From positions 17,250 through 81,249 of the forward strand of contig JBJEUX010000025.1 of the NCBI GenBank assembly GCA_051884055.1: a stretch of DNA of 64,000 bases. Direction: 5' to 3'. This document shows positions 1 through 64,000 of this stretch, piece after piece. The notes beneath the pieces are model-generated. The model saw nothing but the letters and a program-made list of their open reading frames with translations, ran no database searches and was not told the origin of the DNA. Numbering within the stretch: position 1 is the stretch's first letter; the number at the start of each line of letters is the position of its first letter. The DNA is from Candidatus Coproplasma sp. Its GTDB lineage: Bacteria > Bacillota > Clostridia > Christensenellales > Borkfalkiaceae. The translations under genes and the position numbers were made by a program.

Positions 1-233
1 TTTTCGACGGGAGTTTGCAACGACGTAAACGACCGAGAAAAAAATTTTACGCAATGTAGTATTGCGCCGATTGACGGTTAAACGCCGTAGTTGCAAGCAA
101 GACAAGGAGCGGAATTTTTTTCGACGGGAGTTTACAACGACGTAAACGACCGAGAAAAAAATTTTACGCGACGCAGTATTGCGCCGTAAATGCGGCGTTT
201 AAAGCGCTTTGCGTTCAAGCAAAGCTCTCGACA
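1..233. repeat. Tandem ~117-bp duplication downstream of recR. Core copies are 4-69 and 121-186. Spacer 70-116 looks like a degenerate echo of the recR stop region 187-233.
   Basis: Direct reading: tcgacgggagttt(g/a)caacgacgtaaacgaccgagaaaaaaattttacgc...gtattgcgccg occurs twice at period 117 with 4 mismatches in 66. The array is cut by the window edge. Confidence 0.8.
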
Positions 234-789
234 GAGTCACCTCGTCGGTATATTCAAGCTCGCCGCCGATAGGTATGCCGTGCGCCAGACGCGTAACCTT
301 TACGCCCAAGGGCTTTATAAGTTTGGCTATATACATGGCGGTCGCCTCGCCCTCTACGTCGGGATTGGTCGCCATTATGACCTCTGTTACGCTGTCGTCG
401 ATACGGGCGAGCAGTTCCTTTATGCGAATGTCGTTGGGCCCCACGCCGTCCATGGGAGAAATTACGCCGTGAAGAACGTGGTATACCCCCCTGAACTCGC
501 GGAGTTTTTCCATTGCGATTACGTCCTTGGGCTCCTTAACCACGCAAATAACCGATTTATCGCGCGTTTTGCAGATGTCGCAAACCTCGTCCTCGGTAAA
601 GTTTCCGCAGGTTTTACAGTAGCGCACCTTGCGCTTACATTCGGTTATGCTCTGCGCAAATTCCTTAGCTTCCTCTTCGGACATTCCGATTATCTTGTAA
701 GCATACCGCTGGGCGGTCTTTTTGCCCACCCCAGGAAGTTTGGTAAACTGGTTTATCAGTCTGCCGATAGGTTCTATAAATACGTCCAT
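199..789 (-). CDS. recR: Recombination protein RecR
   Basis: 196 aa. Has an N-terminal HhH, a Cys4 zinc motif ([16 protein letters not shown]) and a Toprim-like C-terminal half. Sits in dnaX-ybaB-recR synteny. Confidence 0.95.
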
Positions 790-798
790 GCAAATCCC

Positions 799-1164
799 TT
801 AAAGCAATCCGCCCAGACCGCCTGCGTTACCGAACGGTCCCATTTTTTCGTTGTAGACCTCTTCCGCCTTCTTATAGCCGTCGTTGATAGCCGCCATAAT
901 AAGGTCTTCAAGCATTTCCACGTCGTCCTCGTCGGTCAGGTCGACCGTGCCGGAAATGTTGCTGCCGAACTCTATACCGTTGATTATTTTTTTAGCGTTC
1001 ATGTAAACCACGACAGTCTCGTCGCCTTCAACGCCGCCGCCCGAAGTGCCCACAATCTCCCAATCTTCGAGCTCTTTATCTACTTCCTGCATCTGCTCCT
1101 GCATTTTCTGAGCCTGCTTCATAATGTTCTGCATGTTGCCCATGCCGCCGCCTCTATATGCCAT
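799..1164 (-). CDS. ybaB: YbaB/EbfC family nucleoid-associated protein
   Basis: 121 aa, with size and sequence typical of the family. Lies between dnaX and recR. Confidence 0.9.
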   Translation of the reverse strand: MAYRGGGMGNMQNIMKQAQKMQEQMQEVDKELEDWEIVGTSGGGVEGDETVVVYMNAKKIINGIEFGSNISGTVDLTDEDDVEMLEDLIMAAINDGYKKAEEVYNEKMGPFGNAGGLGGLL

Positions 1165-1216
1165 AACAATTCTCCTTTTTAACCGCTAAAGCGGTAATTT
1201 TTGCCGATTTAACGGC

Positions 1217-3046
1217 TTATTTGATATCTATATCGAAACCTTTAAAGTTTTCCTTTAAGCGCCTTTCGGCACTCTGATATTTATCTTCTTCCTTTGGTTT
1301 TAAGCGCACCTCGTGCGAGAATACGCCCAGTTCCGCCAAAGCCTGCGAAATATATCTCGCGTTGTCCTCCCTCGTGAGAGGTTTGAACACCGCGTCCGAA
1401 TCGGTATAAAAAATTATCTTGTCGCCCTCGAACGTGCTCTCCAGATCCATACAGAGCGTGAACAGCACCGCGTTGCGGCGGGTCGTTCTGAACAGGCGCA
1501 AAAACTTGCCGAACACCTGCTTTTTCTGCTCCTCCGTAAGGGACCCGACCTGCACAGGCTCATCCTGCGGAGCGGTCTCCCAGAGCGTGGGCTGAGTAGA
1601 TTTGTTTTCAGGCGCTTCCCTTTCCGCCTTTACAGGGGACGCAAAGGAATTTTCCTCTTCGGTAAAGTGTGAAGCAGCAAGTTTTTCCCTCGACTCTTCT
1701 CTCTTTTTCTGCGGAGCGGAAGCGACTTCGGAAACCTGAGTGCGCTCCTGCACAGCGGGAGCTTCTTCCAAAACCCGAGCCCGCTCTTCACTACGAACCG
1801 CCTTAGGCGCAACCTGAGCAGTTGACGAAACCGGAGCCGAAGCCTGAACAGCCTGAGCCGAAGCCTGAGCAGTCGACGAAATCTGTACCTTTACACCCTC
1901 TTCAAGCTTCTTTTCAAGCAGAGCCACTCTTCCTAAAAGCGCGTCTATATCGTAGTCCGAATCGGGCATCGCGCACTTTAACACCGCCGTTTCCAGAGTA
2001 ATTCTGCCGTTCAGCGCAAAGCGCATATCGCTTTCGCAGGCGGACAATATTTCAGTCACCCTTAATATCTTATGCCCGTCGACACCCGACGCGACAGCGT
2101 TAAGCTTGTTATATCTGTCCGCAGGGATATTCAAAATCTGCGCAGCGTTCCTGCACATTTTAACTATCGCGAGGTTGTTAAGGAAAGTAAGTAAATCCTT
2201 ACACAGCACCCCTACGCTCTTGCCCGTCGAAAGAATACTTTCAACCGAGGACAGAGCGGACGACGCGTCCTGACAAAGTATTTGTCCGCACAGGTCGGCA
2301 ACAGACGAAAAGTCGGCGTTGCCGAGAACTGCGTTCACGTCGTCGTAGGTGAGCTTGCCCGTGGAATACGAAGAACACATATCCGCGATAGAGAGGCTGT
2401 CGCGCGCGCTGCCAGCGCCCGCCCTTGCTATTTCGGAGATAGCTTCGCTTTCGTATTCCTTGCCGATCTTGTCGAAAACGCTCTTTATAAGCTCCTCCAG
2501 ATCGGCTTGGGGAATGAGCTTGAAGTCGAAGCGCATACAGCGCGAGAGTATGGTTGCGGGGATCTTCTGCGGTTCGGTCGTGGCAAGAATGAACACCGCG
2601 TGACGGGGAGGTTCTTCAAGCGTCTTTAACACCGCGTTGAAAGCCGACTGCGTGAGCATGTGGACTTCGTCTATGATATAGACTTTATACCTGCCCGTAA
2701 CGGGCGGATACTGAACTTTTTCGCGCAGGTCGCGCATTTCGTCCACGCCGTTGTTGGATGCCGCGTCTATTTCGGAAATATCAAGGCTGTTGCCCTGAGC
2801 GAGCGCCTTACACGTAGGACATACGCCGCAGGGCGAGCCGTCTACGGGATTTTCGCAGTTGATTGCGCGTGCAAATATCTTTGCAAGCGTGGTCTTACCC
2901 GTTCCGCGGGGACCGCAGAAGAGATATGCGTGACCGATATTTCCCGTCGATATACGGTTTTTGAGAATTCTGACTATGTGTTCCTGCCTGACCACGTCCT
3001 CGAAACGCGTGGGTCGGAACGTGCGGTAAAACGCAAGATAAGCCAT
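1217..3046 (-). CDS. dnaX: DNA polymerase III subunit gamma/tau
   Basis: 609 aa. Has an AAA+ clamp-loader N-terminus (GPRGTGKTT), a zinc module (CGVCPTC) and an SRC motif, then a low-complexity Ala/Gln/Ser/Glu linker before the C-terminal domain. Confidence 0.95.
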   Translation of the reverse strand: MAYLAFYRTFRPTRFEDVVRQEHIVRILKNRISTGNIGHAYLFCGPRGTGKTTLAKIFARAINCENPVDGSPCGVCPTCKALAQGNSLDISEIDAASNNGVDEMRDLREKVQYPPVTGRYKVYIIDEVHMLTQSAFNAVLKTLEEPPRHAVFILATTEPQKIPATILSRCMRFDFKLIPQADLEELIKSVFDKIGKEYESEAISEIARAGAGSARDSLSIADMCSSYSTGKLTYDDVNAVLGNADFSSVADLCGQILCQDASSALSSVESILSTGKSVGVLCKDLLTFLNNLAIVKMCRNAAQILNIPADRYNKLNAVASGVDGHKILRVTEILSACESDMRFALNGRITLETAVLKCAMPDSDYDIDALLGRVALLEKKLEEGVKVQISSTAQASAQAVQASAPVSSTAQVAPKAVRSEERARVLEEAPAVQERTQVSEVASAPQKKREESREKLAASHFTEEENSFASPVKAEREAPENKSTQPTLWETAPQDEPVQVGSLTEEQKKQVFGKFLRLFRTTRRNAVLFTLCMDLESTFEGDKIIFYTDSDAVFKPLTREDNARYISQALAELGVFSHEVRLKPKEEDKYQSAERRLKENFKGFDIDIK

Positions 3047-3047
3047 C

Positions 3048-3602
3048 TTATTCCCCCTTGTAAATTTTTTGCAGTTTGCGCTTGGCGCGCATTATGGCGT
3101 TGTCGACAGTCTTGTAAGACTTTCCTAAGCTCTCGCAGATTCCCGACATCGAAACGCCGTCGACGTACATCGACATCACCTTGTATTCCAACGGAGAGAG
3201 GTTGCGCTTTAATACCGAGTTGAGCTCGCTTTCGCTCTCGGAATTGATGAGCTCGTCCTCGGGACTGCTGCGATGGGAATACAGCCGCTCTTCGCCGTCT
3301 ATGGGCAGGCTGTTGTTGAGCGCGGCGTTCTTGAAATTCGAATTCGCCTTTACAACGTCCAATATTCTGTTTTTAATGCAGGCGTATGCGTAAGCGGAAA
3401 AATCTCTGTCGCCCGACTTGTAGTTCAGCATTGCGGAATAGAGTCCGCACATTCCCTCCTGAACCAGATCTTCGGTCTCGCCGCCCGAAAGAAAAAACCT
3501 TCGCGCAACCTTCAGAACCGCGGTCTTGTAGCCGAGCATAAGCTCTTCGCCTGCCGCTCTGTCGCCGCTCTGAAATGCGGCAACCAGCTCTTCGTCACTC
3601 AT
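3048..3602 (-). CDS. sigH: Sigma-70 family sigma factor, SigH-like by position
   Basis: ORF 3048..3824 trimmed to the ATG at 3602, which gives an ATGA overlap with the rlmB stop. Region 2 (DLVQEGMCGLY) and a region 4 HTH are present. Position after mrnC-rlmB matches the Firmicute sigH neighbourhood. Confidence 0.7.
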   Translation of the reverse strand: MSDEELVAAFQSGDRAAGEELMLGYKTAVLKVARRFFLSGGETEDLVQEGMCGLYSAMLNYKSGDRDFSAYAYACIKNRILDVVKANSNFKNAALNNSLPIDGEERLYSHRSSPEDELINSESESELNSVLKRNLSPLEYKVMSMYVDGVSMSGICESLGKSYKTVDNAIMRAKRKLQKIYKGE

Positions 3603-4315
3603 TTTAACCTCGCTCTCACTACCTCGTAAGCGGCGATACCCAACGCAACCGACGCGTTGAGAGAATTGACCTTGCCGTAAAGGGGCAACGAAAGAGTAAA
3701 ATCGCACTTCTCGCGCGTGAGGCGCTTTACGCCGCTGTCCTCTCCGCCGATTACGAGAGCTATATTGCCGCTTAAATCGGCTTGGTAAATGCTCGTACCG
3801 TCGGCTTCGAGAGCATACAGCCAATAGCCGCTGTCCTTGAGCTGATCGATCGCGCGGTTGAGCGAATTTACCTTGGCAACCTTAACGTGATTTGCCGCAC
3901 CCGCGGAGATGCGGATTACCGCTTCGGTCACGCTTGCGCAGTTGTTGGTAGGGATCACCACGCCGTCCGCGCCCGCGCACTCGGCTACCCTTATGATAGA
4001 GCCGAGGTTGTGCACGTCCTCTATTCCGTCGCATAAAATCACAAAACCGTTGCCGTCCCTGCGCGCGGAAATTATTTCGTCAAGCGACGAATAGCGGTAA
4101 TCGGAAGTTATCGCTATACAGCCCTGATGTCTGCCCGTTTCGCTCTCCTTGTCCAGAACGCGCTTATCGACGAACTGCACGCGCAGTCCGCGCGAGCGCG
4201 CCTCGGCGAAAATCTTGTTGAGCGAGCCCTGCGGCTGTTTTTCTATCATTATCTTTTCTATGGTTATATCCGTCTTTAAAAGCTCTAAAACGGCGTTTCT
4301 ACCCTCGGTTTTCAT
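3599..4315 (-). CDS. rlmB: 23S rRNA 2'-O-ribose methyltransferase, SpoU/TrmH family (RlmB/YacO-like)
   Basis: 238 aa with an N-terminal substrate-binding domain and a SpoU methylase core (LVIGGEDSGV, NSLNASVA). Confidence 0.85.
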   Translation of the reverse strand: MKTEGRNAVLELLKTDITIEKIMIEKQPQGSLNKIFAEARSRGLRVQFVDKRVLDKESETGRHQGCIAITSDYRYSSLDEIISARRDGNGFVILCDGIEDVHNLGSIIRVAECAGADGVVIPTNNCASVTEAVIRISAGAANHVKVAKVNSLNRAIDQLKDSGYWLYALEADGTSIYQADLSGNIALVIGGEDSGVKRLTREKCDFTLSLPLYGKVNSLNASVALGIAAYEVVRARLK

Positions 4316-4704
4316 TCTTGTTCCTCCAAAAGACGGGAAATTCTTTCGTACTGACCCGTCAGATACAGATAGCCCAGCACCGCTTCGAACCCCGTCGAAC
4401 GGTTGTAATCTGCAACGCTGGCGTTCTTGCTCTTAGTCGATTTTTTTGCGTTTCTGCCGCGATGGAAAATCTCGCTTTCTTCCTGCGTGAATTTTTCTTC
4501 AATCTTAAAAAGCAACGCGCTCTGACCCCTTGCCGAAACCTCGGCAGAGGTAATTTTCTGCAGGTCGCAAGGCTTATAGTCGCAACTTGAAACGACCTTG
4601 CTCCTGACGTACAGAGAATATACCGCGTCGCCCACGAACGCAAGAGTTACAGGGGATAATTGCCTCGCCTGCTGAGGCGTTATGCAAGAAAAGAGATTAA
4701 ACAT
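4312..4704 (-). CDS. mrnC: Mini-ribonuclease III
   Basis: ORF 4312..4851 trimmed to the ATG at 4704. Contains LAFVGDAVYSLYVR and GFEAVLGYLYL motifs and has a 4-nt overlap with rlmB. Confidence 0.8.
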   Translation of the reverse strand: MFNLFSCITPQQARQLSPVTLAFVGDAVYSLYVRSKVVSSCDYKPCDLQKITSAEVSARGQSALLFKIEEKFTQEESEIFHRGRNAKKSTKSKNASVADYNRSTGFEAVLGYLYLTGQYERISRLLEEQE

Positions 4705-4771
4705 AATTCCGATTTTAATTATACCACTTTGGTATAAAAAAAGCAATTGTAAAGTAATATATAGCGTGAAA

Positions 4772-5461
4772 ATGTTTGTAGTTAAAAAGGGTATTATAGC
4801 CGCTGTCTGCTGCATTATTGCGGCAGGCATTATCCTGGGCGTATGCGTCAACGTTTCGGGCGCTCAGGCTTCAACAGTAACCTCCACCCTGCCCACCGTC
4901 GTCGTCGACCCGGGACACGGCGGAATAGACGCAGGCGTCAACGGAGTGAATACCAACGTCAAAGAGAGCGCCATAAACCTTGCGATTTCGAAGTATCTCA
5001 AGGGGTATTTTACCAACGCGGGCTTCAACTGCGTGCTGACGCGCACTACCCAGGCGGGGCTATACGGCACTACCGCAAAGGGCTTTAAAATGCGCGATAT
5101 GCTTGCGAGAAAGAGCATTATCGAGGAAAATAACGCAGATATGGTTATTTCCATTCACCAGAATTTCAGTCCGCTGTCTTCAAGGCGCGGCGCGTTCGCC
5201 TTTTACGACAAGGACAGCGCGTGCGGAAAGGCGCTTGCTCAGTCCGTTCAGGACAGCATAAACGACATGCAGGAATGCGTAAAAAAGAACGGAATTTTGA
5301 CGGGCGATTTCTTTATGCTCAAATGCACTGAGAGCGCATCCGTCCTCGTGGAATGCGGTTTTTTATCCAACGCGGAGGACGAAAAACTTCTTATCTCCGA
5401 GGAATATCAACGCGCCATAGCCTACGCCATTTTCAAGGGCGCGGTCAACTATTTTTCGTAA
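4772..5461 (+). CDS. cwlD: N-acetylmuramoyl-L-alanine amidase (Amidase_3), CwlD-like
   Basis: ORF 4682..5461 trimmed to the ATG at 4772. Has an N-terminal TM helix and the motifs VVVDPGHGGIDAG, ISIHQN and VECGFLSN. Confidence 0.7.
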   Translation: MFVVKKGIIAAVCCIIAAGIILGVCVNVSGAQASTVTSTLPTVVVDPGHGGIDAGVNGVNTNVKESAINLAISKYLKGYFTNAGFNCVLTRTTQAGLYGTTAKGFKMRDMLARKSIIEENNADMVISIHQNFSPLSSRRGAFAFYDKDSACGKALAQSVQDSINDMQECVKKNGILTGDFFMLKCTESASVLVECGFLSNAEDEKLLISEEYQRAIAYAIFKGAVNYFS

Positions 5462-5579
5462 GTAAGGAATACCTTACCTGTTGTAAATTCTCTTGGTTTT
5501 TTGCAGTTTTTAATATCAAACGCACAAAAACCGCTTTAAAACCGTGCATAACGGTAGACGCATAATTACAGAGATAATA

Positions 5580-5642
5580 CGGGCACTCAATACACTCTTA
5601 AACAGAATCAGAAAAGGTCGGGCATTCAATACACTCTAAACA
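5580..5642. repeat. Imperfect intergenic direct repeat (units 5580-5604 and 5619-5642, period 39)
   Basis: cgggca(c/t)tcaatacactct(t)aaaca is read twice. Confidence 0.75.
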
Positions 5643-5674
5643 AAATAAGGGCGGCAACGTAAGTTGCCGCCCTT
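5640..5674 (-). terminator. Rho-independent terminator of pnp
   Basis: 12-bp GC-rich stem aagggcggcaac/gttgccgccctt with a gtaa loop. It is followed on the minus strand by ATTTTGTTT. Confidence 0.8.
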
Positions 5675-5708
5675 TACATTAATTGTTATTGTTTAAAGAT
5701 TATTTAAA

Positions 5709-7805
5709 TCAGGAAAGCTTTTCCAAAAGCTTCAAATCGATACCCTTTTCGCCGATCTTGATGATTTCAACCTTTACGGTATCGCCGATATTTACAACGT
5801 CTTCAACCTTGTCAACGCGCTTGGAGGAGAGCTTGGAGATGTGAATCATGCCGTCCTTGCCGGGTGCAAACTCTACGAATGCTCCGAAGGTGAGAATTCT
5901 TACTACCGTTCCGACGAACATGTCGCCCACTTCGGGATCGTGCGCGATAGACATAATGATTGCCTTTGCGCGTTCTGCGTTTTCGATGGGACCTACGGTA
6001 GAGATATAACCTCTGCCGGAATCGTCGTCGTTGAAGTCGATTTCCGTGCCGGTCTCTTCCATAATCTTCTTGATTACGCAGCCCTGCTTGCCGATGACGT
6101 CGCCGATCTTGTCGGGATCAATCTCGAAGTTGATAATCTTGGGTGCGTATACGGAGAGCTGAGGAGCAACTTCGGGAACACATTCAAGCATCTTGGAGAG
6201 AATGAACTGTCTGCCCTCGTTTGCCTGATTGATTGCCGTGTGCATGATCTCTTCGGAAATGCCCTTGATTTTGATATCCATCTGGATAGCGGTGATTCCG
6301 TTTACGGTACCTGCTACCTTGAAGTCCATATCGCCGAGGAAGTCTTCAAGACCCTGAATATCCGTAAGAACGCGGAATTCGCCGGTTTCCTGATTTTTGA
6401 TAAGACCCATTGCAACGCCTGCTACGGGGTTCTTGATGGGAACGCCTGCGTCCATAAGAGCCATAGTCGAACCGCATACCGAAGCCATGGACGAAGAGCC
6501 GTTGGAGCTCATAATATCGTTGACCACGCGGATTGCGTAAGGGAATTCGTCCTCGGAGGGAATTACGGGAACGAGTGCGCGTTCAGCAAGCGCGCCGTGA
6601 CCGATTTCACGTCTGCCGGGGCTTCTTAACGCCTTAGCTTCGCCCGTGCAGTAGCCGGGGAAGTTGTACTGGTGCATATATCTCTTGGAAGTTTCTTCGT
6701 CAAGACCTTCGAGCTTCTGAGCTTCGCCGAGCATGCCGAGCGTACAGGTGGTCAAAGTCTGGGTCTGTCCGCGGGTGAACACAGCCGAGCCGTGAACTCT
6801 GGGAAGAACGTGCTTTTCGCACCAGATGGGACGAACGTCCTTGAGACCTCTGCCGTCGGGGCGGATGCCCTTGTCGAATATCTTTGCGCGTACCTTCTCC
6901 TTGGTCAGATAGTAAACACTGTCCTTTACCTCTCTTACGTTGTCGGGATAGATTTCAGCGAAGTGCTCTAAAATTTCCTTTTCAGCCTGAGCCTGACGAG
7001 CCTCTCTCTCCTGTCTGTCGAACGTGTCGATTGCCCAGTCGATTTTTTCGGAAGCGTATTCGCGAACCGCCTTGTCAAGCTCCTCGGGAATGTGATAGAG
7101 CTCGATTTCAAGCTTCTTCTTGCCGACTTCGGGAACGATAACGTCTTCGATGAAGGCGCAGATCTTCTTGATTTCTTCATGACCAAACATAATTGCGCCG
7201 ACCATTTCTTCGTTGGAAACTTCGTTTGCGCCTGCTTCGATCATCAGGATTGCATCCTTGGTACCTGCAAGGTTGAGGTGAATTGCGCTCTTTTCGCGCT
7301 GAGCGAGGTCGGGGTTGATTACGTACTTGCCGTCAACCATGCCCACTACTATCGAGCCGGTGGGACCTGCCCAAGGAATATCGGAGATAGCCAGAGCTAT
7401 TGAAGAACCTATCATTGCAAGGGGTTCGGGGGAGATATCGGGTTCAACCGACATTGCCTGCGCGATAACTACTACGTCGTTGAAAAGTCCCTTAGGGAAG
7501 AGGGGACGAAGGGGTCTATCGATCAGGCGGGAGGTTAAAATTGCCTTATCGGACGCTCTGCCTTCGCGCTTTTTGAAGCCGCCGGGGATTTTACCGATGG
7601 AGTACATCTTCTCTTCGTAGTCTACCTGAAGAGGGAAGAAATCCATACCTTCTCTGGGTGCTGCGGACATACATACCGAAACCATGACTACGGTTTCGCC
7701 GCAACGAACGACGCACGCGCCGTTAGTCTGTTCTGCATATTTGCCCGTTTCGATAATCACGTCGCGACCGCCGACGGGCATAGTGAATTGTTTGAAATTT
7801 ACCAT
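5709..7805 (-). CDS. pnp: Polyribonucleotide nucleotidyltransferase (PNPase)
   Basis: 698 aa with two RNase PH domains, a KH domain and a C-terminal S1 domain. Lies downstream of rpsO as in most bacteria. Confidence 0.97.
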   Translation of the reverse strand: MVNFKQFTMPVGGRDVIIETGKYAEQTNGACVVRCGETVVMVSVCMSAAPREGMDFFPLQVDYEEKMYSIGKIPGGFKKREGRASDKAILTSRLIDRPLRPLFPKGLFNDVVVIAQAMSVEPDISPEPLAMIGSSIALAISDIPWAGPTGSIVVGMVDGKYVINPDLAQREKSAIHLNLAGTKDAILMIEAGANEVSNEEMVGAIMFGHEEIKKICAFIEDVIVPEVGKKKLEIELYHIPEELDKAVREYASEKIDWAIDTFDRQEREARQAQAEKEILEHFAEIYPDNVREVKDSVYYLTKEKVRAKIFDKGIRPDGRGLKDVRPIWCEKHVLPRVHGSAVFTRGQTQTLTTCTLGMLGEAQKLEGLDEETSKRYMHQYNFPGYCTGEAKALRSPGRREIGHGALAERALVPVIPSEDEFPYAIRVVNDIMSSNGSSSMASVCGSTMALMDAGVPIKNPVAGVAMGLIKNQETGEFRVLTDIQGLEDFLGDMDFKVAGTVNGITAIQMDIKIKGISEEIMHTAINQANEGRQFILSKMLECVPEVAPQLSVYAPKIINFEIDPDKIGDVIGKQGCVIKKIMEETGTEIDFNDDDSGRGYISTVGPIENAERAKAIIMSIAHDPEVGDMFVGTVVRILTFGAFVEFAPGKDGMIHISKLSSKRVDKVEDVVNIGDTVKVEIIKIGEKGIDLKLLEKLS

Positions 7806-7863
7806 TGTCTGTTCTCCTTGTCTGTTCTTGCGCCTGCGACGCCCACGCCGCAGACAAAATTAT

Positions 7864-7904
7864 GAAAAACGGGCGCGCAAAAAGTATAAACTTTGCCCGC
7901 CCGT
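7864..7904 (-). terminator. rpsO terminator/attenuator in the rpsO-pnp spacer
   Basis: Minus-strand hairpin acgggcgggcaaa...tttgcgcgcccgt followed by TTTTT. A second GC stem lies in the pnp leader (7835-7856). Confidence 0.7.
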
Positions 7905-7916
7905 CTATTTCCAAAA

Positions 7917-8171
7917 TTACTTTCTGAGATTCAAAGCAGCGACTATCGCACGGTATCTTTCGATATCCTTGCTCTTTAAATAGTCCAAAAGTCCGCGTCT
8001 GCGACCTACCATCTTGAGAAGACCGCGACGGGAGTGATTGTCGTGAATGTGCTCCTTAAGATGCTCGTTGAGGTGATTGATTCTCTCGGTCAAAAGTGCG
8101 ATCTGCACTTCGGGAGAACCGGTGTCTCCTTCCTTGGTTGCGAACTTTGCGATGATTTCTGACTTATCCAT
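7917..8171 (-). CDS. rpsO: 30S ribosomal protein S15
   Basis: 84 aa, typical S15 sequence. Confidence 0.95.
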
Positions 8172-8399
8172 TTAATTTATCCTCCTATGGAATTTAATAT
8201 GCGGCAATCAAAGTCGGGCGTTGAGTATTCGCACCTCTTTGAATCCGTAGCCTATTCAGTTTACCATATATAAGTAAAAATAGCAAACGTTTTGAACAAG
8301 ATTTTTCAAACAAAATGCAACACGTTTCGTATTGCCTGTATCTGGCGTAACTCCGTACGGTTTTTTCAGTGATAATTTATACGGTAATCTTTTACCGCT

Positions 8400-11300
8400 T
8401 TAGCTGCGGCGCCAGATATATACGGTGTACAAATCACTTAAATAACTTGCCGAAGATTTTACGTCGGATAATACCGCGGAATCTATTGCCGTACCGCTCG
8501 TTGCAGTTTCCGAAGAAAAACATTGCCAGCCGCTTGTGTTTTTAAAGGTTACGCTAGTCAGACTACTGCAACCATCGAACGCAAACTTACCGATCGAAGT
8601 TACGCTCTCCGGAATAGTGACGCTAGTCAGACTACTGCAACCACTGAACGCATAATCGCCGATCGAAGTTACGCCCTCGGGAATAACGACGCTCGTAAGA
8701 CCACTGCAACCTCTGAACGCATAATCGCCGATCGAAGTTACGCCCTCGGGAATAACGACGCTAGTCAGACTACTGCAACTACTGAACGCATAATCGCCAA
8801 TCGACGTTACGCCCTCTGGGATTACCATATCCGTTAAAAGCTCACCGTTTATATACAGATTCTGCGCAAAATATAACGGATTTGAAAAACAATCTATAAA
8901 AGTTATGCCACACCAATCTGCCACACCGCCCAGATAATATACGTTTGTCAACCCGTAACAATTTATGAACCCGTATTTGCCGATAGAAACTACGCTGTCG
9001 GGAATGGTAATATTCGTCAGGGCTGCGCAGTTTTTGAATGCATATACCAATACCTGAGTAGTTCCGTCCGGTATAATCAAATCGGTTTGCGTACTGTTGA
9101 CCGATACCAGCACTTTATCAACTCCGTCATCAAAGACGGTAAAGCCGTTTTCGTCGGTGGATAAAAAGCTATCGCCTTCCGTATATATCCTCTTAGCGTA
9201 ATAACCTACGTATCCGTTCTCTTTCGAGCCCGCAGTAATAGTGAGCGAAGATAAATTTTTTACTTCTATCAGACGCACACAATTGCTGAAAGAGCTGATG
9301 GAGATACTCTTTACGCTCTTTCCGACAGTCACGCTCGCCAGACTTATACAATCCGAAAACGCGTCTATTCCGATACTTGTTACGTTATCGGGAATTATCA
9401 CGCTCGTCAATGCAGAACAGTTTTCAAACGTATAATTATTTATTGTGCTTACTTTGTCAGGGATTGTAATGCTCGTCAAGGCACTGCAATTACAGAACGC
9501 AGAATAACCGATACCCGTCAAGCTGTCAGGCAACGTTACTGCGGTCAAGCTGAAGCAATCGCTGAACGCATAATCACCTATACCCGTCACGCCTTCGGGA
9601 ATTATCACTTCGGTCAAATCCCTCATATTGAGAAAAGCGCCGTGATTTATTTGCGTTATGTAGTCAGGTACAGTTAATTCGGTTTCCGCGCCTGTGTATG
9701 ACACCAATATCTTATCCGTTCCGTCGTCATAGATCAAGTAGCCGTTTTCATCGTAAGACAGATAGCTTTCACCTGAACTGTATACTCTCTTTGCGTAATA
9801 ACCAACGTAGCCGTTACCATCCGAACCTGCAGTTATTGATAAATCCGACTGATTTTTTATTTCAATTAATCTATAGCAATTATAGAAAGCATGATAGCCG
9901 ATTTTGGTTACGCTGCCCGGAATTACTATATCCGTCAGAGCGCTACAATTCAAAAACGCATTTTCACCGATACTCGTTATGCCGTCGGGGAGCGTAACGT
10001 TAGTCAGATATTTACAACTGTTGAACGCATTGTCATCAATTTTTGTGCCTCCTGTTATCACTACCGTTTTCAGGGATTCAGGAACACACTTATATATATA
10101 CGAACTTGCACCGAATATATAGCTGAAGTGTGTATTTGTCGTTCCGTCCTTTGTATTGCCAACGAAAGGTATGGTTAAATTTTCCAACGAATAACAACCT
10201 CTGAACGCAGCGAAGCCGATAGATTCCCCGCCCGTTACAACTACCGTTTTTAACGTTGAAGGAACGTAAACGGAATTATAGCTATACGAATTTGCACCGA
10301 ATATGTAGCCGAAATGCGTATTTTCCGTTCCGTCCACCGCTGCGCCTACAAACGGAACCGTTATGCTTTCAAGCATCGGACAAGCGCCGAACGTAGATTG
10401 GTAAATACTCTTTACGCTGTCAGGTATTACGACGTTCGTCAGACTGCTGCATCCGAAGAACGCATAACTGCCGATACTTGTTACGCCGTCGGGTATGACT
10501 AAATCCGTTACAAGCTCGTCGTTTATATAGAGATTATGCGCAACAGATAACGGATTGCCGCTTGTGCCGCCGAAACTAATACCACACCAACCGACTATAT
10601 CGCCGGTATAATTGACTTTTGTCAAGCCGCTGCAATCAGAGAACGCTCTGTTGCCGACCCAGGTTACACTGTCGGGAATCGTAACGCTCGTCAGACCGAT
10701 ACAATTTCTAAAAGCGTACTCGCCGATGCTCTCCACTCCGTCCGGGATAACAAGCTCGCCCTGTAACTCCATTCCGTCGATAAACAATCTGACGTTACCT
10801 GACATTAAATTACCCAGTCCTGAAATACCGCACCAATCTGCTATATCCCCCGTAAAGTATACGTCCGTCAGGTTGTTGCAGTAATAGAAAGCATTGTAAC
10901 CTATACTCGTTAAGCCGCTTCCCATCGTTACGCTAATCAGATTTCCACACTGATTAAAAGCACCGTTTTCTATTTCTGTTACGCCGTCCCCAAGTATTAC
11001 GTTACGTAAGTTTCCGCACCAGGAAAAAGCATCTGCTTTAATACTCGTTTCACCCGTGATCTCAACGGTTTTCAGCCTGATGGGAACTGAGCTGAATATA
11101 TAGCTGAATTTACTGCTTATTGTTCCGTCACGGGTTGCCCCCACGAAGGGAAGCGAGATGCTTTCCAAAGAATAGCAACCGACGAACGCATTAGCGCCGA
11201 TACCGGTCACGCTGTTTCCGATCGTTACGCTTGTCAGGCCGCTGCAATCAGAGAACGCTCTTTCACCAATGCTCGTTTCCCCTGTAACCACAACCGTTTT

Positions 11301-14300
11301 TAAGGTTTTGGGGACGTTATAGACTGCGGTATTTAACGGATTTACGCCGAATATATAGCCAAAGTACGTATTGCCCGTTCCGTCACTGAACTCACCGACA
11401 AAAGGAACGGTTATGCTTTCCAATGAAGAGCATCCGCCGAATGCTGAATATCCGATAGCCTTTACCCCGTCGGGAATTTCAATACTTTTCAAGCTGCTGC
11501 AATCAAGGAATGCATAATGGTTGATTTGCGAAATATCGCCAGGAACAGTTAATTCCTTTTCGGTACCCGTATATTTTACTATTATTCTATCCGTTCCGTC
11601 GTCATAGATTATATAGCCGTCTTCATCGACAGATAAATAACTTTCACCGGTATAATATATTCTCTTTGCGTAATATCCTGAATGGCCGTTATCTTCTGAA
11701 CCTGCAGTTATTGTAAGTGAAGATAAATTCTTTACTTCAAATAAACTGTAGCATTTATAGAATGCCTCAGTTCCGATACTCGTAACGCCTTTTCCTATCG
11801 TCACATTCGTCAGACATCTGCAATCATAGAACGCATAATCGCAGATATCTGTTACTCTGTTTCCTATCGTTACGCTGGTCAGACCGCTGCAATCAGAGAA
11901 CGCTGAAGAGCCGATACTCGTTACTCCGTTTCCAATCGTTACGCTGGTCAAACCGCTGTAATTAGAGAATGCATAACTGCCGATACTTGTTACGCCGTCG
12001 GGTATGACTAAATTCGTTACAAGCTCGTCGTTTATATAGAAATTATGCGCAACAGATAACGGATTGCCGCTTGTGCCGCCGAAACTAATACCACACCAAC
12101 CGCCCATATCGCCGGTATAATCGACTCTTGTCAGACCGCCGCAATCAGAGAACGCTGAAGAGCCGATGCTCGTTACACTGTTTCCTACCGTTATGCTTGT
12201 CAGACCGCTGCAATTAGAGAACGCTGAAGAGCCGATACTTGTTACGCCGTTTCCTACCGTTATGCTTGTCAGACCGCTGCAATTATAAAACGCTGAAGAG
12301 CCGATGCTTGTTACACTGTTTCCTACCGTTATGCTTGTCAGACCGCTGCAATTATAAAACGCTGAAGAGCCGATACTTGTTACGCCGTTTCCTACCGTTA
12401 CGCTTGTCAGACCGCTGCAATTATAAAACGCTGAAGAGCCGATACTTGTTACGCCGTTTCCTACCGTTACGCTTGTCAGACCGCTGCAACCATAGAACGC
12501 ATTTGAACCGATCGTTTCACCAGTAATAACAACCGTTTTTAACGTTGAAGGAACGCTTACGTAATTATTGATATACGAACTTGCGCCGAATATGTACCCG
12601 AAATAGTTATAGTTTGCAGAATTTTTCGTATTACCGACAAACGGTAAGGTTATACTTTCCAGCGAAGTACAGCCGCTGAACGAATTGCTACCGATACTTT
12701 CTACACTGTCGGGAATTATCACGCCGGTCAGACCGGTGCAACCATAGAACGCAGACTCGCCGATTGAAGTTACGCTGTCGGGAATTATCACGCCTGCCAG
12801 ACCGGTGCAATTATAGAACGCAGACTTGCCGATTGAAGTTACGCTGTCGGGAATTATCACGCCGGTCAGACCGGTGCAATTATAGAACGCAGACTCGCCG
12901 ATTGAAGTTACGCTGTCGGGAATTATAAAGTCTGCCAGACCGGTGCAATTATAGAACGCATTTGAACTGATACCCGTTACTCCGTTTCCGATCGTTACGC
13001 TTGTCAGACCGCTGCAACCATAGAACGCATTTGAACCGATCGTTTCACCAGTAATAACAACCGTTTTTAAGGTTTTAGGAATATACAAATAGCTTTCACT
13101 ATACGATTCGGCGCCGAATACGTACCCGAAATAGCTTTTGCTTGAAGAATATTTCGTATTACCGACAAACGGCAAGGTTATACTTTTCAGCGAAGTACAG
13201 CACCTGAACGCATCTCCACCGATACTTTCTACGCTGTCGGGAATTATAACGTCGGTCAGACTGCTGCAGTTATAGAACGCGCTGCTGTCGATATTATTTA
13301 CCCCGTCGGCAATCGAAACGCTGGTCAACCCGCTGCAGTTATAGAACGCAGATTTGCCTATATTCGTCACGTTGCCTGAGATTGATACGCTGGTTAAACC
13401 GCTGCAGCCGCTGAACGCTGACGTATCGATATCGGCATCCCCTGAAATCACGACTGATTTTAAGGACGCAGGAACATATGAAGAATTCTCGCTGTACGTG
13501 CCTGCGCCGAAAATATAGCCGAAATGAGTATTGCTTGTTCCGCCTTCGGACGCCCCAACAAACGGAACAGATATGCTTTCTAACGAACTGCAATTACTGA
13601 ACGCGGAAGCTCCGACAGACGTTACGCTGTCGGGAATTATTACGCTCTTCAGCTTGCCGCAATATTCAAAGGCAGAGGAAGCTATGCCCTTCACGCCGTA
13701 AGGAATCGTCACGCTACTCAGTTCGTTACAATGTGAAAATACCTGTTCACTTATACTCTCCACACTGTCGGGTATGATTACGCTTGTTAAACTGCTGCAA
13801 TACTTAAACGCAGAATCAGCTATGTTTGTCACTCCGCATTCCATTGTCAAATCCGTCAGACCGCTGCACCCCGAAAATGCAGAATTACCGATATCCGTTA
13901 CACTGGCGGAGATTGATACGCTGCGCAAATTACAGCAATTGTAGAACGCAGAAGAACCTATATTCGTCACGCCGTCCTCTATAACAACGCTATTTAAGCC
14001 GAGATAGCCGCTGAAAGAATAATTTCCGATGCCCGTCACTCCGTCGGATATTACTAAATCCTCAACCGATTTATCGTTTACATAAAAATCGGAGGCGTAA
14101 TTCAAAGGATTTGCACTTGAATTGCCGAACTTTATACTGCACCAATCTGCCATATCGCCCAAATAATTAACATTAGCCAGGTTGCGGCTATAATAAAAAC
14201 ACTCTTTGCCGAAACTCTTTACGCTGGCGGGGATTGTTACGTCCGTCAATTCGCTGCAGTATGAAAACGCATATTCTCCGATATCGGTTATGCCGTCGGG

Positions 14301-15068
14301 AATAGTTACCTTTTCAATGCTCCTGCAAATTGAAAAGGCCTTGTCCTGTATCCTGATTACTTTCTTGTTTTTGTAGTAAGTCGGTATATAGCAATTGTTT
14401 GCGCCGTACTCTTCGTCCCCCGCGCTGCATATCGCATAGCCGTCATCTTCCAAGACAAAGTCGAAGAACTTATTTGTGCCGACGGTAACACAGTCGGCGA
14501 CGACAGGGGCGCTATCCATATCCTCGCTTTCAAGACAGAATGAAAGGTCAATCTCCGCAGTCGTACTCTTCTGTGCAGAGAACGCAAGCGCTATGCGGTA
14601 GGTCTTGGACTGCTCGGCCTTGAGTTCGGGAACGGTGTACGTAAGTGTAATACTCCTCGTTTGTCCGTCTGTTTTCTCGGTGAAAGTACCCGTTGACGCC
14701 TCTTCAAGCTTGCTTGTCACATAGTCGCAGGGCGAAACGCTTAATTTTACTTTAAATTTATCGCCGACGATCCAGTCGTTTACGGAAAGATCTTTTAACG
14801 TAAAGAACACCAACGCATAGTTGGTCTTTCCCAACTCGAACGTGCGGTTCTCTTCAAGCTTGTCCTCGGTAAAGTTGCCGCTCGGACACTCGTCCTCATC
14901 AGTATAGAGAAATGAATAATCTATGAATGAATTATAGCCCTGATTGCTTTTGGGGGCTTCAATAATCTCCTCGGCGACCGTGCCGTTGCAGGCGGAAAAT
15001 ACGCAGGCTGAACACAGCGCGCATACCGCCAGAATAATCAATAAAACTTTTACCGCAAACTTTTTCAT
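8400..15068 (-). CDS. Giant surface lipoprotein built of BspA-type leucine-rich repeats
   Basis: 2222 aa. Has a signal peptide with Cys (VFSAC|NG), a ~230-aa N-terminal non-repeat region, then dozens of ~23-aa units (GVTSIGxxAFxxCxxLTSVxIP). No LPXTG motif. Has its own promoter and flanking hairpins. Confidence 0.85.
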   Translation of the reverse strand: MKKFAVKVLLIILAVCALCSACVFSACNGTVAEEIIEAPKSNQGYNSFIDYSFLYTDEDECPSGNFTEDKLEENRTFELGKTNYALVFFTLKDLSVNDWIVGDKFKVKLSVSPCDYVTSKLEEASTGTFTEKTDGQTRSITLTYTVPELKAEQSKTYRIALAFSAQKSTTAEIDLSFCLESEDMDSAPVVADCVTVGTNKFFDFVLEDDGYAICSAGDEEYGANNCYIPTYYKNKKVIRIQDKAFSICRSIEKVTIPDGITDIGEYAFSYCSELTDVTIPASVKSFGKECFYYSRNLANVNYLGDMADWCSIKFGNSSANPLNYASDFYVNDKSVEDLVISDGVTGIGNYSFSGYLGLNSVVIEDGVTNIGSSAFYNCCNLRSVSISASVTDIGNSAFSGCSGLTDLTMECGVTNIADSAFKYCSSLTSVIIPDSVESISEQVFSHCNELSSVTIPYGVKGIASSAFEYCGKLKSVIIPDSVTSVGASAFSNCSSLESISVPFVGASEGGTSNTHFGYIFGAGTYSENSSYVPASLKSVVISGDADIDTSAFSGCSGLTSVSISGNVTNIGKSAFYNCSGLTSVSIADGVNNIDSSAFYNCSSLTDVIIPDSVESIGGDAFRCCTSLKSITLPFVGNTKYSSSKSYFGYVFGAESYSESYLYIPKTLKTVVITGETIGSNAFYGCSGLTSVTIGNGVTGISSNAFYNCTGLADFIIPDSVTSIGESAFYNCTGLTGVIIPDSVTSIGKSAFYNCTGLAGVIIPDSVTSIGESAFYGCTGLTGVIIPDSVESIGSNSFSGCTSLESITLPFVGNTKNSANYNYFGYIFGASSYINNYVSVPSTLKTVVITGETIGSNAFYGCSGLTSVTVGNGVTSIGSSAFYNCSGLTSVTVGNGVTSIGSSAFYNCSGLTSITVGNSVTSIGSSAFYNCSGLTSITVGNGVTSIGSSAFSNCSGLTSITVGNSVTSIGSSAFSDCGGLTRVDYTGDMGGWCGISFGGTSGNPLSVAHNFYINDELVTNLVIPDGVTSIGSYAFSNYSGLTSVTIGNGVTSIGSSAFSDCSGLTSVTIGNRVTDICDYAFYDCRCLTNVTIGKGVTSIGTEAFYKCYSLFEVKNLSSLTITAGSEDNGHSGYYAKRIYYTGESYLSVDEDGYIIYDDGTDRIIVKYTGTEKELTVPGDISQINHYAFLDCSSLKSIEIPDGVKAIGYSAFGGCSSLESITVPFVGEFSDGTGNTYFGYIFGVNPLNTAVYNVPKTLKTVVVTGETSIGERAFSDCSGLTSVTIGNSVTGIGANAFVGCYSLESISLPFVGATRDGTISSKFSYIFSSVPIRLKTVEITGETSIKADAFSWCGNLRNVILGDGVTEIENGAFNQCGNLISVTMGSGLTSIGYNAFYYCNNLTDVYFTGDIADWCGISGLGNLMSGNVRLFIDGMELQGELVIPDGVESIGEYAFRNCIGLTSVTIPDSVTWVGNRAFSDCSGLTKVNYTGDIVGWCGISFGGTSGNPLSVAHNLYINDELVTDLVIPDGVTSIGSYAFFGCSSLTNVVIPDSVKSIYQSTFGACPMLESITVPFVGAAVDGTENTHFGYIFGANSYSYNSVYVPSTLKTVVVTGGESIGFAAFRGCYSLENLTIPFVGNTKDGTTNTHFSYIFGASSYIYKCVPESLKTVVITGGTKIDDNAFNSCKYLTNVTLPDGITSIGENAFLNCSALTDIVIPGSVTKIGYHAFYNCYRLIEIKNQSDLSITAGSDGNGYVGYYAKRVYSSGESYLSYDENGYLIYDDGTDKILVSYTGAETELTVPDYITQINHGAFLNMRDLTEVIIPEGVTGIGDYAFSDCFSLTAVTLPDSLTGIGYSAFCNCSALTSITIPDKVSTINNYTFENCSALTSVIIPDNVTSIGIDAFSDCISLASVTVGKSVKSISISSFSNCVRLIEVKNLSSLTITAGSKENGYVGYYAKRIYTEGDSFLSTDENGFTVFDDGVDKVLVSVNSTQTDLIIPDGTTQVLVYAFKNCAALTNITIPDSVVSIGKYGFINCYGLTNVYYLGGVADWCGITFIDCFSNPLYFAQNLYINGELLTDMVIPEGVTSIGDYAFSSCSSLTSVVIPEGVTSIGDYAFRGCSGLTSVVIPEGVTSIGDYAFSGCSSLTSVTIPESVTSIGKFAFDGCSSLTSVTFKNTSGWQCFSSETATSGTAIDSAVLSDVKSSASYLSDLYTVYIWRRS
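8551..8826 (-). repeat. Four tandem 69-bp (23-codon) coding repeats at the C-terminal end of the LRR gene
   Basis: Unit boundaries read at 8551, 8620, 8689 and 8758. Units are highly similar. Confidence 0.9.
10462..10646 (-). repeat. ~185-bp near-identical segment, partner of 11971-12155 within the LRR gene
   Basis: Offset is exactly 1509 bp (503 codons), with only a handful of mismatches by eye. Confidence 0.85.
11971..12155 (-). repeat. ~185-bp near-identical segment, partner of 10462-10646
   Basis: Same reading as the partner segment. Confidence 0.85.
12130..12474 (-). repeat. Five tandem, nearly identical 69-bp coding repeats (LRR units)
   Basis: Units start at 12130, 12199, 12268, 12337 and 12406. 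A diverged sixth unit follows at 12475. Confidence 0.95.
12720..12926 (-). repeat. Three tandem, nearly identical 69-bp coding repeats (LRR units)
   Basis: Units start at 12720, 12789 and 12858. A diverged unit follows. Confidence 0.9.
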
Positions 15069-15130
15069 ATTTTTCTCTTTAATTCAATACTCTGTACGGC
15101 TCAAAAATTTTAAACCGTTTTATATAATAT

Positions 15131-15159
15131 AGTTTATCATTTCAAGTATTTATTGTCAA
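15131..15159 (-). promoter_or_regulatory. Sigma-A-type promoter of the LRR gene (TTGACA-17-TAAACT)
   Basis: Minus-strand -35 at 15154-15159 and -10 at 15131-15136, about 65 nt upstream of the start codon. Confidence 0.6.
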
Positions 15160-15180
15160 TGTTAGCAAACAGTAATTGTC

Positions 15181-15216
15181 CATAAAATAAATTTATCCCC
15201 CACTTGTGTGGGGGAT
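15181..15216 (-). terminator. Terminator downstream of hemZ
   Basis: Hairpin atcccccac/gtgggggat with a 4-nt loop, followed on the minus strand by AAATTTATTTTA. Confidence 0.6.
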
Positions 15217-15275
15217 ACGTCTTTGAAACGGCAGATCGGTATTTAACGCGATTAATTAAAAGCCGATTAACTTTT

Positions 15276-15357
15276 CAAAAGAACTTATTCTTGTACAATC
15301 CAAAAGAACTTATTCTTGCACAAGCTTATTCTTTGCCAAGCTTATTCTTTACCGAAG
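15276..15357 (-). repeat. Four tandem echoes of the hemZ stop-codon region
   Basis: cttattctt occurs at 15284, 15309, 15325 and 15341 (periods 25, 16, 16). The last copy carries the real hemZ stop (tta at 15342-15344). Confidence 0.85.
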
Positions 15358-16712
15358 AGCGCGTCTCTGTCCGATATGATTTTATCGATCTTCTGAATAT
15401 AAGTGGGAATATCCTTGGGCGACGCGCAGCGCTCTATGCGTTCGTCCTCGGCAAACAGCCTCTTTGAAATGGCGTTTGCGCCCACGGCGATATTGTCGGA
15501 AATTTCTTCCATGACGTTTACGTTGTACACGCACGCCTTACCCTTCTTGCTCCAGCCGCAGTTTTCGTAGCCGCCCGCCTGATACTTCTGGCGGTACATA
15601 TAGTACGGCTCGTACCCCGCCTCGGAAAGAAGCTGACGGGAAAGTGCTATCATTTTGCCGATGCCCTCCACGTGAAGGCGGTAGGTCGTCTCCTTGAGTT
15701 TTGCGCCTGCCTTTAACGACAGAGTGTGCACGGTTATGTTTGCAGGATTGAGCGCGATTGCGCGCCTTAAAGAATTTTCGAAATCCTCGGGCGTTTCGTC
15801 GGCAAGACCTGCGATAAGGTCGACGTTTATGTCAAACCCGTATTTTTCCGCCATACCGAAAGCCTCGTACACCTGCGCGCAGGTGTGCTTTCTGCCGATT
15901 TTGACAAGCGTGGAATCGGAGAAGGACTGGGGATTTATGCAAATGCGGTTTACGCCGTAGTCCTTTGAAAGCTTAAGCTTTTCTTCGGAGAATACGTCCG
16001 GTCTGCCAGCCTCTACGGTGTACTCGGTATTTTCAAGCGAAAGAGCGTTGATTGCGGCATATACGCGCTCCAATTGCTTAGTCTCTATCGCAAAGGGCGT
16101 GCCTCCGCCGATATACACGCTGTTGGGGCGGGTGAGCAGGGGTTTTACGCTTGCAATTTCGCGTTCAAGGCAGGATATATAGCCGTCAACGTACTTTCGG
16201 GTAGCCGCAATGGGCGCTGTCACGAACGAGCAGTACTCGCACTTCGTGGGGCAGAACGGCAGACTTATAAACAGGTCCTGTCCGCCGCGGTTGGAATATA
16301 TTTCCTTCTGCGTCTGAACGACCTTTAAGACGTGTTCTGCATTTTCAGGCGCGACCTGCATTTCAGCGAACATCTCGGCAGGGTCCCTGCCCTCCGCGAT
16401 TTCCCTGTACGCGAGCTTTGTGGGGCGTATGCCCGTCAGCGCGCCGTAGGGCAGCTTTATACCCTTAGCCTTTGACAACAGGTTGTAGAACGCGAGCTTT
16501 GCAAACCTTTTTGCGTAGCGCTTAAACTGCAGATCGTCCTCGGTTTTGAGTCGGTTTTCACAGTCGTAAAACTCGCCGTTATACTCTATGCAGTTGAAAT
16601 AAGTATCCGAATAAAAGGAAAAATAATGGGTAAAATCTTCCCCTTCGGCTTCGAAGAGGCGGATTATATCCATTATTTCAGGTTGAAGAAATTGTGTATT
16701 GGTGTTAAGCAT
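15342..16712 (-). CDS. hemZ: Radical SAM protein, HemN/HemZ-like coproporphyrinogen dehydrogenase family
   Basis: 456 aa with a CxxxCxxC cluster motif (CPTKCEYC). Synteny relA-MBL-hemZ is typical of Clostridia. Confidence 0.75.
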   Translation of the reverse strand: MLNTNTQFLQPEIMDIIRLFEAEGEDFTHYFSFYSDTYFNCIEYNGEFYDCENRLKTEDDLQFKRYAKRFAKLAFYNLLSKAKGIKLPYGALTGIRPTKLAYREIAEGRDPAEMFAEMQVAPENAEHVLKVVQTQKEIYSNRGGQDLFISLPFCPTKCEYCSFVTAPIAATRKYVDGYISCLEREIASVKPLLTRPNSVYIGGGTPFAIETKQLERVYAAINALSLENTEYTVEAGRPDVFSEEKLKLSKDYGVNRICINPQSFSDSTLVKIGRKHTCAQVYEAFGMAEKYGFDINVDLIAGLADETPEDFENSLRRAIALNPANITVHTLSLKAGAKLKETTYRLHVEGIGKMIALSRQLLSEAGYEPYYMYRQKYQAGGYENCGWSKKGKACVYNVNVMEEISDNIAVGANAISKRLFAEDERIERCASPKDIPTYIQKIDKIISDRDALFGKE

Positions 16713-17316
16713 TTCCGTTAATATAGGGGTTGTAAATCCGTTCGTGATTCAAGGTAGTATCCTCGCCGTGACCGCAATATACCTTGTAATCTCCTGCGAG
16801 CGCGTAGAGCTTTTTCACGCTCCTTGTAAGCTGAGACGCGCTGCCCGTGGAAAAGTCGGTTCTGCCCACGCTCTCGAAAAAGAGCGTATCGCCCGAAAAG
16901 ATATTGTCCTGCACGACGTAGCACACGCCGCCGCGGGTGTGACCGGGAGTCGATATAACCTTAATTCTGATTCCGCAGAGCTCCAGCTCCTCCCCGTCCC
17001 TGACCGTACGGGAAATTTCGAAGTGCGGTATGGTTATGCCGTGGAATATTGCGCGGTTGTCCTCGGAGAAGATCAGATCTTCCTCGTCCTTTCCGCAGAT
17101 TATCTTTGCGCCCGCCTGATACAGCGCTCCGCAGCCGCCGATATGGTCGTAATGACAGTGGGTCAACAGCACATATTCGGGGGTCAATCCCAATTCCCTG
17201 CACTTGTCAAGCACGTGGGGCTGGGCGCAGTCGATTACTATGCAGGTCTTTCCGTCCGCCGTGAGAATATAGGTATTTGAAGCAAATCCGAAGGGATAAA
17301 TTTTATGAATTTTCAT
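16705..17316 (-). CDS. MBL-fold metallo-hydrolase
   Basis: 203 aa with an HxHxDH motif (THCHYDHIGG). Has an 8-nt overlap with hemZ. Confidence 0.85.
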   Translation of the reverse strand: MKIHKIYPFGFASNTYILTADGKTCIVIDCAQPHVLDKCRELGLTPEYVLLTHCHYDHIGGCGALYQAGAKIICGKDEEDLIFSEDNRAIFHGITIPHFEISRTVRDGEELELCGIRIKVISTPGHTRGGVCYVVQDNIFSGDTLFFESVGRTDFSTGSASQLTRSVKKLYALAGDYKVYCGHGEDTTLNHERIYNPYINGNA

Positions 17317-17319
17317 CGC

Positions 17320-19452
17320 TTAATTATTGGTTCTGTATACGTCTATTATTCTGTTGTCTTTTTTGAGATGATTGATTAAAAGGTCTATATCCGAGCGCTT
17401 GTTGAGCTTTACGTTTATATCGAACACAGCCCTCTTCTCTTTATCCACTCTGCCGTTAATCTGGGTCATAGAGAGCTGCATCTGCGAAATTTCGGAGGTG
17501 ATGAAGGCTATTACGCCGCCCTCGTCGGTAGCAATAATCTTTATGCCCGCAACGAAGCCCTTTTCGGTTTCGCCCGTCCATTCCGCAGGCTGAATTCTGC
17601 CGTCGTCCATGTCCTTGACGTTGGGACAGTCCTTGCGGTGAATAATTACGCCTCTTCCGCGGGATACGAAGCCAACTATAGGGTCGCCGGGTACGGGGTT
17701 GCAGCAGTGCGCAAACTTGACTAAAAGTCCGTTCATACCCTTTACCGTTACGCTTCCTGCAGGGGTATGCCTGAGCTTTTCAGCCTCGATCTGACCCATT
17801 GGCTTGGGTATTTCCTTCTTATAGTAGTCTATAAGCTTGAAAATTACCTGATTGATGCTGACCGCGCCGTAGCCTATCGAAGCCATCATTTCGTCCACGG
17901 AATCGAACACCAGCTTTTGCGAAAGCTTTTTAAAGGACTCGTCGGTGAGGAGGTCGGAGAGCGCATATCCGCGCCTCTTTGCCTCGGCTTCGAGCATGGC
18001 TCTGCCCGTCTTGGCGTTGTCCTCCTTCATTACCTTTTTGAAGAACTGCCTTATCTTTGCCTTTGCGGAACCCGATTTTACAAACTTGAGCCAGTCCCAA
18101 GAAGGTCCCTTGGAGGTCGAAGAAGTGATAATTTCAACCACGTCGCCCGTCTTTAATACGGAGTTGAGCTGAACCATCTTGCCGTTGACCTTGGCGCCCA
18201 CGCATTTGTTGCCGACTTCGGAGTGAATGGCGTACGCAAAGTCCACAGGGGTCGCCTCAAGCGGAAGCGACTTGACCTTGCCCTGCGGCGTGAATACCAG
18301 AAGCTCGTTGGAATAGAGGTCGTTTTTCAGGCTGTCTACAAACTCCTTGGAGTCGTTTAAGCTGCCCTGCCAGTCCATTACGTCGCGGATCCAGCTCAGT
18401 CTCTGGTCGAAGTTGTTTTCGCCCGTCTTATGTTCCTTATACTTCCAATGCGCCGCGATGCCGTATTCAGCCATACGGTGCATTTCGAAGGTTCTTATCT
18501 GAATTTCAAAGTACTGACCGAAGTTGGTAACGACGGTAGTGTGCAGGGACTGATACATATTGCGCTTGGGCGTTGCTATATAGTCCTTGATTCTGCCGGG
18601 AACGGGCTTCCACTGCTTGTGAATGATGCCCAGAACCTCGTAACATTCTTCGGTTGTGTTTACAATAACGCGCACGGCGGTAAGATCGTAAATCTGGTCA
18701 AGGGTCAGCCCCTTGTTCTTCATCTTTTTATAGATTGAGTAGAAGTGCTTGGGTCTGCCGAACACCTCGCCGTTTATGTTGTTTTCGCGCAGCATAGTCT
18801 GCAACTGCGAGACGACGAAATCGACGAAGTTGCGCCTTTCCTGCAAGCGCTGGTGAATGTTGGCGGTAAGATATTCGTATGCTTCGGGATCGAGATACTT
18901 CAAGCACAAATCCTCCAGCTCGCACTTGATCTGCGAAATACCCAGTCTGCCTGCAAGCGGAGTGAAAATTTCAAGCGTCTCCTTGGCGATACGCTGCTGA
19001 CGCTCGTTGGAAAGGAAGTTTAAAGAGCGCATATTGTGCAGCCTGTCGGCAAGCTTTATGATGATGACGCGCACGTCGTTTGCCATCGCCACGAAAATCT
19101 TTCTGAAATTTTCCGCGTCCTCTTCCTCGTGCGACTGAAAACGTATCTTGTCCAGCTTGGTGACGCCGTCCACAAGCGTGAGGATTTCGTCGCCGAACAG
19201 CTTTTTAATGTCGCTCTGCGTGGCAGGCGTGTCCTCTATTACGTCGTGCAGAAACGCAGCCGCAACCGTGGGAGCGTCCAGACCTAAATCCACCAGAATT
19301 TCCGCAACAGAACAGGGGTGAGTAAAGTAAGGCTCACCCGACGCACGCTTCTGGTCCTTGTGCATTTCCTCCGAATAGTGATAAGCTCTTAACAAAAGCT
19401 CCTTGTCGTCCTCGGAATATATTTCGTTAATTTTATCTAAAACCGTTTTCAT
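17320..19452 (-). CDS. relA: Bifunctional (p)ppGpp synthetase/hydrolase (RelA/SpoT homologue)
   Basis: 710 aa with HD hydrolase (HDVIEDT), synthetase, TGS and ACT regions. Confidence 0.95.
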   Translation of the reverse strand: MKTVLDKINEIYSEDDKELLLRAYHYSEEMHKDQKRASGEPYFTHPCSVAEILVDLGLDAPTVAAAFLHDVIEDTPATQSDIKKLFGDEILTLVDGVTKLDKIRFQSHEEEDAENFRKIFVAMANDVRVIIIKLADRLHNMRSLNFLSNERQQRIAKETLEIFTPLAGRLGISQIKCELEDLCLKYLDPEAYEYLTANIHQRLQERRNFVDFVVSQLQTMLRENNINGEVFGRPKHFYSIYKKMKNKGLTLDQIYDLTAVRVIVNTTEECYEVLGIIHKQWKPVPGRIKDYIATPKRNMYQSLHTTVVTNFGQYFEIQIRTFEMHRMAEYGIAAHWKYKEHKTGENNFDQRLSWIRDVMDWQGSLNDSKEFVDSLKNDLYSNELLVFTPQGKVKSLPLEATPVDFAYAIHSEVGNKCVGAKVNGKMVQLNSVLKTGDVVEIITSSTSKGPSWDWLKFVKSGSAKAKIRQFFKKVMKEDNAKTGRAMLEAEAKRRGYALSDLLTDESFKKLSQKLVFDSVDEMMASIGYGAVSINQVIFKLIDYYKKEIPKPMGQIEAEKLRHTPAGSVTVKGMNGLLVKFAHCCNPVPGDPIVGFVSRGRGVIIHRKDCPNVKDMDDGRIQPAEWTGETEKGFVAGIKIIATDEGGVIAFITSEISQMQLSMTQINGRVDKEKRAVFDINVKLNKRSDIDLLINHLKKDNRIIDVYRTNN

Positions 19453-19482
19453 ATTCTTTTCAAGTTACGCATGCAAGCGTTC

Positions 19483-21786
19483 TCAGTTCAGATTACCTAT
19501 CAGATTATACAGGGGCGAAAGGGCTAAATCGGTCTTAACGCCCCGGTAAACGGTGAGTTTTCCGTTTTTAAACGATATAAGATTCAACTGTTCGAAAACT
19601 TTCAGCGCAAACAGCGCCTGCACGGGCGATACGCTGAACGGGTTCTTTTCGGCAACCTCCTCCGCCGTTGCTCCGTCAAGATTGAACGCGTTAGAAGAGA
19701 TTTCCCTGAACACGGAAAGGAGAGAAACTCTGTCGCAGGAAAGGGTTTTAAGCGACTCGGCTCCGTCAATCTCCCTGCAGACGCGCACCGTCTTGCCGCT
19801 GAGCGCAGGCAAGGTTAAGCTTGCCGGATTGTCCAACCAGATTACCCTGCTGAAGCCCGATATATCGCAGTCCGCCTGCGGCGACACGAGAACGACGTTT
19901 GCAAGGCTTCTGGACGAGAGCGTGAACATGTTCACGTCGAGAGAATTTATCCCCTTATACCTGGAAAGCGTGGAGAATTCCTCGGCGATAAACACCGTTC
20001 CGTACTCGGTTTCGCCTGAAATCTTCTCGATTTCGTCAACCGTAATGGGCTGGACTTCACATTCGACGGGTTCAAGCGAGGCAACCGAGAGGTTGTTCAT
20101 AGTTATCTCGGAAAGGGCAAACGCTCCGCTCTCCTTATAATATATGACGTCGCGGATAAAGCCCTTGACGTACTCGCGACCCTTGAACGTGGATACGTTA
20201 TACTCAAACACGAATTTTTTGGGAATGGGGCTCTTTATGACCTTTTCAAACCTCGAACCCGAAAAATACATGAGCTCGATTTGCGGACACTTGACCGAAA
20301 GATGGGGTGAAAGCGCCTTTACGGGTCTGGTCTGGCACGCGCCGACCGACAGAGAAAAGAGAGGTCTTTTGAAGCCTACTCCGTAAGGTTCAAGCAGGTC
20401 AAGCTCGCGAGCGAACTTGGCTGATGCCGGTCCCGTCAACTCTCCGCAGGTATACAGCGTGGGAGTGAACGCGCCCTGAGGGTAGCGCTCGTGAAGAAAG
20501 GCGTTCAGCGCCTCCTCTAAGAGAGGGAAGTTTTCTTCGGTGATGTTTACGCCCGCCGCCTGGGAGTGACCGCCGAACTCGGCAATCAGGTTCTCACAAT
20601 TCTTCAACGCTTCGAATATGTTTACCGACTCTACGCTGCGCGCGGAGCCCTTCAACATATCCCCGTTCTTGACGAACAGTAGCGCGGGGCGGGAATATTC
20701 TTCGGCAAGTCTTGCGGCGACAATGCCCACGAAACCTGCGTTCCAGCTTTCGTCCCAGAGCATTATTACGCGACCGCCGCCACCCTTCTGGTTGAGCTTG
20801 CGCTTTGCCGAAAGGTACAGCTCGTCGCAACATTTCTGGCGCTCGGTATTATAGGCGGAAAGCTGAACGGAGAGATCGAAAATCGCCTTTTCGTCCTCTT
20901 CGCAAAACAGCCTTAACGCGGCGTTAGCGTCGCCCATTCTGCCGGCGGCGTTGATCTTGGGCGCGATTGAAAACGCGAGAGATTGCGCGGTTACCGCCTC
21001 TCCCGATTTATTCAAAAAACCTGCGTACGCCTTTTTGGGAGTTTTGTTGATTATTTTAAGACCTTCGGCTACGATGTCGCGGTTTTCGCCCCAGAGGGGA
21101 ACGCTGTCCGCAACGGTGGCTATCGCCGCATAGTCGAGATACTTGTACGCGTCGGTACCGTTTAAGGCGCAGCCGACCTTGAACGCAACGCCTGCTCCGC
21201 AGAGGTTGTCGTAGGGGTAGCCGTCGTTGAACTTGGGGTTCACGCAGATGCAGTCGGGAAGTTTCCCGGGCAACTCGTGGTGGTCGGTTACGATTACCTC
21301 GGCGCCCTGTTCCTTGATGTAGTCCACCTCTTCGGCGTTGGATATGCCGCAGTCAACCGTGATGAAGAGCTGCGGGAAGTATTCTTCGAAAATCTCGTCT
21401 ATCGCCGCCACGTTGAGTCCGTAGCCGTTGCGGCGTTCGGGAACGTATACTATAGGCTCTATGCCGAAATCCTTTAATACTCCGCGCATAATCGACGAAG
21501 CGCATACGCCGTCGGCGTCGTAGTCGCCGTATACAACTACTACCCAGTCCTCCTCTTTTGCACGGGTGATAAGCTCTACAGCCTCCTTCATTCCGCTCAT
21601 CTTGAAGGGCGAAATGAAGTTGGACTTGGACGGATGAAGGAAACGCTTTATCTTCTCCTCGTCGTCCACGCCTCTGCCGTACAGAATTTTTACCGTATCC
21701 GAACACAGCCCCGTGCTACGCGCGAGAGATTCGATAATATTAAGTTGTTCGGGCGAAAATTCGCATTCGGGTAAAATTCTTTTCAT
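19483..21786 (-). CDS. recJ: Single-stranded-DNA-specific exonuclease RecJ
   Basis: 767 aa with DHH/DHHA1 motifs (DYDADG, VTDHH, GGHSQAAG). Confidence 0.93.
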   Translation of the reverse strand: MKRILPECEFSPEQLNIIESLARSTGLCSDTVKILYGRGVDDEEKIKRFLHPSKSNFISPFKMSGMKEAVELITRAKEEDWVVVVYGDYDADGVCASSIMRGVLKDFGIEPIVYVPERRNGYGLNVAAIDEIFEEYFPQLFITVDCGISNAEEVDYIKEQGAEVIVTDHHELPGKLPDCICVNPKFNDGYPYDNLCGAGVAFKVGCALNGTDAYKYLDYAAIATVADSVPLWGENRDIVAEGLKIINKTPKKAYAGFLNKSGEAVTAQSLAFSIAPKINAAGRMGDANAALRLFCEEDEKAIFDLSVQLSAYNTERQKCCDELYLSAKRKLNQKGGGGRVIMLWDESWNAGFVGIVAARLAEEYSRPALLFVKNGDMLKGSARSVESVNIFEALKNCENLIAEFGGHSQAAGVNITEENFPLLEEALNAFLHERYPQGAFTPTLYTCGELTGPASAKFARELDLLEPYGVGFKRPLFSLSVGACQTRPVKALSPHLSVKCPQIELMYFSGSRFEKVIKSPIPKKFVFEYNVSTFKGREYVKGFIRDVIYYKESGAFALSEITMNNLSVASLEPVECEVQPITVDEIEKISGETEYGTVFIAEEFSTLSRYKGINSLDVNMFTLSSRSLANVVLVSPQADCDISGFSRVIWLDNPASLTLPALSGKTVRVCREIDGAESLKTLSCDRVSLLSVFREISSNAFNLDGATAEEVAEKNPFSVSPVQALFALKVFEQLNLISFKNGKLTVYRGVKTDLALSPLYNLIGNLN

Positions 21787-21938
21787 TCTTATCTTTTTAT
21801 TCTTATCTGCAAAATCTGTAAAACCGGATTATTATTACCTTAGTGATAAAACTTTTAACGCTTGGGTGGAATCGAGCGCAAACGCGCTCTTGAATTTCCG
21901 CGCGGATTGGTTGAACGCAGAAATTTTGTTTTTTGGTG

Positions 21939-21970
21939 TAAAAAGGGCGGGATATTACGCTATCCCGCCC
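21939..21970 (-). terminator. secDF terminator
   Basis: Hairpin agggcgggat/atcccgccct followed by TTTTT on the minus strand, 14 nt after the secF stop. Confidence 0.8.
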
Positions 21971-21983
21971 TATCGTACTGACT

Positions 21984-22919
21984 TTATGCCTTTTTGTCCA
22001 ATTTGGAAATACCGCCGTAAAGCGCGGGAGTAAAAATCGAGTAACCGTACCAGCATGCAAGAACGGAAATTAATGCAGCCGCGTAGGGAACGAGCGAAGA
22101 AATCGCGGGATTTGCAATTATTGCAAATATTGCCGCTATAACGCAAACTACTGCCACCGCCGAGCAAATGAACGCGCCCGTCTTGTAGCTTTCGTGAGCC
22201 GCCGTATCGGAGAGCTCCTTTATGCTTACCTTTGCGTTAGCTTCTTCCTTGAGAGCCTTTTTGATTTTATCGAAATAAACTCCTGAAGTTATTGCGGTTA
22301 CTATAAATATCACTGCCGCGAAAGCAACGCATTCAAGTCCTATGGGAACGCGTGTGAGCGCAAGGAGCGCTGCGTAGATTGCAAGGTTATGAACCTGCGA
22401 TAAAAGCGCCGTTAACGCCATGCCCCACTTGTAGCGCAGACCGAAGTAAATTGCCTGGAAAGCAATGCCCGATGCAAGCGCAATCGACGCATAGATTGCA
22501 ACCTTGGCGCCGCCCACCGTCGTTACGCCCTCGTGAAGAGTCGCTACGCTGTCGATGAGTCCGCTGTCGGAAAGCGCCGTATTGATGCTTTCAGTCGCCT
22601 GTCTGAGCGAATCGGTTGAGGTGGAAGATACAAACTTATAAATAAATTCGTTGCTCACCGAACCTTCGTCGGAAAAGCTGTATTCATAGTAGCCGATGCC
22701 CGAGAGCGCGTTCTGGGTAATTTCCTTTACCTTAGAACCGTCTGCGTCCTCCGCTACCGAACAGGTGATTACTATGCTCTTATAGTCGGAATACTCTCCG
22801 CCGAAGTTGAAGAAACCGCCTGCAAGGAAATGACAAACCGTACCGACTGCCATGCCTATCGCCACTATCACGACGCTGATTATTACAAAAAGATGAGTCT
22901 TTGAAGAAAGCTTAGTCAT
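21984..22919 (-). CDS. secF: Protein translocase subunit SecF
   Basis: 311 aa polytopic protein. Overlaps the secD stop by 8 nt. Confidence 0.9.
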   Translation of the reverse strand: MTKLSSKTHLFVIISVVIVAIGMAVGTVCHFLAGGFFNFGGEYSDYKSIVITCSVAEDADGSKVKEITQNALSGIGYYEYSFSDEGSVSNEFIYKFVSSTSTDSLRQATESINTALSDSGLIDSVATLHEGVTTVGGAKVAIYASIALASGIAFQAIYFGLRYKWGMALTALLSQVHNLAIYAALLALTRVPIGLECVAFAAVIFIVTAITSGVYFDKIKKALKEEANAKVSIKELSDTAAHESYKTGAFICSAVAVVCVIAAIFAIIANPAISSLVPYAAALISVLACWYGYSIFTPALYGGISKLDKKA

Positions 22920-24447
22920 CGCCGTACACCTCCCTCTTGAATCCGCCGAAGCCGAACTTATCCTTTTGAGGCGCGCTGCAAACGTACCACATTAATCTGG
23001 TGAACCAATACATAACGTAGGAAGCAAGCACTGCGATTACGGAGATGAGTCCGCAAGCTGCAACTTCGCCTACTGCAACGAACGCACAGATGATTGACGC
23101 AACCATAAGAACGATATGAATATCCGCTACGGTCATAAGCGTGCGCTTGTATGCCGCCTTTACCGACGCCTGCATGGTCTTACCTCTCTTGCACTGGCTG
23201 CGGACTTCTTCGAATACGATTACGTTCGTAGCGCACAGGAGAATTAATCCTGCAAACGCCGTCAACAGCACCGCAAAGGTGAGCTGAATTTCCAGAAGGT
23301 ACAACGCATAGAGCATTGCAAGGGCAAAGATTGCTATAGGAATACAGGTTACCGCGCCGAGCTTTTTATACTTCAATACAGCCGCTACCATAAATGCAAC
23401 GACGATTATTATGCTTGCAACGAATATGAGCAGAGCCGCGTTTTCGCCTGCCGTAGCAGTGGACGAAAGAACGGTTTCAACGTCGTTATACTTTACCGAA
23501 AGCGCATTGCCGTGAACCGCGGAATTGAGAGCTATTGCCGTATTCTGCGCGAGCTGTGCGTCGTTTGCGGTAAACTGAAGCTTGTCCGAATTGATGGTCG
23601 AATCGCAGGTTACCGAAAGCATAAGCGTATCGCCGAGGAAGAAATACAGAACCTGACTCGACGACGATGCAACCAATGTGGTTATGTCGCGGATTCTCTC
23701 CTGACCGAGCTCGGTAAGGTCAAAGCTTATTGCCGTCGTCGTACCTATGGTGAAGGTGGAAACCGATTTGAAGAAATCGTTTACGTCCTCGGTTACTTTG
23801 GTGAGAGAATAGGTCTTCTCGCCGCTTGACGTGAGAGCGGTATCGGTGTATTCGTCGATTCTGTTACGGTGAGTAGTGCTGCTGTCGTCGGAAGTGGTTA
23901 TGGTTAAATCCGAGGAACGCAGGGTGAATCTGCCGTCTGCAGTGATATAGCTTAAAGCGCTAGTTGCCGCCGAAAGCGCGTTGGAGCGCGTGGTGGAATT
24001 GTTGCCCTTATAAGCTGCGTACGAATAGTTGGTGGGGATGCTGACCTTTATGGTTATTCCGTCCTCAACGGATACGGAATAGCTTGAAAGTCCTTTTTCA
24101 GAAAATCTTCCGCTGATAATCTCTGCATCGGACTTTACCGATTCAGAAAGTTCTCCGCGCGCGGTTTCGTCATACTTTTCCGTATCTACGTAAACGCCGC
24201 CGTAGGAGACGTAACCGCCCTTATCTTCTTCACTGAGATAACCGTATTCCTCTGCGGAGATTACTCCTTCGGGATAGAGCGTCGTGTACGCGTTGCCCGA
24301 AAGGTCTGCGCCGAGATAGATGCTTGAAGCAATGGAATTGTATCTTTGCGTACCGCCGTAGTTGAAAGATACCGTTCCGAATACTGCCGCAACAATAATT
24401 ACGATTACCGTGAGCGAAGTTATTATAGCCGATTTTACTTTGCTCAT
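22912..24447 (-). CDS. secD: Protein translocase subunit SecD
   Basis: ORF 22912..24486 trimmed to the ATG at 24447, which has an AAGGAG RBS. Has a large periplasmic loop and a C-terminal 6-TM domain. Confidence 0.9.
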   Translation of the reverse strand: MSKVKSAIITSLTVIVIIVAAVFGTVSFNYGGTQRYNSIASSIYLGADLSGNAYTTLYPEGVISAEEYGYLSEEDKGGYVSYGGVYVDTEKYDETARGELSESVKSDAEIISGRFSEKGLSSYSVSVEDGITIKVSIPTNYSYAAYKGNNSTTRSNALSAATSALSYITADGRFTLRSSDLTITTSDDSSTTHRNRIDEYTDTALTSSGEKTYSLTKVTEDVNDFFKSVSTFTIGTTTAISFDLTELGQERIRDITTLVASSSSQVLYFFLGDTLMLSVTCDSTINSDKLQFTANDAQLAQNTAIALNSAVHGNALSVKYNDVETVLSSTATAGENAALLIFVASIIIVVAFMVAAVLKYKKLGAVTCIPIAIFALAMLYALYLLEIQLTFAVLLTAFAGLILLCATNVIVFEEVRSQCKRGKTMQASVKAAYKRTLMTVADIHIVLMVASIICAFVAVGEVAACGLISVIAVLASYVMYWFTRLMWYVCSAPQKDKFGFGGFKREVYGDD

Positions 24448-24488
24448 TTGAAACTCCTTAAAGTTATGCCTACATTTATTACCCAATT

Positions 24489-24517
24489 ATTATAAAGTAA
24501 AATAGCTTTTCCGTCAA
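24489..24517 (-). promoter_or_regulatory. Sigma-A-type promoter of secDF (TTGACG-17-TATAAT)
   Basis: Minus-strand -35 at 24512-24517 and -10 at 24489-24494. Confidence 0.65.
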
Positions 24518-24596
24518 ACGAATATCGCTCTCTTACTGAAAAAAATTGACATTTTGTGATTTTTGACCCGTCTGAACTGGTCGGAAGGGAAGCTGT

Positions 24597-25922
24597 TTAA
24601 GCCTTGGAAGCCTTTTTTACGGCGAGAACGTGCATTGCGCACTCCACGCGCTTTTTCATCATTTCGCAGGTGATTTCGTAAGGCGTGTCGATATTGCCCG
24701 TAAAGTGATAGTTGTTTGCGCTGCAACCGCCGCTGCAAATAAATTTCGCAAAACAGTCCTGACACATTTCGCGCGTGAAAAGACAGGACGAAGCGAACTT
24801 GTCGCGAATGGTGCTATCCACCTTTCCTTCGTACACGTTGCCCATTAAAAACTTGGGGTCGCCTGCAAACTGGTGACAGGGATAGATATCGCCGTTGGGA
24901 ACAACCGAAAAGTATTCGTTGCCCGCGCCGCACGCCGACACGCGCTTTGAAAGGCAGGGTCCGCCCTCCAGATCGACGTTGAAATGGAAGAAATTGAACC
25001 CCTCGCCCTTTTCGTACTTTTCAAGATACTTATCGCAGAGATTTTCGTACTCCGCCTTGATTGCAGGAAGATGTTCGGGCTTGATTGCAAGATCGTCGAT
25101 TTCGGTTACGACGGGCTCCATTGAGATGCTGTCGAAGCCCTGCTCGGCAAGGAAAATTACGTCCTTTGAAAAGTCAAGATTTTTAGCAGTGAACGTTCCA
25201 CGGACGTAGTAACTCTTGTCCCCTCTGCTCTTCACAAACCTCTTGATTTTGTCTATTACGACGTCGAAGCTGCCCTTGCCGTTCACCGTCTTGCGGATTG
25301 CGTCGTGCACTTCCTTTCTTCCGTCGAGGGATAAAACTACGTTTTCCATTTCGGCGTTGAAGAACTCAATCGCGTCGTCGTCCAATAAAAGCGCGTTGGT
25401 CGTGGTCGTAAACAGGAACTTTTTGCCGCGCTCCGCCGCCCTCTCTTTTGCGTAGTAAACTACGTTTTTAATTGTCTGAAGGCACATCAAAGGCTCGCCG
25501 CCGAAGAAGTCGACTTCCAGGACCTTGCGGTTGCCGCTGTTTTCAATGAGGAAGTCTATCGCCTTTTTAGCCGTCTCTTCGCTCATAAACTCGCGTGCGG
25601 AATGATATGCGCCCTCGTCGGCAAAACAATAACGGCAACGCAGATTGCAGTCGTGACAGATGTGAATACACAGCGCCTTGATCTCGTTCGATTTCATAGG
25701 ATAGGACTTGACCTCTTCCTTGTTGAGAAGCCCCGCGCTCTCCAGTCCGTATACGTCCGCCTTGATCTGAGCGACGTCCTCTTCGGTGAGGTAGGTCACG
25801 TCTACGTCCTGACCCTCCTGCGCCGCGAGATAATCTGCCGTCTTGTCGTCGCATTCGTGCAGACTGCCGCTGCCCGTATCGTATATATAGTTTATCGATT
25901 TGTATTTAAAAACGTGTATCAT
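24597..25922 (-). CDS. scfB: Radical SAM/SPASM peptide maturase, SCIFF-associated (thioether-forming ScfB type)
   Basis: 441 aa with a CxxxCxxC motif (CNLRCRYC) and a Cys-rich C-terminal SPASM region (CQDCFAKFICSGGC). Lies immediately downstream of a six-Cys precursor gene. Confidence 0.88.
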   Translation of the reverse strand: MIHVFKYKSINYIYDTGSGSLHECDDKTADYLAAQEGQDVDVTYLTEEDVAQIKADVYGLESAGLLNKEEVKSYPMKSNEIKALCIHICHDCNLRCRYCFADEGAYHSAREFMSEETAKKAIDFLIENSGNRKVLEVDFFGGEPLMCLQTIKNVVYYAKERAAERGKKFLFTTTTNALLLDDDAIEFFNAEMENVVLSLDGRKEVHDAIRKTVNGKGSFDVVIDKIKRFVKSRGDKSYYVRGTFTAKNLDFSKDVIFLAEQGFDSISMEPVVTEIDDLAIKPEHLPAIKAEYENLCDKYLEKYEKGEGFNFFHFNVDLEGGPCLSKRVSACGAGNEYFSVVPNGDIYPCHQFAGDPKFLMGNVYEGKVDSTIRDKFASSCLFTREMCQDCFAKFICSGGCSANNYHFTGNIDTPYEITCEMMKKRVECAMHVLAVKKASKA

Positions 25923-25935
25923 AATAACAGTAAAT

Positions 25936-25962
25936 AAGGAGCAGAAGTTTTTTCTGCTCCTT
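25936..25962 (-). terminator. Hairpin between scfA and scfB, a candidate partial terminator/attenuator
   Basis: 11-bp perfect stem aaggagcagaa/ttctgctcctt with a 5-nt loop. The U tract on the minus strand is weak (ATTTAC). Confidence 0.5.
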
Positions 25963-25986
25963 TTATAGCATTTCCGTAATTTTTAA

Positions 25987-26145
25987 TTACTTGGTTTCCT
26001 TATCGGGGTTCTGTTCTCTGGTGATTCTTTCGCAGCTCTGGTTGCCTACGGTGCAGCTGGTCTTGCAAGCGGACTGGCAGGTGCTTCTGCATTCGCCGCA
26101 AGCGGTTACTTTTCTTTCAGCGGGTTTAGCTATTGTCTTTATCAT
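25987..26145 (-). CDS. scfA: SCIFF (six cysteines in forty-five residues) ribosomal peptide precursor
   Basis: Hand translation: MIKTIAKPAERKVTACGECRSTCQSACKTSCTVGNQSCERITREQNPDKETK (52 aa, 6 Cys). AAGGAG lies 9 nt upstream of the ATG. Not in the ORF track because it is under 60 aa. Confidence 0.9.
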   Translation of the reverse strand: MIKTIAKPAERKVTACGECRSTCQSACKTSCTVGNQSCERITREQNPDKETK

Positions 26146-26183
26146 TTTAAAGTTCTCCTTAATTTGCGTTTTGCTTTTTTATT

Positions 26184-26212
26184 ATTATAAAATACGCTTG
26201 ACAAAAAATCAA
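26184..26212 (-). promoter_or_regulatory. Sigma-A-type promoter of scfA (TTGATT-17-TATAAT)
   Basis: Minus-strand -35 at 26207-26212 and -10 at 26184-26189, about 38 nt upstream of the scfA ATG. Confidence 0.65.
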
Positions 26213-26229
26213 GTATTTTGCCGCAATAT

Positions 26230-26595
26230 TTACCTCTTTTTGATATTTACGGCTATTATTCCCGTCACCGCGCCCGCAATACTGCCGATTATAAGCTCCA
26301 ATGCAAACGTCCAGCTTATCGAAAAACTGCCCGCGATTGCGCTGAACAGCAGATAAGTGAGCACAACGCTGACCGCGCCGAGCGCCGCGCCCTTTATAAG
26401 TCCCTTGTCGTCTCTTATAAAGAGCATTCCACCGAAAATTATCGCAAGCACTTTGAAAACCTGGTTTACAGGGCCGATTGCCGAGGTCGGCAGACAGAAA
26501 ATCTGAATAATGAGCGTAAATAACAACGCGTAAACAAGTGCGAAAATTACGGCTGCGCACGCCGCCTTGGCTATCTGAACTATGCTTTTCAACAT
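26230..26595 (-). CDS. Small integral membrane protein (YrzE/TIGR04086-like, from memory)
   Basis: 121 aa with about 4 hydrophobic helices. Lies between yajC and the SCIFF cassette. Confidence 0.6.
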   Translation of the reverse strand: MLKSIVQIAKAACAAVIFALVYALLFTLIIQIFCLPTSAIGPVNQVFKVLAIIFGGMLFIRDDKGLIKGAALGAVSVVLTYLLFSAIAGSFSISWTFALELIIGSIAGAVTGIIAVNIKKR

Positions 26596-26631
26596 AAAAA
26601 ATCCCTCCGCTTACATTAACGTATGCGGAGG
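26596..26631 (-). terminator. Hairpin plus U tract after yajC
   Basis: Stem cctccgc/gcggagg followed by GATTTTTT on the minus strand. It overlaps the RBS of the next gene. Confidence 0.55.
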
Positions 26632-26651
26632 TGTCGGTTTTAAGAACTTAA

Positions 26652-27116
26652 TCAGTCCTTCTTCTCTTCCGTCGTTTCTTCGGAAGATTCTGCGGGCTTC
26701 GCTTCTTCCTGAACTGACTTTGCTTCTTCCTGAGCGGGCTCTTCAACGGATTCGCTCTGCTCTTCGCTTGCAGCCTTCTTGTCGTCTACGACTGCATCGG
26801 TCTGATAGATAGCCTGCTTGTCGAATTTCATATAGCACTTGCCCGAGGACTCGCTGCCGGTTTCAAGCACGAAGGTGCTTTCTTCGTCGTTTACTTCTAC
26901 GACGATGCCGCATACGCCGCCGATGGTCTTGACCTTGTTGCCGGGCTTAACCGAGTTGATGAGCTGTTCTGCCTCCTGCTGACGCTTTTTGTTGCGGCGA
27001 GAGCTTACGACGAACATTACGATAAGCAAAACTACGAGTACGCCGAGCATAACGTAAGTTAACCACTGGCTGTTGCCGCTGGTTGAGGACGATGTTTCCA
27101 ATAAAGAAAGTATCAT
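26652..27116 (-). CDS. yajC: Preprotein translocase subunit YajC with a long acidic C-terminal tail
   Basis: 154 aa with a single TM helix and a YajC core (VKPGNKVKTIGGVCGIVVEV). About 50 aa of Glu/Ala/Ser-rich tail follows. Confidence 0.85.
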   Translation of the reverse strand: MILSLLETSSSTSGNSQWLTYVMLGVLVVLLIVMFVVSSRRNKKRQQEAEQLINSVKPGNKVKTIGGVCGIVVEVNDEESTFVLETGSESSGKCYMKFDKQAIYQTDAVVDDKKAASEEQSESVEEPAQEEAKSVQEEAKPAESSEETTEEKKD

Positions 27117-27205
27117 AATACACTCCGAAATTTAAATTACTTTTTAATAATAATATTTTTATCGGCGATTGGCAAGCAATTTATGAAAAAAATTCCATAT
27201 TTCAC

Positions 27206-28357
<1,152 letters not shown>

Positions 28358-28546
28358 CTATTTAGTTTATTTAAGAATTCAAATTTATACAAACCGCTTA
28401 TACAATCATCATCGCTCGCATATTCTTACAGGCACATCTGCTTGGTTCAGAGCCGAGAAAGACAAGGCACGCGAGGATAACCCGAAGGAGTTTACTCAAG
28501 CGTAAATGACTGAGGGTTGCCGCAGCGCAACACAGTATTTCAAAGG

Positions 28547-29572
28547 CTATAAAACAAGCATAGCGTCGCCGAACGAGAAAAACCGATACCTCTCTCCCAC
28601 CGCCACATTATACAGCTCAAGCGTCTTTTCGCGACCGGCTAAGGCGGATACGAGCATTATCAACGTGCTTTCAGGCAGGTGGAAATTGGTGATCAGCGCG
28701 TCAACGCACTTGAATTCGTAGGGAGGATAGATAAAAATCTGAGTATTTCCGCTCTCCGCGCGTACCGTGCCGTCGGCGTTAGCCGCAGATTCAAGGGTGC
28801 GGACCGAAGTGGTTCCAACGGCGATTACACGCCTTCCCTCGCGCTTGGCGGCGTTGATTTTTGCGGCGGAGCTTTTAGATACGCTGTAATATTCGCTGTG
28901 CATCTTGTGGTCGGTGATTATATCTTCCTTAACAGGGCGGAAGGTGCCCAGACCGACGTGAAGAAGGACCTCGACGATTTCCACGCCCATATCCTTTATC
29001 TGTTGCAGAAGTTCGGGCGTGAAGTGCAGCCCTGCGGTGGGCGCGGCAGCAGAGCCGTCCGTCTTTGCGTAAACCGTCTGATACCTGTTCTTGTCCTTGA
29101 GTTTCTCCTTTATATAGGGCGGAAGCGGCATGGAGCCGACCTCGTCCAGAATCTCTTCGAATACTCCGTCGTAGATAAAGCGCACTATTCTTTCACCGCT
29201 CTCGGTTATTCCCTCGACAACCAGCGAGAGCTTTCCGTTTACGGTAAGACGGGTGCCGATTTTACACTTTTTTCCCGGCTTTACAAGCACTTCCCACTTG
29301 TCGATGTCCAGTCGCTTTAAAAGCAGCACTTCCACTATTCCGCCGTGTTCAGTATGAGCGAACATTCGCGCGGGAAGAACCTTAGTGTTGTTGACGACGA
29401 GCACGTCGCCGGCGCGCAAATATTGGCATACGTCGCGGAATATCCTGTGTTCAACCGCGTCCGTAGCCCTGTTATATACCAATAACCGTGAGCTGTCGCG
29501 GGGCTCCGCAGGGGTCTGCGCAATCAGCTCTTCGGGTAGATCGTAATAAAAGTCCGATTTTTTAAACTGCAT
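28547..29572 (-). CDS. queA: S-adenosylmethionine:tRNA ribosyltransferase-isomerase
   Basis: ORF 28547..29596 starts at a TTG that overlaps ruvB. The ATG at 29572, 4 nt after the ruvB stop, is preferred. Confidence 0.92.
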
Positions 29573-29576
29573 CTTT

Positions 29577-30644
29577 TTAGTCCGAATTTTTGTCAAATAA
29601 ATTAATCTGTTCGCTCTGCGCCCTCGAAGGCGTGTAGCCTAAATGTTCGTAGCCGCCGCGGAGAATCACTCTGCCGCGCGGAGTGCGCGCGATAAAGCCG
29701 AGCTGTAAAAGATAGGGTTCGTAGACGTCCTCGATTGTGCCCGCGTCCTCGTTTATGGTTGCGGCAAGCGTCTCAAGCCCTACGGGCTTACCGTCGAATT
29801 TTTCAATCATAGCCCTTAAAAGACTGCGGTCGATTTCGTCAAGCCCCAGGTCGTCTATCTCCATTCTGCCGAGGGCGAATTTCGCGTCGGCCAAGGTTAC
29901 GCTCTGGCTCTCGTTTACGGTTGAGAAGTCGCGCACGCGCTTTAACAGGCGGTTAGCGATTCGGGGAGTTCCGCGCGAACGGCGGGATATTTCGGTTGCC
30001 GCCGCGTCGTCGATATTTATACCCAGAGTTTTTGCAGAACGCACCACTATCTCTTTAAGCTCGTCGGGCGTGTACATTTCAAGACGGCAGATTATGCCGA
30101 ACCTGTCGCGCAAGGGGTTTGCTATCATACCTGCGCGCGTGGTCGCGCCTATGAGCGTGAATTTTTTTAAGGAAAAGCGGATATTCCGCGCGCTGGGACC
30201 CTTACCTACGATAATATCCAGAGCATAGTCCTCCATTGCGGAATATAAAATTTCTTCAACGCTGTGGTTTAAGCGGTGAATTTCGTCTATGAACAGCACG
30301 TCGCCGTCGTTCAGATTGGTGAGTATCGCCGCCAGATCTCCGCTGCGCTCGATGGCGGGCGCGCTGGTCATCTTGAGCTGTCCGCCCATTTCGTTGGAGA
30401 TTATGTGCGCAAGAGTGGTCTTACCCAAGCCGGGAGCGCCGTACAAAAGGACGTGCTCTAAAGCCTCGCCCCTCTTCTTTGCGGCGTTCATATACACGGT
30501 AAGATTTTCCTTTACCTTGCTCTGACCGACGTATGCGTCCAGGCTCTTGGGGCGCAGAACGTTTTCCTCAACGTCGTATTCGCCCTTCGTGCTCTGAACC
30601 AGTCTGTCCTCTTCTTCGCCGTATTCTTCGTCGTCAAAAAACAT
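29577..30644 (-). CDS. ruvB: Holliday junction branch migration helicase RuvB
   Basis: 355 aa AAA+ protein ([14 protein letters not shown]). Confidence 0.96.
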
Positions 30645-30656
30645 CTCGTACCCCTA

Positions 30657-31253
30657 TCACATCGATTTGAGCGCGACCATAATAATATCTTCCACGCTCT
30701 TCGCGCCGCCGTCGCGCGCCTTTAATACCGCCTTCTGGCTTTCCGCACGCGTAAAACCGAGAGTCATCAGCGCGACTATCGCGTCCTCGTCGCCGTCGTT
30801 ATTTGCAATTGGTGCGGGAATATCCTTTAACGAAGCCGCATTTTCGGGCAGAGCCGCCACCTTTTCGCGAAGCTCCAAGATTATGCGCTCGGCAGTCTTT
30901 TTGCCAAGGCCCTTTACCGAAGAGAGCCTTTTAATATCCTGAGTGGCAATCGCCGCTGCAAGCCCGTTTACGTCCATTGACGAGAGAACGGATATACCCA
31001 TCTTGGGTCCTACGCCCGACACGGAAATGAGCTTTAAGAACATATTCTTTTCTTCCATTCCCGAAAAGCCGTAAAGCACCACGCCCGCGGTTTCGCTGAC
31101 CTGAAGATAGGTGTAAACTTCCGCAATTGCGCCCGTGGCCATTTTTGAAAACGCCGAAGCCGAACAAATTACTTCGTAGCCGACTCCGCCCGTTTCGATT
31201 ATCGCGCTGTCCGCGCTCATATAAATTACTTTGCCCTTTAAATATCCTATCAT
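30657..31253 (-). CDS. ruvA: Holliday junction DNA-binding protein RuvA
   Basis: 198 aa with OB, HhH and C-terminal domains. Confidence 0.95.
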   Translation of the reverse strand: MIGYLKGKVIYMSADSAIIETGGVGYEVICSASAFSKMATGAIAEVYTYLQVSETAGVVLYGFSGMEEKNMFLKLISVSGVGPKMGISVLSSMDVNGLAAAIATQDIKRLSSVKGLGKKTAERIILELREKVAALPENAASLKDIPAPIANNDGDEDAIVALMTLGFTRAESQKAVLKARDGGAKSVEDIIMVALKSM

Positions 31254-31254
31254 A

Positions 31255-31752
31255 CTATTTTATACCGAACATTGCGCCGAAGCGCGAGGTGTGTGCGTGA
31301 CAGAGCGCGACCGCCAAGGCGTCCGCCGCGTCGTCGGGACGGGGAATTTTGCTAAGGTGAAGCAGCGAGGTCACGACGTGCATCATCTGAACCTTGTCCG
31401 CCTTGCCGTAGCCCGTGAGCGCCTGCTTGATCTGCATGGGCGTGTATTCGTAAATCTTTCCGCAATATTTGACGGCGGAAAGAAGAATTACGCCCCTTGC
31501 GTGTGCTACGGGTATGCCCGTGGTTATGTTCTTGGAAAAGAACAGCTCCTCTACAGCGATCTCTTCGGGTTTAAATTTATTGAAAATTTTATTCAGCCCC
31601 TCTTCAAGCATTGCAAGCCGGACGGGAAAGGTTTCGTCGTTTGGGGTTTTTACCACTCCGTAATCGACGGGCACGGTGTTGCCGTTATTGAGTTTTTCAA
31701 TCACGCCGTAGCCCATAGTGCCGTAGCCGGGGTCAATTCCGAGAATAATCAT
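31255..31752 (-). CDS. ruvC: Crossover junction endodeoxyribonuclease RuvC
   Basis: 165 aa starting MIILGIDPGYG, an RNase H-like fold signature. Confidence 0.95.
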   Translation of the reverse strand: MIILGIDPGYGTMGYGVIEKLNNGNTVPVDYGVVKTPNDETFPVRLAMLEEGLNKIFNKFKPEEIAVEELFFSKNITTGIPVAHARGVILLSAVKYCGKIYEYTPMQIKQALTGYGKADKVQMMHVVTSLLHLSKIPRPDDAADALAVALCHAHTSRFGAMFGIK

Positions 31753-31800
31753 ATTACCGCGTCCGCGCCAGACGAAATGAAGGTTACTCCGTCTAATCGC

Positions 31801-31829
31801 TTGATAAGTTTATGAAATTATTATATAAT
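31801..31829 (+). promoter_or_regulatory. Sigma-A-type promoter of argH (TTGATA-17-TATAAT)
   Basis: -35 at 31801-31806 and -10 at 31824-31829. Confidence 0.6.
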
Positions 31830-31870
31830 GAAATAACTTTTAAGTCAATTTTATTTGCGAGGTTTTATAT

Positions 31871-33250
31871 ATGAAACTGTGGGAAGGGCGATTCGAGAAG
31901 CCTACCGCTAAAAACGCAGACCTTTTCAACGACTCTCTGCCCTTTGACAAACAGCTTTGGGCGGTGGATATTACCGCTTCAATCGCACACGCAACCATGC
32001 TTGGCAACTGCGGAATCATTTCTCAGGGCGAGGCTAAGAGCATATGCGACGGACTGAACGGCATTGCGGAGGATATTCAGAACGGCGACCTTGAAATTAA
32101 AGGCGCGGAGGATATTCATTCGTTTGTGGAAAATCAGCTTGTCGCGCGCATCGGCGACGCAGGCAAAAAACTGCACACCGCAAGAAGCCGCAACGACCAG
32201 GTTGCAACCGACTTCCGCCTGTACGTGCGCTCGGCGTTCGACAATTTAAAGGAGAGCCTGATTGCAGTCGTAAATTCGCTGCTTATTAAGGCTGAAGAGG
32301 GGCTTGATTATATTATGCCCGGATATACCCATCTCAGAAAAGCCCAGCCCATGTGCGCAGGGCACTTCTTCAACGCGTATTCGGAGATGTTTTTACGCGA
32401 TATAGACAGAGTGGAACACAGCCGCGACCGCGCAAACGTTATGCCCTTGGGCAGCGGCGCTCTGGCGGGCACCTCCTACCCCATCGACCGCTCGCTCACC
32501 TGCTCGCTGCTGGAGTTCGACCACCCCTGCGCAAACTCGCTGGACGGCGTCTCCGACAGGGATTTCGTGGCTGAATATCTGTTCGACGCGTCGATGATTA
32601 TGGCGCACCTTTCGCGCCTGTGCGAAGATATAATTTTATACTCCACCGAGGAGTTCGGATATTTCGACATTGCCGACGAATACTCCACGGGTTCGTCGAT
32701 TATGCCGCAGAAGAAAAACCCCGACATCCCCGAGCTTATGCGCGGCAAGACGGGGCGCGTTTACGGACACCTTATGGCGATTCTGACCACCATTAAAGCC
32801 ATTCCCCTTGCCTACAACAAGGACTTGCAGGAGGACAAGGAGGGATTTTTCGACGCGGAGAAGCAGGTTATAAGTTCGCTGAACATAATGTCTGAATTAC
32901 TTCTCGCCATCACCCTTAAAACCGACCGTATGGAGAGCGCGGCACAGAGCGAGTTCTGCTGTGCGACCGACGTTGCCGACTATATGGCAAAGCACGGCGT
33001 TCCCTTCCGCACTGCCCACGCGGTAACGGGCAAGATCGTGCGCACGTGCATCGAACAGGGTAGAACCCTGCAGGATATGAGCGCGGACGAATACCGCGCG
33101 TTCGACCCCGTATTCGGAGACGACATTGTCGAAGTGGTTAAGGCGCGCTCGTGCGCGGACGCAAGGACCTCGTTGGGCGGAGCTTCCTCCTCTTCGGTAA
33201 GGCAAAACGTTGAATCCATAAGGGAAAGGCTTAAAAAATACGGCGCGTAA
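31871..33250 (+). CDS. argH: Argininosuccinate lyase
   Basis: 459 aa with the fumarate-lyase signature GSSIMPQKKNP. Confidence 0.96.
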   Translation: MKLWEGRFEKPTAKNADLFNDSLPFDKQLWAVDITASIAHATMLGNCGIISQGEAKSICDGLNGIAEDIQNGDLEIKGAEDIHSFVENQLVARIGDAGKKLHTARSRNDQVATDFRLYVRSAFDNLKESLIAVVNSLLIKAEEGLDYIMPGYTHLRKAQPMCAGHFFNAYSEMFLRDIDRVEHSRDRANVMPLGSGALAGTSYPIDRSLTCSLLEFDHPCANSLDGVSDRDFVAEYLFDASMIMAHLSRLCEDIILYSTEEFGYFDIADEYSTGSSIMPQKKNPDIPELMRGKTGRVYGHLMAILTTIKAIPLAYNKDLQEDKEGFFDAEKQVISSLNIMSELLLAITLKTDRMESAAQSEFCCATDVADYMAKHGVPFRTAHAVTGKIVRTCIEQGRTLQDMSADEYRAFDPVFGDDIVEVVKARSCADARTSLGGASSSSVRQNVESIRERLKKYGA

Positions 33251-33301
33251 TCGCAGCATTCAATTTATAAGGATAGACCGAACAATACGGCGCGTGATTG
33301 C
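33237..33301 (+). repeat. Echo of the argH stop region 47 bp downstream
   Basis: aatacggcgcgtaatcgc (33237-33254, contains the TAA stop) is matched by aatacggcgcgtgattgc (33284-33301). Confidence 0.8.
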
Positions 33302-33387
33302 TACAAAGTTTACGCCGCAACACAAAGGTTTTAATTACAATATATTCTACGCTGCACTGCAAAAATATTTTTTATTATATAGTTTAC

Positions 33388-33424
33388 GCCGCACCGCAAA
33401 ATGTTTTGCGGTGCGGCGTTTATA
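33388..33424. terminator. Terminator between convergent argH and the aminotransferase gene
   Basis: 14-bp stem gccgcaccgcaaaa/ttttgcggtgcggc with a 2-nt loop, then GTTTAT. Its left arm has two degenerate upstream copies (33308-33326 and 33346-33365). Confidence 0.8.
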
Positions 33425-33463
33425 TCACTTAAATCAATTTGTTCTTTCAGGCATAAACCTACG

Positions 33464-34651
33464 TTAATTTTTATAGCTTTGCGCAAGCGCCTTGAACGCA
33501 GGTAGCGAACGCACTATCATATCGGGCGATACGCAGTAGGAAATGCGGACGTAGCCTTCCACCCCGAACGAATTTGCCGAAACCAGCAACAGCTCGAAAT
33601 CTTTAGCCCTCTCGGCAAACGTGTCTGCGTCGGGCTCGGGCGACTTGACGAACAGATAGAACGCTCCGTCGGGCTTTACCACTTCGAAACCGTACTCGGT
33701 GAGAGCCGCGCAGAGCACGTCGCGGTTGGACTTATACACGGATACGTCCGAGGTTTTATCGTACACCCTTTCAACCAACCGCTGAAACAGCGCGGGCGCA
33801 CAGACGTAGCCCAACGCTCTGCCCGCTCCGCACACCGCCGCGTAGATATCGGCAGAGTTTTCCGATTGGGGACAGACTGCGATATAGCCTATTCTTTCGC
33901 CGGGCAGGGAGAGCGACTTTGAGTACGAATAGCAGACTATTGAATTTTTGTAGTAATTCATAACGTACGGCACTTTTACGCCGTCGAACACAAGCTCGCG
34001 ATAGGGTTCGTCAGAGATGAGATATACAGGCTCGCCACGTCTTGCGCTCTCCTCTTCCAGAGCTTTACAAAGCGACTTTATAACCTCTTCGCCGTAAACG
34101 ACACCCGAAGGATTGTTGGGAGAATTGATTATAACCGCCTTGGTTTTGGGCGTAATCGCCGCCTTAACCTTTTCAACGTCTATCTGGAAGGTACCTTCCT
34201 CGCCCATAACCGGCACAAGAACGCCGCCCGCGTTTTCGACGAACACCCTGTATTCGGGGAAGAAGGGAGCTATGGTTATGACCTCGTCGCCGCGGTTTAA
34301 GAGCGCGCCGAGCGATATGCACAGCGAAGCCGCCGCACCGCAGGCCATATAAATAAGGTCGGGGGTCATTCCCACGTTGAAGCGCGCGTTTACGTAGTTT
34401 GAAATTGTAGTTCTGACCGAAAGGTCGCCCTGAGCCGAAGTGTAGCCGTGAACGGTTACGGGGTCGCATTCGGACAAGATATTAATAAGCTCGCGGTTGA
34501 CCTCCTCGGGAGCAGGAACCGACGGGTTGCCCAAGGAGAAGTCAAACACGTTCTCCTCCCCTATTTCCGCCTTGCGCTTTTTGCCGTATTCGAAGAGTTC
34601 GCGAATGACCGAGCGAACCTTGCCGAGCTGCATATTCTTTTGATTAATCAT
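33464..34651 (-). CDS. PLP-dependent class I/II aminotransferase (aspartate/alanine aminotransferase-like)
   Basis: 395 aa with NPSG and SYSKSLSLPG (PLP-binding Lys) motifs. Confidence 0.88.
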   Translation of the reverse strand: MINQKNMQLGKVRSVIRELFEYGKKRKAEIGEENVFDFSLGNPSVPAPEEVNRELINILSECDPVTVHGYTSAQGDLSVRTTISNYVNARFNVGMTPDLIYMACGAAASLCISLGALLNRGDEVITIAPFFPEYRVFVENAGGVLVPVMGEEGTFQIDVEKVKAAITPKTKAVIINSPNNPSGVVYGEEVIKSLCKALEEESARRGEPVYLISDEPYRELVFDGVKVPYVMNYYKNSIVCYSYSKSLSLPGERIGYIAVCPQSENSADIYAAVCGAGRALGYVCAPALFQRLVERVYDKTSDVSVYKSNRDVLCAALTEYGFEVVKPDGAFYLFVKSPEPDADTFAERAKDFELLLVSANSFGVEGYVRISYCVSPDMIVRSLPAFKALAQSYKN

Positions 34652-34988
34652 AGTTTTTCCGCCAAAGTTTGATAAAAATATTATAGCTCATATACCTTGA
34701 AATGTAAAGGACAGACAAAACTATTTCCGTCATAATTTTCTTAATCTGAGCATTTTGACCCCCGTCTTTACGGTGCAGTAGGTATTTTCCGAAAAAAATT
34801 TTTGCCCGAAACATTGAAAATTTACTTACGAAAAATTTTTAAAAATGTTAAAATATTTACAATAGACGAAGCGATCTCCGCCAATTTTTTTGAATGAAGC
34901 TTTGCGTAAAATTTTGCGTAAAAGACGGAAAATTCAGATTTTAATGTCGGAACAGCGATGAAAGTAATTCCGTCTATGGGAGAGAAGT

Positions 34989-35498
34989 ATGAGTTTTTCG
35001 ATAGGCGATAAGGTCAGTTACGGCGCGCTTGGCGACTGCGAAATTGTAGGCAAAGAGAGAAAAAATTTTACGGGTACCGCAAGAGACTATCTGCTTTTAA
35101 GGCAGCTTGAAAACGGCTCTACCATATATCTGCCTACCGAAAAGGCGGAGCTTTTAAAGCCCGCCACTAAAAAGCTCACCGCAAGCGAGCTTGAAGCAAT
35201 TTTATGCGCCGAACCTGCACAGATCGACTGGTCGCAGGACGACAAGAAGCGCGAAGAGACCTTCAAAAAAATTATCGCCTGCGACGAACCCGTTTCGGCT
35301 TGCTCGCTTTTAAAGGCGATTTACGCCGAACAGGAAAGACTTAAAGCCGCAAAGAGAAAGCTGAGAGCAATCGATCTGAACACAGCAAAAATCTGCGAAA
35401 AGATTGTGTACGCGCACCTTGTAAAGACCGTGGAACTCGACCCCGAAGGCGTTGCGCCTTTGGTTCTCGGCAAAGAGGCGCCCGTTTTTAAGGACTGA
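34989..35498 (+). CDS. CarD/CdnL-family-like transcription factor
   Basis: 169 aa with an N-terminal Tudor-like segment (FSIGDKVSYGALGDCEIVG...YLLL). Resemblance judged by eye only. Confidence 0.55.
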   Translation: MSFSIGDKVSYGALGDCEIVGKERKNFTGTARDYLLLRQLENGSTIYLPTEKAELLKPATKKLTASELEAILCAEPAQIDWSQDDKKREETFKKIIACDEPVSACSLLKAIYAEQERLKAAKRKLRAIDLNTAKICEKIVYAHLVKTVELDPEGVAPLVLGKEAPVFKD

Positions 35499-35519
35499 AT
35501 TCAATTAATAATATCGAAA

Positions 35520-35552
35520 GACGGGCTGAATATTTCAGCCCGTCAGTTTTTT
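35520..35552. terminator. Bidirectional terminator shared by the CarD-like gene and sigF
   Basis: Stem gacgggctgaa/ttcagcccgtc with a 3-nt loop and TTTTTT on the plus strand. The right arm overlaps the sigF stop codon. Confidence 0.75.
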
Positions 35553-36260
35553 GCGGAAAGTCTCCATTATACGGTTTTCAATGCGCGACACCTGAACCTG
35601 CGAAACGCCCAGCATACACGCCACTTCCGACTGGGTCATATCGCGGAAATAGCGCAGCATTATCACCTTTCTGTCGCGGTCGGGAAGGGATGATATCGCC
35701 GAACGCAGTTCCAATAAATCTATGATATCCTCCTGCTTGTCCTCGACCGGCAGTTTGTCCAACAGCAGCTGAGACTTTTCGTCCTTGTAGTCCGACTGCG
35801 CGAAGAGCGACACGGGCATTCGTGAAGAACCCATTGTAAACACCACCTCGCTCTCGGGCATTTCAAACTTTTCCGAAATGGCTTTGACTGACGGCTGACA
35901 GCCGTTGGTGGCGGAATATGCCTCGACGAACGCGTTTATCTCCTTGGCTTTAGCCTTGATCTGACGCGAAACTTTTATGCTTCCGTCGTCGCGCATAAAC
36001 CGCTTTATCTCGCCAGAAATCATGGGTACGGCGTAGGTCGAAAAGCGCACTCCGAAGCTTTTATCGAAGCCGTTTATCGCCTTTAAAAGCCCCATACTCG
36101 CCAGCTGATACAGATCGTCGTATTCAACGCCCTTGTTCAGATACCTTCTTACAATGCTCTTTATAAGGTTGTTGTTTTCGGTAAGTAATTTTTCTTTTGC
36201 CTGAGCGTCTCCCGCCTTGGCTCTTTCGATATATTGGTTGGTTGCCTCAACGTCAAGCAT
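35535..36260 (-). CDS. sigF: Sporulation sigma factor SigF
   Basis: ORF 35535..36278 trimmed to the ATG at 36260, giving an ATGCTTGA overlap with the spoIIAB stop. Third gene of the spoIIA operon. Confidence 0.9.
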   Translation of the reverse strand: MLDVEATNQYIERAKAGDAQAKEKLLTENNNLIKSIVRRYLNKGVEYDDLYQLASMGLLKAINGFDKSFGVRFSTYAVPMISGEIKRFMRDDGSIKVSRQIKAKAKEINAFVEAYSATNGCQPSVKAISEKFEMPESEVVFTMGSSRMPVSLFAQSDYKDEKSQLLLDKLPVEDKQEDIIDLLELRSAISSLPDRDRKVIMLRYFRDMTQSEVACMLGVSQVQVSRIENRIMETFRKKLTG

Positions 36261-36690
36261 TCTCCACTTCCGCTTCAAAACGTTTGGTCATATACACTAC
36301 GGTACCTTCGCCCCTGATGGAATTTACCTTGAACTCGTCCATAAAGGTCTGCATTATGGTAAAGCCCATTCCCGAGCGCTCGTCGTCAGGCAAGGTGGTA
36401 TAGAAGGGCTGAACAGCCTTTTCGATATCGTCGATGCCCCTACCCGTGTCGATAACCTTGATATGTAGGGCGTTGTCCTCTATTTCGCACTCCACCGTAA
36501 TTATGCCCAGGTTCCCCTTGTAGGCGTGAACCGTACAGTTTGTGACCGCCTCCGATACGGCGGTTTTCACGTCGGAGAGAGCCGAAAGCGTGGGATTAAG
36601 CTCAAGGCAGAAAGCCGCCACAGCGTCGCGGGCAAATGCCTGATTGCGGGCAAGCGAATAAAATTGAAGTTTTAAATAGTTTTTGGTCAT
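36253..36690 (-). CDS. spoIIAB: Anti-sigma F factor (serine kinase) SpoIIAB
   Basis: 145 aa GHKL ATPase (EAVTNC, DTGRGI, GMGF). Confidence 0.92.
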   Translation of the reverse strand: MTKNYLKLQFYSLARNQAFARDAVAAFCLELNPTLSALSDVKTAVSEAVTNCTVHAYKGNLGIITVECEIEDNALHIKVIDTGRGIDDIEKAVQPFYTTLPDDERSGMGFTIMQTFMDEFKVNSIRGEGTVVYMTKRFEAEVENA

Positions 36691-36694
36691 CTGG

Positions 36695-37006
36695 TTACTC
36701 CGCCTTTGGAATTAATGTATAAATACCGCTCAAAGATAAGACCTTGTCCGCGGCAAAGTTGGGTTTTTCAACCATGAGCGGAATACCTAACCGCACCGCC
36801 TTTTTGTACCTGCCTATGAGAAAACCTATGCCTGTGGAATCCATAAACTCCACTTCGGACAGGTTGATTATTATCCTGCGCACGGATAAATTTTCGTCAA
36901 TTAACTTATCGCATTTCTGCCTGACCGCCGCGGCGGAATATTCGTCCATATCGCCTATCAGCTTTATGTAAAGCGTGGTCTGCGATTTTGTATTTTCGAC
37001 TTTCAT
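36695..37006 (-). CDS. spoIIAA: Anti-sigma F factor antagonist SpoIIAA (STAS)
   Basis: 103 aa STAS domain with the phosphorylatable Ser motif (FMDSTGIG). Confidence 0.9.
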   Translation of the reverse strand: MKVENTKSQTTLYIKLIGDMDEYSAAAVRQKCDKLIDENLSVRRIIINLSEVEFMDSTGIGFLIGRYKKAVRLGIPLMVEKPNFAADKVLSLSGIYTLIPKAE

Positions 37007-37116
37007 TTGCCAAGCCCTCCTTTGATTTAAGAAAATATTACTATGTGAAGGCGTGAAAATTTTGTCAAGTTTTATACTATTTTAAGCATTTAAGGCGTAT
37101 TTACGGCAGCTCACGA

Positions 37117-37159
37117 TAAAAATTGAGGCGCGGACGAAAAATTTTCGTCCGCGCCTCAA
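37117..37159 (-). terminator. Terminator after the PNPOx-like gene (distal of two hairpins)
   Basis: 18-bp stem ttgaggcgcggacgaaaa/ttttcgtccgcgcctcaa followed by TTTTTAT on the minus strand. Confidence 0.8.
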
Positions 37160-37176
37160 CGCTTTATTATAAAACG

Positions 37177-37215
37177 TTTTACCGCCGCGCTTGAGTCTTA
37201 AACGCGGCGGTAAAA
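37177..37215 (-). terminator. Proximal hairpin after the PNPOx-like gene
   Basis: 13-bp stem ttttaccgccgcg/cgcggcggtaaaa with a 13-nt loop. Confidence 0.55.
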
Positions 37216-37225
37216 TTCAAAAATA

Positions 37226-37642
37226 TTAAAACTCGTATCTGGTGCCGTTTAAAAACAGCACGCCGTCGGTCAGTTCGATGCGCAGTATTACCGTATTCTC
37301 GTCGTCGAAATTGTTGTGCCCGTTGTCTATCCACTCCGCAAAAGCAAGCCGCAAATTCTGAGCAATTTCACAATTTTCCCGCTTGCCGAAAAAGCCTAGA
37401 TTTACCGCCTGGCCGTGTCCCGAAAACCATTCGCCCGCAATCGCTACGCAGGGGTTGCTCTCTATCTGATTCATCTTGTTGGACAGCGCGTATGTGATTA
37501 CGTAAAACGCTCCGTCCTCGTAGTGTGCGTTTACCCGCCTTACGGACGGGACGTTATCCTTTGACGTTGCCAGCGCAATCAGGCTGTCCTTGCCAAATCT
37601 GTCCGTCATTATTTTTTCAACTTCAGCGCTCGGTTTAGCCAT
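37226..37642 (-). CDS. Pyridoxamine 5'-phosphate oxidase family (FMN-binding split barrel) protein
   Basis: 138 aa, typical family pattern judged by eye. Confidence 0.7.
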   Translation of the reverse strand: MAKPSAEVEKIMTDRFGKDSLIALATSKDNVPSVRRVNAHYEDGAFYVITYALSNKMNQIESNPCVAIAGEWFSGHGQAVNLGFFGKRENCEIAQNLRLAFAEWIDNGHNNFDDENTVILRIELTDGVLFLNGTRYEF

Positions 37643-37678
37643 AAAATCCTCCCTTATCCTTTATGCCACTGCCGCTAT

Positions 37679-38566
37679 TTAGTCGGCGGAAATCTCTTCA
37701 TAGCGACTGTCGATTTCTTTAAAGGTCTTTATAAAACACTTATAAAAGCCCGTGCTGCTATCCGTGATATACGGCTCGGTTATAATATCCTCGCTCCAAT
37801 ACGCGGATAAATCGTAATACTTAGTTACTTTCCAGCCCTGCAAAAAGCCGATGTCTATCGCCTTTTGGGGGCAGTAGTACGAACAGCGCATACACATATC
37901 GCAGGAGTGCCTGAACTTAACTTTCCCGCCGCTTATGCATACGTTCTGATGAGGGCAGTTTTTTGCGCACAGTCCGCATTTGTTGCACTTTTTGTCGTCA
38001 ACCCTGTACAAAAACGAGTTTACGTTGCCGCCGATCGCCTGAATACTTACGAAGAACGCGGCAAAGTTGTATATTGCCTTGCTCTTAATGCGGGGCGCGA
38101 TTCCGTGCGAAAGATTGTAAAACATTATGTCTAAAAGTTTTTTATCCTCGCGCACGATCTGCCTTATAAAATCCGGGTCAAACTCAAAGTGGATATTATA
38201 GGGCATTACGAAGTGATATTCTCCGCAGAACGCTGCCCCCTTATTCTTCATGCGGCGCAGAATTTTACGGCTGGAAGCGTTGTTCATCGCCAGAGTTTCA
38301 CCGCTGTTTTTATAGATAAAGTATTTTTGCCCACGCGAAAATTCAAGCTTTTTGAAATACTTTAAAAAGGGGTGCGGCGCGTTGAATCCGTATATGGGAT
38401 AAGAAAATCCGATATATTCGTACCCGTCCGTACTGACGGGCGGAGTGGTCGAATTAATTTCAACCCTGTCCGTCTGATAGCCCAGAGCCTCAAAGCGTTC
38501 TGCGACTTTATCCGTTAAAAATCGGGTGTTGAAGGTCCCCGTGTAGTAGATAAGCAGGACTTTCAC
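37679..38566 (-). CDS. Flavodoxin-like/2x[4Fe-4S] ferredoxin fusion (EFR1-family-like)
   Basis: 295 aa with an N-terminal MKVLLIYYTGTFNT flavodoxin-like start and two CxxCxxCxxxCP motifs (CNKCGLCAKNCP, CDMCMRCSYYCP). Confidence 0.75.
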   Translation of the reverse strand: MKVLLIYYTGTFNTRFLTDKVAERFEALGYQTDRVEINSTTPPVSTDGYEYIGFSYPIYGFNAPHPFLKYFKKLEFSRGQKYFIYKNSGETLAMNNASSRKILRRMKNKGAAFCGEYHFVMPYNIHFEFDPDFIRQIVREDKKLLDIMFYNLSHGIAPRIKSKAIYNFAAFFVSIQAIGGNVNSFLYRVDDKKCNKCGLCAKNCPHQNVCISGGKVKFRHSCDMCMRCSYYCPQKAIDIGFLQGWKVTKYYDLSAYWSEDIITEPYITDSSTGFYKCFIKTFKEIDSRYEEISAD

Positions 38567-39570
38567 GGTCTGAGCGCTCCTATACTCTCCAAAAATTCAG
38601 CGTGAGCTAAAACCGTCTCCTTTAAAGGTCTGGGATTGTAGCCGAATTCCCTTATTGACTTGCCGAGGGGAAAGTCGGTATTCTCCTTGAGCGAAGCGAG
38701 CGCGGCGCGCGTGTATAAGGGGCGCTGTCTGCTTATCTTTGACCAGACCGTAAGGAACGGAAGCCCTACGTACGCCACCCATAAAGGCAACGTAGGCGGA
38801 ACTTTTTTGTTGTATTTTTCAGCCAATACAGTCAGAATATCGTTGATTTTATCGGGTTTGTTTGCAAAAATATAGCTTTCGCCCTGTTTTGATTTTTCCA
38901 CTATTGCAGGCAGAACGTCGGCGACGTCGCGGATATCGAAGTCGTTATATCCGCCGTTAATCGAGGCGGGAAGCTTACCCGCTACGAAGTCGCACATGAC
39001 CTGCGACATATGCGAATTGCTGTAATCGCCGGGGCCCAAAACGCCCGCAAGCAAGATAAGACTTGCATTCAAGCCCTTCCGGTCGACGGCGGCTAAGACC
39101 ACCTCGTCCGCCTTACTCTTTGCGGAGGAATATCCGCCCTTGTTGTTCTGCGAGGGGATATAGTTTTTAAGCTCTTCATCCAGCCTTACGCCCTTGGGGA
39201 TAGCTTCCGACGAGGAGATGTGCAGAAACTTTTTTACCCTGTGTTTGAGCGCCTCTTCCACCACGTTGCGCGTGCCGCCGACGGTTATATCGAAGAGGTC
39301 CTGCTTGCTGCCCTCGCCGATCGTAACGTATGCAACCGTATGGATTACTACGTACTCCGCGTCCTCATTAAAGAGTTTTTCAACGTCTTCCGGATTGCGG
39401 ACGTCGCCGTAGACTATTTCGGGAGGGTTGTCCCCGTAGACCCTTTTAACCTTCTCGCTGCTTCTTGCAAGACCTATTACGCGCAGATTATCCTGCATAA
39501 GTCTTTTTGTCAAAACGTTGCCCACGTAACCCGTGCAGCCCGTCACTACGTATATGCAATTTTTTTCCAT
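38563..39570 (-). CDS. NAD(P)-dependent epimerase/dehydratase-family SDR
   Basis: ORF 38563..39639 trimmed to the ATG at 39570, which has a GGAG RBS. Contains TGCTGYVG Rossmann and YSSAK motifs and overlaps the ferredoxin gene by 4 nt. Confidence 0.8.
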   Translation of the reverse strand: MEKNCIYVVTGCTGYVGNVLTKRLMQDNLRVIGLARSSEKVKRVYGDNPPEIVYGDVRNPEDVEKLFNEDAEYVVIHTVAYVTIGEGSKQDLFDITVGGTRNVVEEALKHRVKKFLHISSSEAIPKGVRLDEELKNYIPSQNNKGGYSSAKSKADEVVLAAVDRKGLNASLILLAGVLGPGDYSNSHMSQVMCDFVAGKLPASINGGYNDFDIRDVADVLPAIVEKSKQGESYIFANKPDKINDILTVLAEKYNKKVPPTLPLWVAYVGLPFLTVWSKISRQRPLYTRAALASLKENTDFPLGKSIREFGYNPRPLKETVLAHAEFLESIGALRP

Positions 39571-39692
39571 ATTCTTACTCCGTTTTATACGAAATATTCG
39601 TAACGTTAATATTTTAACATAAAACGCAAAAAATTTCAATGCCTTTACAATTAAAGCTTACAAAATTACCTGTTATTTGCTATTCTATTCGC

Positions 39693-39721
39693 TTGTTTTT
39701 TTTCGTGAAGGAGGTTATAAT
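39693..39721 (+). promoter_or_regulatory. Candidate ssrA promoter (TTGTTT-17-TATAAT)
   Basis: -10 at 39716-39721, about 32 nt upstream of the mature 5' end. Confidence 0.5.
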
Positions 39722-39753
39722 TGATATACAAGTTCTTAAGTTCGGCTGATTTC

Positions 39754-40140
39754 GGGGCTGTTTCAGTTTCGATTGCGGTACGATTTTGACGTAAGCATAC
39801 CAAAGGCTCGGCTTTGTAAAAACGGAAATTTAAATTTAAACGCAGAATCTAAGAATTCTAAAGTCATGGCTTTCCCCGCATTCAACGGCGCAAGCCTGGC
39901 ATGTGCTGCTTAACTTAACGCAGTCCGTCGGCGCGTTCTTCTCCCACGGGAACACGTCGGCGCTATTTTGTGGGATTGTTGAAAGAGCTTAACCTGACTC
40001 CTAAATGAAATTTAAGGTTTGCCCGTAAGGTTTGCCCGTTCGTCGGCGCGCCTTACGGAAAGATATAAAGGCGGACTAAGTATGTAGAAAGCGCATCTGA
40101 CTATCGTAAGACCAGGGTGCAAGTCCCTGCAGCTCCACCA
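39754..40140 (+). ncRNA. ssrA: tmRNA (SsrA)
   Basis: 5' GGGGCUG pairs with 3' CAGCUCC-ACCA, including the G3:U wobble, and a T-arm cagggTGCAAGTccctg is present. An internal frame GCA...GCT GCT TAA (39842-39913) encodes AESKNSKVMAFPAFNGASLACAA. GUAAAAA lies upstream of the putative resume codon. Length 387 nt. Confidence 0.9.
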
Positions 40141-40148
40141 TTTGAATC

Positions 40149-40184
40149 AAATCCGCACCCGTCCGATGCGGATTTTACTTTTTA
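40149..40184 (+). terminator. ssrA terminator
   Basis: Stem aaatccgca/tgcggattt followed by TTTACTTTTT. Confidence 0.8.
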
Positions 40185-40210
40185 TAGGTATATTATTCAG
40201 AAATAAAAGT

Positions 40211-40252
40211 AAAGCGCGCTATACTTCGCTCGTGCGAAGTATAGCGCGCTTT
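40211..40252. terminator. 19-bp perfect-stem bidirectional terminator
   Basis: aaagcgcgctatacttcgc/gcgaagtatagcgcgcttt with a 4-nt loop and T-rich flanks on both strands. Would terminate the orphan gene at 40317-41012. Confidence 0.8.
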
Positions 40253-40316
40253 TCCTGTCCGCAACAGATTGAGTATTTTGAAAGATACTATACTTATAAA
40301 GAGATAAAAAAACCGA

Positions 40317-41012
40317 TCATGCAAAACCGATTACACACTCATTTATCAGTTTACCGTCAATAAATTCTTGTCTTTTTACTAAATTATTTTCGACCAAGTA
40401 ATCGGCAGTATATAAGTGAGCTTCTTCTTTAGTATTATATTTGCTTTCCCAACGTACTTTTTCAGCTTTTCCTATTATGATATAGTTTTCAGTCCGCTCC
40501 ATAGACTTCGGGTTCTTCACAAATAAACGGTGCTCGTCTATTCCTGTGTTCGTAAAGTAAAAGACAGAATCTTCCCCGTCTTTTTCCTCTTTTACGTATT
40601 TAAAAAAACTGTCAGGAATTAGCCCGTTCATATCTCCGGGCGATACGTATTTACCGTATACCTTTACGGAAGAATCAACCTTGTTAATCACTACAGCTGT
40701 ATAAAAATTGATCGCAATTGATTTTGATCGGTTACTTAGCTTATTATTGACTCTATCGCTGAAGAGAAAAATATGATACTTTCCCATCCCGTATTCTTTT
40801 GCGGTAAAAAATACGGTCTTGCCGTTTTCTTCAACAGAATAGATTTTCCGACCAACGGCGCTGACTTTTTCTCCGTTGCTGATTTTCTTGCTTCCAATCA
40901 CAAATGCAGAACCGGATACAATTTTCCATTCCCGTTGCATTATATGAACCCCGTTTACGTCTACGTCGCTACCGAGCGGATAAAATCCGAAATATTTTGC
41001 TTTCACGATCAT
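40317..41012 (-). CDS. Hypothetical protein, orphan
   Basis: 231-aa ORF with a GAAGGAG RBS. Visibly more AT-rich than its flanks. No signal peptide, TM helix or recognised motif. Confidence 0.6.
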   Translation of the reverse strand: MIVKAKYFGFYPLGSDVDVNGVHIMQREWKIVSGSAFVIGSKKISNGEKVSAVGRKIYSVEENGKTVFFTAKEYGMGKYHIFLFSDRVNNKLSNRSKSIAINFYTAVVINKVDSSVKVYGKYVSPGDMNGLIPDSFFKYVKEEKDGEDSVFYFTNTGIDEHRLFVKNPKSMERTENYIIIGKAEKVRWESKYNTKEEAHLYTADYLVENNLVKRQEFIDGKLINECVIGFA

Positions 41013-41178
41013 TTGATTTTTCTCCTTCGGTAAGCATCGGTATTAATTCATTATGAGAACTTCAGTAATACGGGTGCGTTTTTTATTTGATTTATAAACG
41101 GCAACCTGAAAGTCCGCGCTTTTTCAATGTTACAAATACAAACGGTTTACCGCTGAAAGTATCAGAAAAAGTATATTA

Positions 41179-42300
41179 TCACAGCTTTTCAACTATTATG
41201 CCGTCTGAAATATCGGTGTCGTAGCACTCGGCTTTATAGCCCGTTTCGCGCCCGTACTTGTCGCAGACGTACTTTTTGAAATCTTCCACCGCGTCGCTCT
41301 TTACAAGCGAAATCGTGCAGCCGCCGAAGCCGCCGCCCGTCATACGCGAGCCTGCGCACGCAGGGTGCTCCTGTGCGGCGTGAGCGAGGACGTCAAGCTC
41401 CCTGCCCGTTACCTCGTAGAGCTTTGAAAGCGATTCGTGAGACTTGTTTAAAAGATCGCCAAGGAACGACATATTGCCCGCCCTCATTGCCTGAACGGCA
41501 AGGCGAACCCTTTCGCACTCGTTTACGACGTGGCTAGCTCTGTCGCGTATCTTTAAAGGCAGAACGTGTTCCCACTTGGCGTACTCCAAGGGGGTTAAGT
41601 CTGCAAGGCAGTCGATTTTGGTATATTTCTGAAGAATTTCAAGCGCCTTGTCCGTCTCGCTGCGGCGTTCGTTATACTTGCTCTCCACAAGGTTGTGCGG
41701 CTTTTTGCAGTTGATGATAACCAGTGAATAGTCGCCGAGCTCTACGGGAACGTATTCCCTTTCAAGCGTCTTGCAGTTCAACAAAATGGCGTGATCCTTC
41801 TTGCCGCAAGCCGACGCGTACTGGTCCATAATGCCGCAGTTAACGCCTGCGTATTCGCGCTCTGCCTGCTGTGCTTTTAACGATACGTCTACGGGGTCGA
41901 ACTCTTCGCCTGCAACGGTCGCGAGAGCGGCTATCGTAGACACCTCGATTGCGGCGGAAGAGGAAAGTCCGCTGCCGAAAGGCACGGTGCAGTCCTGCAA
42001 CATATCGCAACCGACGATTTTATGATCGGCCCGCTGCCACATTAACGCGCTGCCTGCCTGATAGTTGCCGTACTTTAAATTTTTGTAGCTGTCCAGCTTG
42101 TCGATATCAAGCGTAACCTGATCGGGAAGCGTGGTCCACTTTAAATTTATTTTGTTCGTGCCGTTGGGACGGATATATACCGTATTTTTAACAGAGAGCG
42201 CCGCGGGCAAAACCTTGCCTCCGCAATAGTCGATATGCTCTCCGATAATGTTTACTCTGCCTGCCGCACTTACCTTAAAATCATATTCTCTTTCGTTCAT
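41179..42300 (-). CDS. galK: Galactokinase
   Basis: 373 aa with the galactokinase signature GRVNIIGEHIDY and the GHMP motif PFGSGLSSSAA. Confidence 0.95.
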   Translation of the reverse strand: MNEREYDFKVSAAGRVNIIGEHIDYCGGKVLPAALSVKNTVYIRPNGTNKINLKWTTLPDQVTLDIDKLDSYKNLKYGNYQAGSALMWQRADHKIVGCDMLQDCTVPFGSGLSSSAAIEVSTIAALATVAGEEFDPVDVSLKAQQAEREYAGVNCGIMDQYASACGKKDHAILLNCKTLEREYVPVELGDYSLVIINCKKPHNLVESKYNERRSETDKALEILQKYTKIDCLADLTPLEYAKWEHVLPLKIRDRASHVVNECERVRLAVQAMRAGNMSFLGDLLNKSHESLSKLYEVTGRELDVLAHAAQEHPACAGSRMTGGGFGGCTISLVKSDAVEDFKKYVCDKYGRETGYKAECYDTDISDGIIVEKL

Positions 42301-43664
42301 AATTCACACCCCAAGTCGGTTAAAAATTTAATTGTTTGCCGTCTGTCCTTAAATACGGCGGTATTTTCAAGTATTCTCGAACATATGCTGCCGAGTTCCT
42401 TTTTCATAGCCTCGTGAACGGGTATATTTCCGCTCTCGAAGATAGCTTTGGTTTCGTCGTAAACCAGCTTGAATTGGGCATATTCGGGGGGCAATTCGGT
42501 TTTCTGTTCGATAAACGCCTCGATTTTGCCGAGCTCTTCTTCAAGCCTTCCGGGGAGAATGAACAGACCCTGCGCCTCGATTAAACCTATGCTCTCCTTC
42601 TTGATTGTATGGAATTCGGGATGAGCGTGGAACACGCCTTCGGGGTACTGCTCGCTGGTTATATTGGAGCGGAGAATGACGCTCATTTCGTAGCCGCGCT
42701 CAGTCTTTACTACCGTGGGCGAAATGCTGTTATGTATGCCCTCTTCGTCCTCGGCGATAATTCCGAGCTCAGGGTTATTATAGCTTACCCAACTCTTGCG
42801 GATTTCTTCACAGAAATCTTCGATCTGCCTGCGGTCGTCCGAAACGACTCTTACCACCGTTCCCTGCCAATCAACCACCTCGATTATCGCGTCGGGATAG
42901 CTCTTATGCTTTAACGTGTACGCCGCCTTTGCCTTGTGCATGGGAAGAATTTCACCGCCGCCCTGATAGTGGTCGTGGGCGAGCACGCTTCCGCCGATTC
43001 TGGGCAGAACCGCGTTACAGCCGATGAAATAGTGAGGGAACGTATCGACAAAGTCCATAAGCCGCGTAAAAGTGCCCTTATCAATATGCATGGGCGTATG
43101 CTCGCAATTTACTGCTATGCCGTGCTCGTGGAAGTAGCCGTAGGGCGAATACTGCCAGAACCAGGACTGTCCGCCGAGGGTTATATCGACCGTTCTGAGC
43201 GTGCGCTTATTGCGCGGAGCTAACCCTTCGTTTTCACGGCAGATAACGCATTTTGCAAATCCGCCGTCGACAGAATTCCCCGCCTTCGCCTTTTTGGGGT
43301 CGCGGAATTCGGGCTTTGCCTTGTTTATCGTGATTATAAGTCCGTCGCTTTCAAAGCGCGGGTTTTTATCGAGCTTGGCTTTTTTAACGTAATCGTTATG
43401 CACGCAGTAGCTGTACAGCCAGTCTGTCGCCGCCTTGCCGCCCTTACTTAACAGGCTTTGAAACCTTTCGTTTACCTGAGAGGGCATGAGCGACAGCGCA
43501 CCGTAGACTTCGTCCGCCTCTTCTTCGGAGAACTCGTCGCCCTCGCAATTCTGCAAAATTTCAAGCACGCGGTTTTTTACGTAGTTTGCGTCGTGCTTGT
43601 CAAGTTCAAGATATTTTTCGGCGTATTCAGTGTACTCTTCTGCTCTTGTCAATAAATCTTTCAT
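42297..43664 (-). CDS. galT: Galactose-1-phosphate uridylyltransferase (long, Firmicute type)
   Basis: 455 aa with the active-site region LAHDHYQGG. Overlaps both neighbours by 4 nt. Confidence 0.9.
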   Translation of the reverse strand: MKDLLTRAEEYTEYAEKYLELDKHDANYVKNRVLEILQNCEGDEFSEEEADEVYGALSLMPSQVNERFQSLLSKGGKAATDWLYSYCVHNDYVKKAKLDKNPRFESDGLIITINKAKPEFRDPKKAKAGNSVDGGFAKCVICRENEGLAPRNKRTLRTVDITLGGQSWFWQYSPYGYFHEHGIAVNCEHTPMHIDKGTFTRLMDFVDTFPHYFIGCNAVLPRIGGSVLAHDHYQGGGEILPMHKAKAAYTLKHKSYPDAIIEVVDWQGTVVRVVSDDRRQIEDFCEEIRKSWVSYNNPELGIIAEDEEGIHNSISPTVVKTERGYEMSVILRSNITSEQYPEGVFHAHPEFHTIKKESIGLIEAQGLFILPGRLEEELGKIEAFIEQKTELPPEYAQFKLVYDETKAIFESGNIPVHEAMKKELGSICSRILENTAVFKDRRQTIKFLTDLGCEL

Positions 43665-44278
43665 ATCAGTTCCTTTTTTAAGTCAATTCTGTCGGCTTCG
43701 GTAATTTTCCGTACCGCTCTGCACGGATTTCCGTACGCAAGAGAGTTTTGCGGTATCTCGCCCGTGACGACCGAACCTGCGCCTATCACGCATCCGTCGC
43801 CGATTTTCGCTCCTGCGCAGATCGTAACGTTGCCGGCTATCCAGCAATTATTGCCAATGGTTACGGGCGCGCCGTATTCCTTGTCAGTCAGGCGCCCGTT
43901 TTGGTTAATAAAGAGATTTCTGTCCTGCCAACACAGCGGATGCTTAGGCGTGAGTATCGATACGTTCGGACCTACCAACACGTTGTCGCCAATCGTTACG
44001 GGGCAGACGTCCAGAACGGTCAGGTTAAAATTCGCGTAGAAATTCTTTCCTACTCTGGTAAACACGCCGTAATCGAAGTACACGGGTCCCTGTAAATACG
44101 CACCCTCGCCGCGGTCGGGCATAAGCTCTCCTAAAATTTCTTCACGCCTGTCGCGCTCATCCTCGAACGTATCGTTGTACAGTTTGCAGAGTTTATGAGC
44201 TTTTCGGCGGAGAGCAGAAAGCTCTTCGTCGTTCGGGTCGTAAATTTTCCCGGAGAGCATCTTCTCTTTTTCGTTCAT
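43661..44278 (-). CDS. Maltose/galactoside O-acetyltransferase (hexapeptide-repeat family)
   Basis: 205 aa with an N-terminal Mac domain and left-handed beta-helix repeats. Confidence 0.88.
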   Translation of the reverse strand: MNEKEKMLSGKIYDPNDEELSALRRKAHKLCKLYNDTFEDERDRREEILGELMPDRGEGAYLQGPVYFDYGVFTRVGKNFYANFNLTVLDVCPVTIGDNVLVGPNVSILTPKHPLCWQDRNLFINQNGRLTDKEYGAPVTIGNNCWIAGNVTICAGAKIGDGCVIGAGSVVTGEIPQNSLAYGNPCRAVRKITEADRIDLKKELI

Positions 44279-44293
44279 ATCAGACTTTTCTGT

Positions 44294-45316
44294 TCAGGAT
44301 TTTCTGTAACCGGAAGGATTTTTGGTCTGCCAATTCCAGCTGCTTGCGCACATCTCGTCTATACCGAGCTTAGCCTCCCAGCCGAGCTCGTCTTTAGCCT
44401 TCGACGCGTCTGCATAGCAAGCCGCGATGTCGCCGGGGCGGCGGGGTTTGATCGAATAGGGAATCGCGTGGCCGCAAGCCTTTTCAAAGGCGTGTATAAC
44501 GTCCAGCACGCTGTAACCTACGCCAGTGCCGAGATTGTAGACGTATACGCCGCCGTTTCCGATTTTATCTATTGCCGCAACGTGACCCTTTGCAAGATCT
44601 ACCACGTGGATATAGTCGCGCACGCCCGTGCCGTCGGGGGTGGGATAGTCGTTTCCGAATACACCCACTTCCTTAAGCTCGCCGATGGCAACCTTTGCGA
44701 TATAGGGCGTTAAGTTGTTGGGTATGCCCTTGGGGTCCTCGCCGATGAGTCCGCTTTCGTGAGCGCCGACGGGATTAAAGTATCTGAGCAGCACTACCGT
44801 CCATTCGTTGTCGGCCTTATATACGTCGGTGAGCATAATTTCCTGGAAGTACTTGCTCGTGCCGTAGGGGTTGGTTGTGCCGCCCGTCTTGCAGGTTTCG
44901 GTCAGAGGTAAAACTTCGGGGTCGCCGTAGACGGTCGCAGACGACGAGAACACGATTTTTTTGCAGCCGTGTTCACGCATTGACTGCAATAAGACGAGGG
45001 TTCCGTATAAGTTGTTGTCGTAATACTCCACAGGCTTCGCGCAGGATTCGCCTACCGCCTTAAGTCCGGCAAAGTGGATTACCCAGTCTATTTTGTTTTC
45101 GGTAAAGATCTTGTCGAGAGCGGCTTTATCCCTTATATCCGCGTTATAAAATTTAACGCTTTTGCCTGTAATCTGCTCTACACGGTTCAAGCTCTCTTCG
45201 CAGGAATTAGCAAGATTATCTACAACCACCGCGCCGTAGCCGCTGTTTAAAAGTTCTACGACGGTATGACTGCCGATATATCCTGCGCCTCCCGTCACCA
45301 ACACGTTTGCCTTCAT
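44294..45316 (-). CDS. galE: UDP-glucose 4-epimerase
   Basis: 340 aa with GGAGYIGSH and YGTSK motifs. Confidence 0.95.
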
Positions 45317-45376
45317 TTTTTGTGACCTCCGACAATGAATTTATTTGTTAATTTTGTACGCTATACGTCAAATTTA

Positions 45377-45405
45377 ATTATACGCCGAATATAGTATTTT
45401 GTCAA
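45377..45405 (-). promoter_or_regulatory. Perfect-consensus sigma-A promoter of the gal operon (TTGACA-17-TATAAT)
   Basis: Minus-strand -35 at 45400-45405 and -10 at 45377-45382. Confidence 0.7.
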
Positions 45406-45468
45406 TATTCAACCCGAAAAATAAGCGACGTAAATGCACGATTGAAAGCTAAGTAATCATATTCAACC

Positions 45469-45497
45469 TTGACAAAATAAATGCGTTCTGCTAAAAT
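45469..45497 (+). promoter_or_regulatory. Sigma-A promoter of the amylase gene (TTGACA-17-TAAAAT)
   Basis: -35 at 45469-45474 and -10 at 45492-45497. Confidence 0.65.
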
Positions 45498-45536
45498 AGT
45501 AACAGATTATATTTTATAATAATGAAAGGAGTTAAA

Positions 45537-47162
45537 ATGAAAAAAGCCGCACTACTCTGCACCCTGTCAGCCTGCCTTTTTGCATTAACTGCCTGCGGTT
45601 CGACACCGACGGTTCCCGAAACAAACGAAAACGGGGAACTGTGTATCCGCGACGAAAAACTTAACACCACTTACGTTACCGACGACAACAACCGCGTGTT
45701 CTACGAAATTTTCGTCGGTTCGTTCTCCGATTCGAACGGCGACGGCACGGGCGATCTGAGGGGAATTATAAACCGCTTCGACTATTTAAACGACGGCGAC
45801 CCCAATTCGGGACTCAGCCTGGGCGTGGAAGGCATCTGGCTTACTCCCATTTTCTCGTCTCCTACCTATCATAAATACGACGTAACAGATTACTATAAGA
45901 TAGACCCCAAGTTCGGTACCGAGGACGACCTGGTTGAGCTCGTAGAACTCTGCCACGAAAGAAACGTTAAGTTGATTCTGGATCTGCCCATAAACCACAC
46001 CAGCACGAGCAACGCGATGTTCCAGAAATTCTCTCAGGCGCAGAAGAGCGGCGATACCGAAAATAAGTATTACGATTACTATTCCTACTACGTTGACGGC
46101 GACCCCGCGCCTTCGGGAAGAACGTTTAACCAACTTGCAGGAACCGACGTAAGGTATGAATGTAACTTTGAAGGCGGCATGCCCGAATTGAACTACGACA
46201 ACCAGAGCGTCAGGGAAGAGATGCTTGACGTTGCCAAGTACTACCTCAATCTGGGTCTGGACGGGTTCAGATTCGACGCGGCAAAATATATCTACTACGG
46301 CGAGGACGCAAAGTCGGCTGAGTTCTGGAAGTGGTACGTAGGCGAGCTCAAACAGGTTAAGAGCGACGTCTATACCGTTGCCGAGGTCTGGGCGAGCGAT
46401 TCGATAACTCAGATGTATGCGCCCGCGACCAACTGCTTTAACTTTACCACCTCCCAGACGACCGGACAGATTGCCGTTGCGGCTAAGGGCGGGGACGCAG
46501 GAACGTATTGCTCTTACGTAGAAAAATACGTAAACAACGTCAAGGCGGTAAATCCCGACGGAATGATTATTCCCTTTATTGCAAACCACGACAACGACAG
46601 GGCTGCCGGATTTTTGAGCGTATCCACCGGACAGATGCAGGTTGCGGCGAATTTATTGCTGCTGTCCTGCGGCTCCCCCTTCATATATTACGGTGAAGAA
46701 ATCGGCTTGAAGGGTTCGCGCGGCAGCGCAAGCACAGACGCAAACAGACGACTTGCCATGCGTTGGGGCGACGACGACACGGTAGTTAACCCTGCAGGTT
46801 CTACATATCCCGAAATGAATCAGGTTAACGGCACGGTTGCCGACCAGAAGGGCGTCAGCGACAGCCTTTACAATCACTATAAAAAGCTTATAATGATAAG
46901 AAACGCCAACCCTGAAATTGCTCGCGGCGAGTACAAGGCGCTAAAAATAAGCGGTTCTAATCTCGGCGGATTCACCTCCACCTTGAACGGTAGCACGGTT
47001 GCCGTTCTGCACAACACTACGACCGAAGAGTTCAGCGTCGATTTATCCACCGTGACAAGTCTTACGTTCAGCGAAATCCGCGCTATTGCAGGTCTGAACG
47101 GCGCAACACTTAACGGCACTATTCTTACAATCGGCGCGCAGACCAGCGTAGTTATTAAGTAA
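45537..47162 (+). CDS. GH13 alpha-amylase-family lipoprotein
   Basis: Start moved to the ATG at 45537, which has an AAAGGAG RBS. Lipobox LTAC. GH13 regions are DLPINH, GFRFDAAKY, EVW and FIANHD. Confidence 0.9.
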   Translation: MKKAALLCTLSACLFALTACGSTPTVPETNENGELCIRDEKLNTTYVTDDNNRVFYEIFVGSFSDSNGDGTGDLRGIINRFDYLNDGDPNSGLSLGVEGIWLTPIFSSPTYHKYDVTDYYKIDPKFGTEDDLVELVELCHERNVKLILDLPINHTSTSNAMFQKFSQAQKSGDTENKYYDYYSYYVDGDPAPSGRTFNQLAGTDVRYECNFEGGMPELNYDNQSVREEMLDVAKYYLNLGLDGFRFDAAKYIYYGEDAKSAEFWKWYVGELKQVKSDVYTVAEVWASDSITQMYAPATNCFNFTTSQTTGQIAVAAKGGDAGTYCSYVEKYVNNVKAVNPDGMIIPFIANHDNDRAAGFLSVSTGQMQVAANLLLLSCGSPFIYYGEEIGLKGSRGSASTDANRRLAMRWGDDDTVVNPAGSTYPEMNQVNGTVADQKGVSDSLYNHYKKLIMIRNANPEIARGEYKALKISGSNLGGFTSTLNGSTVAVLHNTTTEEFSVDLSTVTSLTFSEIRAIAGLNGATLNGTILTIGAQTSVVIK

Positions 47163-47201
47163 ATTTAAAATATCTGAAATTTTAATATCTGAAAATTGCA
47201 A

Positions 47202-47235
47202 GCCGCCGCGCATTTTAGCGCGGCGGCTTATTTTA
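47202..47235 (+). terminator. Amylase gene terminator (first copy of a repeated hairpin)
   Basis: Stem gccgccgcgc/gcgcggcggc with a 6-nt loop, then TTATTTTAT. Confidence 0.8.
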
Positions 47236-47445
47236 TATTGACCAACGACCGCCCTCTGCACTAAATAGCGCAGAATTTCACTCTTTTAAACGATTACACC
47301 TTACTGTCCGCCGCGCATTTTAGCGCGGCGGCTTATTTTTATTGACCAACGACCGCCCTCCGCGCTAAATAGCGCAGAATCTCACTCTTTTAAACGATTA
47401 CACCTTACTGTCCGCCGCGCTAAATGCGCGGCGGTTTATTTTTCC
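47203..47445. repeat. About 2.3 tandem copies of a ~105-bp unit, each starting with a GC-rich terminator-like hairpin
   Basis: Hairpin starts at 47203, 47308 and 47412 (periods 105 and 104). Copies 1 and 2 differ at only a few positions. Confidence 0.9.
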
Positions 47446-47456
47446 GACAATCGCCC

Positions 47457-47516
47457 GTTCCCAAACGCCCCGTTTCCAGCCGTTCAGTTCCCAAATGCCC
47501 AGTTTTCAACCGTTCC
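47457..47516. repeat. Two tandem 30-bp units
   Basis: gttcccaaacgccccgtttccagccgttca is followed by gttcccaaatgcccagttttcaaccgttcc. Confidence 0.8.
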
Positions 47517-47525
47517 GATTTATAA

Positions 47526-47562
47526 AATAAAAAAGCTCCGCCGTACCTACTTACGGCGGAGC
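47526..47562 (-). terminator. Terminator of the ABC-transporter operon
   Basis: Stem gctccgccgta/tacggcggagc followed by TTTTTTATTTTAT on the minus strand. Confidence 0.85.
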
Positions 47563-47578
47563 AATTCAGTTTTGTTAA

Positions 47579-48760
47579 TTATTCTGCAACAACTTCACCT
47601 GCAGGGGTTTCTTCTGCGGGAACCTCTTCAGGCTTTTTAGTAAGCAGATTTTCCTGCGTCTCTGCGTCGAAGAAGTGCATTGCCTTTGCGTCAACCGTAA
47701 GGCAGAATCTGCAACCCATTACAAGTCCCTTTCTCTGCTCGGGTGTGAGGTCGATGGTGGGTATTCTTGCAATGATATGCATGCCGTCGTCGGTCACTAC
47801 GTGAAGGTGCAGTTCGCTGCCCATCATTTCGTTTACTTCAAGCTGGCAAGCAACGGTAGTTTCGTTCTTCTTATCGGTAAGAGTAATATGCTCGGGACGG
47901 AAGCCAAGCTTAATTGCACGGTCGGTTACGCCGTTTTCCTTAAGCATGTCTGCCTTGTGTCCGTCTACGGGGAACTTAGCGCCGAGTGCGGAAACGTAAT
48001 ATTTGCCGTTTTCAAGCGTAAGCTGACCGTCAACTATATTCATCTTAGGCGCGCCGATGAACTCTGCTACGAACAGATTCTGAGGCATTTCGAACACTTC
48101 CGTGGGAGTGCCGACCTGCTGAATGTAGCCGTCCTTCATAATTACTATTCTATCGCCGAGGGTCATAGCTTCGGTCTGGTCGTGAGTAACGTAAATGAAG
48201 GTCGTATTAATCTTCTGTCTGAGCTGAATAATTTCTGCTCTCATCTGGTTTCTGAGCTTTGCGTCGAGGTTGGACAAAGGTTCGTCCATAAGGAAAACCT
48301 TTGAATCTCTTACCATTGCACGGCCTATCGCTACACGCTGACGCTGACCGCCCGAAAGAGCCTTGGGTTTACGGAGGAGATATTCGGTTATGCCAAGGAT
48401 TTCCGCTGCGTTTGTAACCTTTTCGTATACGATGTCTTCAGGCGTCTTTTTAAGACGGAGCGAGAATGCGATATTATCGTAAACGGTCATATGAGGATAG
48501 AGCGCGTAGTTCTGGAATACCATCGCGATATTTCTGTCTTTAGGTTGTAAATCGTTTACAACTTCGCCGTCGATTTCAACGGTACCTTCGCTTATGTCCT
48601 CAAGACCTGCAATCATACGCAGAGTGGTCGATTTGCCGCAGCCCGAAGGACCTACGAATACGACGAATTCCTTATCTGCGATCTCAAGGTTGAAATCGTG
48701 AACGGCGACTACGTTTTTATCATAAATCTTTTTAACGTTAGTTAATTTTACTGATGCCAT
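47579..48760 (-). CDS. msmX: Sugar ABC transporter ATPase (MsmX/MalK/UgpC type)
   Basis: 393 aa with Walker A GPSGCGKST, signature LSGGQRQR and Walker B FLMDEPLSNLD. Has a TOBE-like C-terminal domain and a short acidic tail. Confidence 0.92.
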   Translation of the reverse strand: MASVKLTNVKKIYDKNVVAVHDFNLEIADKEFVVFVGPSGCGKSTTLRMIAGLEDISEGTVEIDGEVVNDLQPKDRNIAMVFQNYALYPHMTVYDNIAFSLRLKKTPEDIVYEKVTNAAEILGITEYLLRKPKALSGGQRQRVAIGRAMVRDSKVFLMDEPLSNLDAKLRNQMRAEIIQLRQKINTTFIYVTHDQTEAMTLGDRIVIMKDGYIQQVGTPTEVFEMPQNLFVAEFIGAPKMNIVDGQLTLENGKYYVSALGAKFPVDGHKADMLKENGVTDRAIKLGFRPEHITLTDKKNETTVACQLEVNEMMGSELHLHVVTDDGMHIIARIPTIDLTPEQRKGLVMGCRFCLTVDAKAMHFFDAETQENLLTKKPEEVPAEETPAGEVVAE

Positions 48761-48796
48761 ATATTTTCACTCCTATTTATAGGCTTAATATCGCCG

Positions 48797-49699
48797 TTAG
48801 CCCTTAACGGCGCCACCCGTAACGCCCGATACGTAATACTTCTGCAAAAGCATAAACAGTACGGTTACGGGAATTGCGACGAGAACGCCGCCCGCACAGA
48901 ACATTGTGTACTTGCCTTCGATCTGGTCCTTATTCAACCAGCTGTACAGACCGACTGCAACGTTCATACCTGCGGAGGTATTCATCGATATGTATCTTGC
49001 GAACACGAAATCTGCCCAAGGCGCCATGAACGCCGTCAATATCGTGTAAATTACGATAGGCTTTGCAAGCGGCAGGATAATTTTGAAAAGAATCTGCATA
49101 CGCGTTGCGCCGTCCACTCTCGCCGCCTCGTCGAGCGACTTGGGAATGGTATCGAAGAAGCCTTTGGAAACGTAATAGCCCATACCGGAGGAAGCTACGT
49201 ACACTAAGATAAGTCCGGGCACTGCATTTTCCTGAGTAAGACCCATATCCTTTAATACTTTGTAAAGGATAATCATGGTAAGCATACCGGGGAACATGCC
49301 GAGAATGAGCATGAAGCGCATTAAACCCTTTCTTCCCTTAAATCTGAAACGCGAGAGCGTATAGCTCATACAGAGCACGATTATCGTCTGCAGAATTGAT
49401 GAGAATATTGCAATGATAAAGGTGTTGAGATACCAACGCCAGAAGTCGGTCTCAGCGAGCTTGATATAGTTATCCAAGCCCCACTGCTTGGGGATAACGT
49501 AGCCAACCTGCCAGGTCGATTCAACTCTGAAGGACTGTAATACTATGCACACGAAAGGTATAAGCCAGACAACGCTCATTACAACCAGTACAACGTGAAT
49601 TATAGTGTTGCTTATCGCCCTCTGGGTCTTAAGACCTATGTGTTTTTTCATTGATTCTTTTTTAACTTCGGAAGTTTCTACAACGTTATTTTCACTCAT
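48797..49699 (-). CDS. Sugar ABC transporter permease (MalG-type)
   Basis: 300 aa with 6 TM helices and an EAA loop (LDEAARVDGATRMQ). Confidence 0.9.
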   Translation of the reverse strand: MSENNVVETSEVKKESMKKHIGLKTQRAISNTIIHVVLVVMSVVWLIPFVCIVLQSFRVESTWQVGYVIPKQWGLDNYIKLAETDFWRWYLNTFIIAIFSSILQTIIVLCMSYTLSRFRFKGRKGLMRFMLILGMFPGMLTMIILYKVLKDMGLTQENAVPGLILVYVASSGMGYYVSKGFFDTIPKSLDEAARVDGATRMQILFKIILPLAKPIVIYTILTAFMAPWADFVFARYISMNTSAGMNVAVGLYSWLNKDQIEGKYTMFCAGGVLVAIPVTVLFMLLQKYYVSGVTGGAVKG

Positions 49700-51222
49700 T
49701 ATTGGAAATCCTCCTCGTTTCGTGTTGACGGCAACAGGCTATAAACTATAAGCGAAATTACCGAGACTACGACAAACACAAGTATACCGATGACTGACGC
49801 CATATAGAACTTACTGTCGTTTACCGCAATCTTGAACAACCAGGTTACCAACAGGTCGGTGTAGCCGAGCGTACCGCCGGGCGATACTGCCGTTGCGTTG
49901 GTGGGAGCGCCGCCGGTCAGAAGATAGATGACGTTGAAGTTGTTCATGTTGGAGATGAAGCTCGTAAGAAGATAAGGTCCCGTAACGAAAAGCATATACG
50001 GAAGGGTTATCTTCGTGTACTGCTGGAATGCGTTTGCGCCGTCGATTCTTGCAGATTCGTACAAGTCCTGAGGAATGTTCATCAATATACCCGTTGCAAT
50101 AAGCATGAGGTATGGAATACCTATCCAGATATTGATTATGATGACCATTACCCTCGCCCAGGTGGGATCAGTCCAGAACGGTAGCGCCTCGTCAATCCAG
50201 CCCCAACTCATCAGCATACCGTTTACCAGACCGTTCTGAGCGAACATCTTGGAAACGTACAGAAGCGATATGAACTGAGGTATTGCTATGGTTACGATGA
50301 GTATCGTACGCCAGACCTTCTTAAGCCTTATTCCCTTCTTATTAATCATCATTGCGACGAACATGCCGAGGAAATAGTTTGTAAAGGTTGCGAAGAACGC
50401 CCAGATAAGCGTCCAGGCAAGTACTTCGCCAAAGGTTGCGGCGTAGTTGGTGCCGCCTGCCGACCAACCGAGCATCTGGTTGAAGTTTTCCATTCCGACC
50501 CAGCTGAACAGGTGGTTTCTTCCGTCGAATTCGCCGCTGTAATTGGTGAATGCAACCAGAATCATGAATACCATCGGCATAACGGTGAATACTACGATAC
50601 CCGTCAAAGGAAGGGCAAGCAGAGTCTTGTGGAACTGCTCGTCAACGAGCGAACGCAAGTCGTCCTTGGTTCTCTTTAAGGGCTTGCCGCTCTTTAAAAT
50701 CTCTTCGGAAATTCTATTCTGCTTTACGTTCAAACGCCAGGTATAAATGAAGGCGATGATAAAGAAGATGGTTAAAATACCGTACAACAGAATTTTGAAG
50801 GAATCGTCGTGATATGTCGTGACGTAGGCGTCGAGGATTTCGTTATATTCCTCCGTTGCGCCCAATCTGCCAAGGGAGGGAAGCAACGAAAGCCAGAATC
50901 CGCCCCAGATTGCCATATAGACGATAAAGATTATTTCAAACAGCAAAAACATTACGCCGCGCAATATCTGACCGCGCGCAAGACTGCCGAAGCCCATAAT
51001 CACAAACGACAGACGCGTTTTGTAATCGCCGTTTTTAAACGTGTTGTAAATGTCTACAAAATTGTCCTTAACTTTTATGCCGAATTCTTTACACTTTGTC
51101 CAGATAGTTTTACCCAGATTGACAAACCATTGAGGAATTCCTATAAAGAAGCAGGCAATTTTATAGAGAATCTTATGTAATTTAGAAAGTTTTAAATATT
51201 CTAAATCTGTATACGTAGTCAT
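49699..51222 (-). CDS. Sugar ABC transporter permease (MalF-type, long)
   Basis: 507 aa with extra N-terminal TM helices, an extracytoplasmic loop and an EAA loop (YESARIDGANAFQQ). Confidence 0.9.
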   Translation of the reverse strand: MTTYTDLEYLKLSKLHKILYKIACFFIGIPQWFVNLGKTIWTKCKEFGIKVKDNFVDIYNTFKNGDYKTRLSFVIMGFGSLARGQILRGVMFLLFEIIFIVYMAIWGGFWLSLLPSLGRLGATEEYNEILDAYVTTYHDDSFKILLYGILTIFFIIAFIYTWRLNVKQNRISEEILKSGKPLKRTKDDLRSLVDEQFHKTLLALPLTGIVVFTVMPMVFMILVAFTNYSGEFDGRNHLFSWVGMENFNQMLGWSAGGTNYAATFGEVLAWTLIWAFFATFTNYFLGMFVAMMINKKGIRLKKVWRTILIVTIAIPQFISLLYVSKMFAQNGLVNGMLMSWGWIDEALPFWTDPTWARVMVIIINIWIGIPYLMLIATGILMNIPQDLYESARIDGANAFQQYTKITLPYMLFVTGPYLLTSFISNMNNFNVIYLLTGGAPTNATAVSPGGTLGYTDLLVTWLFKIAVNDSKFYMASVIGILVFVVVSVISLIVYSLLPSTRNEEDFQ

Positions 51223-51237
51223 AAAGTTCTCCTTAAT

Positions 51238-51274
51238 TAAAAGAGGTTGGAGTCAAATTTTCGTTGACTCCAAC
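51238..51274 (-). terminator. Intra-operon hairpin after the binding-protein gene
   Basis: Stem gttggagtcaa/ttgactccaac followed by CTCTTTT on the minus strand. Hairpins like this are commonly found downstream of binding-protein genes. Confidence 0.6.
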
Positions 51275-51357
51275 CCAACCTTTTAAAATAGAATCCGGTT
51301 AAGCCAAAGCTCTACGCTTTGGAGCAACACATTGAGTAAAATGTAATTGCCTGGTTA

Positions 51358-52914
51358 TTATGAAGCGGAGATAAGTTCAACCGTTCCGTTGTCACCAGAG
51401 AGAGTAAGCTGAATGTAGTACTTACCTGCGGTCGAAACTTCGAAGTCTTTTCCTTCGCTGTTGCCGTATGATACATCCCAGCTCAGACCCTTTCTAACCT
51501 TAAACTTATCACCTGCATTCAGGTCGTAAGCTTCGGTAGTCTTCCATACGCCGGAGGAAACCTCTTCCATAGGAAGGTCTGTTGCCCAGTTATCGCCGTT
51601 GATTGTACCGATAACGGTATATGCGTTGAGAACTTCATCAGAGATAGTGAACAAGCCGTCGATTGCGTTCTTGTAAGTGGTGAGAACTGCCTGTAAACCA
51701 GCGTCGGTACCGTCGGAGTTCTTAACACCGGTAGCTATAGCCTTACCGATATCCCACCAGGAACCGTGGATCTGACCCTGAGGTACAGCGTATTCGGACT
51801 GCTTAAGGAGTGCAGCAAGTGCAGGGTTTGCCTGAACGGCGTCAATCTGCTGTGCGTTGATGTTTGAAGGACCCCATGCAAGAGCATTGAATCTTGCGAT
51901 CTGAGCTTCTTCGCTGGTTAAATACTGAGCGAACTTATGGAGAGCAGCAGATCTTACAGCGTCGGTCTGAGGCTTAACGCCGAGAAGCTTGCAGCCCGAG
52001 AACGAGCCGAGGTGATAGCTCTGTCCGTCAACCGTGAAGGAAGGAAGTTCTGCTACGCCGAGGTTATCGCCAAGGATAGCTGCGATGTCGTTGTATGCCC
52101 AGGTACCGGATACGAGGACTGCGGAAGGAATAGCTGCGGAGAATGCGGAAGCTGCGGAAGAGTCAAGGTATGCCTTGGAGCTTACAAGCTTCTTCATACC
52201 CTTAACAGCAATTAAACCGTTTGCGGAATTATAAGTGTCGTTAACGGATACGAACTTACCGTTGTCGTCGGTCTGCCATTCGGACTTACAGCCGGTAGCG
52301 AAGAAGAACGCTGCGTTGTACCATGCGGAGGTTTCAAGTTCGAATGCGAAGTATACTTTATTTGCTTCGCAGTCTGCAATCAAAGCTTCCATACTGGTTA
52401 AGTGTGATTCGTCGGTAATAATGCTCTTATCATAGTACATAAAGTAGCCGTTATCTGCCGTAAGGGGATAAGCGTAAAGCGTATCGCCGCTCATAGCTGC
52501 GGAAACGGTCGATGCCGAGTTGTCTGAAGTTACGGCTTCTGCCGAATACTTACCAAGCTTGGAAAGAGCGCCTGCCTGAACGAGTCTTGCGAACTGGTCC
52601 TGTGCGAAACAGTAGATATCTGCGCCGGCTTCAACGTCGGTGGTCATCTGCGTAGCTGCTTCGCCTTCGCCTACAGCTTCTATGGTAGCGTTAATTACGA
52701 TACCGTCGCTGTTGGTCTGGTTGTAAGAAGCAACCTGAGTCTTCGTGAACTCAACTGCTGCCTCGGCAACCCACATTTTAATGTCGTAGGTGCCTGCTAA
52801 ATCCATTCCGGCATAGTCGTCTTTAGTTGATTCGCCGCAACCGGCAGCAAAGCCTACGCCCATCGTCATTGCCAACGCTAAAACGCCGGCAAGTAATTTG
52901 CTCTTTTTTGTCAT
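51358..52914 (-). CDS. MalE/CycB/GanS-family oligosaccharide-binding lipoprotein with an extra C-terminal beta-sandwich-like domain
   Basis: 518 aa with lipobox FAAGC. The binding-protein core covers about 415 aa. A further ~100 aa (VIGTINGDNWATD...GDKFKVRKGLSWDVSYG) resembles a carbohydrate-binding module (CBM). Confidence 0.85.
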   Translation of the reverse strand: MTKKSKLLAGVLALAMTMGVGFAAGCGESTKDDYAGMDLAGTYDIKMWVAEAAVEFTKTQVASYNQTNSDGIVINATIEAVGEGEAATQMTTDVEAGADIYCFAQDQFARLVQAGALSKLGKYSAEAVTSDNSASTVSAAMSGDTLYAYPLTADNGYFMYYDKSIITDESHLTSMEALIADCEANKVYFAFELETSAWYNAAFFFATGCKSEWQTDDNGKFVSVNDTYNSANGLIAVKGMKKLVSSKAYLDSSAASAFSAAIPSAVLVSGTWAYNDIAAILGDNLGVAELPSFTVDGQSYHLGSFSGCKLLGVKPQTDAVRSAALHKFAQYLTSEEAQIARFNALAWGPSNINAQQIDAVQANPALAALLKQSEYAVPQGQIHGSWWDIGKAIATGVKNSDGTDAGLQAVLTTYKNAIDGLFTISDEVLNAYTVIGTINGDNWATDLPMEEVSSGVWKTTEAYDLNAGDKFKVRKGLSWDVSYGNSEGKDFEVSTAGKYYIQLTLSGDNGTVELISAS

Positions 52915-52946
52915 TTTTCTCCTCCAGAACTTTAAGATATAATTTG

Positions 52947-53023
52947 CCGCATTTGCGGTTCATTCCAAATAAGATTTTTTTGCGGTTTGTGTAATCAAAC
53001 CGCAAAGCGCCACGTGGCGCTTT
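52947..53023 (-). promoter_or_regulatory. Three palindromes in the 5' leader of the ABC operon
   Basis: They are ccgcatttgcgg (52947-52958), TTTGCGGTTTG-6-CAAACCGCAAA (52979-53006) and AAAGCGCCACGTGGCGCTTT (53004-53023). All lie between the predicted promoter and the RBS. Confidence 0.5.
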
Positions 53024-53104
53024 TTTTGAAAATTTTTAAATTTTTTTGATTTGTTTTACAAATTATTGCACGGAAAAAAGAACGGACCTTCCGCTTCTTG
53101 TTAA

Positions 53105-53133
53105 ATTATATCATATCGATATTTTTATGTCAA
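53105..53133 (-). promoter_or_regulatory. Perfect-consensus sigma-A promoter of the ABC operon (TTGACA-17-TATAAT)
   Basis: Minus-strand -35 at 53128-53133 and -10 at 53105-53110. Implies a leader of about 180 nt. Confidence 0.7.
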
Positions 53134-53254
53134 TAGCATATATTTAATTTTTTTGTATTATTTTCATATTTTTTTCACACCGATTTTACGTATTTTTTAT
53201 AATTGGTTAAATTTGCATAATATCCGCACTCTTATATGATAATCAGATGAAATT

Positions 53255-53284
53255 GCGGCGCGGCGTAAGTTAACGCCGCGCCGC
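53255..53284 (-). terminator. Hairpin downstream of the galactanase gene
   Basis: 12-bp GC stem gcggcgcggcgt/acgccgcgccgc with a 6-nt loop. The U tract is weak (AATTTCATC). Confidence 0.5.
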
Positions 53285-53366
53285 AAAAGCGCCGATTATT
53301 ATATCGTCCTATTGCTATATCAGCCGTCTACGACGGCAAATTGCGAAATTTTGCCCGCACAATATA

Positions 53367-55427
<2,061 letters not shown>

Positions 55428-55472
55428 TCATTTTTAAACAAAAATTAAAATGAAGATAATTTGTTTAAGCCG

Positions 55473-55501
55473 TTGATTTTGTCAGATTGTTATGATATTA
55501 T
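55473..55501 (+). promoter_or_regulatory. Candidate promoter of the GH42 gene (TTGATT-17-TATTAT)
   Basis: -35 at 55473-55478 and -10 at 55496-55501. Confidence 0.45.
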
Positions 55502-55549
55502 AATGAACGGTAGCGGCATACGCTAAAGTCATTATTTACGAGTAAGGAT

Positions 55550-57592
55550 ATGAAAAAGAAAAGTTACTTAAACGACGATTTTAAGAAGTTTTATCACGGC
55601 GGAGACTACAACCCCGAACAATGGATCGACACGAAGGAAATCTGGGACGAGGACATGCGCCTTATGAAGCTTGCGCACTGCAACGAAATTACGGTGGGTA
55701 TGTTTTCGTGGGCGGCTCTGGAGCCCAGAGAAGGCGAATACGATTTTGCGTATCTGGACGAAATTGTCGAAAGGACGTATTCCAACGGCGGAAGGGTGAT
55801 TATGTGCACCCCTTCGGGCGCGCGTCCGCACTGGTTGGCGGATAAATATCCCGAGGTCCTGCGCGTTGACGTAGAGGGCAGACGCCAGCACTTTTCGGCA
55901 AGGCATAACCATTGCTTTACCTCTCCTGCATACCGCGAAAAGGTGCGCCTTATCAACACCGAGCTTGCAAAGCGCTACGCGCATCACCCTGCGGTGGTAG
56001 GCTGGCATATATCCAACGAATACGGCGGAGAATGTTACTGCCCCTTGTGCCAGCAGGCGTTCAGGGAATTCCTTAAAAACAAGTACGGCACCATAGAAAA
56101 TCTGAACAAGGCTTACTGGGCGGCGTTCTGGAGCCACACCTACGACAGCTTCGACCAGATCGAAGCTCCCGCCGTGCTGACCGAGCGCAGCGTTCACGGA
56201 CTGAATATCGACTGGTTCAGGTTTACAACCGCTCAGACGGTTGACTTTATGAAGTGCGAGGTGGCGCCCATTAAGGAAGTCAACCCCGACGCAAAGATTA
56301 CCACCAATATGATGTTCGAGCATTACGGCTACGACTACTATAAGTTCAGGGACGTAATCGACTTTGCCTCGTGGGATTCGTACCCCCTCTGGCATTCGGG
56401 AAATCAGGAACTGACGGCGTCAAGCACCGCTTTCTGGCACGACTTTTACCGCACGCTCAAGGGAAAGCCCTTCCTGCTTATGGAGAGCACGCCCAGCTTA
56501 GTCAACTGGCACGAATATAACAAACTTAAAAGACCCGGTTTGGACAACCTTGCTTCCATTCAGGCGGTGGCGCACGGAAGCGACAGCGTGCAGTACTTCC
56601 AGTGGCGAAAGAGCCGCGGAAGCACGGAAAAATTCCACGGCGCGGTCGTCGACCACGAGGGAAGCGAAAACACGAGGGTGTTCCGTTCGGTTGCAAAGAC
56701 GGGCGAAATTTTAGAAAAGATAGAAGAAATTGCAGGGACGGGCGTAGAAGCGCAGGTTGCGATTATTTACGACTGGGAGAATATGTGGGCGCTGGACGAC
56801 AGCCAGGGCTTTGCCGCAAAGAATAAAAAATATTACGAAACCTGCTATTCCTACCACAGATTTTTCTGGAAGCGCGCGATCAACTGCGATATAGTCGACA
56901 GAAACGCCGACCTTTCCAAATACAAGCTGGTAATTGCGCCCATGCTGTACATGGTGGACGAACGCACGCAGGGCAGCTTTGAAAGCTACGTCAAGGGCGG
57001 CGGCACGCTGTATGCAACCTATGCGCTGGGTATGGTAAACGAGACCGACCTTTGCTACCTCGGCGGATTCCCCGCAGGAAAGCTTAAGGAGGTTTTCGGA
57101 ATCTGGAACGAGGAGATCGACACCCTCTATCCCGGTCAGACGGGCGAAGTTACCATGGACGGACAAAAGTTTGAAGTGCGCGACTACAGCGAAATTATCC
57201 ACGCGCGCGGAGCAAAGGTTTTAGCGACATATTCCAAGGAATTTTACGCAGGCGAGCCTGCGGCAACCGTAAACGAATACGGCAAGGGCAAGGCGTATTA
57301 TCAGGCGTTCAGAGATTGCGACGACTTTAAGAGCGCTGTTTTAGACAGCATTGCGAACGAGCTCAAACTTGTCCGCAACCTGCCTTCGGGCAAGGACGGA
57401 CTGCCCTTTGCAGTCAGCGCACACACCCGCACCGACGGCGAAAATCTTTACCTGTTCGTTGAAAACTATTCCGAAGAAAAAATTGAAAATCTTGACCTCG
57501 GCGACGAGTACGAGGATATGTTAAACGGCGGCTTTAGTAAGAGCGTTACGCTTGCACCCTACGGACTTGCTATATTCAGACGTAAGATTTAA
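55550..57592 (+). CDS. ganA: GH42 beta-galactosidase
   Basis: 680 aa with a GH42 catalytic region (WHISNEYGG; the second Glu lies in LMESTPS) and a trimerisation domain. Divergent from the GH53 gene. Confidence 0.92.
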   Translation: MKKKSYLNDDFKKFYHGGDYNPEQWIDTKEIWDEDMRLMKLAHCNEITVGMFSWAALEPREGEYDFAYLDEIVERTYSNGGRVIMCTPSGARPHWLADKYPEVLRVDVEGRRQHFSARHNHCFTSPAYREKVRLINTELAKRYAHHPAVVGWHISNEYGGECYCPLCQQAFREFLKNKYGTIENLNKAYWAAFWSHTYDSFDQIEAPAVLTERSVHGLNIDWFRFTTAQTVDFMKCEVAPIKEVNPDAKITTNMMFEHYGYDYYKFRDVIDFASWDSYPLWHSGNQELTASSTAFWHDFYRTLKGKPFLLMESTPSLVNWHEYNKLKRPGLDNLASIQAVAHGSDSVQYFQWRKSRGSTEKFHGAVVDHEGSENTRVFRSVAKTGEILEKIEEIAGTGVEAQVAIIYDWENMWALDDSQGFAAKNKKYYETCYSYHRFFWKRAINCDIVDRNADLSKYKLVIAPMLYMVDERTQGSFESYVKGGGTLYATYALGMVNETDLCYLGGFPAGKLKEVFGIWNEEIDTLYPGQTGEVTMDGQKFEVRDYSEIIHARGAKVLATYSKEFYAGEPAATVNEYGKGKAYYQAFRDCDDFKSAVLDSIANELKLVRNLPSGKDGLPFAVSAHTRTDGENLYLFVENYSEEKIENLDLGDEYEDMLNGGFSKSVTLAPYGLAIFRRKI

Positions 57593-57638
57593 TAGCAAAT
57601 TATAAAACTGAAAAGAATTTTAATACAGAATATAAAAC

Positions 57639-57680
57639 AAAACGGACGGCGGAAAAATTCCGCCGTCCGTTTTAATGTTT
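57639..57680. terminator. Bidirectional terminator
   Basis: 14-bp stem aaaacggacggcgg/ccgccgtccgtttt with T-rich flanks on both sides. Confidence 0.85.
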
Positions 57681-57688
57681 TATTGATT

Positions 57689-57765
57689 TTAAAGTGCAAG
57701 GAGCGTCTGCAATTGTTATTGCCGCTTTACAGTGCAAGGAGCGCGTCTGCAATAGTTATTGCCGC
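57689..57765 (-). repeat. Tandem echo of the last ~37 nt plus stop codon of gene 57727-58308
   Basis: ttacagtgcaaggagcgcgtctgcaatagttattgccgc (57727-57765, real end) matches ttaaagtgcaaggagcgtctgcaattgttattgccgc (57689-57725). Confidence 0.85.
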
Positions 57766-58308
57766 GTCGCTTTCAACCTCGGTGAGCGCGCCGCCGTGCA
57801 GGGAGTCCTTGTTGAAGAACAGATAGTAGTCCTCCGCCTCCGCGTCCGCTGCGGGTGAATAGTCTATATATCCCGTCGCACAGCCCGTCGAGGAGGTCTT
57901 GTCGTACACCTTGATTCCGTATGCAACCCCTTCTTCATTATAGTATATGCCGCGCTCGGAGTATCTGTCGCACAGCTCGGCTGAAAGCGGACAGAACGAC
58001 GCGATATAATCTTCGATATCCGACTGTTTGATAAGGTAGATATCGCCGTCCGCTATAGAGGTCGAACTGAACGCCACGTACGAAAAGGCGTGAACCTGAA
58101 CCATACGGATATCGTCGGGCTTATGCTTTTCAAGCTCCACCCTCAGCTCGATTTCGTCGACCTGAGCAACGTCCGCATAGACGGTCACTTTATACTTAGG
58201 CACCGTATCGGTGATAAAGGTGAATATCCAGCCGACGAACATCAGCGCAAGCATCGCCCACAGAATATAGAGATAGAACTTTGAAAAGATATTTTTAATT
58301 ATTTTCAT
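57727..58308 (-). CDS. Hypothetical membrane-anchored protein
   Basis: ORF 57727..58326 trimmed to the ATG at 58308, which has a GAGGTG RBS. Has one N-terminal TM helix and a ~150-aa soluble domain. Overlaps the upstream gene by 14 nt. Confidence 0.6.
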   Translation of the reverse strand: MKIIKNIFSKFYLYILWAMLALMFVGWIFTFITDTVPKYKVTVYADVAQVDEIELRVELEKHKPDDIRMVQVHAFSYVAFSSTSIADGDIYLIKQSDIEDYIASFCPLSAELCDRYSERGIYYNEEGVAYGIKVYDKTSSTGCATGYIDYSPAADAEAEDYYLFFNKDSLHGGALTEVESDAAITIADALLAL

Positions 58309-58798
58309 TGCACACCTCAAAGGCAACCACGTAGCCGTGTACGGCGTACAACTTTACCCTTTCCTTTATATCTTTAAGCTTGCCGAGCTTTAAAACGTTG
58401 ACCTTTAAATTTTCGGTCTTGTCCCCGTCGGTCAACCTGACCTTTACGAAGGTTATACTGCCGATTATTCTCAATTTCTGATCGCCTATCGTAAGTAAGC
58501 CCGTATGCTCGGTACGTTCGCCCTCGAACATATTCTGAGCGTGAACTATTTCGTGCTTGTGCTCGGCAATGACCGAAACGCAAACGTAAATTACGAACCA
58601 ACCGCCCACGACGGCTATTATCATTACCGCAGCCATTATCTTCTGAACGTTGCGCACGTCCGTTAAGCAACACAGCGTTATGCACGCGGCAAGACAGACC
58701 GCCGCAAAGACGCAGACGACCGTGAGCCAGATTTTGTTTGACAGGCGAAGCTTATCCACTTCGCGCTCGTCGTAAAGTTCAGTTATTTGTCTATCCAT
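58295..58798 (-). CDS. Hypothetical membrane protein (2-TM hairpin plus ~85-aa beta-rich C-terminal domain)
   Basis: 167 aa. Architecture is reminiscent of bacterial PH-domain (YdbS-like) proteins, which is inference only. No SD sequence. An extended -10 element ends 6 nt before the ATG. Confidence 0.55.
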   Translation of the reverse strand: MDRQITELYDEREVDKLRLSNKIWLTVVCVFAAVCLAACITLCCLTDVRNVQKIMAAVMIIAVVGGWFVIYVCVSVIAEHKHEIVHAQNMFEGERTEHTGLLTIGDQKLRIIGSITFVKVRLTDGDKTENLKVNVLKLGKLKDIKERVKLYAVHGYVVAFEVCNENN

Positions 58799-58925
58799 AT
58801 CACTATTTTATCACACGCGCAACGCGCCGCGCAAGAAAAATATTTCTTTGCACAATAATTTTCACATTTTCCGCGCAAGAAAACTTATTTCGGGCGGAAT
58901 TAAGCCGTTCAGAAAAATTTTCAGG

Positions 58926-59053
58926 CGGAATTTTTCTGTTTTTGTGCGGCTCTGCCCGACTTCTTAGACGGAATTTTTCTGTTTGCGTGCACTCTACCCG
59001 ACTTCTTAGACGGAATTTTTCTGTTTGCGTGCGGCTCTGCCCGACTTTGAAGA
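58926..59053 (-). repeat. Three tandem 42-43-bp units, the innermost of which encodes the malQ C-terminus and stop
   Basis: Units start at 58926, 58969 and 59011 (cggaatttttctgttt...cccgacttcttaga). The sense strand reads AAGTCGGGCAGAGCCGCACGCAAACAGAAAAATTCCGTCTAA. Confidence 0.9.
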
Positions 59054-60529
59054 GACTTCGCACAAAAATTCTTTAAGCTCCGCCGAAAAATCGGAGGGTT
59101 TAAAGCGCAGACTCCAGTTTGCGCAAGTTACCGTGGCGGGCAGGTTGAGCCTTGCCTCTTCCCCCATTGCAAGCAAATCCCACAGCGGAACGATAGCAGT
59201 ATTAGCGCAGGATGCAAACGCAAGACGAATTACGCTTTTACAGAGCGCTACGCTGTCCGATAAATCCGCCTCAACCCCCAGCGCCTTTGCCTGCAAGGTC
59301 AAGTCCTCTTTATAAGTTTCAAGCTGACTTTCAGTCAGTTCGTCGATATATCCGCGCAGGGGCATATTGTCGTGCGTGCCCGTATAACACACGAAATTTT
59401 TCGTGTAATTGGTCGGCTTGTGCTCGTTTTCAGGATTTCCGTCAAAGGCGAATTCCAGAATTTTCATTCCGGGATACCCCACGTTTTTCATAAGGCGATA
59501 GACGCCCTCGTCTAAAACGCCCAGATCCTCGGCGACGATTGCGTAGTTTAATTTGTCCTTGAACAGCTCCTCCTTGGGTCCGTCGCTCCAGCGCCCGTTG
59601 CGCGCGGTCTTTTCGCCGAACGGCACCTCGTAGTACCTGTCGAAGCCGCGGAAGTGGTCTATCCTCAGGATATCGACAAGTCGCAGCGCGCCGTCAATTC
59701 TGCCGTTCCACCACTTGTAGCCGTCCTCCTTCATCTTTTCCCAGTCGTAGACGGGATTTCCCCAGAGCTGACCGTCCTCCGTAAAGGCGTCGGGCGGACA
59801 ACCCGCCACGAACGAGGGCTGACGGCGCTTATCCACCTTGAATATTTCGTCGCCGTACTTCCACATCTCCGCGCTGTCGTACGCGATATACAGCGGAACG
59901 TCACCCATTATCTTTACGCCCTTTCCGTTTGCGTAAGATTTGAGCGCCTTCCACTGCTTTAAAAAGACGTACTGCGTGAACTGCCAGAAGGTGAATTCGC
60001 CGTAATTTTCCTCCACAAAGCTCTGCGCGACCCGTTCGTCGTACGTGCGGTAGGGTTCGTCCCATTCGTACCACGCCCTGTGACCGATCCTGCATTTTAA
60101 GGACATAAACAGCGCAAAGTCGGAATACTCCCCCTTCTTGACAAAGCTTTTAAAACTTTTATCACTGCAATTAAATCGGCTGAACGCCGTGCGCAAAAGG
60201 GGAATTTTAGCGTTGAACTGCTTTCCGTAGTCCACCCGCCCGCTGTTCCCCAGATCGGCGGACGCAACCTCTTCGGCGGTAAGAAGTCCGTCTTTTACAA
60301 GACACGCAAGGTCTATAAGATAGTAATTGAGCGCGTTGGAACAGCACGACTGATAGGGGCTGTCGCCAAATCCCGTGGGATTGAGAGGAAGCACCTGCCA
60401 GATTGAAGCTTTACAGTCGCTCAAAAAGTCGATTAAGTTGAACGCGCCTGCGCCCAGAGTGCCTATTCCCTCGTCAGAAGGAAGGCAGGTTATGGGCAAA
60501 AGTACGCCGTAATTTCTCTTATTTTTCAT
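59006..60529 (-). CDS. malQ: 4-alpha-glucanotransferase (amylomaltase, GH77)
   Basis: 507 aa with typical GH77 motifs (LPLNPTGFGDSPY, RIDHFRGF, GDVP, EDLG). Confidence 0.93.
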   Translation of the reverse strand: MKNKRNYGVLLPITCLPSDEGIGTLGAGAFNLIDFLSDCKASIWQVLPLNPTGFGDSPYQSCCSNALNYYLIDLACLVKDGLLTAEEVASADLGNSGRVDYGKQFNAKIPLLRTAFSRFNCSDKSFKSFVKKGEYSDFALFMSLKCRIGHRAWYEWDEPYRTYDERVAQSFVEENYGEFTFWQFTQYVFLKQWKALKSYANGKGVKIMGDVPLYIAYDSAEMWKYGDEIFKVDKRRQPSFVAGCPPDAFTEDGQLWGNPVYDWEKMKEDGYKWWNGRIDGALRLVDILRIDHFRGFDRYYEVPFGEKTARNGRWSDGPKEELFKDKLNYAIVAEDLGVLDEGVYRLMKNVGYPGMKILEFAFDGNPENEHKPTNYTKNFVCYTGTHDNMPLRGYIDELTESQLETYKEDLTLQAKALGVEADLSDSVALCKSVIRLAFASCANTAIVPLWDLLAMGEEARLNLPATVTCANWSLRFKPSDFSAELKEFLCEVSSKSGRAARKQKNSV

Positions 60530-60544
60530 AATCGCATATAAATT

Positions 60545-60569
60545 TACGGGGACGGCAACCGTCCCCGTA
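60545..60569 (-). terminator. Hairpin between pulA and malQ
   Basis: Stem tacggggacgg/ccgtccccgta with a 3-nt loop. The U tract is weak (AAATTTAT). Confidence 0.45.
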
Positions 60570-60580
60570 TTAAATTCTGT

Positions 60581-63277
60581 TTACGCCTTGACGTCAAGCT
60601 TATAGACGTAGCAGCTTACGGGGGTTACGGTCTGTTCACCCGAAAGGTCGCTTAAAATGACCTGATCGCCCGCCGTTTCGCCGTTGATATAGAGGTTCCA
60701 ACTGCCCGAAGGAAGCGTGAACGTGCTTGCGGTGGTCTTTGCATTGTAGACCACGAGTACCTTTTCGCCCGTTTCGGGATTGGTTACGGTGAACGCTACG
60801 AACGCGCCGTCCTTAGCCACGATTTCGCATACGGGATTGTTTTCGGAGTCCACAGCCGAGGTCATGCGCAGCGTTTCGCAGGATTTACGGAAGGCAATCA
60901 GTCCCTTGTAGTACTGCATAACCGCATACTGCGAGGAAGTGCTTGAAAGCGAAGCCCAGTCGAGGTTGTTCACCGAGTCGGGCGAGTTATAGCTGTTTTC
61001 GTTGTAGCTTCCGTCCGCGTTGGTCTTGGTGCGGAGCATCTCTTCGCCCGCCTGCATAAAAGGTATGCCGAGCGAGGTCTGCACGATTGCCGCGGAGAGG
61101 TTGTTCCTCTTGATTCTTAAATCAAGCGTGCTTGCCTCTGTTCCGTGAACCGCGCAGATTCTGTCCCAAAGGGTGTTGTTGTCGTGCGCGGAGGCGTAGT
61201 TGATTACGTTCGTGGGGTTATCGGCAAACCAGCTTACGGACACGCCCGTGCCGTAGAATGCAGGCTTGTTGACCGCGCCCTGAACGCCGAAGAGCACCTT
61301 GCCGAGATAGGAAGCTCTTGCGCCCGTTGCAAAGCCCGTATCTTCGATATCGAATACCGAGCCCTTTATAGCGTCGCGCAGGACGTCGTTGAACATTGCA
61401 ACGCCGTTTACGGGATTGTCTTCGTTGAGCTTTTTAAGATTTGCCAGCGAAGCAGCCTGATTGGAGGTGAGCTCCGACGTGCCGCCCGTCCAGCCTTCGC
61501 CGTAGATCAACGCTTCGGGGTTGACTTCGTGAACGGCCTGTTCAACCGCCTTCATCGTGTCGATATCGTGAATCGCCATAAGGTCGAAGCGGAAGCCGTC
61601 GAGATTGTACTCGCTCTGCCAATACTTAATTGAATCAACAATATACTTGCGGACCATCGAACACTCGGAGGCGGTTTCGTTGCCGCAGCCCGAACCGTTG
61701 GAGGGCACGCCCTTGTAGGTGTATCTGTAATAGTAGTAAGGCACGATCTTGTTCAGGTTGGAATCGAGCGCGTAGGTATGATTGTATACCACGTCCATAA
61801 CCACGCTTATTCCCGCATCGTGCAGAGCCTGAACCATCTGCTTATATTCGTTTACTCTCACCGCGCCGTCGTAGGGGTTGGTCGAATAGCTGCCCTCGGG
61901 AACGTTGTAGTTCTGAGGGTCGTAGCCCCAGTTGAACTGAGTGTTGGAAGCTTCGTCTACCGACGCATAGTCGAAAGAGGGCAACAGATGAACGTGGGTT
62001 ATGCCGAGCTCCTTGAGATAGTCGACGCCTACGGGCAGACCGTTTTCGTTGGTAAGTCCCGTTTCGGTGAACGCAAGATACTTGCCCTTGTACTGCGAAG
62101 ATTCGATCTTGTTCGAGAAGTCGCGTACGTGCACTTCCCAGATCTCCGCGTCGGTGTAGTTTTCTACCGCGGGATTATCGAAGGGAACGTTAGTCCAGCC
62201 TTCGGGGTCGGTCGAATCGAGGTCCAGAATCATACCTCTCTGACCGTTGAGTCCCGCCGAACGCGCGTAGGGGTCAACCGCCTCCTGCACGCCCGACGAA
62301 TTTGAAACAGTGTAGGTATAATATTTGCCGTTGAGGCTTGACGGGTGGTTGTACGTCCACACGCCCTTTTCGCCCCTGGTGAGATTGTAAGTAGCTTCAG
62401 CCGTTCCGCCGTTGCCCGTCGCAAAGATATTCAGCTTTACGGACGACGCCGTGGGCGCCCAGAGACGGAATGTTGTGGAATCCTGAGTAAGCTCCACGCC
62501 GAGCTCGCCGTCGTAGGTGTACAACTCGGCAAATTCAGCGCCGTTCATATACGTCAAGGGAACGACGGTTACAGGGTCGAATCCTTCGGCTTCAAGCGTG
62601 TAAGATTTTGAGATATCAAGGGACTCCGAAAGCGTCACTACGTTGTTGGATACCGAAGAGATTGCAACGCTCTTTCCGTCGCCGTCCTTGACTGTTACCT
62701 TGCCCTGCACGAGGCGGGAGCTTGCATCGCTTAAGTATACCTTGATCTTTGTTAACGTCTGTAAATCCGCAATCGTAATGAATTTCATAATTTCAAGCGT
62801 CTTTCCACCGTCGTCGCTCTTGTAGTTGTTTGCGTCGCCGGCCTTTGTATATATTACGGTATAAACGCCGTCAAGCGTTACGCTTCTGTCGTTATCCGTT
62901 CCGTCTTTAGTTGCCGTTCCCCAGCTTGTGCCGCCGGGATCGGAACAACCGGTTCTTATTATGTAACCGACTTCTTCAACCGTATCGGGAACGTTTACGA
63001 CCACCTTTGCGCCGTAATCGCATTCGTGGAATACGTAACCTCTGCCGTCGGCGCCGTCATACCAAAGCCAGATATCACAGTTCGTATAGCCCGCCGCCCT
63101 GTTATAGTAGATGGTAAGCTGCCTGCAGCCCTCCTCCAGTTCAAGCGTGTACTCGTCGCCAGTACCGCCGCTCGGCGTATCCGGCGTATCGGGTGTTACC
63201 GCCTGTTCACCGCACGCGGCAAATACAAACACGAACGATAAAAGAACGCTCAGTAATGAAATGAATAACTTCTTCAT
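60581..63277 (-). CDS. pulA: Type I pullulanase lipoprotein (GH13 with N-terminal CBM41/CBM48-like domains)
   Basis: 898 aa with lipobox FAAC. Contains the pullulanase motif FNWGYDPQNY and GH13 regions DVVYNH, GFRFDLM, GEGW and YASAHDN. Confidence 0.92.
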   Translation of the reverse strand: MKKLFISLLSVLLSFVFVFAACGEQAVTPDTPDTPSGGTGDEYTLELEEGCRQLTIYYNRAAGYTNCDIWLWYDGADGRGYVFHECDYGAKVVVNVPDTVEEVGYIIRTGCSDPGGTSWGTATKDGTDNDRSVTLDGVYTVIYTKAGDANNYKSDDGGKTLEIMKFITIADLQTLTKIKVYLSDASSRLVQGKVTVKDGDGKSVAISSVSNNVVTLSESLDISKSYTLEAEGFDPVTVVPLTYMNGAEFAELYTYDGELGVELTQDSTTFRLWAPTASSVKLNIFATGNGGTAEATYNLTRGEKGVWTYNHPSSLNGKYYTYTVSNSSGVQEAVDPYARSAGLNGQRGMILDLDSTDPEGWTNVPFDNPAVENYTDAEIWEVHVRDFSNKIESSQYKGKYLAFTETGLTNENGLPVGVDYLKELGITHVHLLPSFDYASVDEASNTQFNWGYDPQNYNVPEGSYSTNPYDGAVRVNEYKQMVQALHDAGISVVMDVVYNHTYALDSNLNKIVPYYYYRYTYKGVPSNGSGCGNETASECSMVRKYIVDSIKYWQSEYNLDGFRFDLMAIHDIDTMKAVEQAVHEVNPEALIYGEGWTGGTSELTSNQAASLANLKKLNEDNPVNGVAMFNDVLRDAIKGSVFDIEDTGFATGARASYLGKVLFGVQGAVNKPAFYGTGVSVSWFADNPTNVINYASAHDNNTLWDRICAVHGTEASTLDLRIKRNNLSAAIVQTSLGIPFMQAGEEMLRTKTNADGSYNENSYNSPDSVNNLDWASLSSTSSQYAVMQYYKGLIAFRKSCETLRMTSAVDSENNPVCEIVAKDGAFVAFTVTNPETGEKVLVVYNAKTTASTFTLPSGSWNLYINGETAGDQVILSDLSGEQTVTPVSCYVYKLDVKA

Positions 63278-63416
63278 TTTTCCCTCCGCTTTTATTTTGC
63301 GCCGTTTATCACAGCAAATTAATTATATCATATATAGGCAATTCGTCAAGACGGATTTTTTTTATCAGTCAAAAATCAGCCCTGCCTGACCCGGCTATAG
63401 TCTTAACTGACTTTCT

Positions 63417-64000
63417 CTACTGCCTTGTTAAAGACAAAAGATACTCCCCGATCTTTGAAAAATCCCCCTCGCTGACAAAATCGGCAAATGCGCTGACGTG
63501 TTCAGGATCGTCTTCGTCGGGGGATATGTCCGTATGAACGTATGCGCATTTCATTCCGAGCGACTTGGGAGTTATTATATCGCAAGCAAAGTCGTTGCCC
63601 GTATAGACCGTATCTTCAGGCCTTAAGTTATATTTTTTTATAAGGTGCAAAAAGAACGCCTTGCTGGGCTTTTTCTTGCCGAAGTCGGACGAAAGCTCTA
63701 TGCCGTCGAAGTACTTAAAAAGACCGAGTTTTTTAATTTCGTTTAGCGTGAAAGACGACTGCGCGTTGGACAAAATATAAAGTCTCGCACCTGAATCCCT
63801 TAACGACTTCAGGGTCTTTTTAACTCCCTTGTAAACCCCTATCCTTTGGGTGGACGCTCTGCGGAAGAGCAGGGCGAAAGACTCAGCCTGTTTATCGGTG
63901 AGATTTACGCCGTTTTTCTTTGCAATATCCTTGATAATTTTTATAAAATCAAGCTCTTCCTCGGGTGCGGCGCCGCCGAAAGCCGCGTCGTATTCAGTCC
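63417..64000 (-). CDS. HAD-superfamily hydrolase, 5'-truncated by the window edge
   Basis: The reading frame stays open upstream of the track's TTG at 63773 out to position 64000 (..RLYILSNAQS.. is motif II; GNDFACD is motif IV). Confidence 0.75.
   Translation of the reverse strand, partial: TEYDAAFGGAAPEEELDFIKIIKDIAKKNGVNLTDKQAESFALLFRRASTQRIGVYKGVKKTLKSLRDSGARLYILSNAQSSFTLNEIKKLGLFKYFDGIELSSDFGKKKPSKAFFLHLIKKYNLRPEDTVYTGNDFACDIITPKSLGMKCAYVHTDISPDEDDPEHVSAFADFVSEGDFSKIGEYLLSLTRQ

Follow-up and report, generated by a model that had tools for sequence, protein, structure and literature searches.

By its sequence, the locus, which comes from a Candidatus Coproplasma-like bacterium (Christensenellales), is a canonical SCIFF ranthipeptide cassette. 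It lies in a window of 64,000 nucleotides, i.e., the whole stretch of DNA that we analysed, and we compared it with 84 related loci; scfA is carried by 79 related loci or genomes. The cassette and its immediate surroundings contain the following features:

21984-24447, minus strand: secD and secF (secF at 21984-22919), recognized through divergent SecD/SecF matches
24489-24517, minus strand: secD promoter, TTGACG-17-TATAAT (11/12 match), the downstream boundary of the cassette
24597-25922, minus strand: scfB, a 441-aa radical-SAM/SPASM thioether-forming SCIFF maturase (TIGR03974, Pfam domains, CteB homology)
25936-25962, minus strand: conserved stem-loop after scfA, with an 11-bp stem, a 5-nt loop and a weak U tract, AUUUACUGUU
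25987-26145, minus strand: scfA, a 52-aa SCIFF precursor (TIGR03973 and PF13165 matches, identical NCBI protein)
26155-26160, minus strand: Shine-Dalgarno (SD) sequence AAGGAG of scfA, read directly, 9 nt before the ATG
26184-26212, minus strand: sigma-A/sigma-70-type scfA promoter, TTGATT, 17-nt spacer, TATAAT
26230-26595, minus strand: gene for a 121-aa TIGR04086/DUF3792 membrane protein, the upstream neighbour (TIGR04086, PF12670)
26652-27116, minus strand: yajC (TIGR00739, 53.1 bits, cut-off 44.2; PF02699, 67.6 bits)

The translation of scfA is MIKTIAKPAERKVTACGECRSTCQSACKTSCTVGNQSCERITREQNPDKETK, in which a leader (residues 1-15) is followed by a six-cysteine core (16-38) and a charged tail, ERITREQNPDKETK. 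The cysteines are at positions 16, 19, 23, 27, 31 and 38, and their spacing, C-x2-C-x3-C-x3-C-x3-C-x6-C, is that required of the SCIFF family. An earlier sequence-only reading had picked out this small open reading frame and its upstream AAGGAG (26160-26155), and had recognized the peptide as a SCIFF. Both elements are where that reading placed them, and the family models agree with the identification: ScfA scores above the curated cut-offs of TIGR03973 (54.9 bits, cut-off 50) and PF13165 (55.7 bits, cut-off 27), with residues 2-39 matching the family model through its last position. The same reading called the cassette unannotated, which holds for the list of open reading frames that it worked from, but not for NCBI. 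There, proteins identical to ScfA (MGN0814104.1, "six-cysteine ranthipeptide SCIFF") and ScfB (MGN0814103.1, SCIFF maturase) belong to a Candidatus Coproplasma MAG. The pair of SCIFF peptide and maturase is a standard one, already known and annotated, and does not represent a new kind of system.

The scfA gene is directly upstream of the TIGR03974 maturase gene on the same strand, with a 64-nt spacer, and this order is kept in 79/79 related loci that cover the position (locus L044 begins inside the cassette, without scfA). Nearly all related loci also keep the SD sequence, as AAGGAG or AGGAG at a distance of 7-11 nt from the start codon.

The enzyme predicted by the sequence-only reading from CxxxCxxC and SPASM cysteines is confirmed by TIGR03974, which ScfB matches with 568.5 bits (equivalog cut-off 425). 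Its score of 484.2 bits against the "not_ScfB" exception model NF040492 is below that model's cut-off of 855, and these cut-offs rule out that ScfB is an orphan "not_ScfB" paralogue. The Pfam domains Radical_SAM, Fer4_12 and SPASM are all matched. The radical-SAM motif is CNLRCRYC, with the CX3CX2C cysteines at C92, C96 and C99, and the SPASM region contributes C323, C331, C349, C387, C390, C396, C400, C419 and C428.

The nearest known systems are CteA/CteB (thermocellin, Clostridium thermocellum, 5WGG/5WHY) and Tte1186a/Tte1186 (Caldanaerobacter subterraneus), whose peptides have the same core spacing, C-x2-C-x3-CQSAC-x3-C-x6-C. ScfB aligns end to end with CteB 5wgg (residues 1-434 with 6-450, E = 4e-135), with only 48% identity. 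All 12 ScfB cluster cysteines, i.e., CX3CX2C plus the nine of the SPASM region, align with cysteines of CteB. In the full-length phmmer alignment, residues 1-80 align with CteB's N-terminal domain and may form an RRE-like leader-recognition domain. The cysteine and threonine of the known thioether have counterparts in ScfA, where the donor Cys27 and the acceptors Thr29 and Thr32 are found.

ScfA departs from canonical SCIFFs (e.g., that of locus L083) in several respects. Its first cysteine is at position 16 rather than 21, its core contains CGECRSTC instead of CGECQTSC, and its last cysteine is followed by a conserved charged tail of 13-14 aa, as opposed to 2-6 residues. With a leader shortened by 5 residues and a tail of 13-14 aa, it reaches 52 aa, where roughly 45 aa is typical. 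The sequence-only reading had left it undecided whether such a tail is typical. Aligned with other SCIFF peptides, in which tail length ranges from 2 to 20 aa, the long charged tail proves to be the norm in this clade (consensus ER[IV]TRE[QE]NPEK), and it is also common in the CGECRS[ST]C subtype of SCIFF. Since the tail is conserved both among related genomes and among the 120 nearest database clusters, we reject the possibilities that it is an aberrant or singular extension, or that the stop codon was mis-called.

Upstream of scfA, the hexamers TTGATT (26212-26207) and TATAAT (26189-26184) match the consensus at 10/12 positions. Such a match carries little weight by itself: promoter-like sites in the region number 9 versus 8.0 expected, and terminator-like sites 9 versus 9.0 expected, which is chance level in both cases. 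The support for the promoter, and likewise for the hairpin discussed below, therefore comes from conservation and not from resemblance to a consensus. At the promoter position, TTG(ATT/CAA/CTT)-17-TATAAT is present in approximately 77 of 78 related loci, with the end of the -10 hexamer 28-45 nt before the ATG in most of them. The bases of the spacer and flanks vary among loci, while the hexamers and their spacing are kept. The proposal of the sequence-only reading that scfA has its own promoter is thus much stronger with the comparative data, although we still infer this promoter from sequence.

The 11-bp perfect hairpin that had been noticed between the two genes (25962-25936) is likewise present as described. 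Its predicted stability is -17 kcal/mol (z = -7.1), and 0 of 200 shuffled sequences are as stable. It starts 24 nt after the scfA stop codon and leaves 13 nt before the scfB ATG. The hairpin sequence occurs just once in the 64-kb window (0 matches expected by chance), which rules out a dispersed repeat element. We also searched Rfam for known structured RNAs, and reject their presence in the spacer and the leader, where no family matched; the sole match in the window is a tmRNA located elsewhere.

A hairpin follows scfA in all 80 sequences (the window and the 79 related loci with scfA), within 35 nt of the stop codon in 71 of them. Where the scfA-scfB spacer has grown to 95-1245 nt, the hairpin is still 17-21 nt after the scfA stop. 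In alignment A1, 89% of hairpin cells are paired, compared to 44-62% in slid controls, and 6 of the 11 pairs are altered on both sides. The number of cells changed on both sides is 45, versus 15.8 in shuffles, and none of 500 shuffles reaches 45; however, a small number of mutational events may account for many of these compensatory cells, and their independence is therefore overstated by the shuffle statistic. Locus L006 has a G-U intermediate. The U tract is weak: in the window, the 3' end reads UU (within the stem) and then AUUUACUGUU, and the 8 nt downstream of the stem contain 3-5 T in most loci. The corresponding position in Scatosoma-like relatives, and in four further Clostridia lineages, is occupied by hairpins unrelated in sequence, the majority of which precede runs of 4-6 U. 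What the 84-locus comparison adds is that, at the level of sequence, both the promoter and the hairpin after scfA are conserved.

We next consider how the two genes would be expressed. A scan of the minus strand found no promoter-like site in 25923-26145, and with 13 nt left after the hairpin, a separate scfB promoter in the spacer is ruled out. Given the hairpin's position 13 nt from the scfB ATG and the absence of such a site between the genes, scfB would be transcribed only by read-through. The conserved hairpin, its compensatory changes and the canonical U-tract terminators of distant relatives together favour a leaky terminator that yields excess precursor mRNA, which is the usual design of RiPP operons. 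For example, in nisA-nisB and sboA-albA, a small precursor gene that is strongly expressed from its own promoter is followed by a stem-loop and by an enzyme that is expressed by read-through. The layout of the cassette resembles these, although nisA-nisB and sboA-albA come with further genes for transporters, immunity proteins and regulators, whereas the present cassette consists of two genes within a string of housekeeping genes. The stem-loop is probably a leaky intrinsic terminator and/or a stabilizer of the 3' end. The sequence-only reading had suggested a partial terminator that sets a high ratio of precursor to enzyme, and this suggestion, which we likewise infer, is much strengthened by the comparison.

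In the variant of this idea in which the hairpin serves only mRNA processing or stability, the scfA-scfB transcript would be cleaved and the stem-loop would shield the 3' end of scfA from exonucleases, likewise resulting in excess precursor mRNA. The weak U tract in the Coproplasma-like clade and the hairpin's attachment to the 3' end of scfA fit this reading, and for hairpins after the precursor genes of lantibiotic and sactipeptide operons, both termination and 3'-end protection have been proposed. However, the textbook terminators of distant relatives, with 4-6 U at the same position, point to termination as the ancestral function. We consider processing or stability to be possible but unlikely as the hairpin's role, bearing in mind that it and termination are not mutually exclusive. 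It is extremely improbable, in our estimation, that the hairpin instead gates the translation of scfB. This reading is suggested by the arms, of which the 5' one resembles an SD sequence (AAGGAG) and the 3' one an anti-SD sequence (CUCCUU), by a hairpin end at most 16 nt from the scfB ATG in 42 of the 80 sequences, and by the start of scfB itself. The sequence-only reading remarked that scfB lacks an obvious SD sequence, and indeed none is found in the 30 nt upstream of its start, nor in most Coproplasma-like loci. However, this property is not special, since recJ, tgt, ruvA and queA nearby also lack one. Moreover, the AAGGAG of the hairpin is 34 nt before the scfB ATG, which is too distant for an SD sequence, and the hairpin is at least 40 nt from scfB in 27 of the 80 sequences (up to 1199 nt) while its distance from the scfA stop is kept. 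Variants such as AAGGGCGGA/UCCGCCCUU keep the pairing but lose the SD-like sequence. We reject a riboswitch-like SD/anti-SD control of scfB because the hairpin tracks scfA when the spacer grows and because compensatory variants lack GGAG.

The surroundings of the cassette suggested to the sequence-only reading a link to secretion or the cell envelope. The placement that it described, between yajC plus a small membrane protein and secDF, is correct. The membrane protein matches TIGR04086 (36.6 bits, cut-off 30) and PF12670 (31.9 bits, cut-off 31.3). The SecD and SecF model matches are below the equivalog cut-offs, and PF02355 matches SecF. The start listed for secD, a TTG at 24486, falls within a conserved promoter. 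Translation most likely begins at the ATG at 24447, which has an AAGGAG SD sequence before it. Of 77 related loci, 74 keep the promoter as TTGAC[GT]-17/18-TATAAT. The case for a secretion link is drawn from synteny within a long run of functionally unrelated genes, and a secD promoter of its own makes it weak.

We regard as quite improbable the more specific proposal that the cassette is coupled to the Sec accessory machinery (YajC, SecDF and the TIGR04086 protein), with the peptide acting at, or being exported via, the translocon. To its credit, all related loci of sufficient length have the order yajC-TIGR04086-scfA-scfB-secD-secF without exception, and the cassette's position between yajC and secDF is kept across several orders of Clostridia; scfA-scfB adjoins yajC and/or secDF in Lachnospiraceae, Guggenheimella, an HGW-2-like Firmicute and Anaerofustis. 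In addition, a terminator scan and folding found no terminator after scfB, and the cassette encodes neither an exporter nor a protease. However, the conserved string also includes ruvAB, queA, tgt, recJ and relA, which are unrelated housekeeping genes, and scfA and secD are each preceded by a conserved promoter. The Lachnospiraceae locus has scfAB but lacks secDF there, and yajC is missing upstream in the Anaerofustis locus. The TIGR04086 gene separates yajC from scfA in all related loci of the clade that cover the position, and it is missing from all five loci of other Clostridia lineages. In the literature library that we searched, SCIFF and SecD are not mentioned in the same paper. It is very improbable that the modified peptide, instead of being a secreted signal, acts inside the cell or at the membrane as a partner of YajC/SecDF (and, in this clade, of the TIGR04086 protein). 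If true, this would explain the lasting place of the cassette between yajC and secDF across Clostridia orders, the missing exporter and protease, and the conserved charged tail of the clade.

The best explanation of the locus as a whole, which we hold to be likely, is a SCIFF cassette with a leaky stem-loop, CteB-like chemistry and, by analogy, a signalling product. The promoter and strong SD sequence would drive scfA, and the stem-loop would end or stabilize most transcripts after it. The result would be abundant precursor and little enzyme, with scfB limited by read-through and by its SD-less start. By homology to CteB and Tte1186, the N-terminal recognition domain of ScfB would bind the ScfA leader, its CX3CX2C cluster would cleave SAM and, with two SPASM auxiliary clusters, the enzyme would form a Cys-to-Thr thioether. 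ScfA is predicted to receive one or more non-alpha thioether cross-links of the ranthipeptide type. ScfA Cys27 would correspond to CteA Cys32, and ScfA Thr32 (or Thr29) to CteA Thr37 (or Thr34). The chemistry is described in PMC8326336 and PMC8102284. The alternative residues reflect a dispute in the literature, where the acceptor is given as Thr37 or Thr34, and the number of cross-linked cysteines among the six is also disputed.

The least certain step is the last one. The sequence-only reading stated that the physiological role of SCIFF peptides is unknown. However, PMC8326336 and PMC8102284 cite a 2020 report of a quorum-sensing role in two Clostridium species only; beyond this report, their function is indeed poorly understood. 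The quorum-sensing peptides are in the same family as ScfA, as judged by model membership, but they come from a different order, while the present host is an uncultured gut organism of the Christensenellales. SCIFF systems generally occur as one copy per genome with no dedicated exporter (bioRxiv 10.1101/2025.02.12.637840), and the locus is similar in this respect. By analogy with Clostridium, the modified product would most likely act as a regulatory or signalling peptide.

SCIFF is among the most widespread RiPP systems in Clostridia, and its tail-bearing subtype predominates in Christensenellales. While the details of the transcription unit open no new question, they may be useful for expression constructs and for reading metatranscriptomes. 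The locus provides a unit that is supported by comparison, with a conserved promoter, a strong SD sequence, a conserved hairpin that probably acts as a leaky terminator, and an SD-less enzyme gene that would depend on read-through.

The locus is a textbook SCIFF cassette that is already named in public annotation, and the sequence-only reading identified it correctly. The features considered below are as follows.

26212-26184, minus strand: scfA promoter, TTGATT-17-TATAAT, read from the sequence
26160-26155, minus strand: Shine-Dalgarno (SD) sequence of scfA, AAGGAG, 9 nt before the ATG
25987-26145, minus strand: scfA, the precursor gene; 52 aa, six Cys, product MIKTIAKPAERKVTACGECRSTCQSACKTSCTVGNQSCERITREQNPDKETK (from the minus strand of 24400-26400 and the ORF list)
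25962-25936, minus strand: hairpin, an 11-bp inverted repeat without mismatches around a 5-nt loop
24597-25922, minus strand: scfB, the maturase gene; 441 aa, starting 13 nt past the hairpin stem
24517-24489, minus strand: secD promoter, near-consensus TTGACG-17-TATAAT, between scfB and secD

The peptide ORF, its SD, the scfA promoter hexamers and the hairpin are all present as originally described. The proposed identities also withstood profile searches, in which every family cut-off was passed: the peptide scored 54.9 bits against TIGR03973 (cut-off 50) and 55.7 bits against PF13165 (cut-off 27), and the enzyme scored 568.5 bits against TIGR03974 (cut-off 425). We rejected classification of the enzyme as an "ScfB-related orphan", given that its score with this exception model is under that model's cut-off. 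The enzyme contains Radical_SAM, Fer4_12 and SPASM domains, and its residues 1-434 align with the solved SCIFF maturase CteB (5wgg; E = 4e-135, 48% identity), such that the CX3CX2C cysteines (C92, C96, C99) and nine SPASM-region cysteines are all opposite CteB cysteines. The precursor had been called unannotated. This is true of the ORF track used in that reading; however, NCBI already names both exact sequences, from a Candidatus Coproplasma sp. MAG, as "six-cysteine ranthipeptide SCIFF" (MGN0814104.1) and "thioether cross-link-forming SCIFF peptide maturase" (MGN0814103.1). A second radical-SAM protein (15342-16712, minus strand; 456 aa), which matches PF04055 only and has no SPASM match, lies outside the cassette, downstream of relA.

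It had been left undecided whether the charged tail after the last Cys is typical. The match to the SCIFF models extends to their final position at residue 39, which leaves the last 13 residues outside the family consensus. For comparison, we scanned one genome per GTDB species, which yielded 80 related loci (ScfB identity 76-93%), all from uncultured Christensenellales-type Clostridia (Candidatus Coproplasma, Scatosoma, "Christensenella sp.", Borkfalkiaceae). In the window, in all 79 loci with scfA and in the 120 nearest database clusters, the last Cys is followed by a tail of 12-14 residues, of the type ER[IV]TRE[QE]NPEK or ER[IV]TRE.KIE.K. Family-wide, representatives clustered at 50% identity have tails of 2 to about 20 residues. 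Tails of the canonical CGECQTSC type are mostly 2-6 residues long (ENK, EQK), and a stretch of 10-17 charged residues is common in the CGECRS[ST]C subtype. The tail is therefore conserved and normal for the latter subtype. Relative to canonical SCIFFs, the leader is also 5 residues shorter, with the first Cys at 16 rather than 21. One database ORF, the family representative P0152, has two tandem SCIFF cores (CGECQTSCQSACKTSCGIANQKC ... CGECQTSCQSACKTSCGIANQSC) perhaps through duplication or fusion of a precursor.

In CteA and Tte1186a, the precursors of Clostridium thermocellum and Caldanaerobacter subterraneus, one thioether has been demonstrated, from Cys32 to Thr37 (or Thr34, S-C-gamma) (PMC8326336). 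By homology, the equivalent residues of the window's peptide would be Cys27 and Thr32 or Thr29.

Consensus scans of the region found 9 promoter-like sites where 8.0 are expected and 9 terminator-like sites where 9.0 are expected. These scans are not significant on their own, so functional claims for promoter or terminator must rest on comparison. Upstream of scfA, TTG(ATT/CAA/CTT)-17-TATAAT recurs in approximately 77 of 78 loci, while the bases between and around the hexamers vary freely. In most loci, the -10 end lies 28-45 nt ahead of the ATG, and AAGGAG or AGGAG is found 7-11 nt ahead of it. This phylogenetic footprint supports the view that the predicted scfA promoter is real and strong.

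The hairpin folds at -17 kcal/mol (z = -7.1 versus dinucleotide shuffles) and has no second copy in the 64-kb window. A stable hairpin (8-15 bp, dG -11.5 to -22.8) is present in the scfA-scfB spacer of the window and of all 79 related loci with scfA, starting at most 35 nt from the scfA stop in 71 of 80 sequences. Where the spacer is 95-1245 nt long, the hairpin is still 17-21 nt past scfA, and its distance to scfB reaches 1199 nt; it thus belongs to the scfA 3' end and not to the scfB ribosome-binding site. (The spacer is 1245 nt in locus L008, at 3256-4500, and 233-552 nt in L002, L005, L007, L012, L030 and L072; long spacers contain several extra hairpins.) We also considered that the arms, SD-like (AAGGAG) on the 5' side and anti-SD-like on the 3' side, might gate scfB translation. 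We rejected this idea, as a distance of 34 nt separates the AAGGAG from the ATG, the hairpin's position is not tied to scfB and compensatory variants lack GGAG.

After alignment of 56 distinct sequences with MAFFT, pairing holds in 89.3% of hairpin cells, versus 44-62% with slid partners. Changes on both sides affect 6 of the 11 stem pairs, e.g., AAGGAGCAGA/UCUGCUCCUU, AAGGGCGGA/UCCGCCCUU and AGGGAGCAGA/UCUGCUCCCU, with a G-U intermediate in L006. Cells changed on both sides number 45 versus 15.8 in shuffles, and none of 500 shuffles reaches 45; relatedness among the sequences inflates this statistic, so that it reflects few independent events, but its direction is nonetheless clear. Scatosoma-like relatives and outgroup loci from four other lineages have hairpins of unrelated sequence at the equivalent position, most followed by 4-6 consecutive U (e.g., GCAGC-UUAG-GCUGC-UUUUU). 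The window's own clade has a degraded U tract, with 3-5 T in 8 nt.

The stem ends just 13 nt short of the scfB ATG, and the consensus scan found no promoter-like site between the two genes, so scfB must be transcribed through the hairpin. The original proposal of a partial terminator is upheld by the comparison across loci: the best-supported reading, judged from sequence, is a leaky terminator that may also stabilise the 3' end. A precursor gene, a leaky terminator and then the enzyme gene is the usual RiPP operon design. As had been noticed, scfB in the window has no SD. An SD is likewise missing from scfB in most Coproplasma-like loci and present in Scatosoma-like and some outgroup loci. 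Its absence fits low enzyme output, and is not remarkable given that recJ, tgt, ruvA and queA in the window also lack one.

The gene order ruvB-queA-tgt-yajC-TIGR04086-scfA-scfB-secD-secF-recJ, on a single strand, is found in every sufficiently long locus, with ruvA upstream and relA downstream in the window. We also sampled canonical SCIFF loci from other lineages. The order is tgt-yajC-scfA-scfB-recJ-apt-relA in Lachnospiraceae (secDF absent at the site), ruvAB-queA-tgt-yajC-scfA-scfB-(hexapeptide-repeat protein)-secDF-recJ in Guggenheimella, tgt-yajC-(PHP)-scfA-scfB-secDF-recJ in an HGW-2-like Firmicute and scfA-scfB-secD-secF-recJ in Anaerofustis (yajC absent upstream). The slot beside yajC/secDF, occupied in several lineages, is therefore old and widespread. 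Among the loci sampled, the TIGR04086/DUF3792 membrane-protein gene occurs only in Christensenellales-type loci. Between the yajC stop and its start is a 14-nt inverted repeat (26604-26631, minus strand; 86% complementary) whose 3' arm includes the gene's GGAGG SD; the repeat might terminate yajC transcripts or mask the SD. SecD and SecF (together 21984-24486, minus strand) are very divergent in the window, scoring 79.8 bits (cut-off 244; no Pfam match) and 46.9 bits (cut-off 160), and are 21-56% identical among most related genomes whose ScfB is 76-86% identical.

This position had suggested a link between the cassette and secretion, which we consider improbable. The adjacency is conserved across orders, the cassette has no dedicated exporter and no terminator follows scfB (no significant structure; z = -1.3), but the slot sits within a long run of unrelated housekeeping genes, secDF or yajC is missing from this place in some loci, and no publication in the literature searched pairs SCIFF with SecD. 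Moreover, scfA and secD are under separate conserved promoters: TTGAC[GT]-17/18-TATAAT is kept between scfB and secD in 74 of 77 loci. Transcripts of scfB may read on into secDF, yet secDF does not depend on such read-through. The longest-ORF secD start (TTG 24486) is inside this promoter, so ATG 24447, with an AAGGAG SD 6 nt before it, is most probably the true start.

The statement that the physiological role of SCIFF peptides is unknown is somewhat out of date. When the precursor and enzyme genes were knocked out in C. beijerinckii, expression of sporulation genes fell and that of agr rose, and on this basis participation in quorum sensing has been proposed (Chen et al. 2020, as cited in PMC8102284 and PMC8326336). 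A recent pangenome preprint finds at most one conserved ranthipeptide cluster per species (bioRxiv 10.1101/2025.02.12.637840).

Elsewhere in the window, a 2222-aa ORF (8400-15068, minus strand) is nearly all BspA-type leucine-rich repeats (PF13306, 1222 bits, 17 stretches), with several 69-nt (23-aa) tandem-repeat arrays of 79-94% identity, and is probably a giant surface protein. A tmRNA gene (39754-40140, plus strand) matches RF00023 at full length (125 bits), despite ARAGORN finding no tRNA or tmRNA across the 64 kb. An apparently intergenic 104-nt unit, repeated 2.3 times at 92% identity (47203-47443), includes a G+C-rich palindrome (CCGCCGCGC...GCGCGGCGG).

What this analysis adds to an established family is confined to comparative backing for the scfA promoter and the hairpin after scfA, and a description of the tail-bearing subtype.
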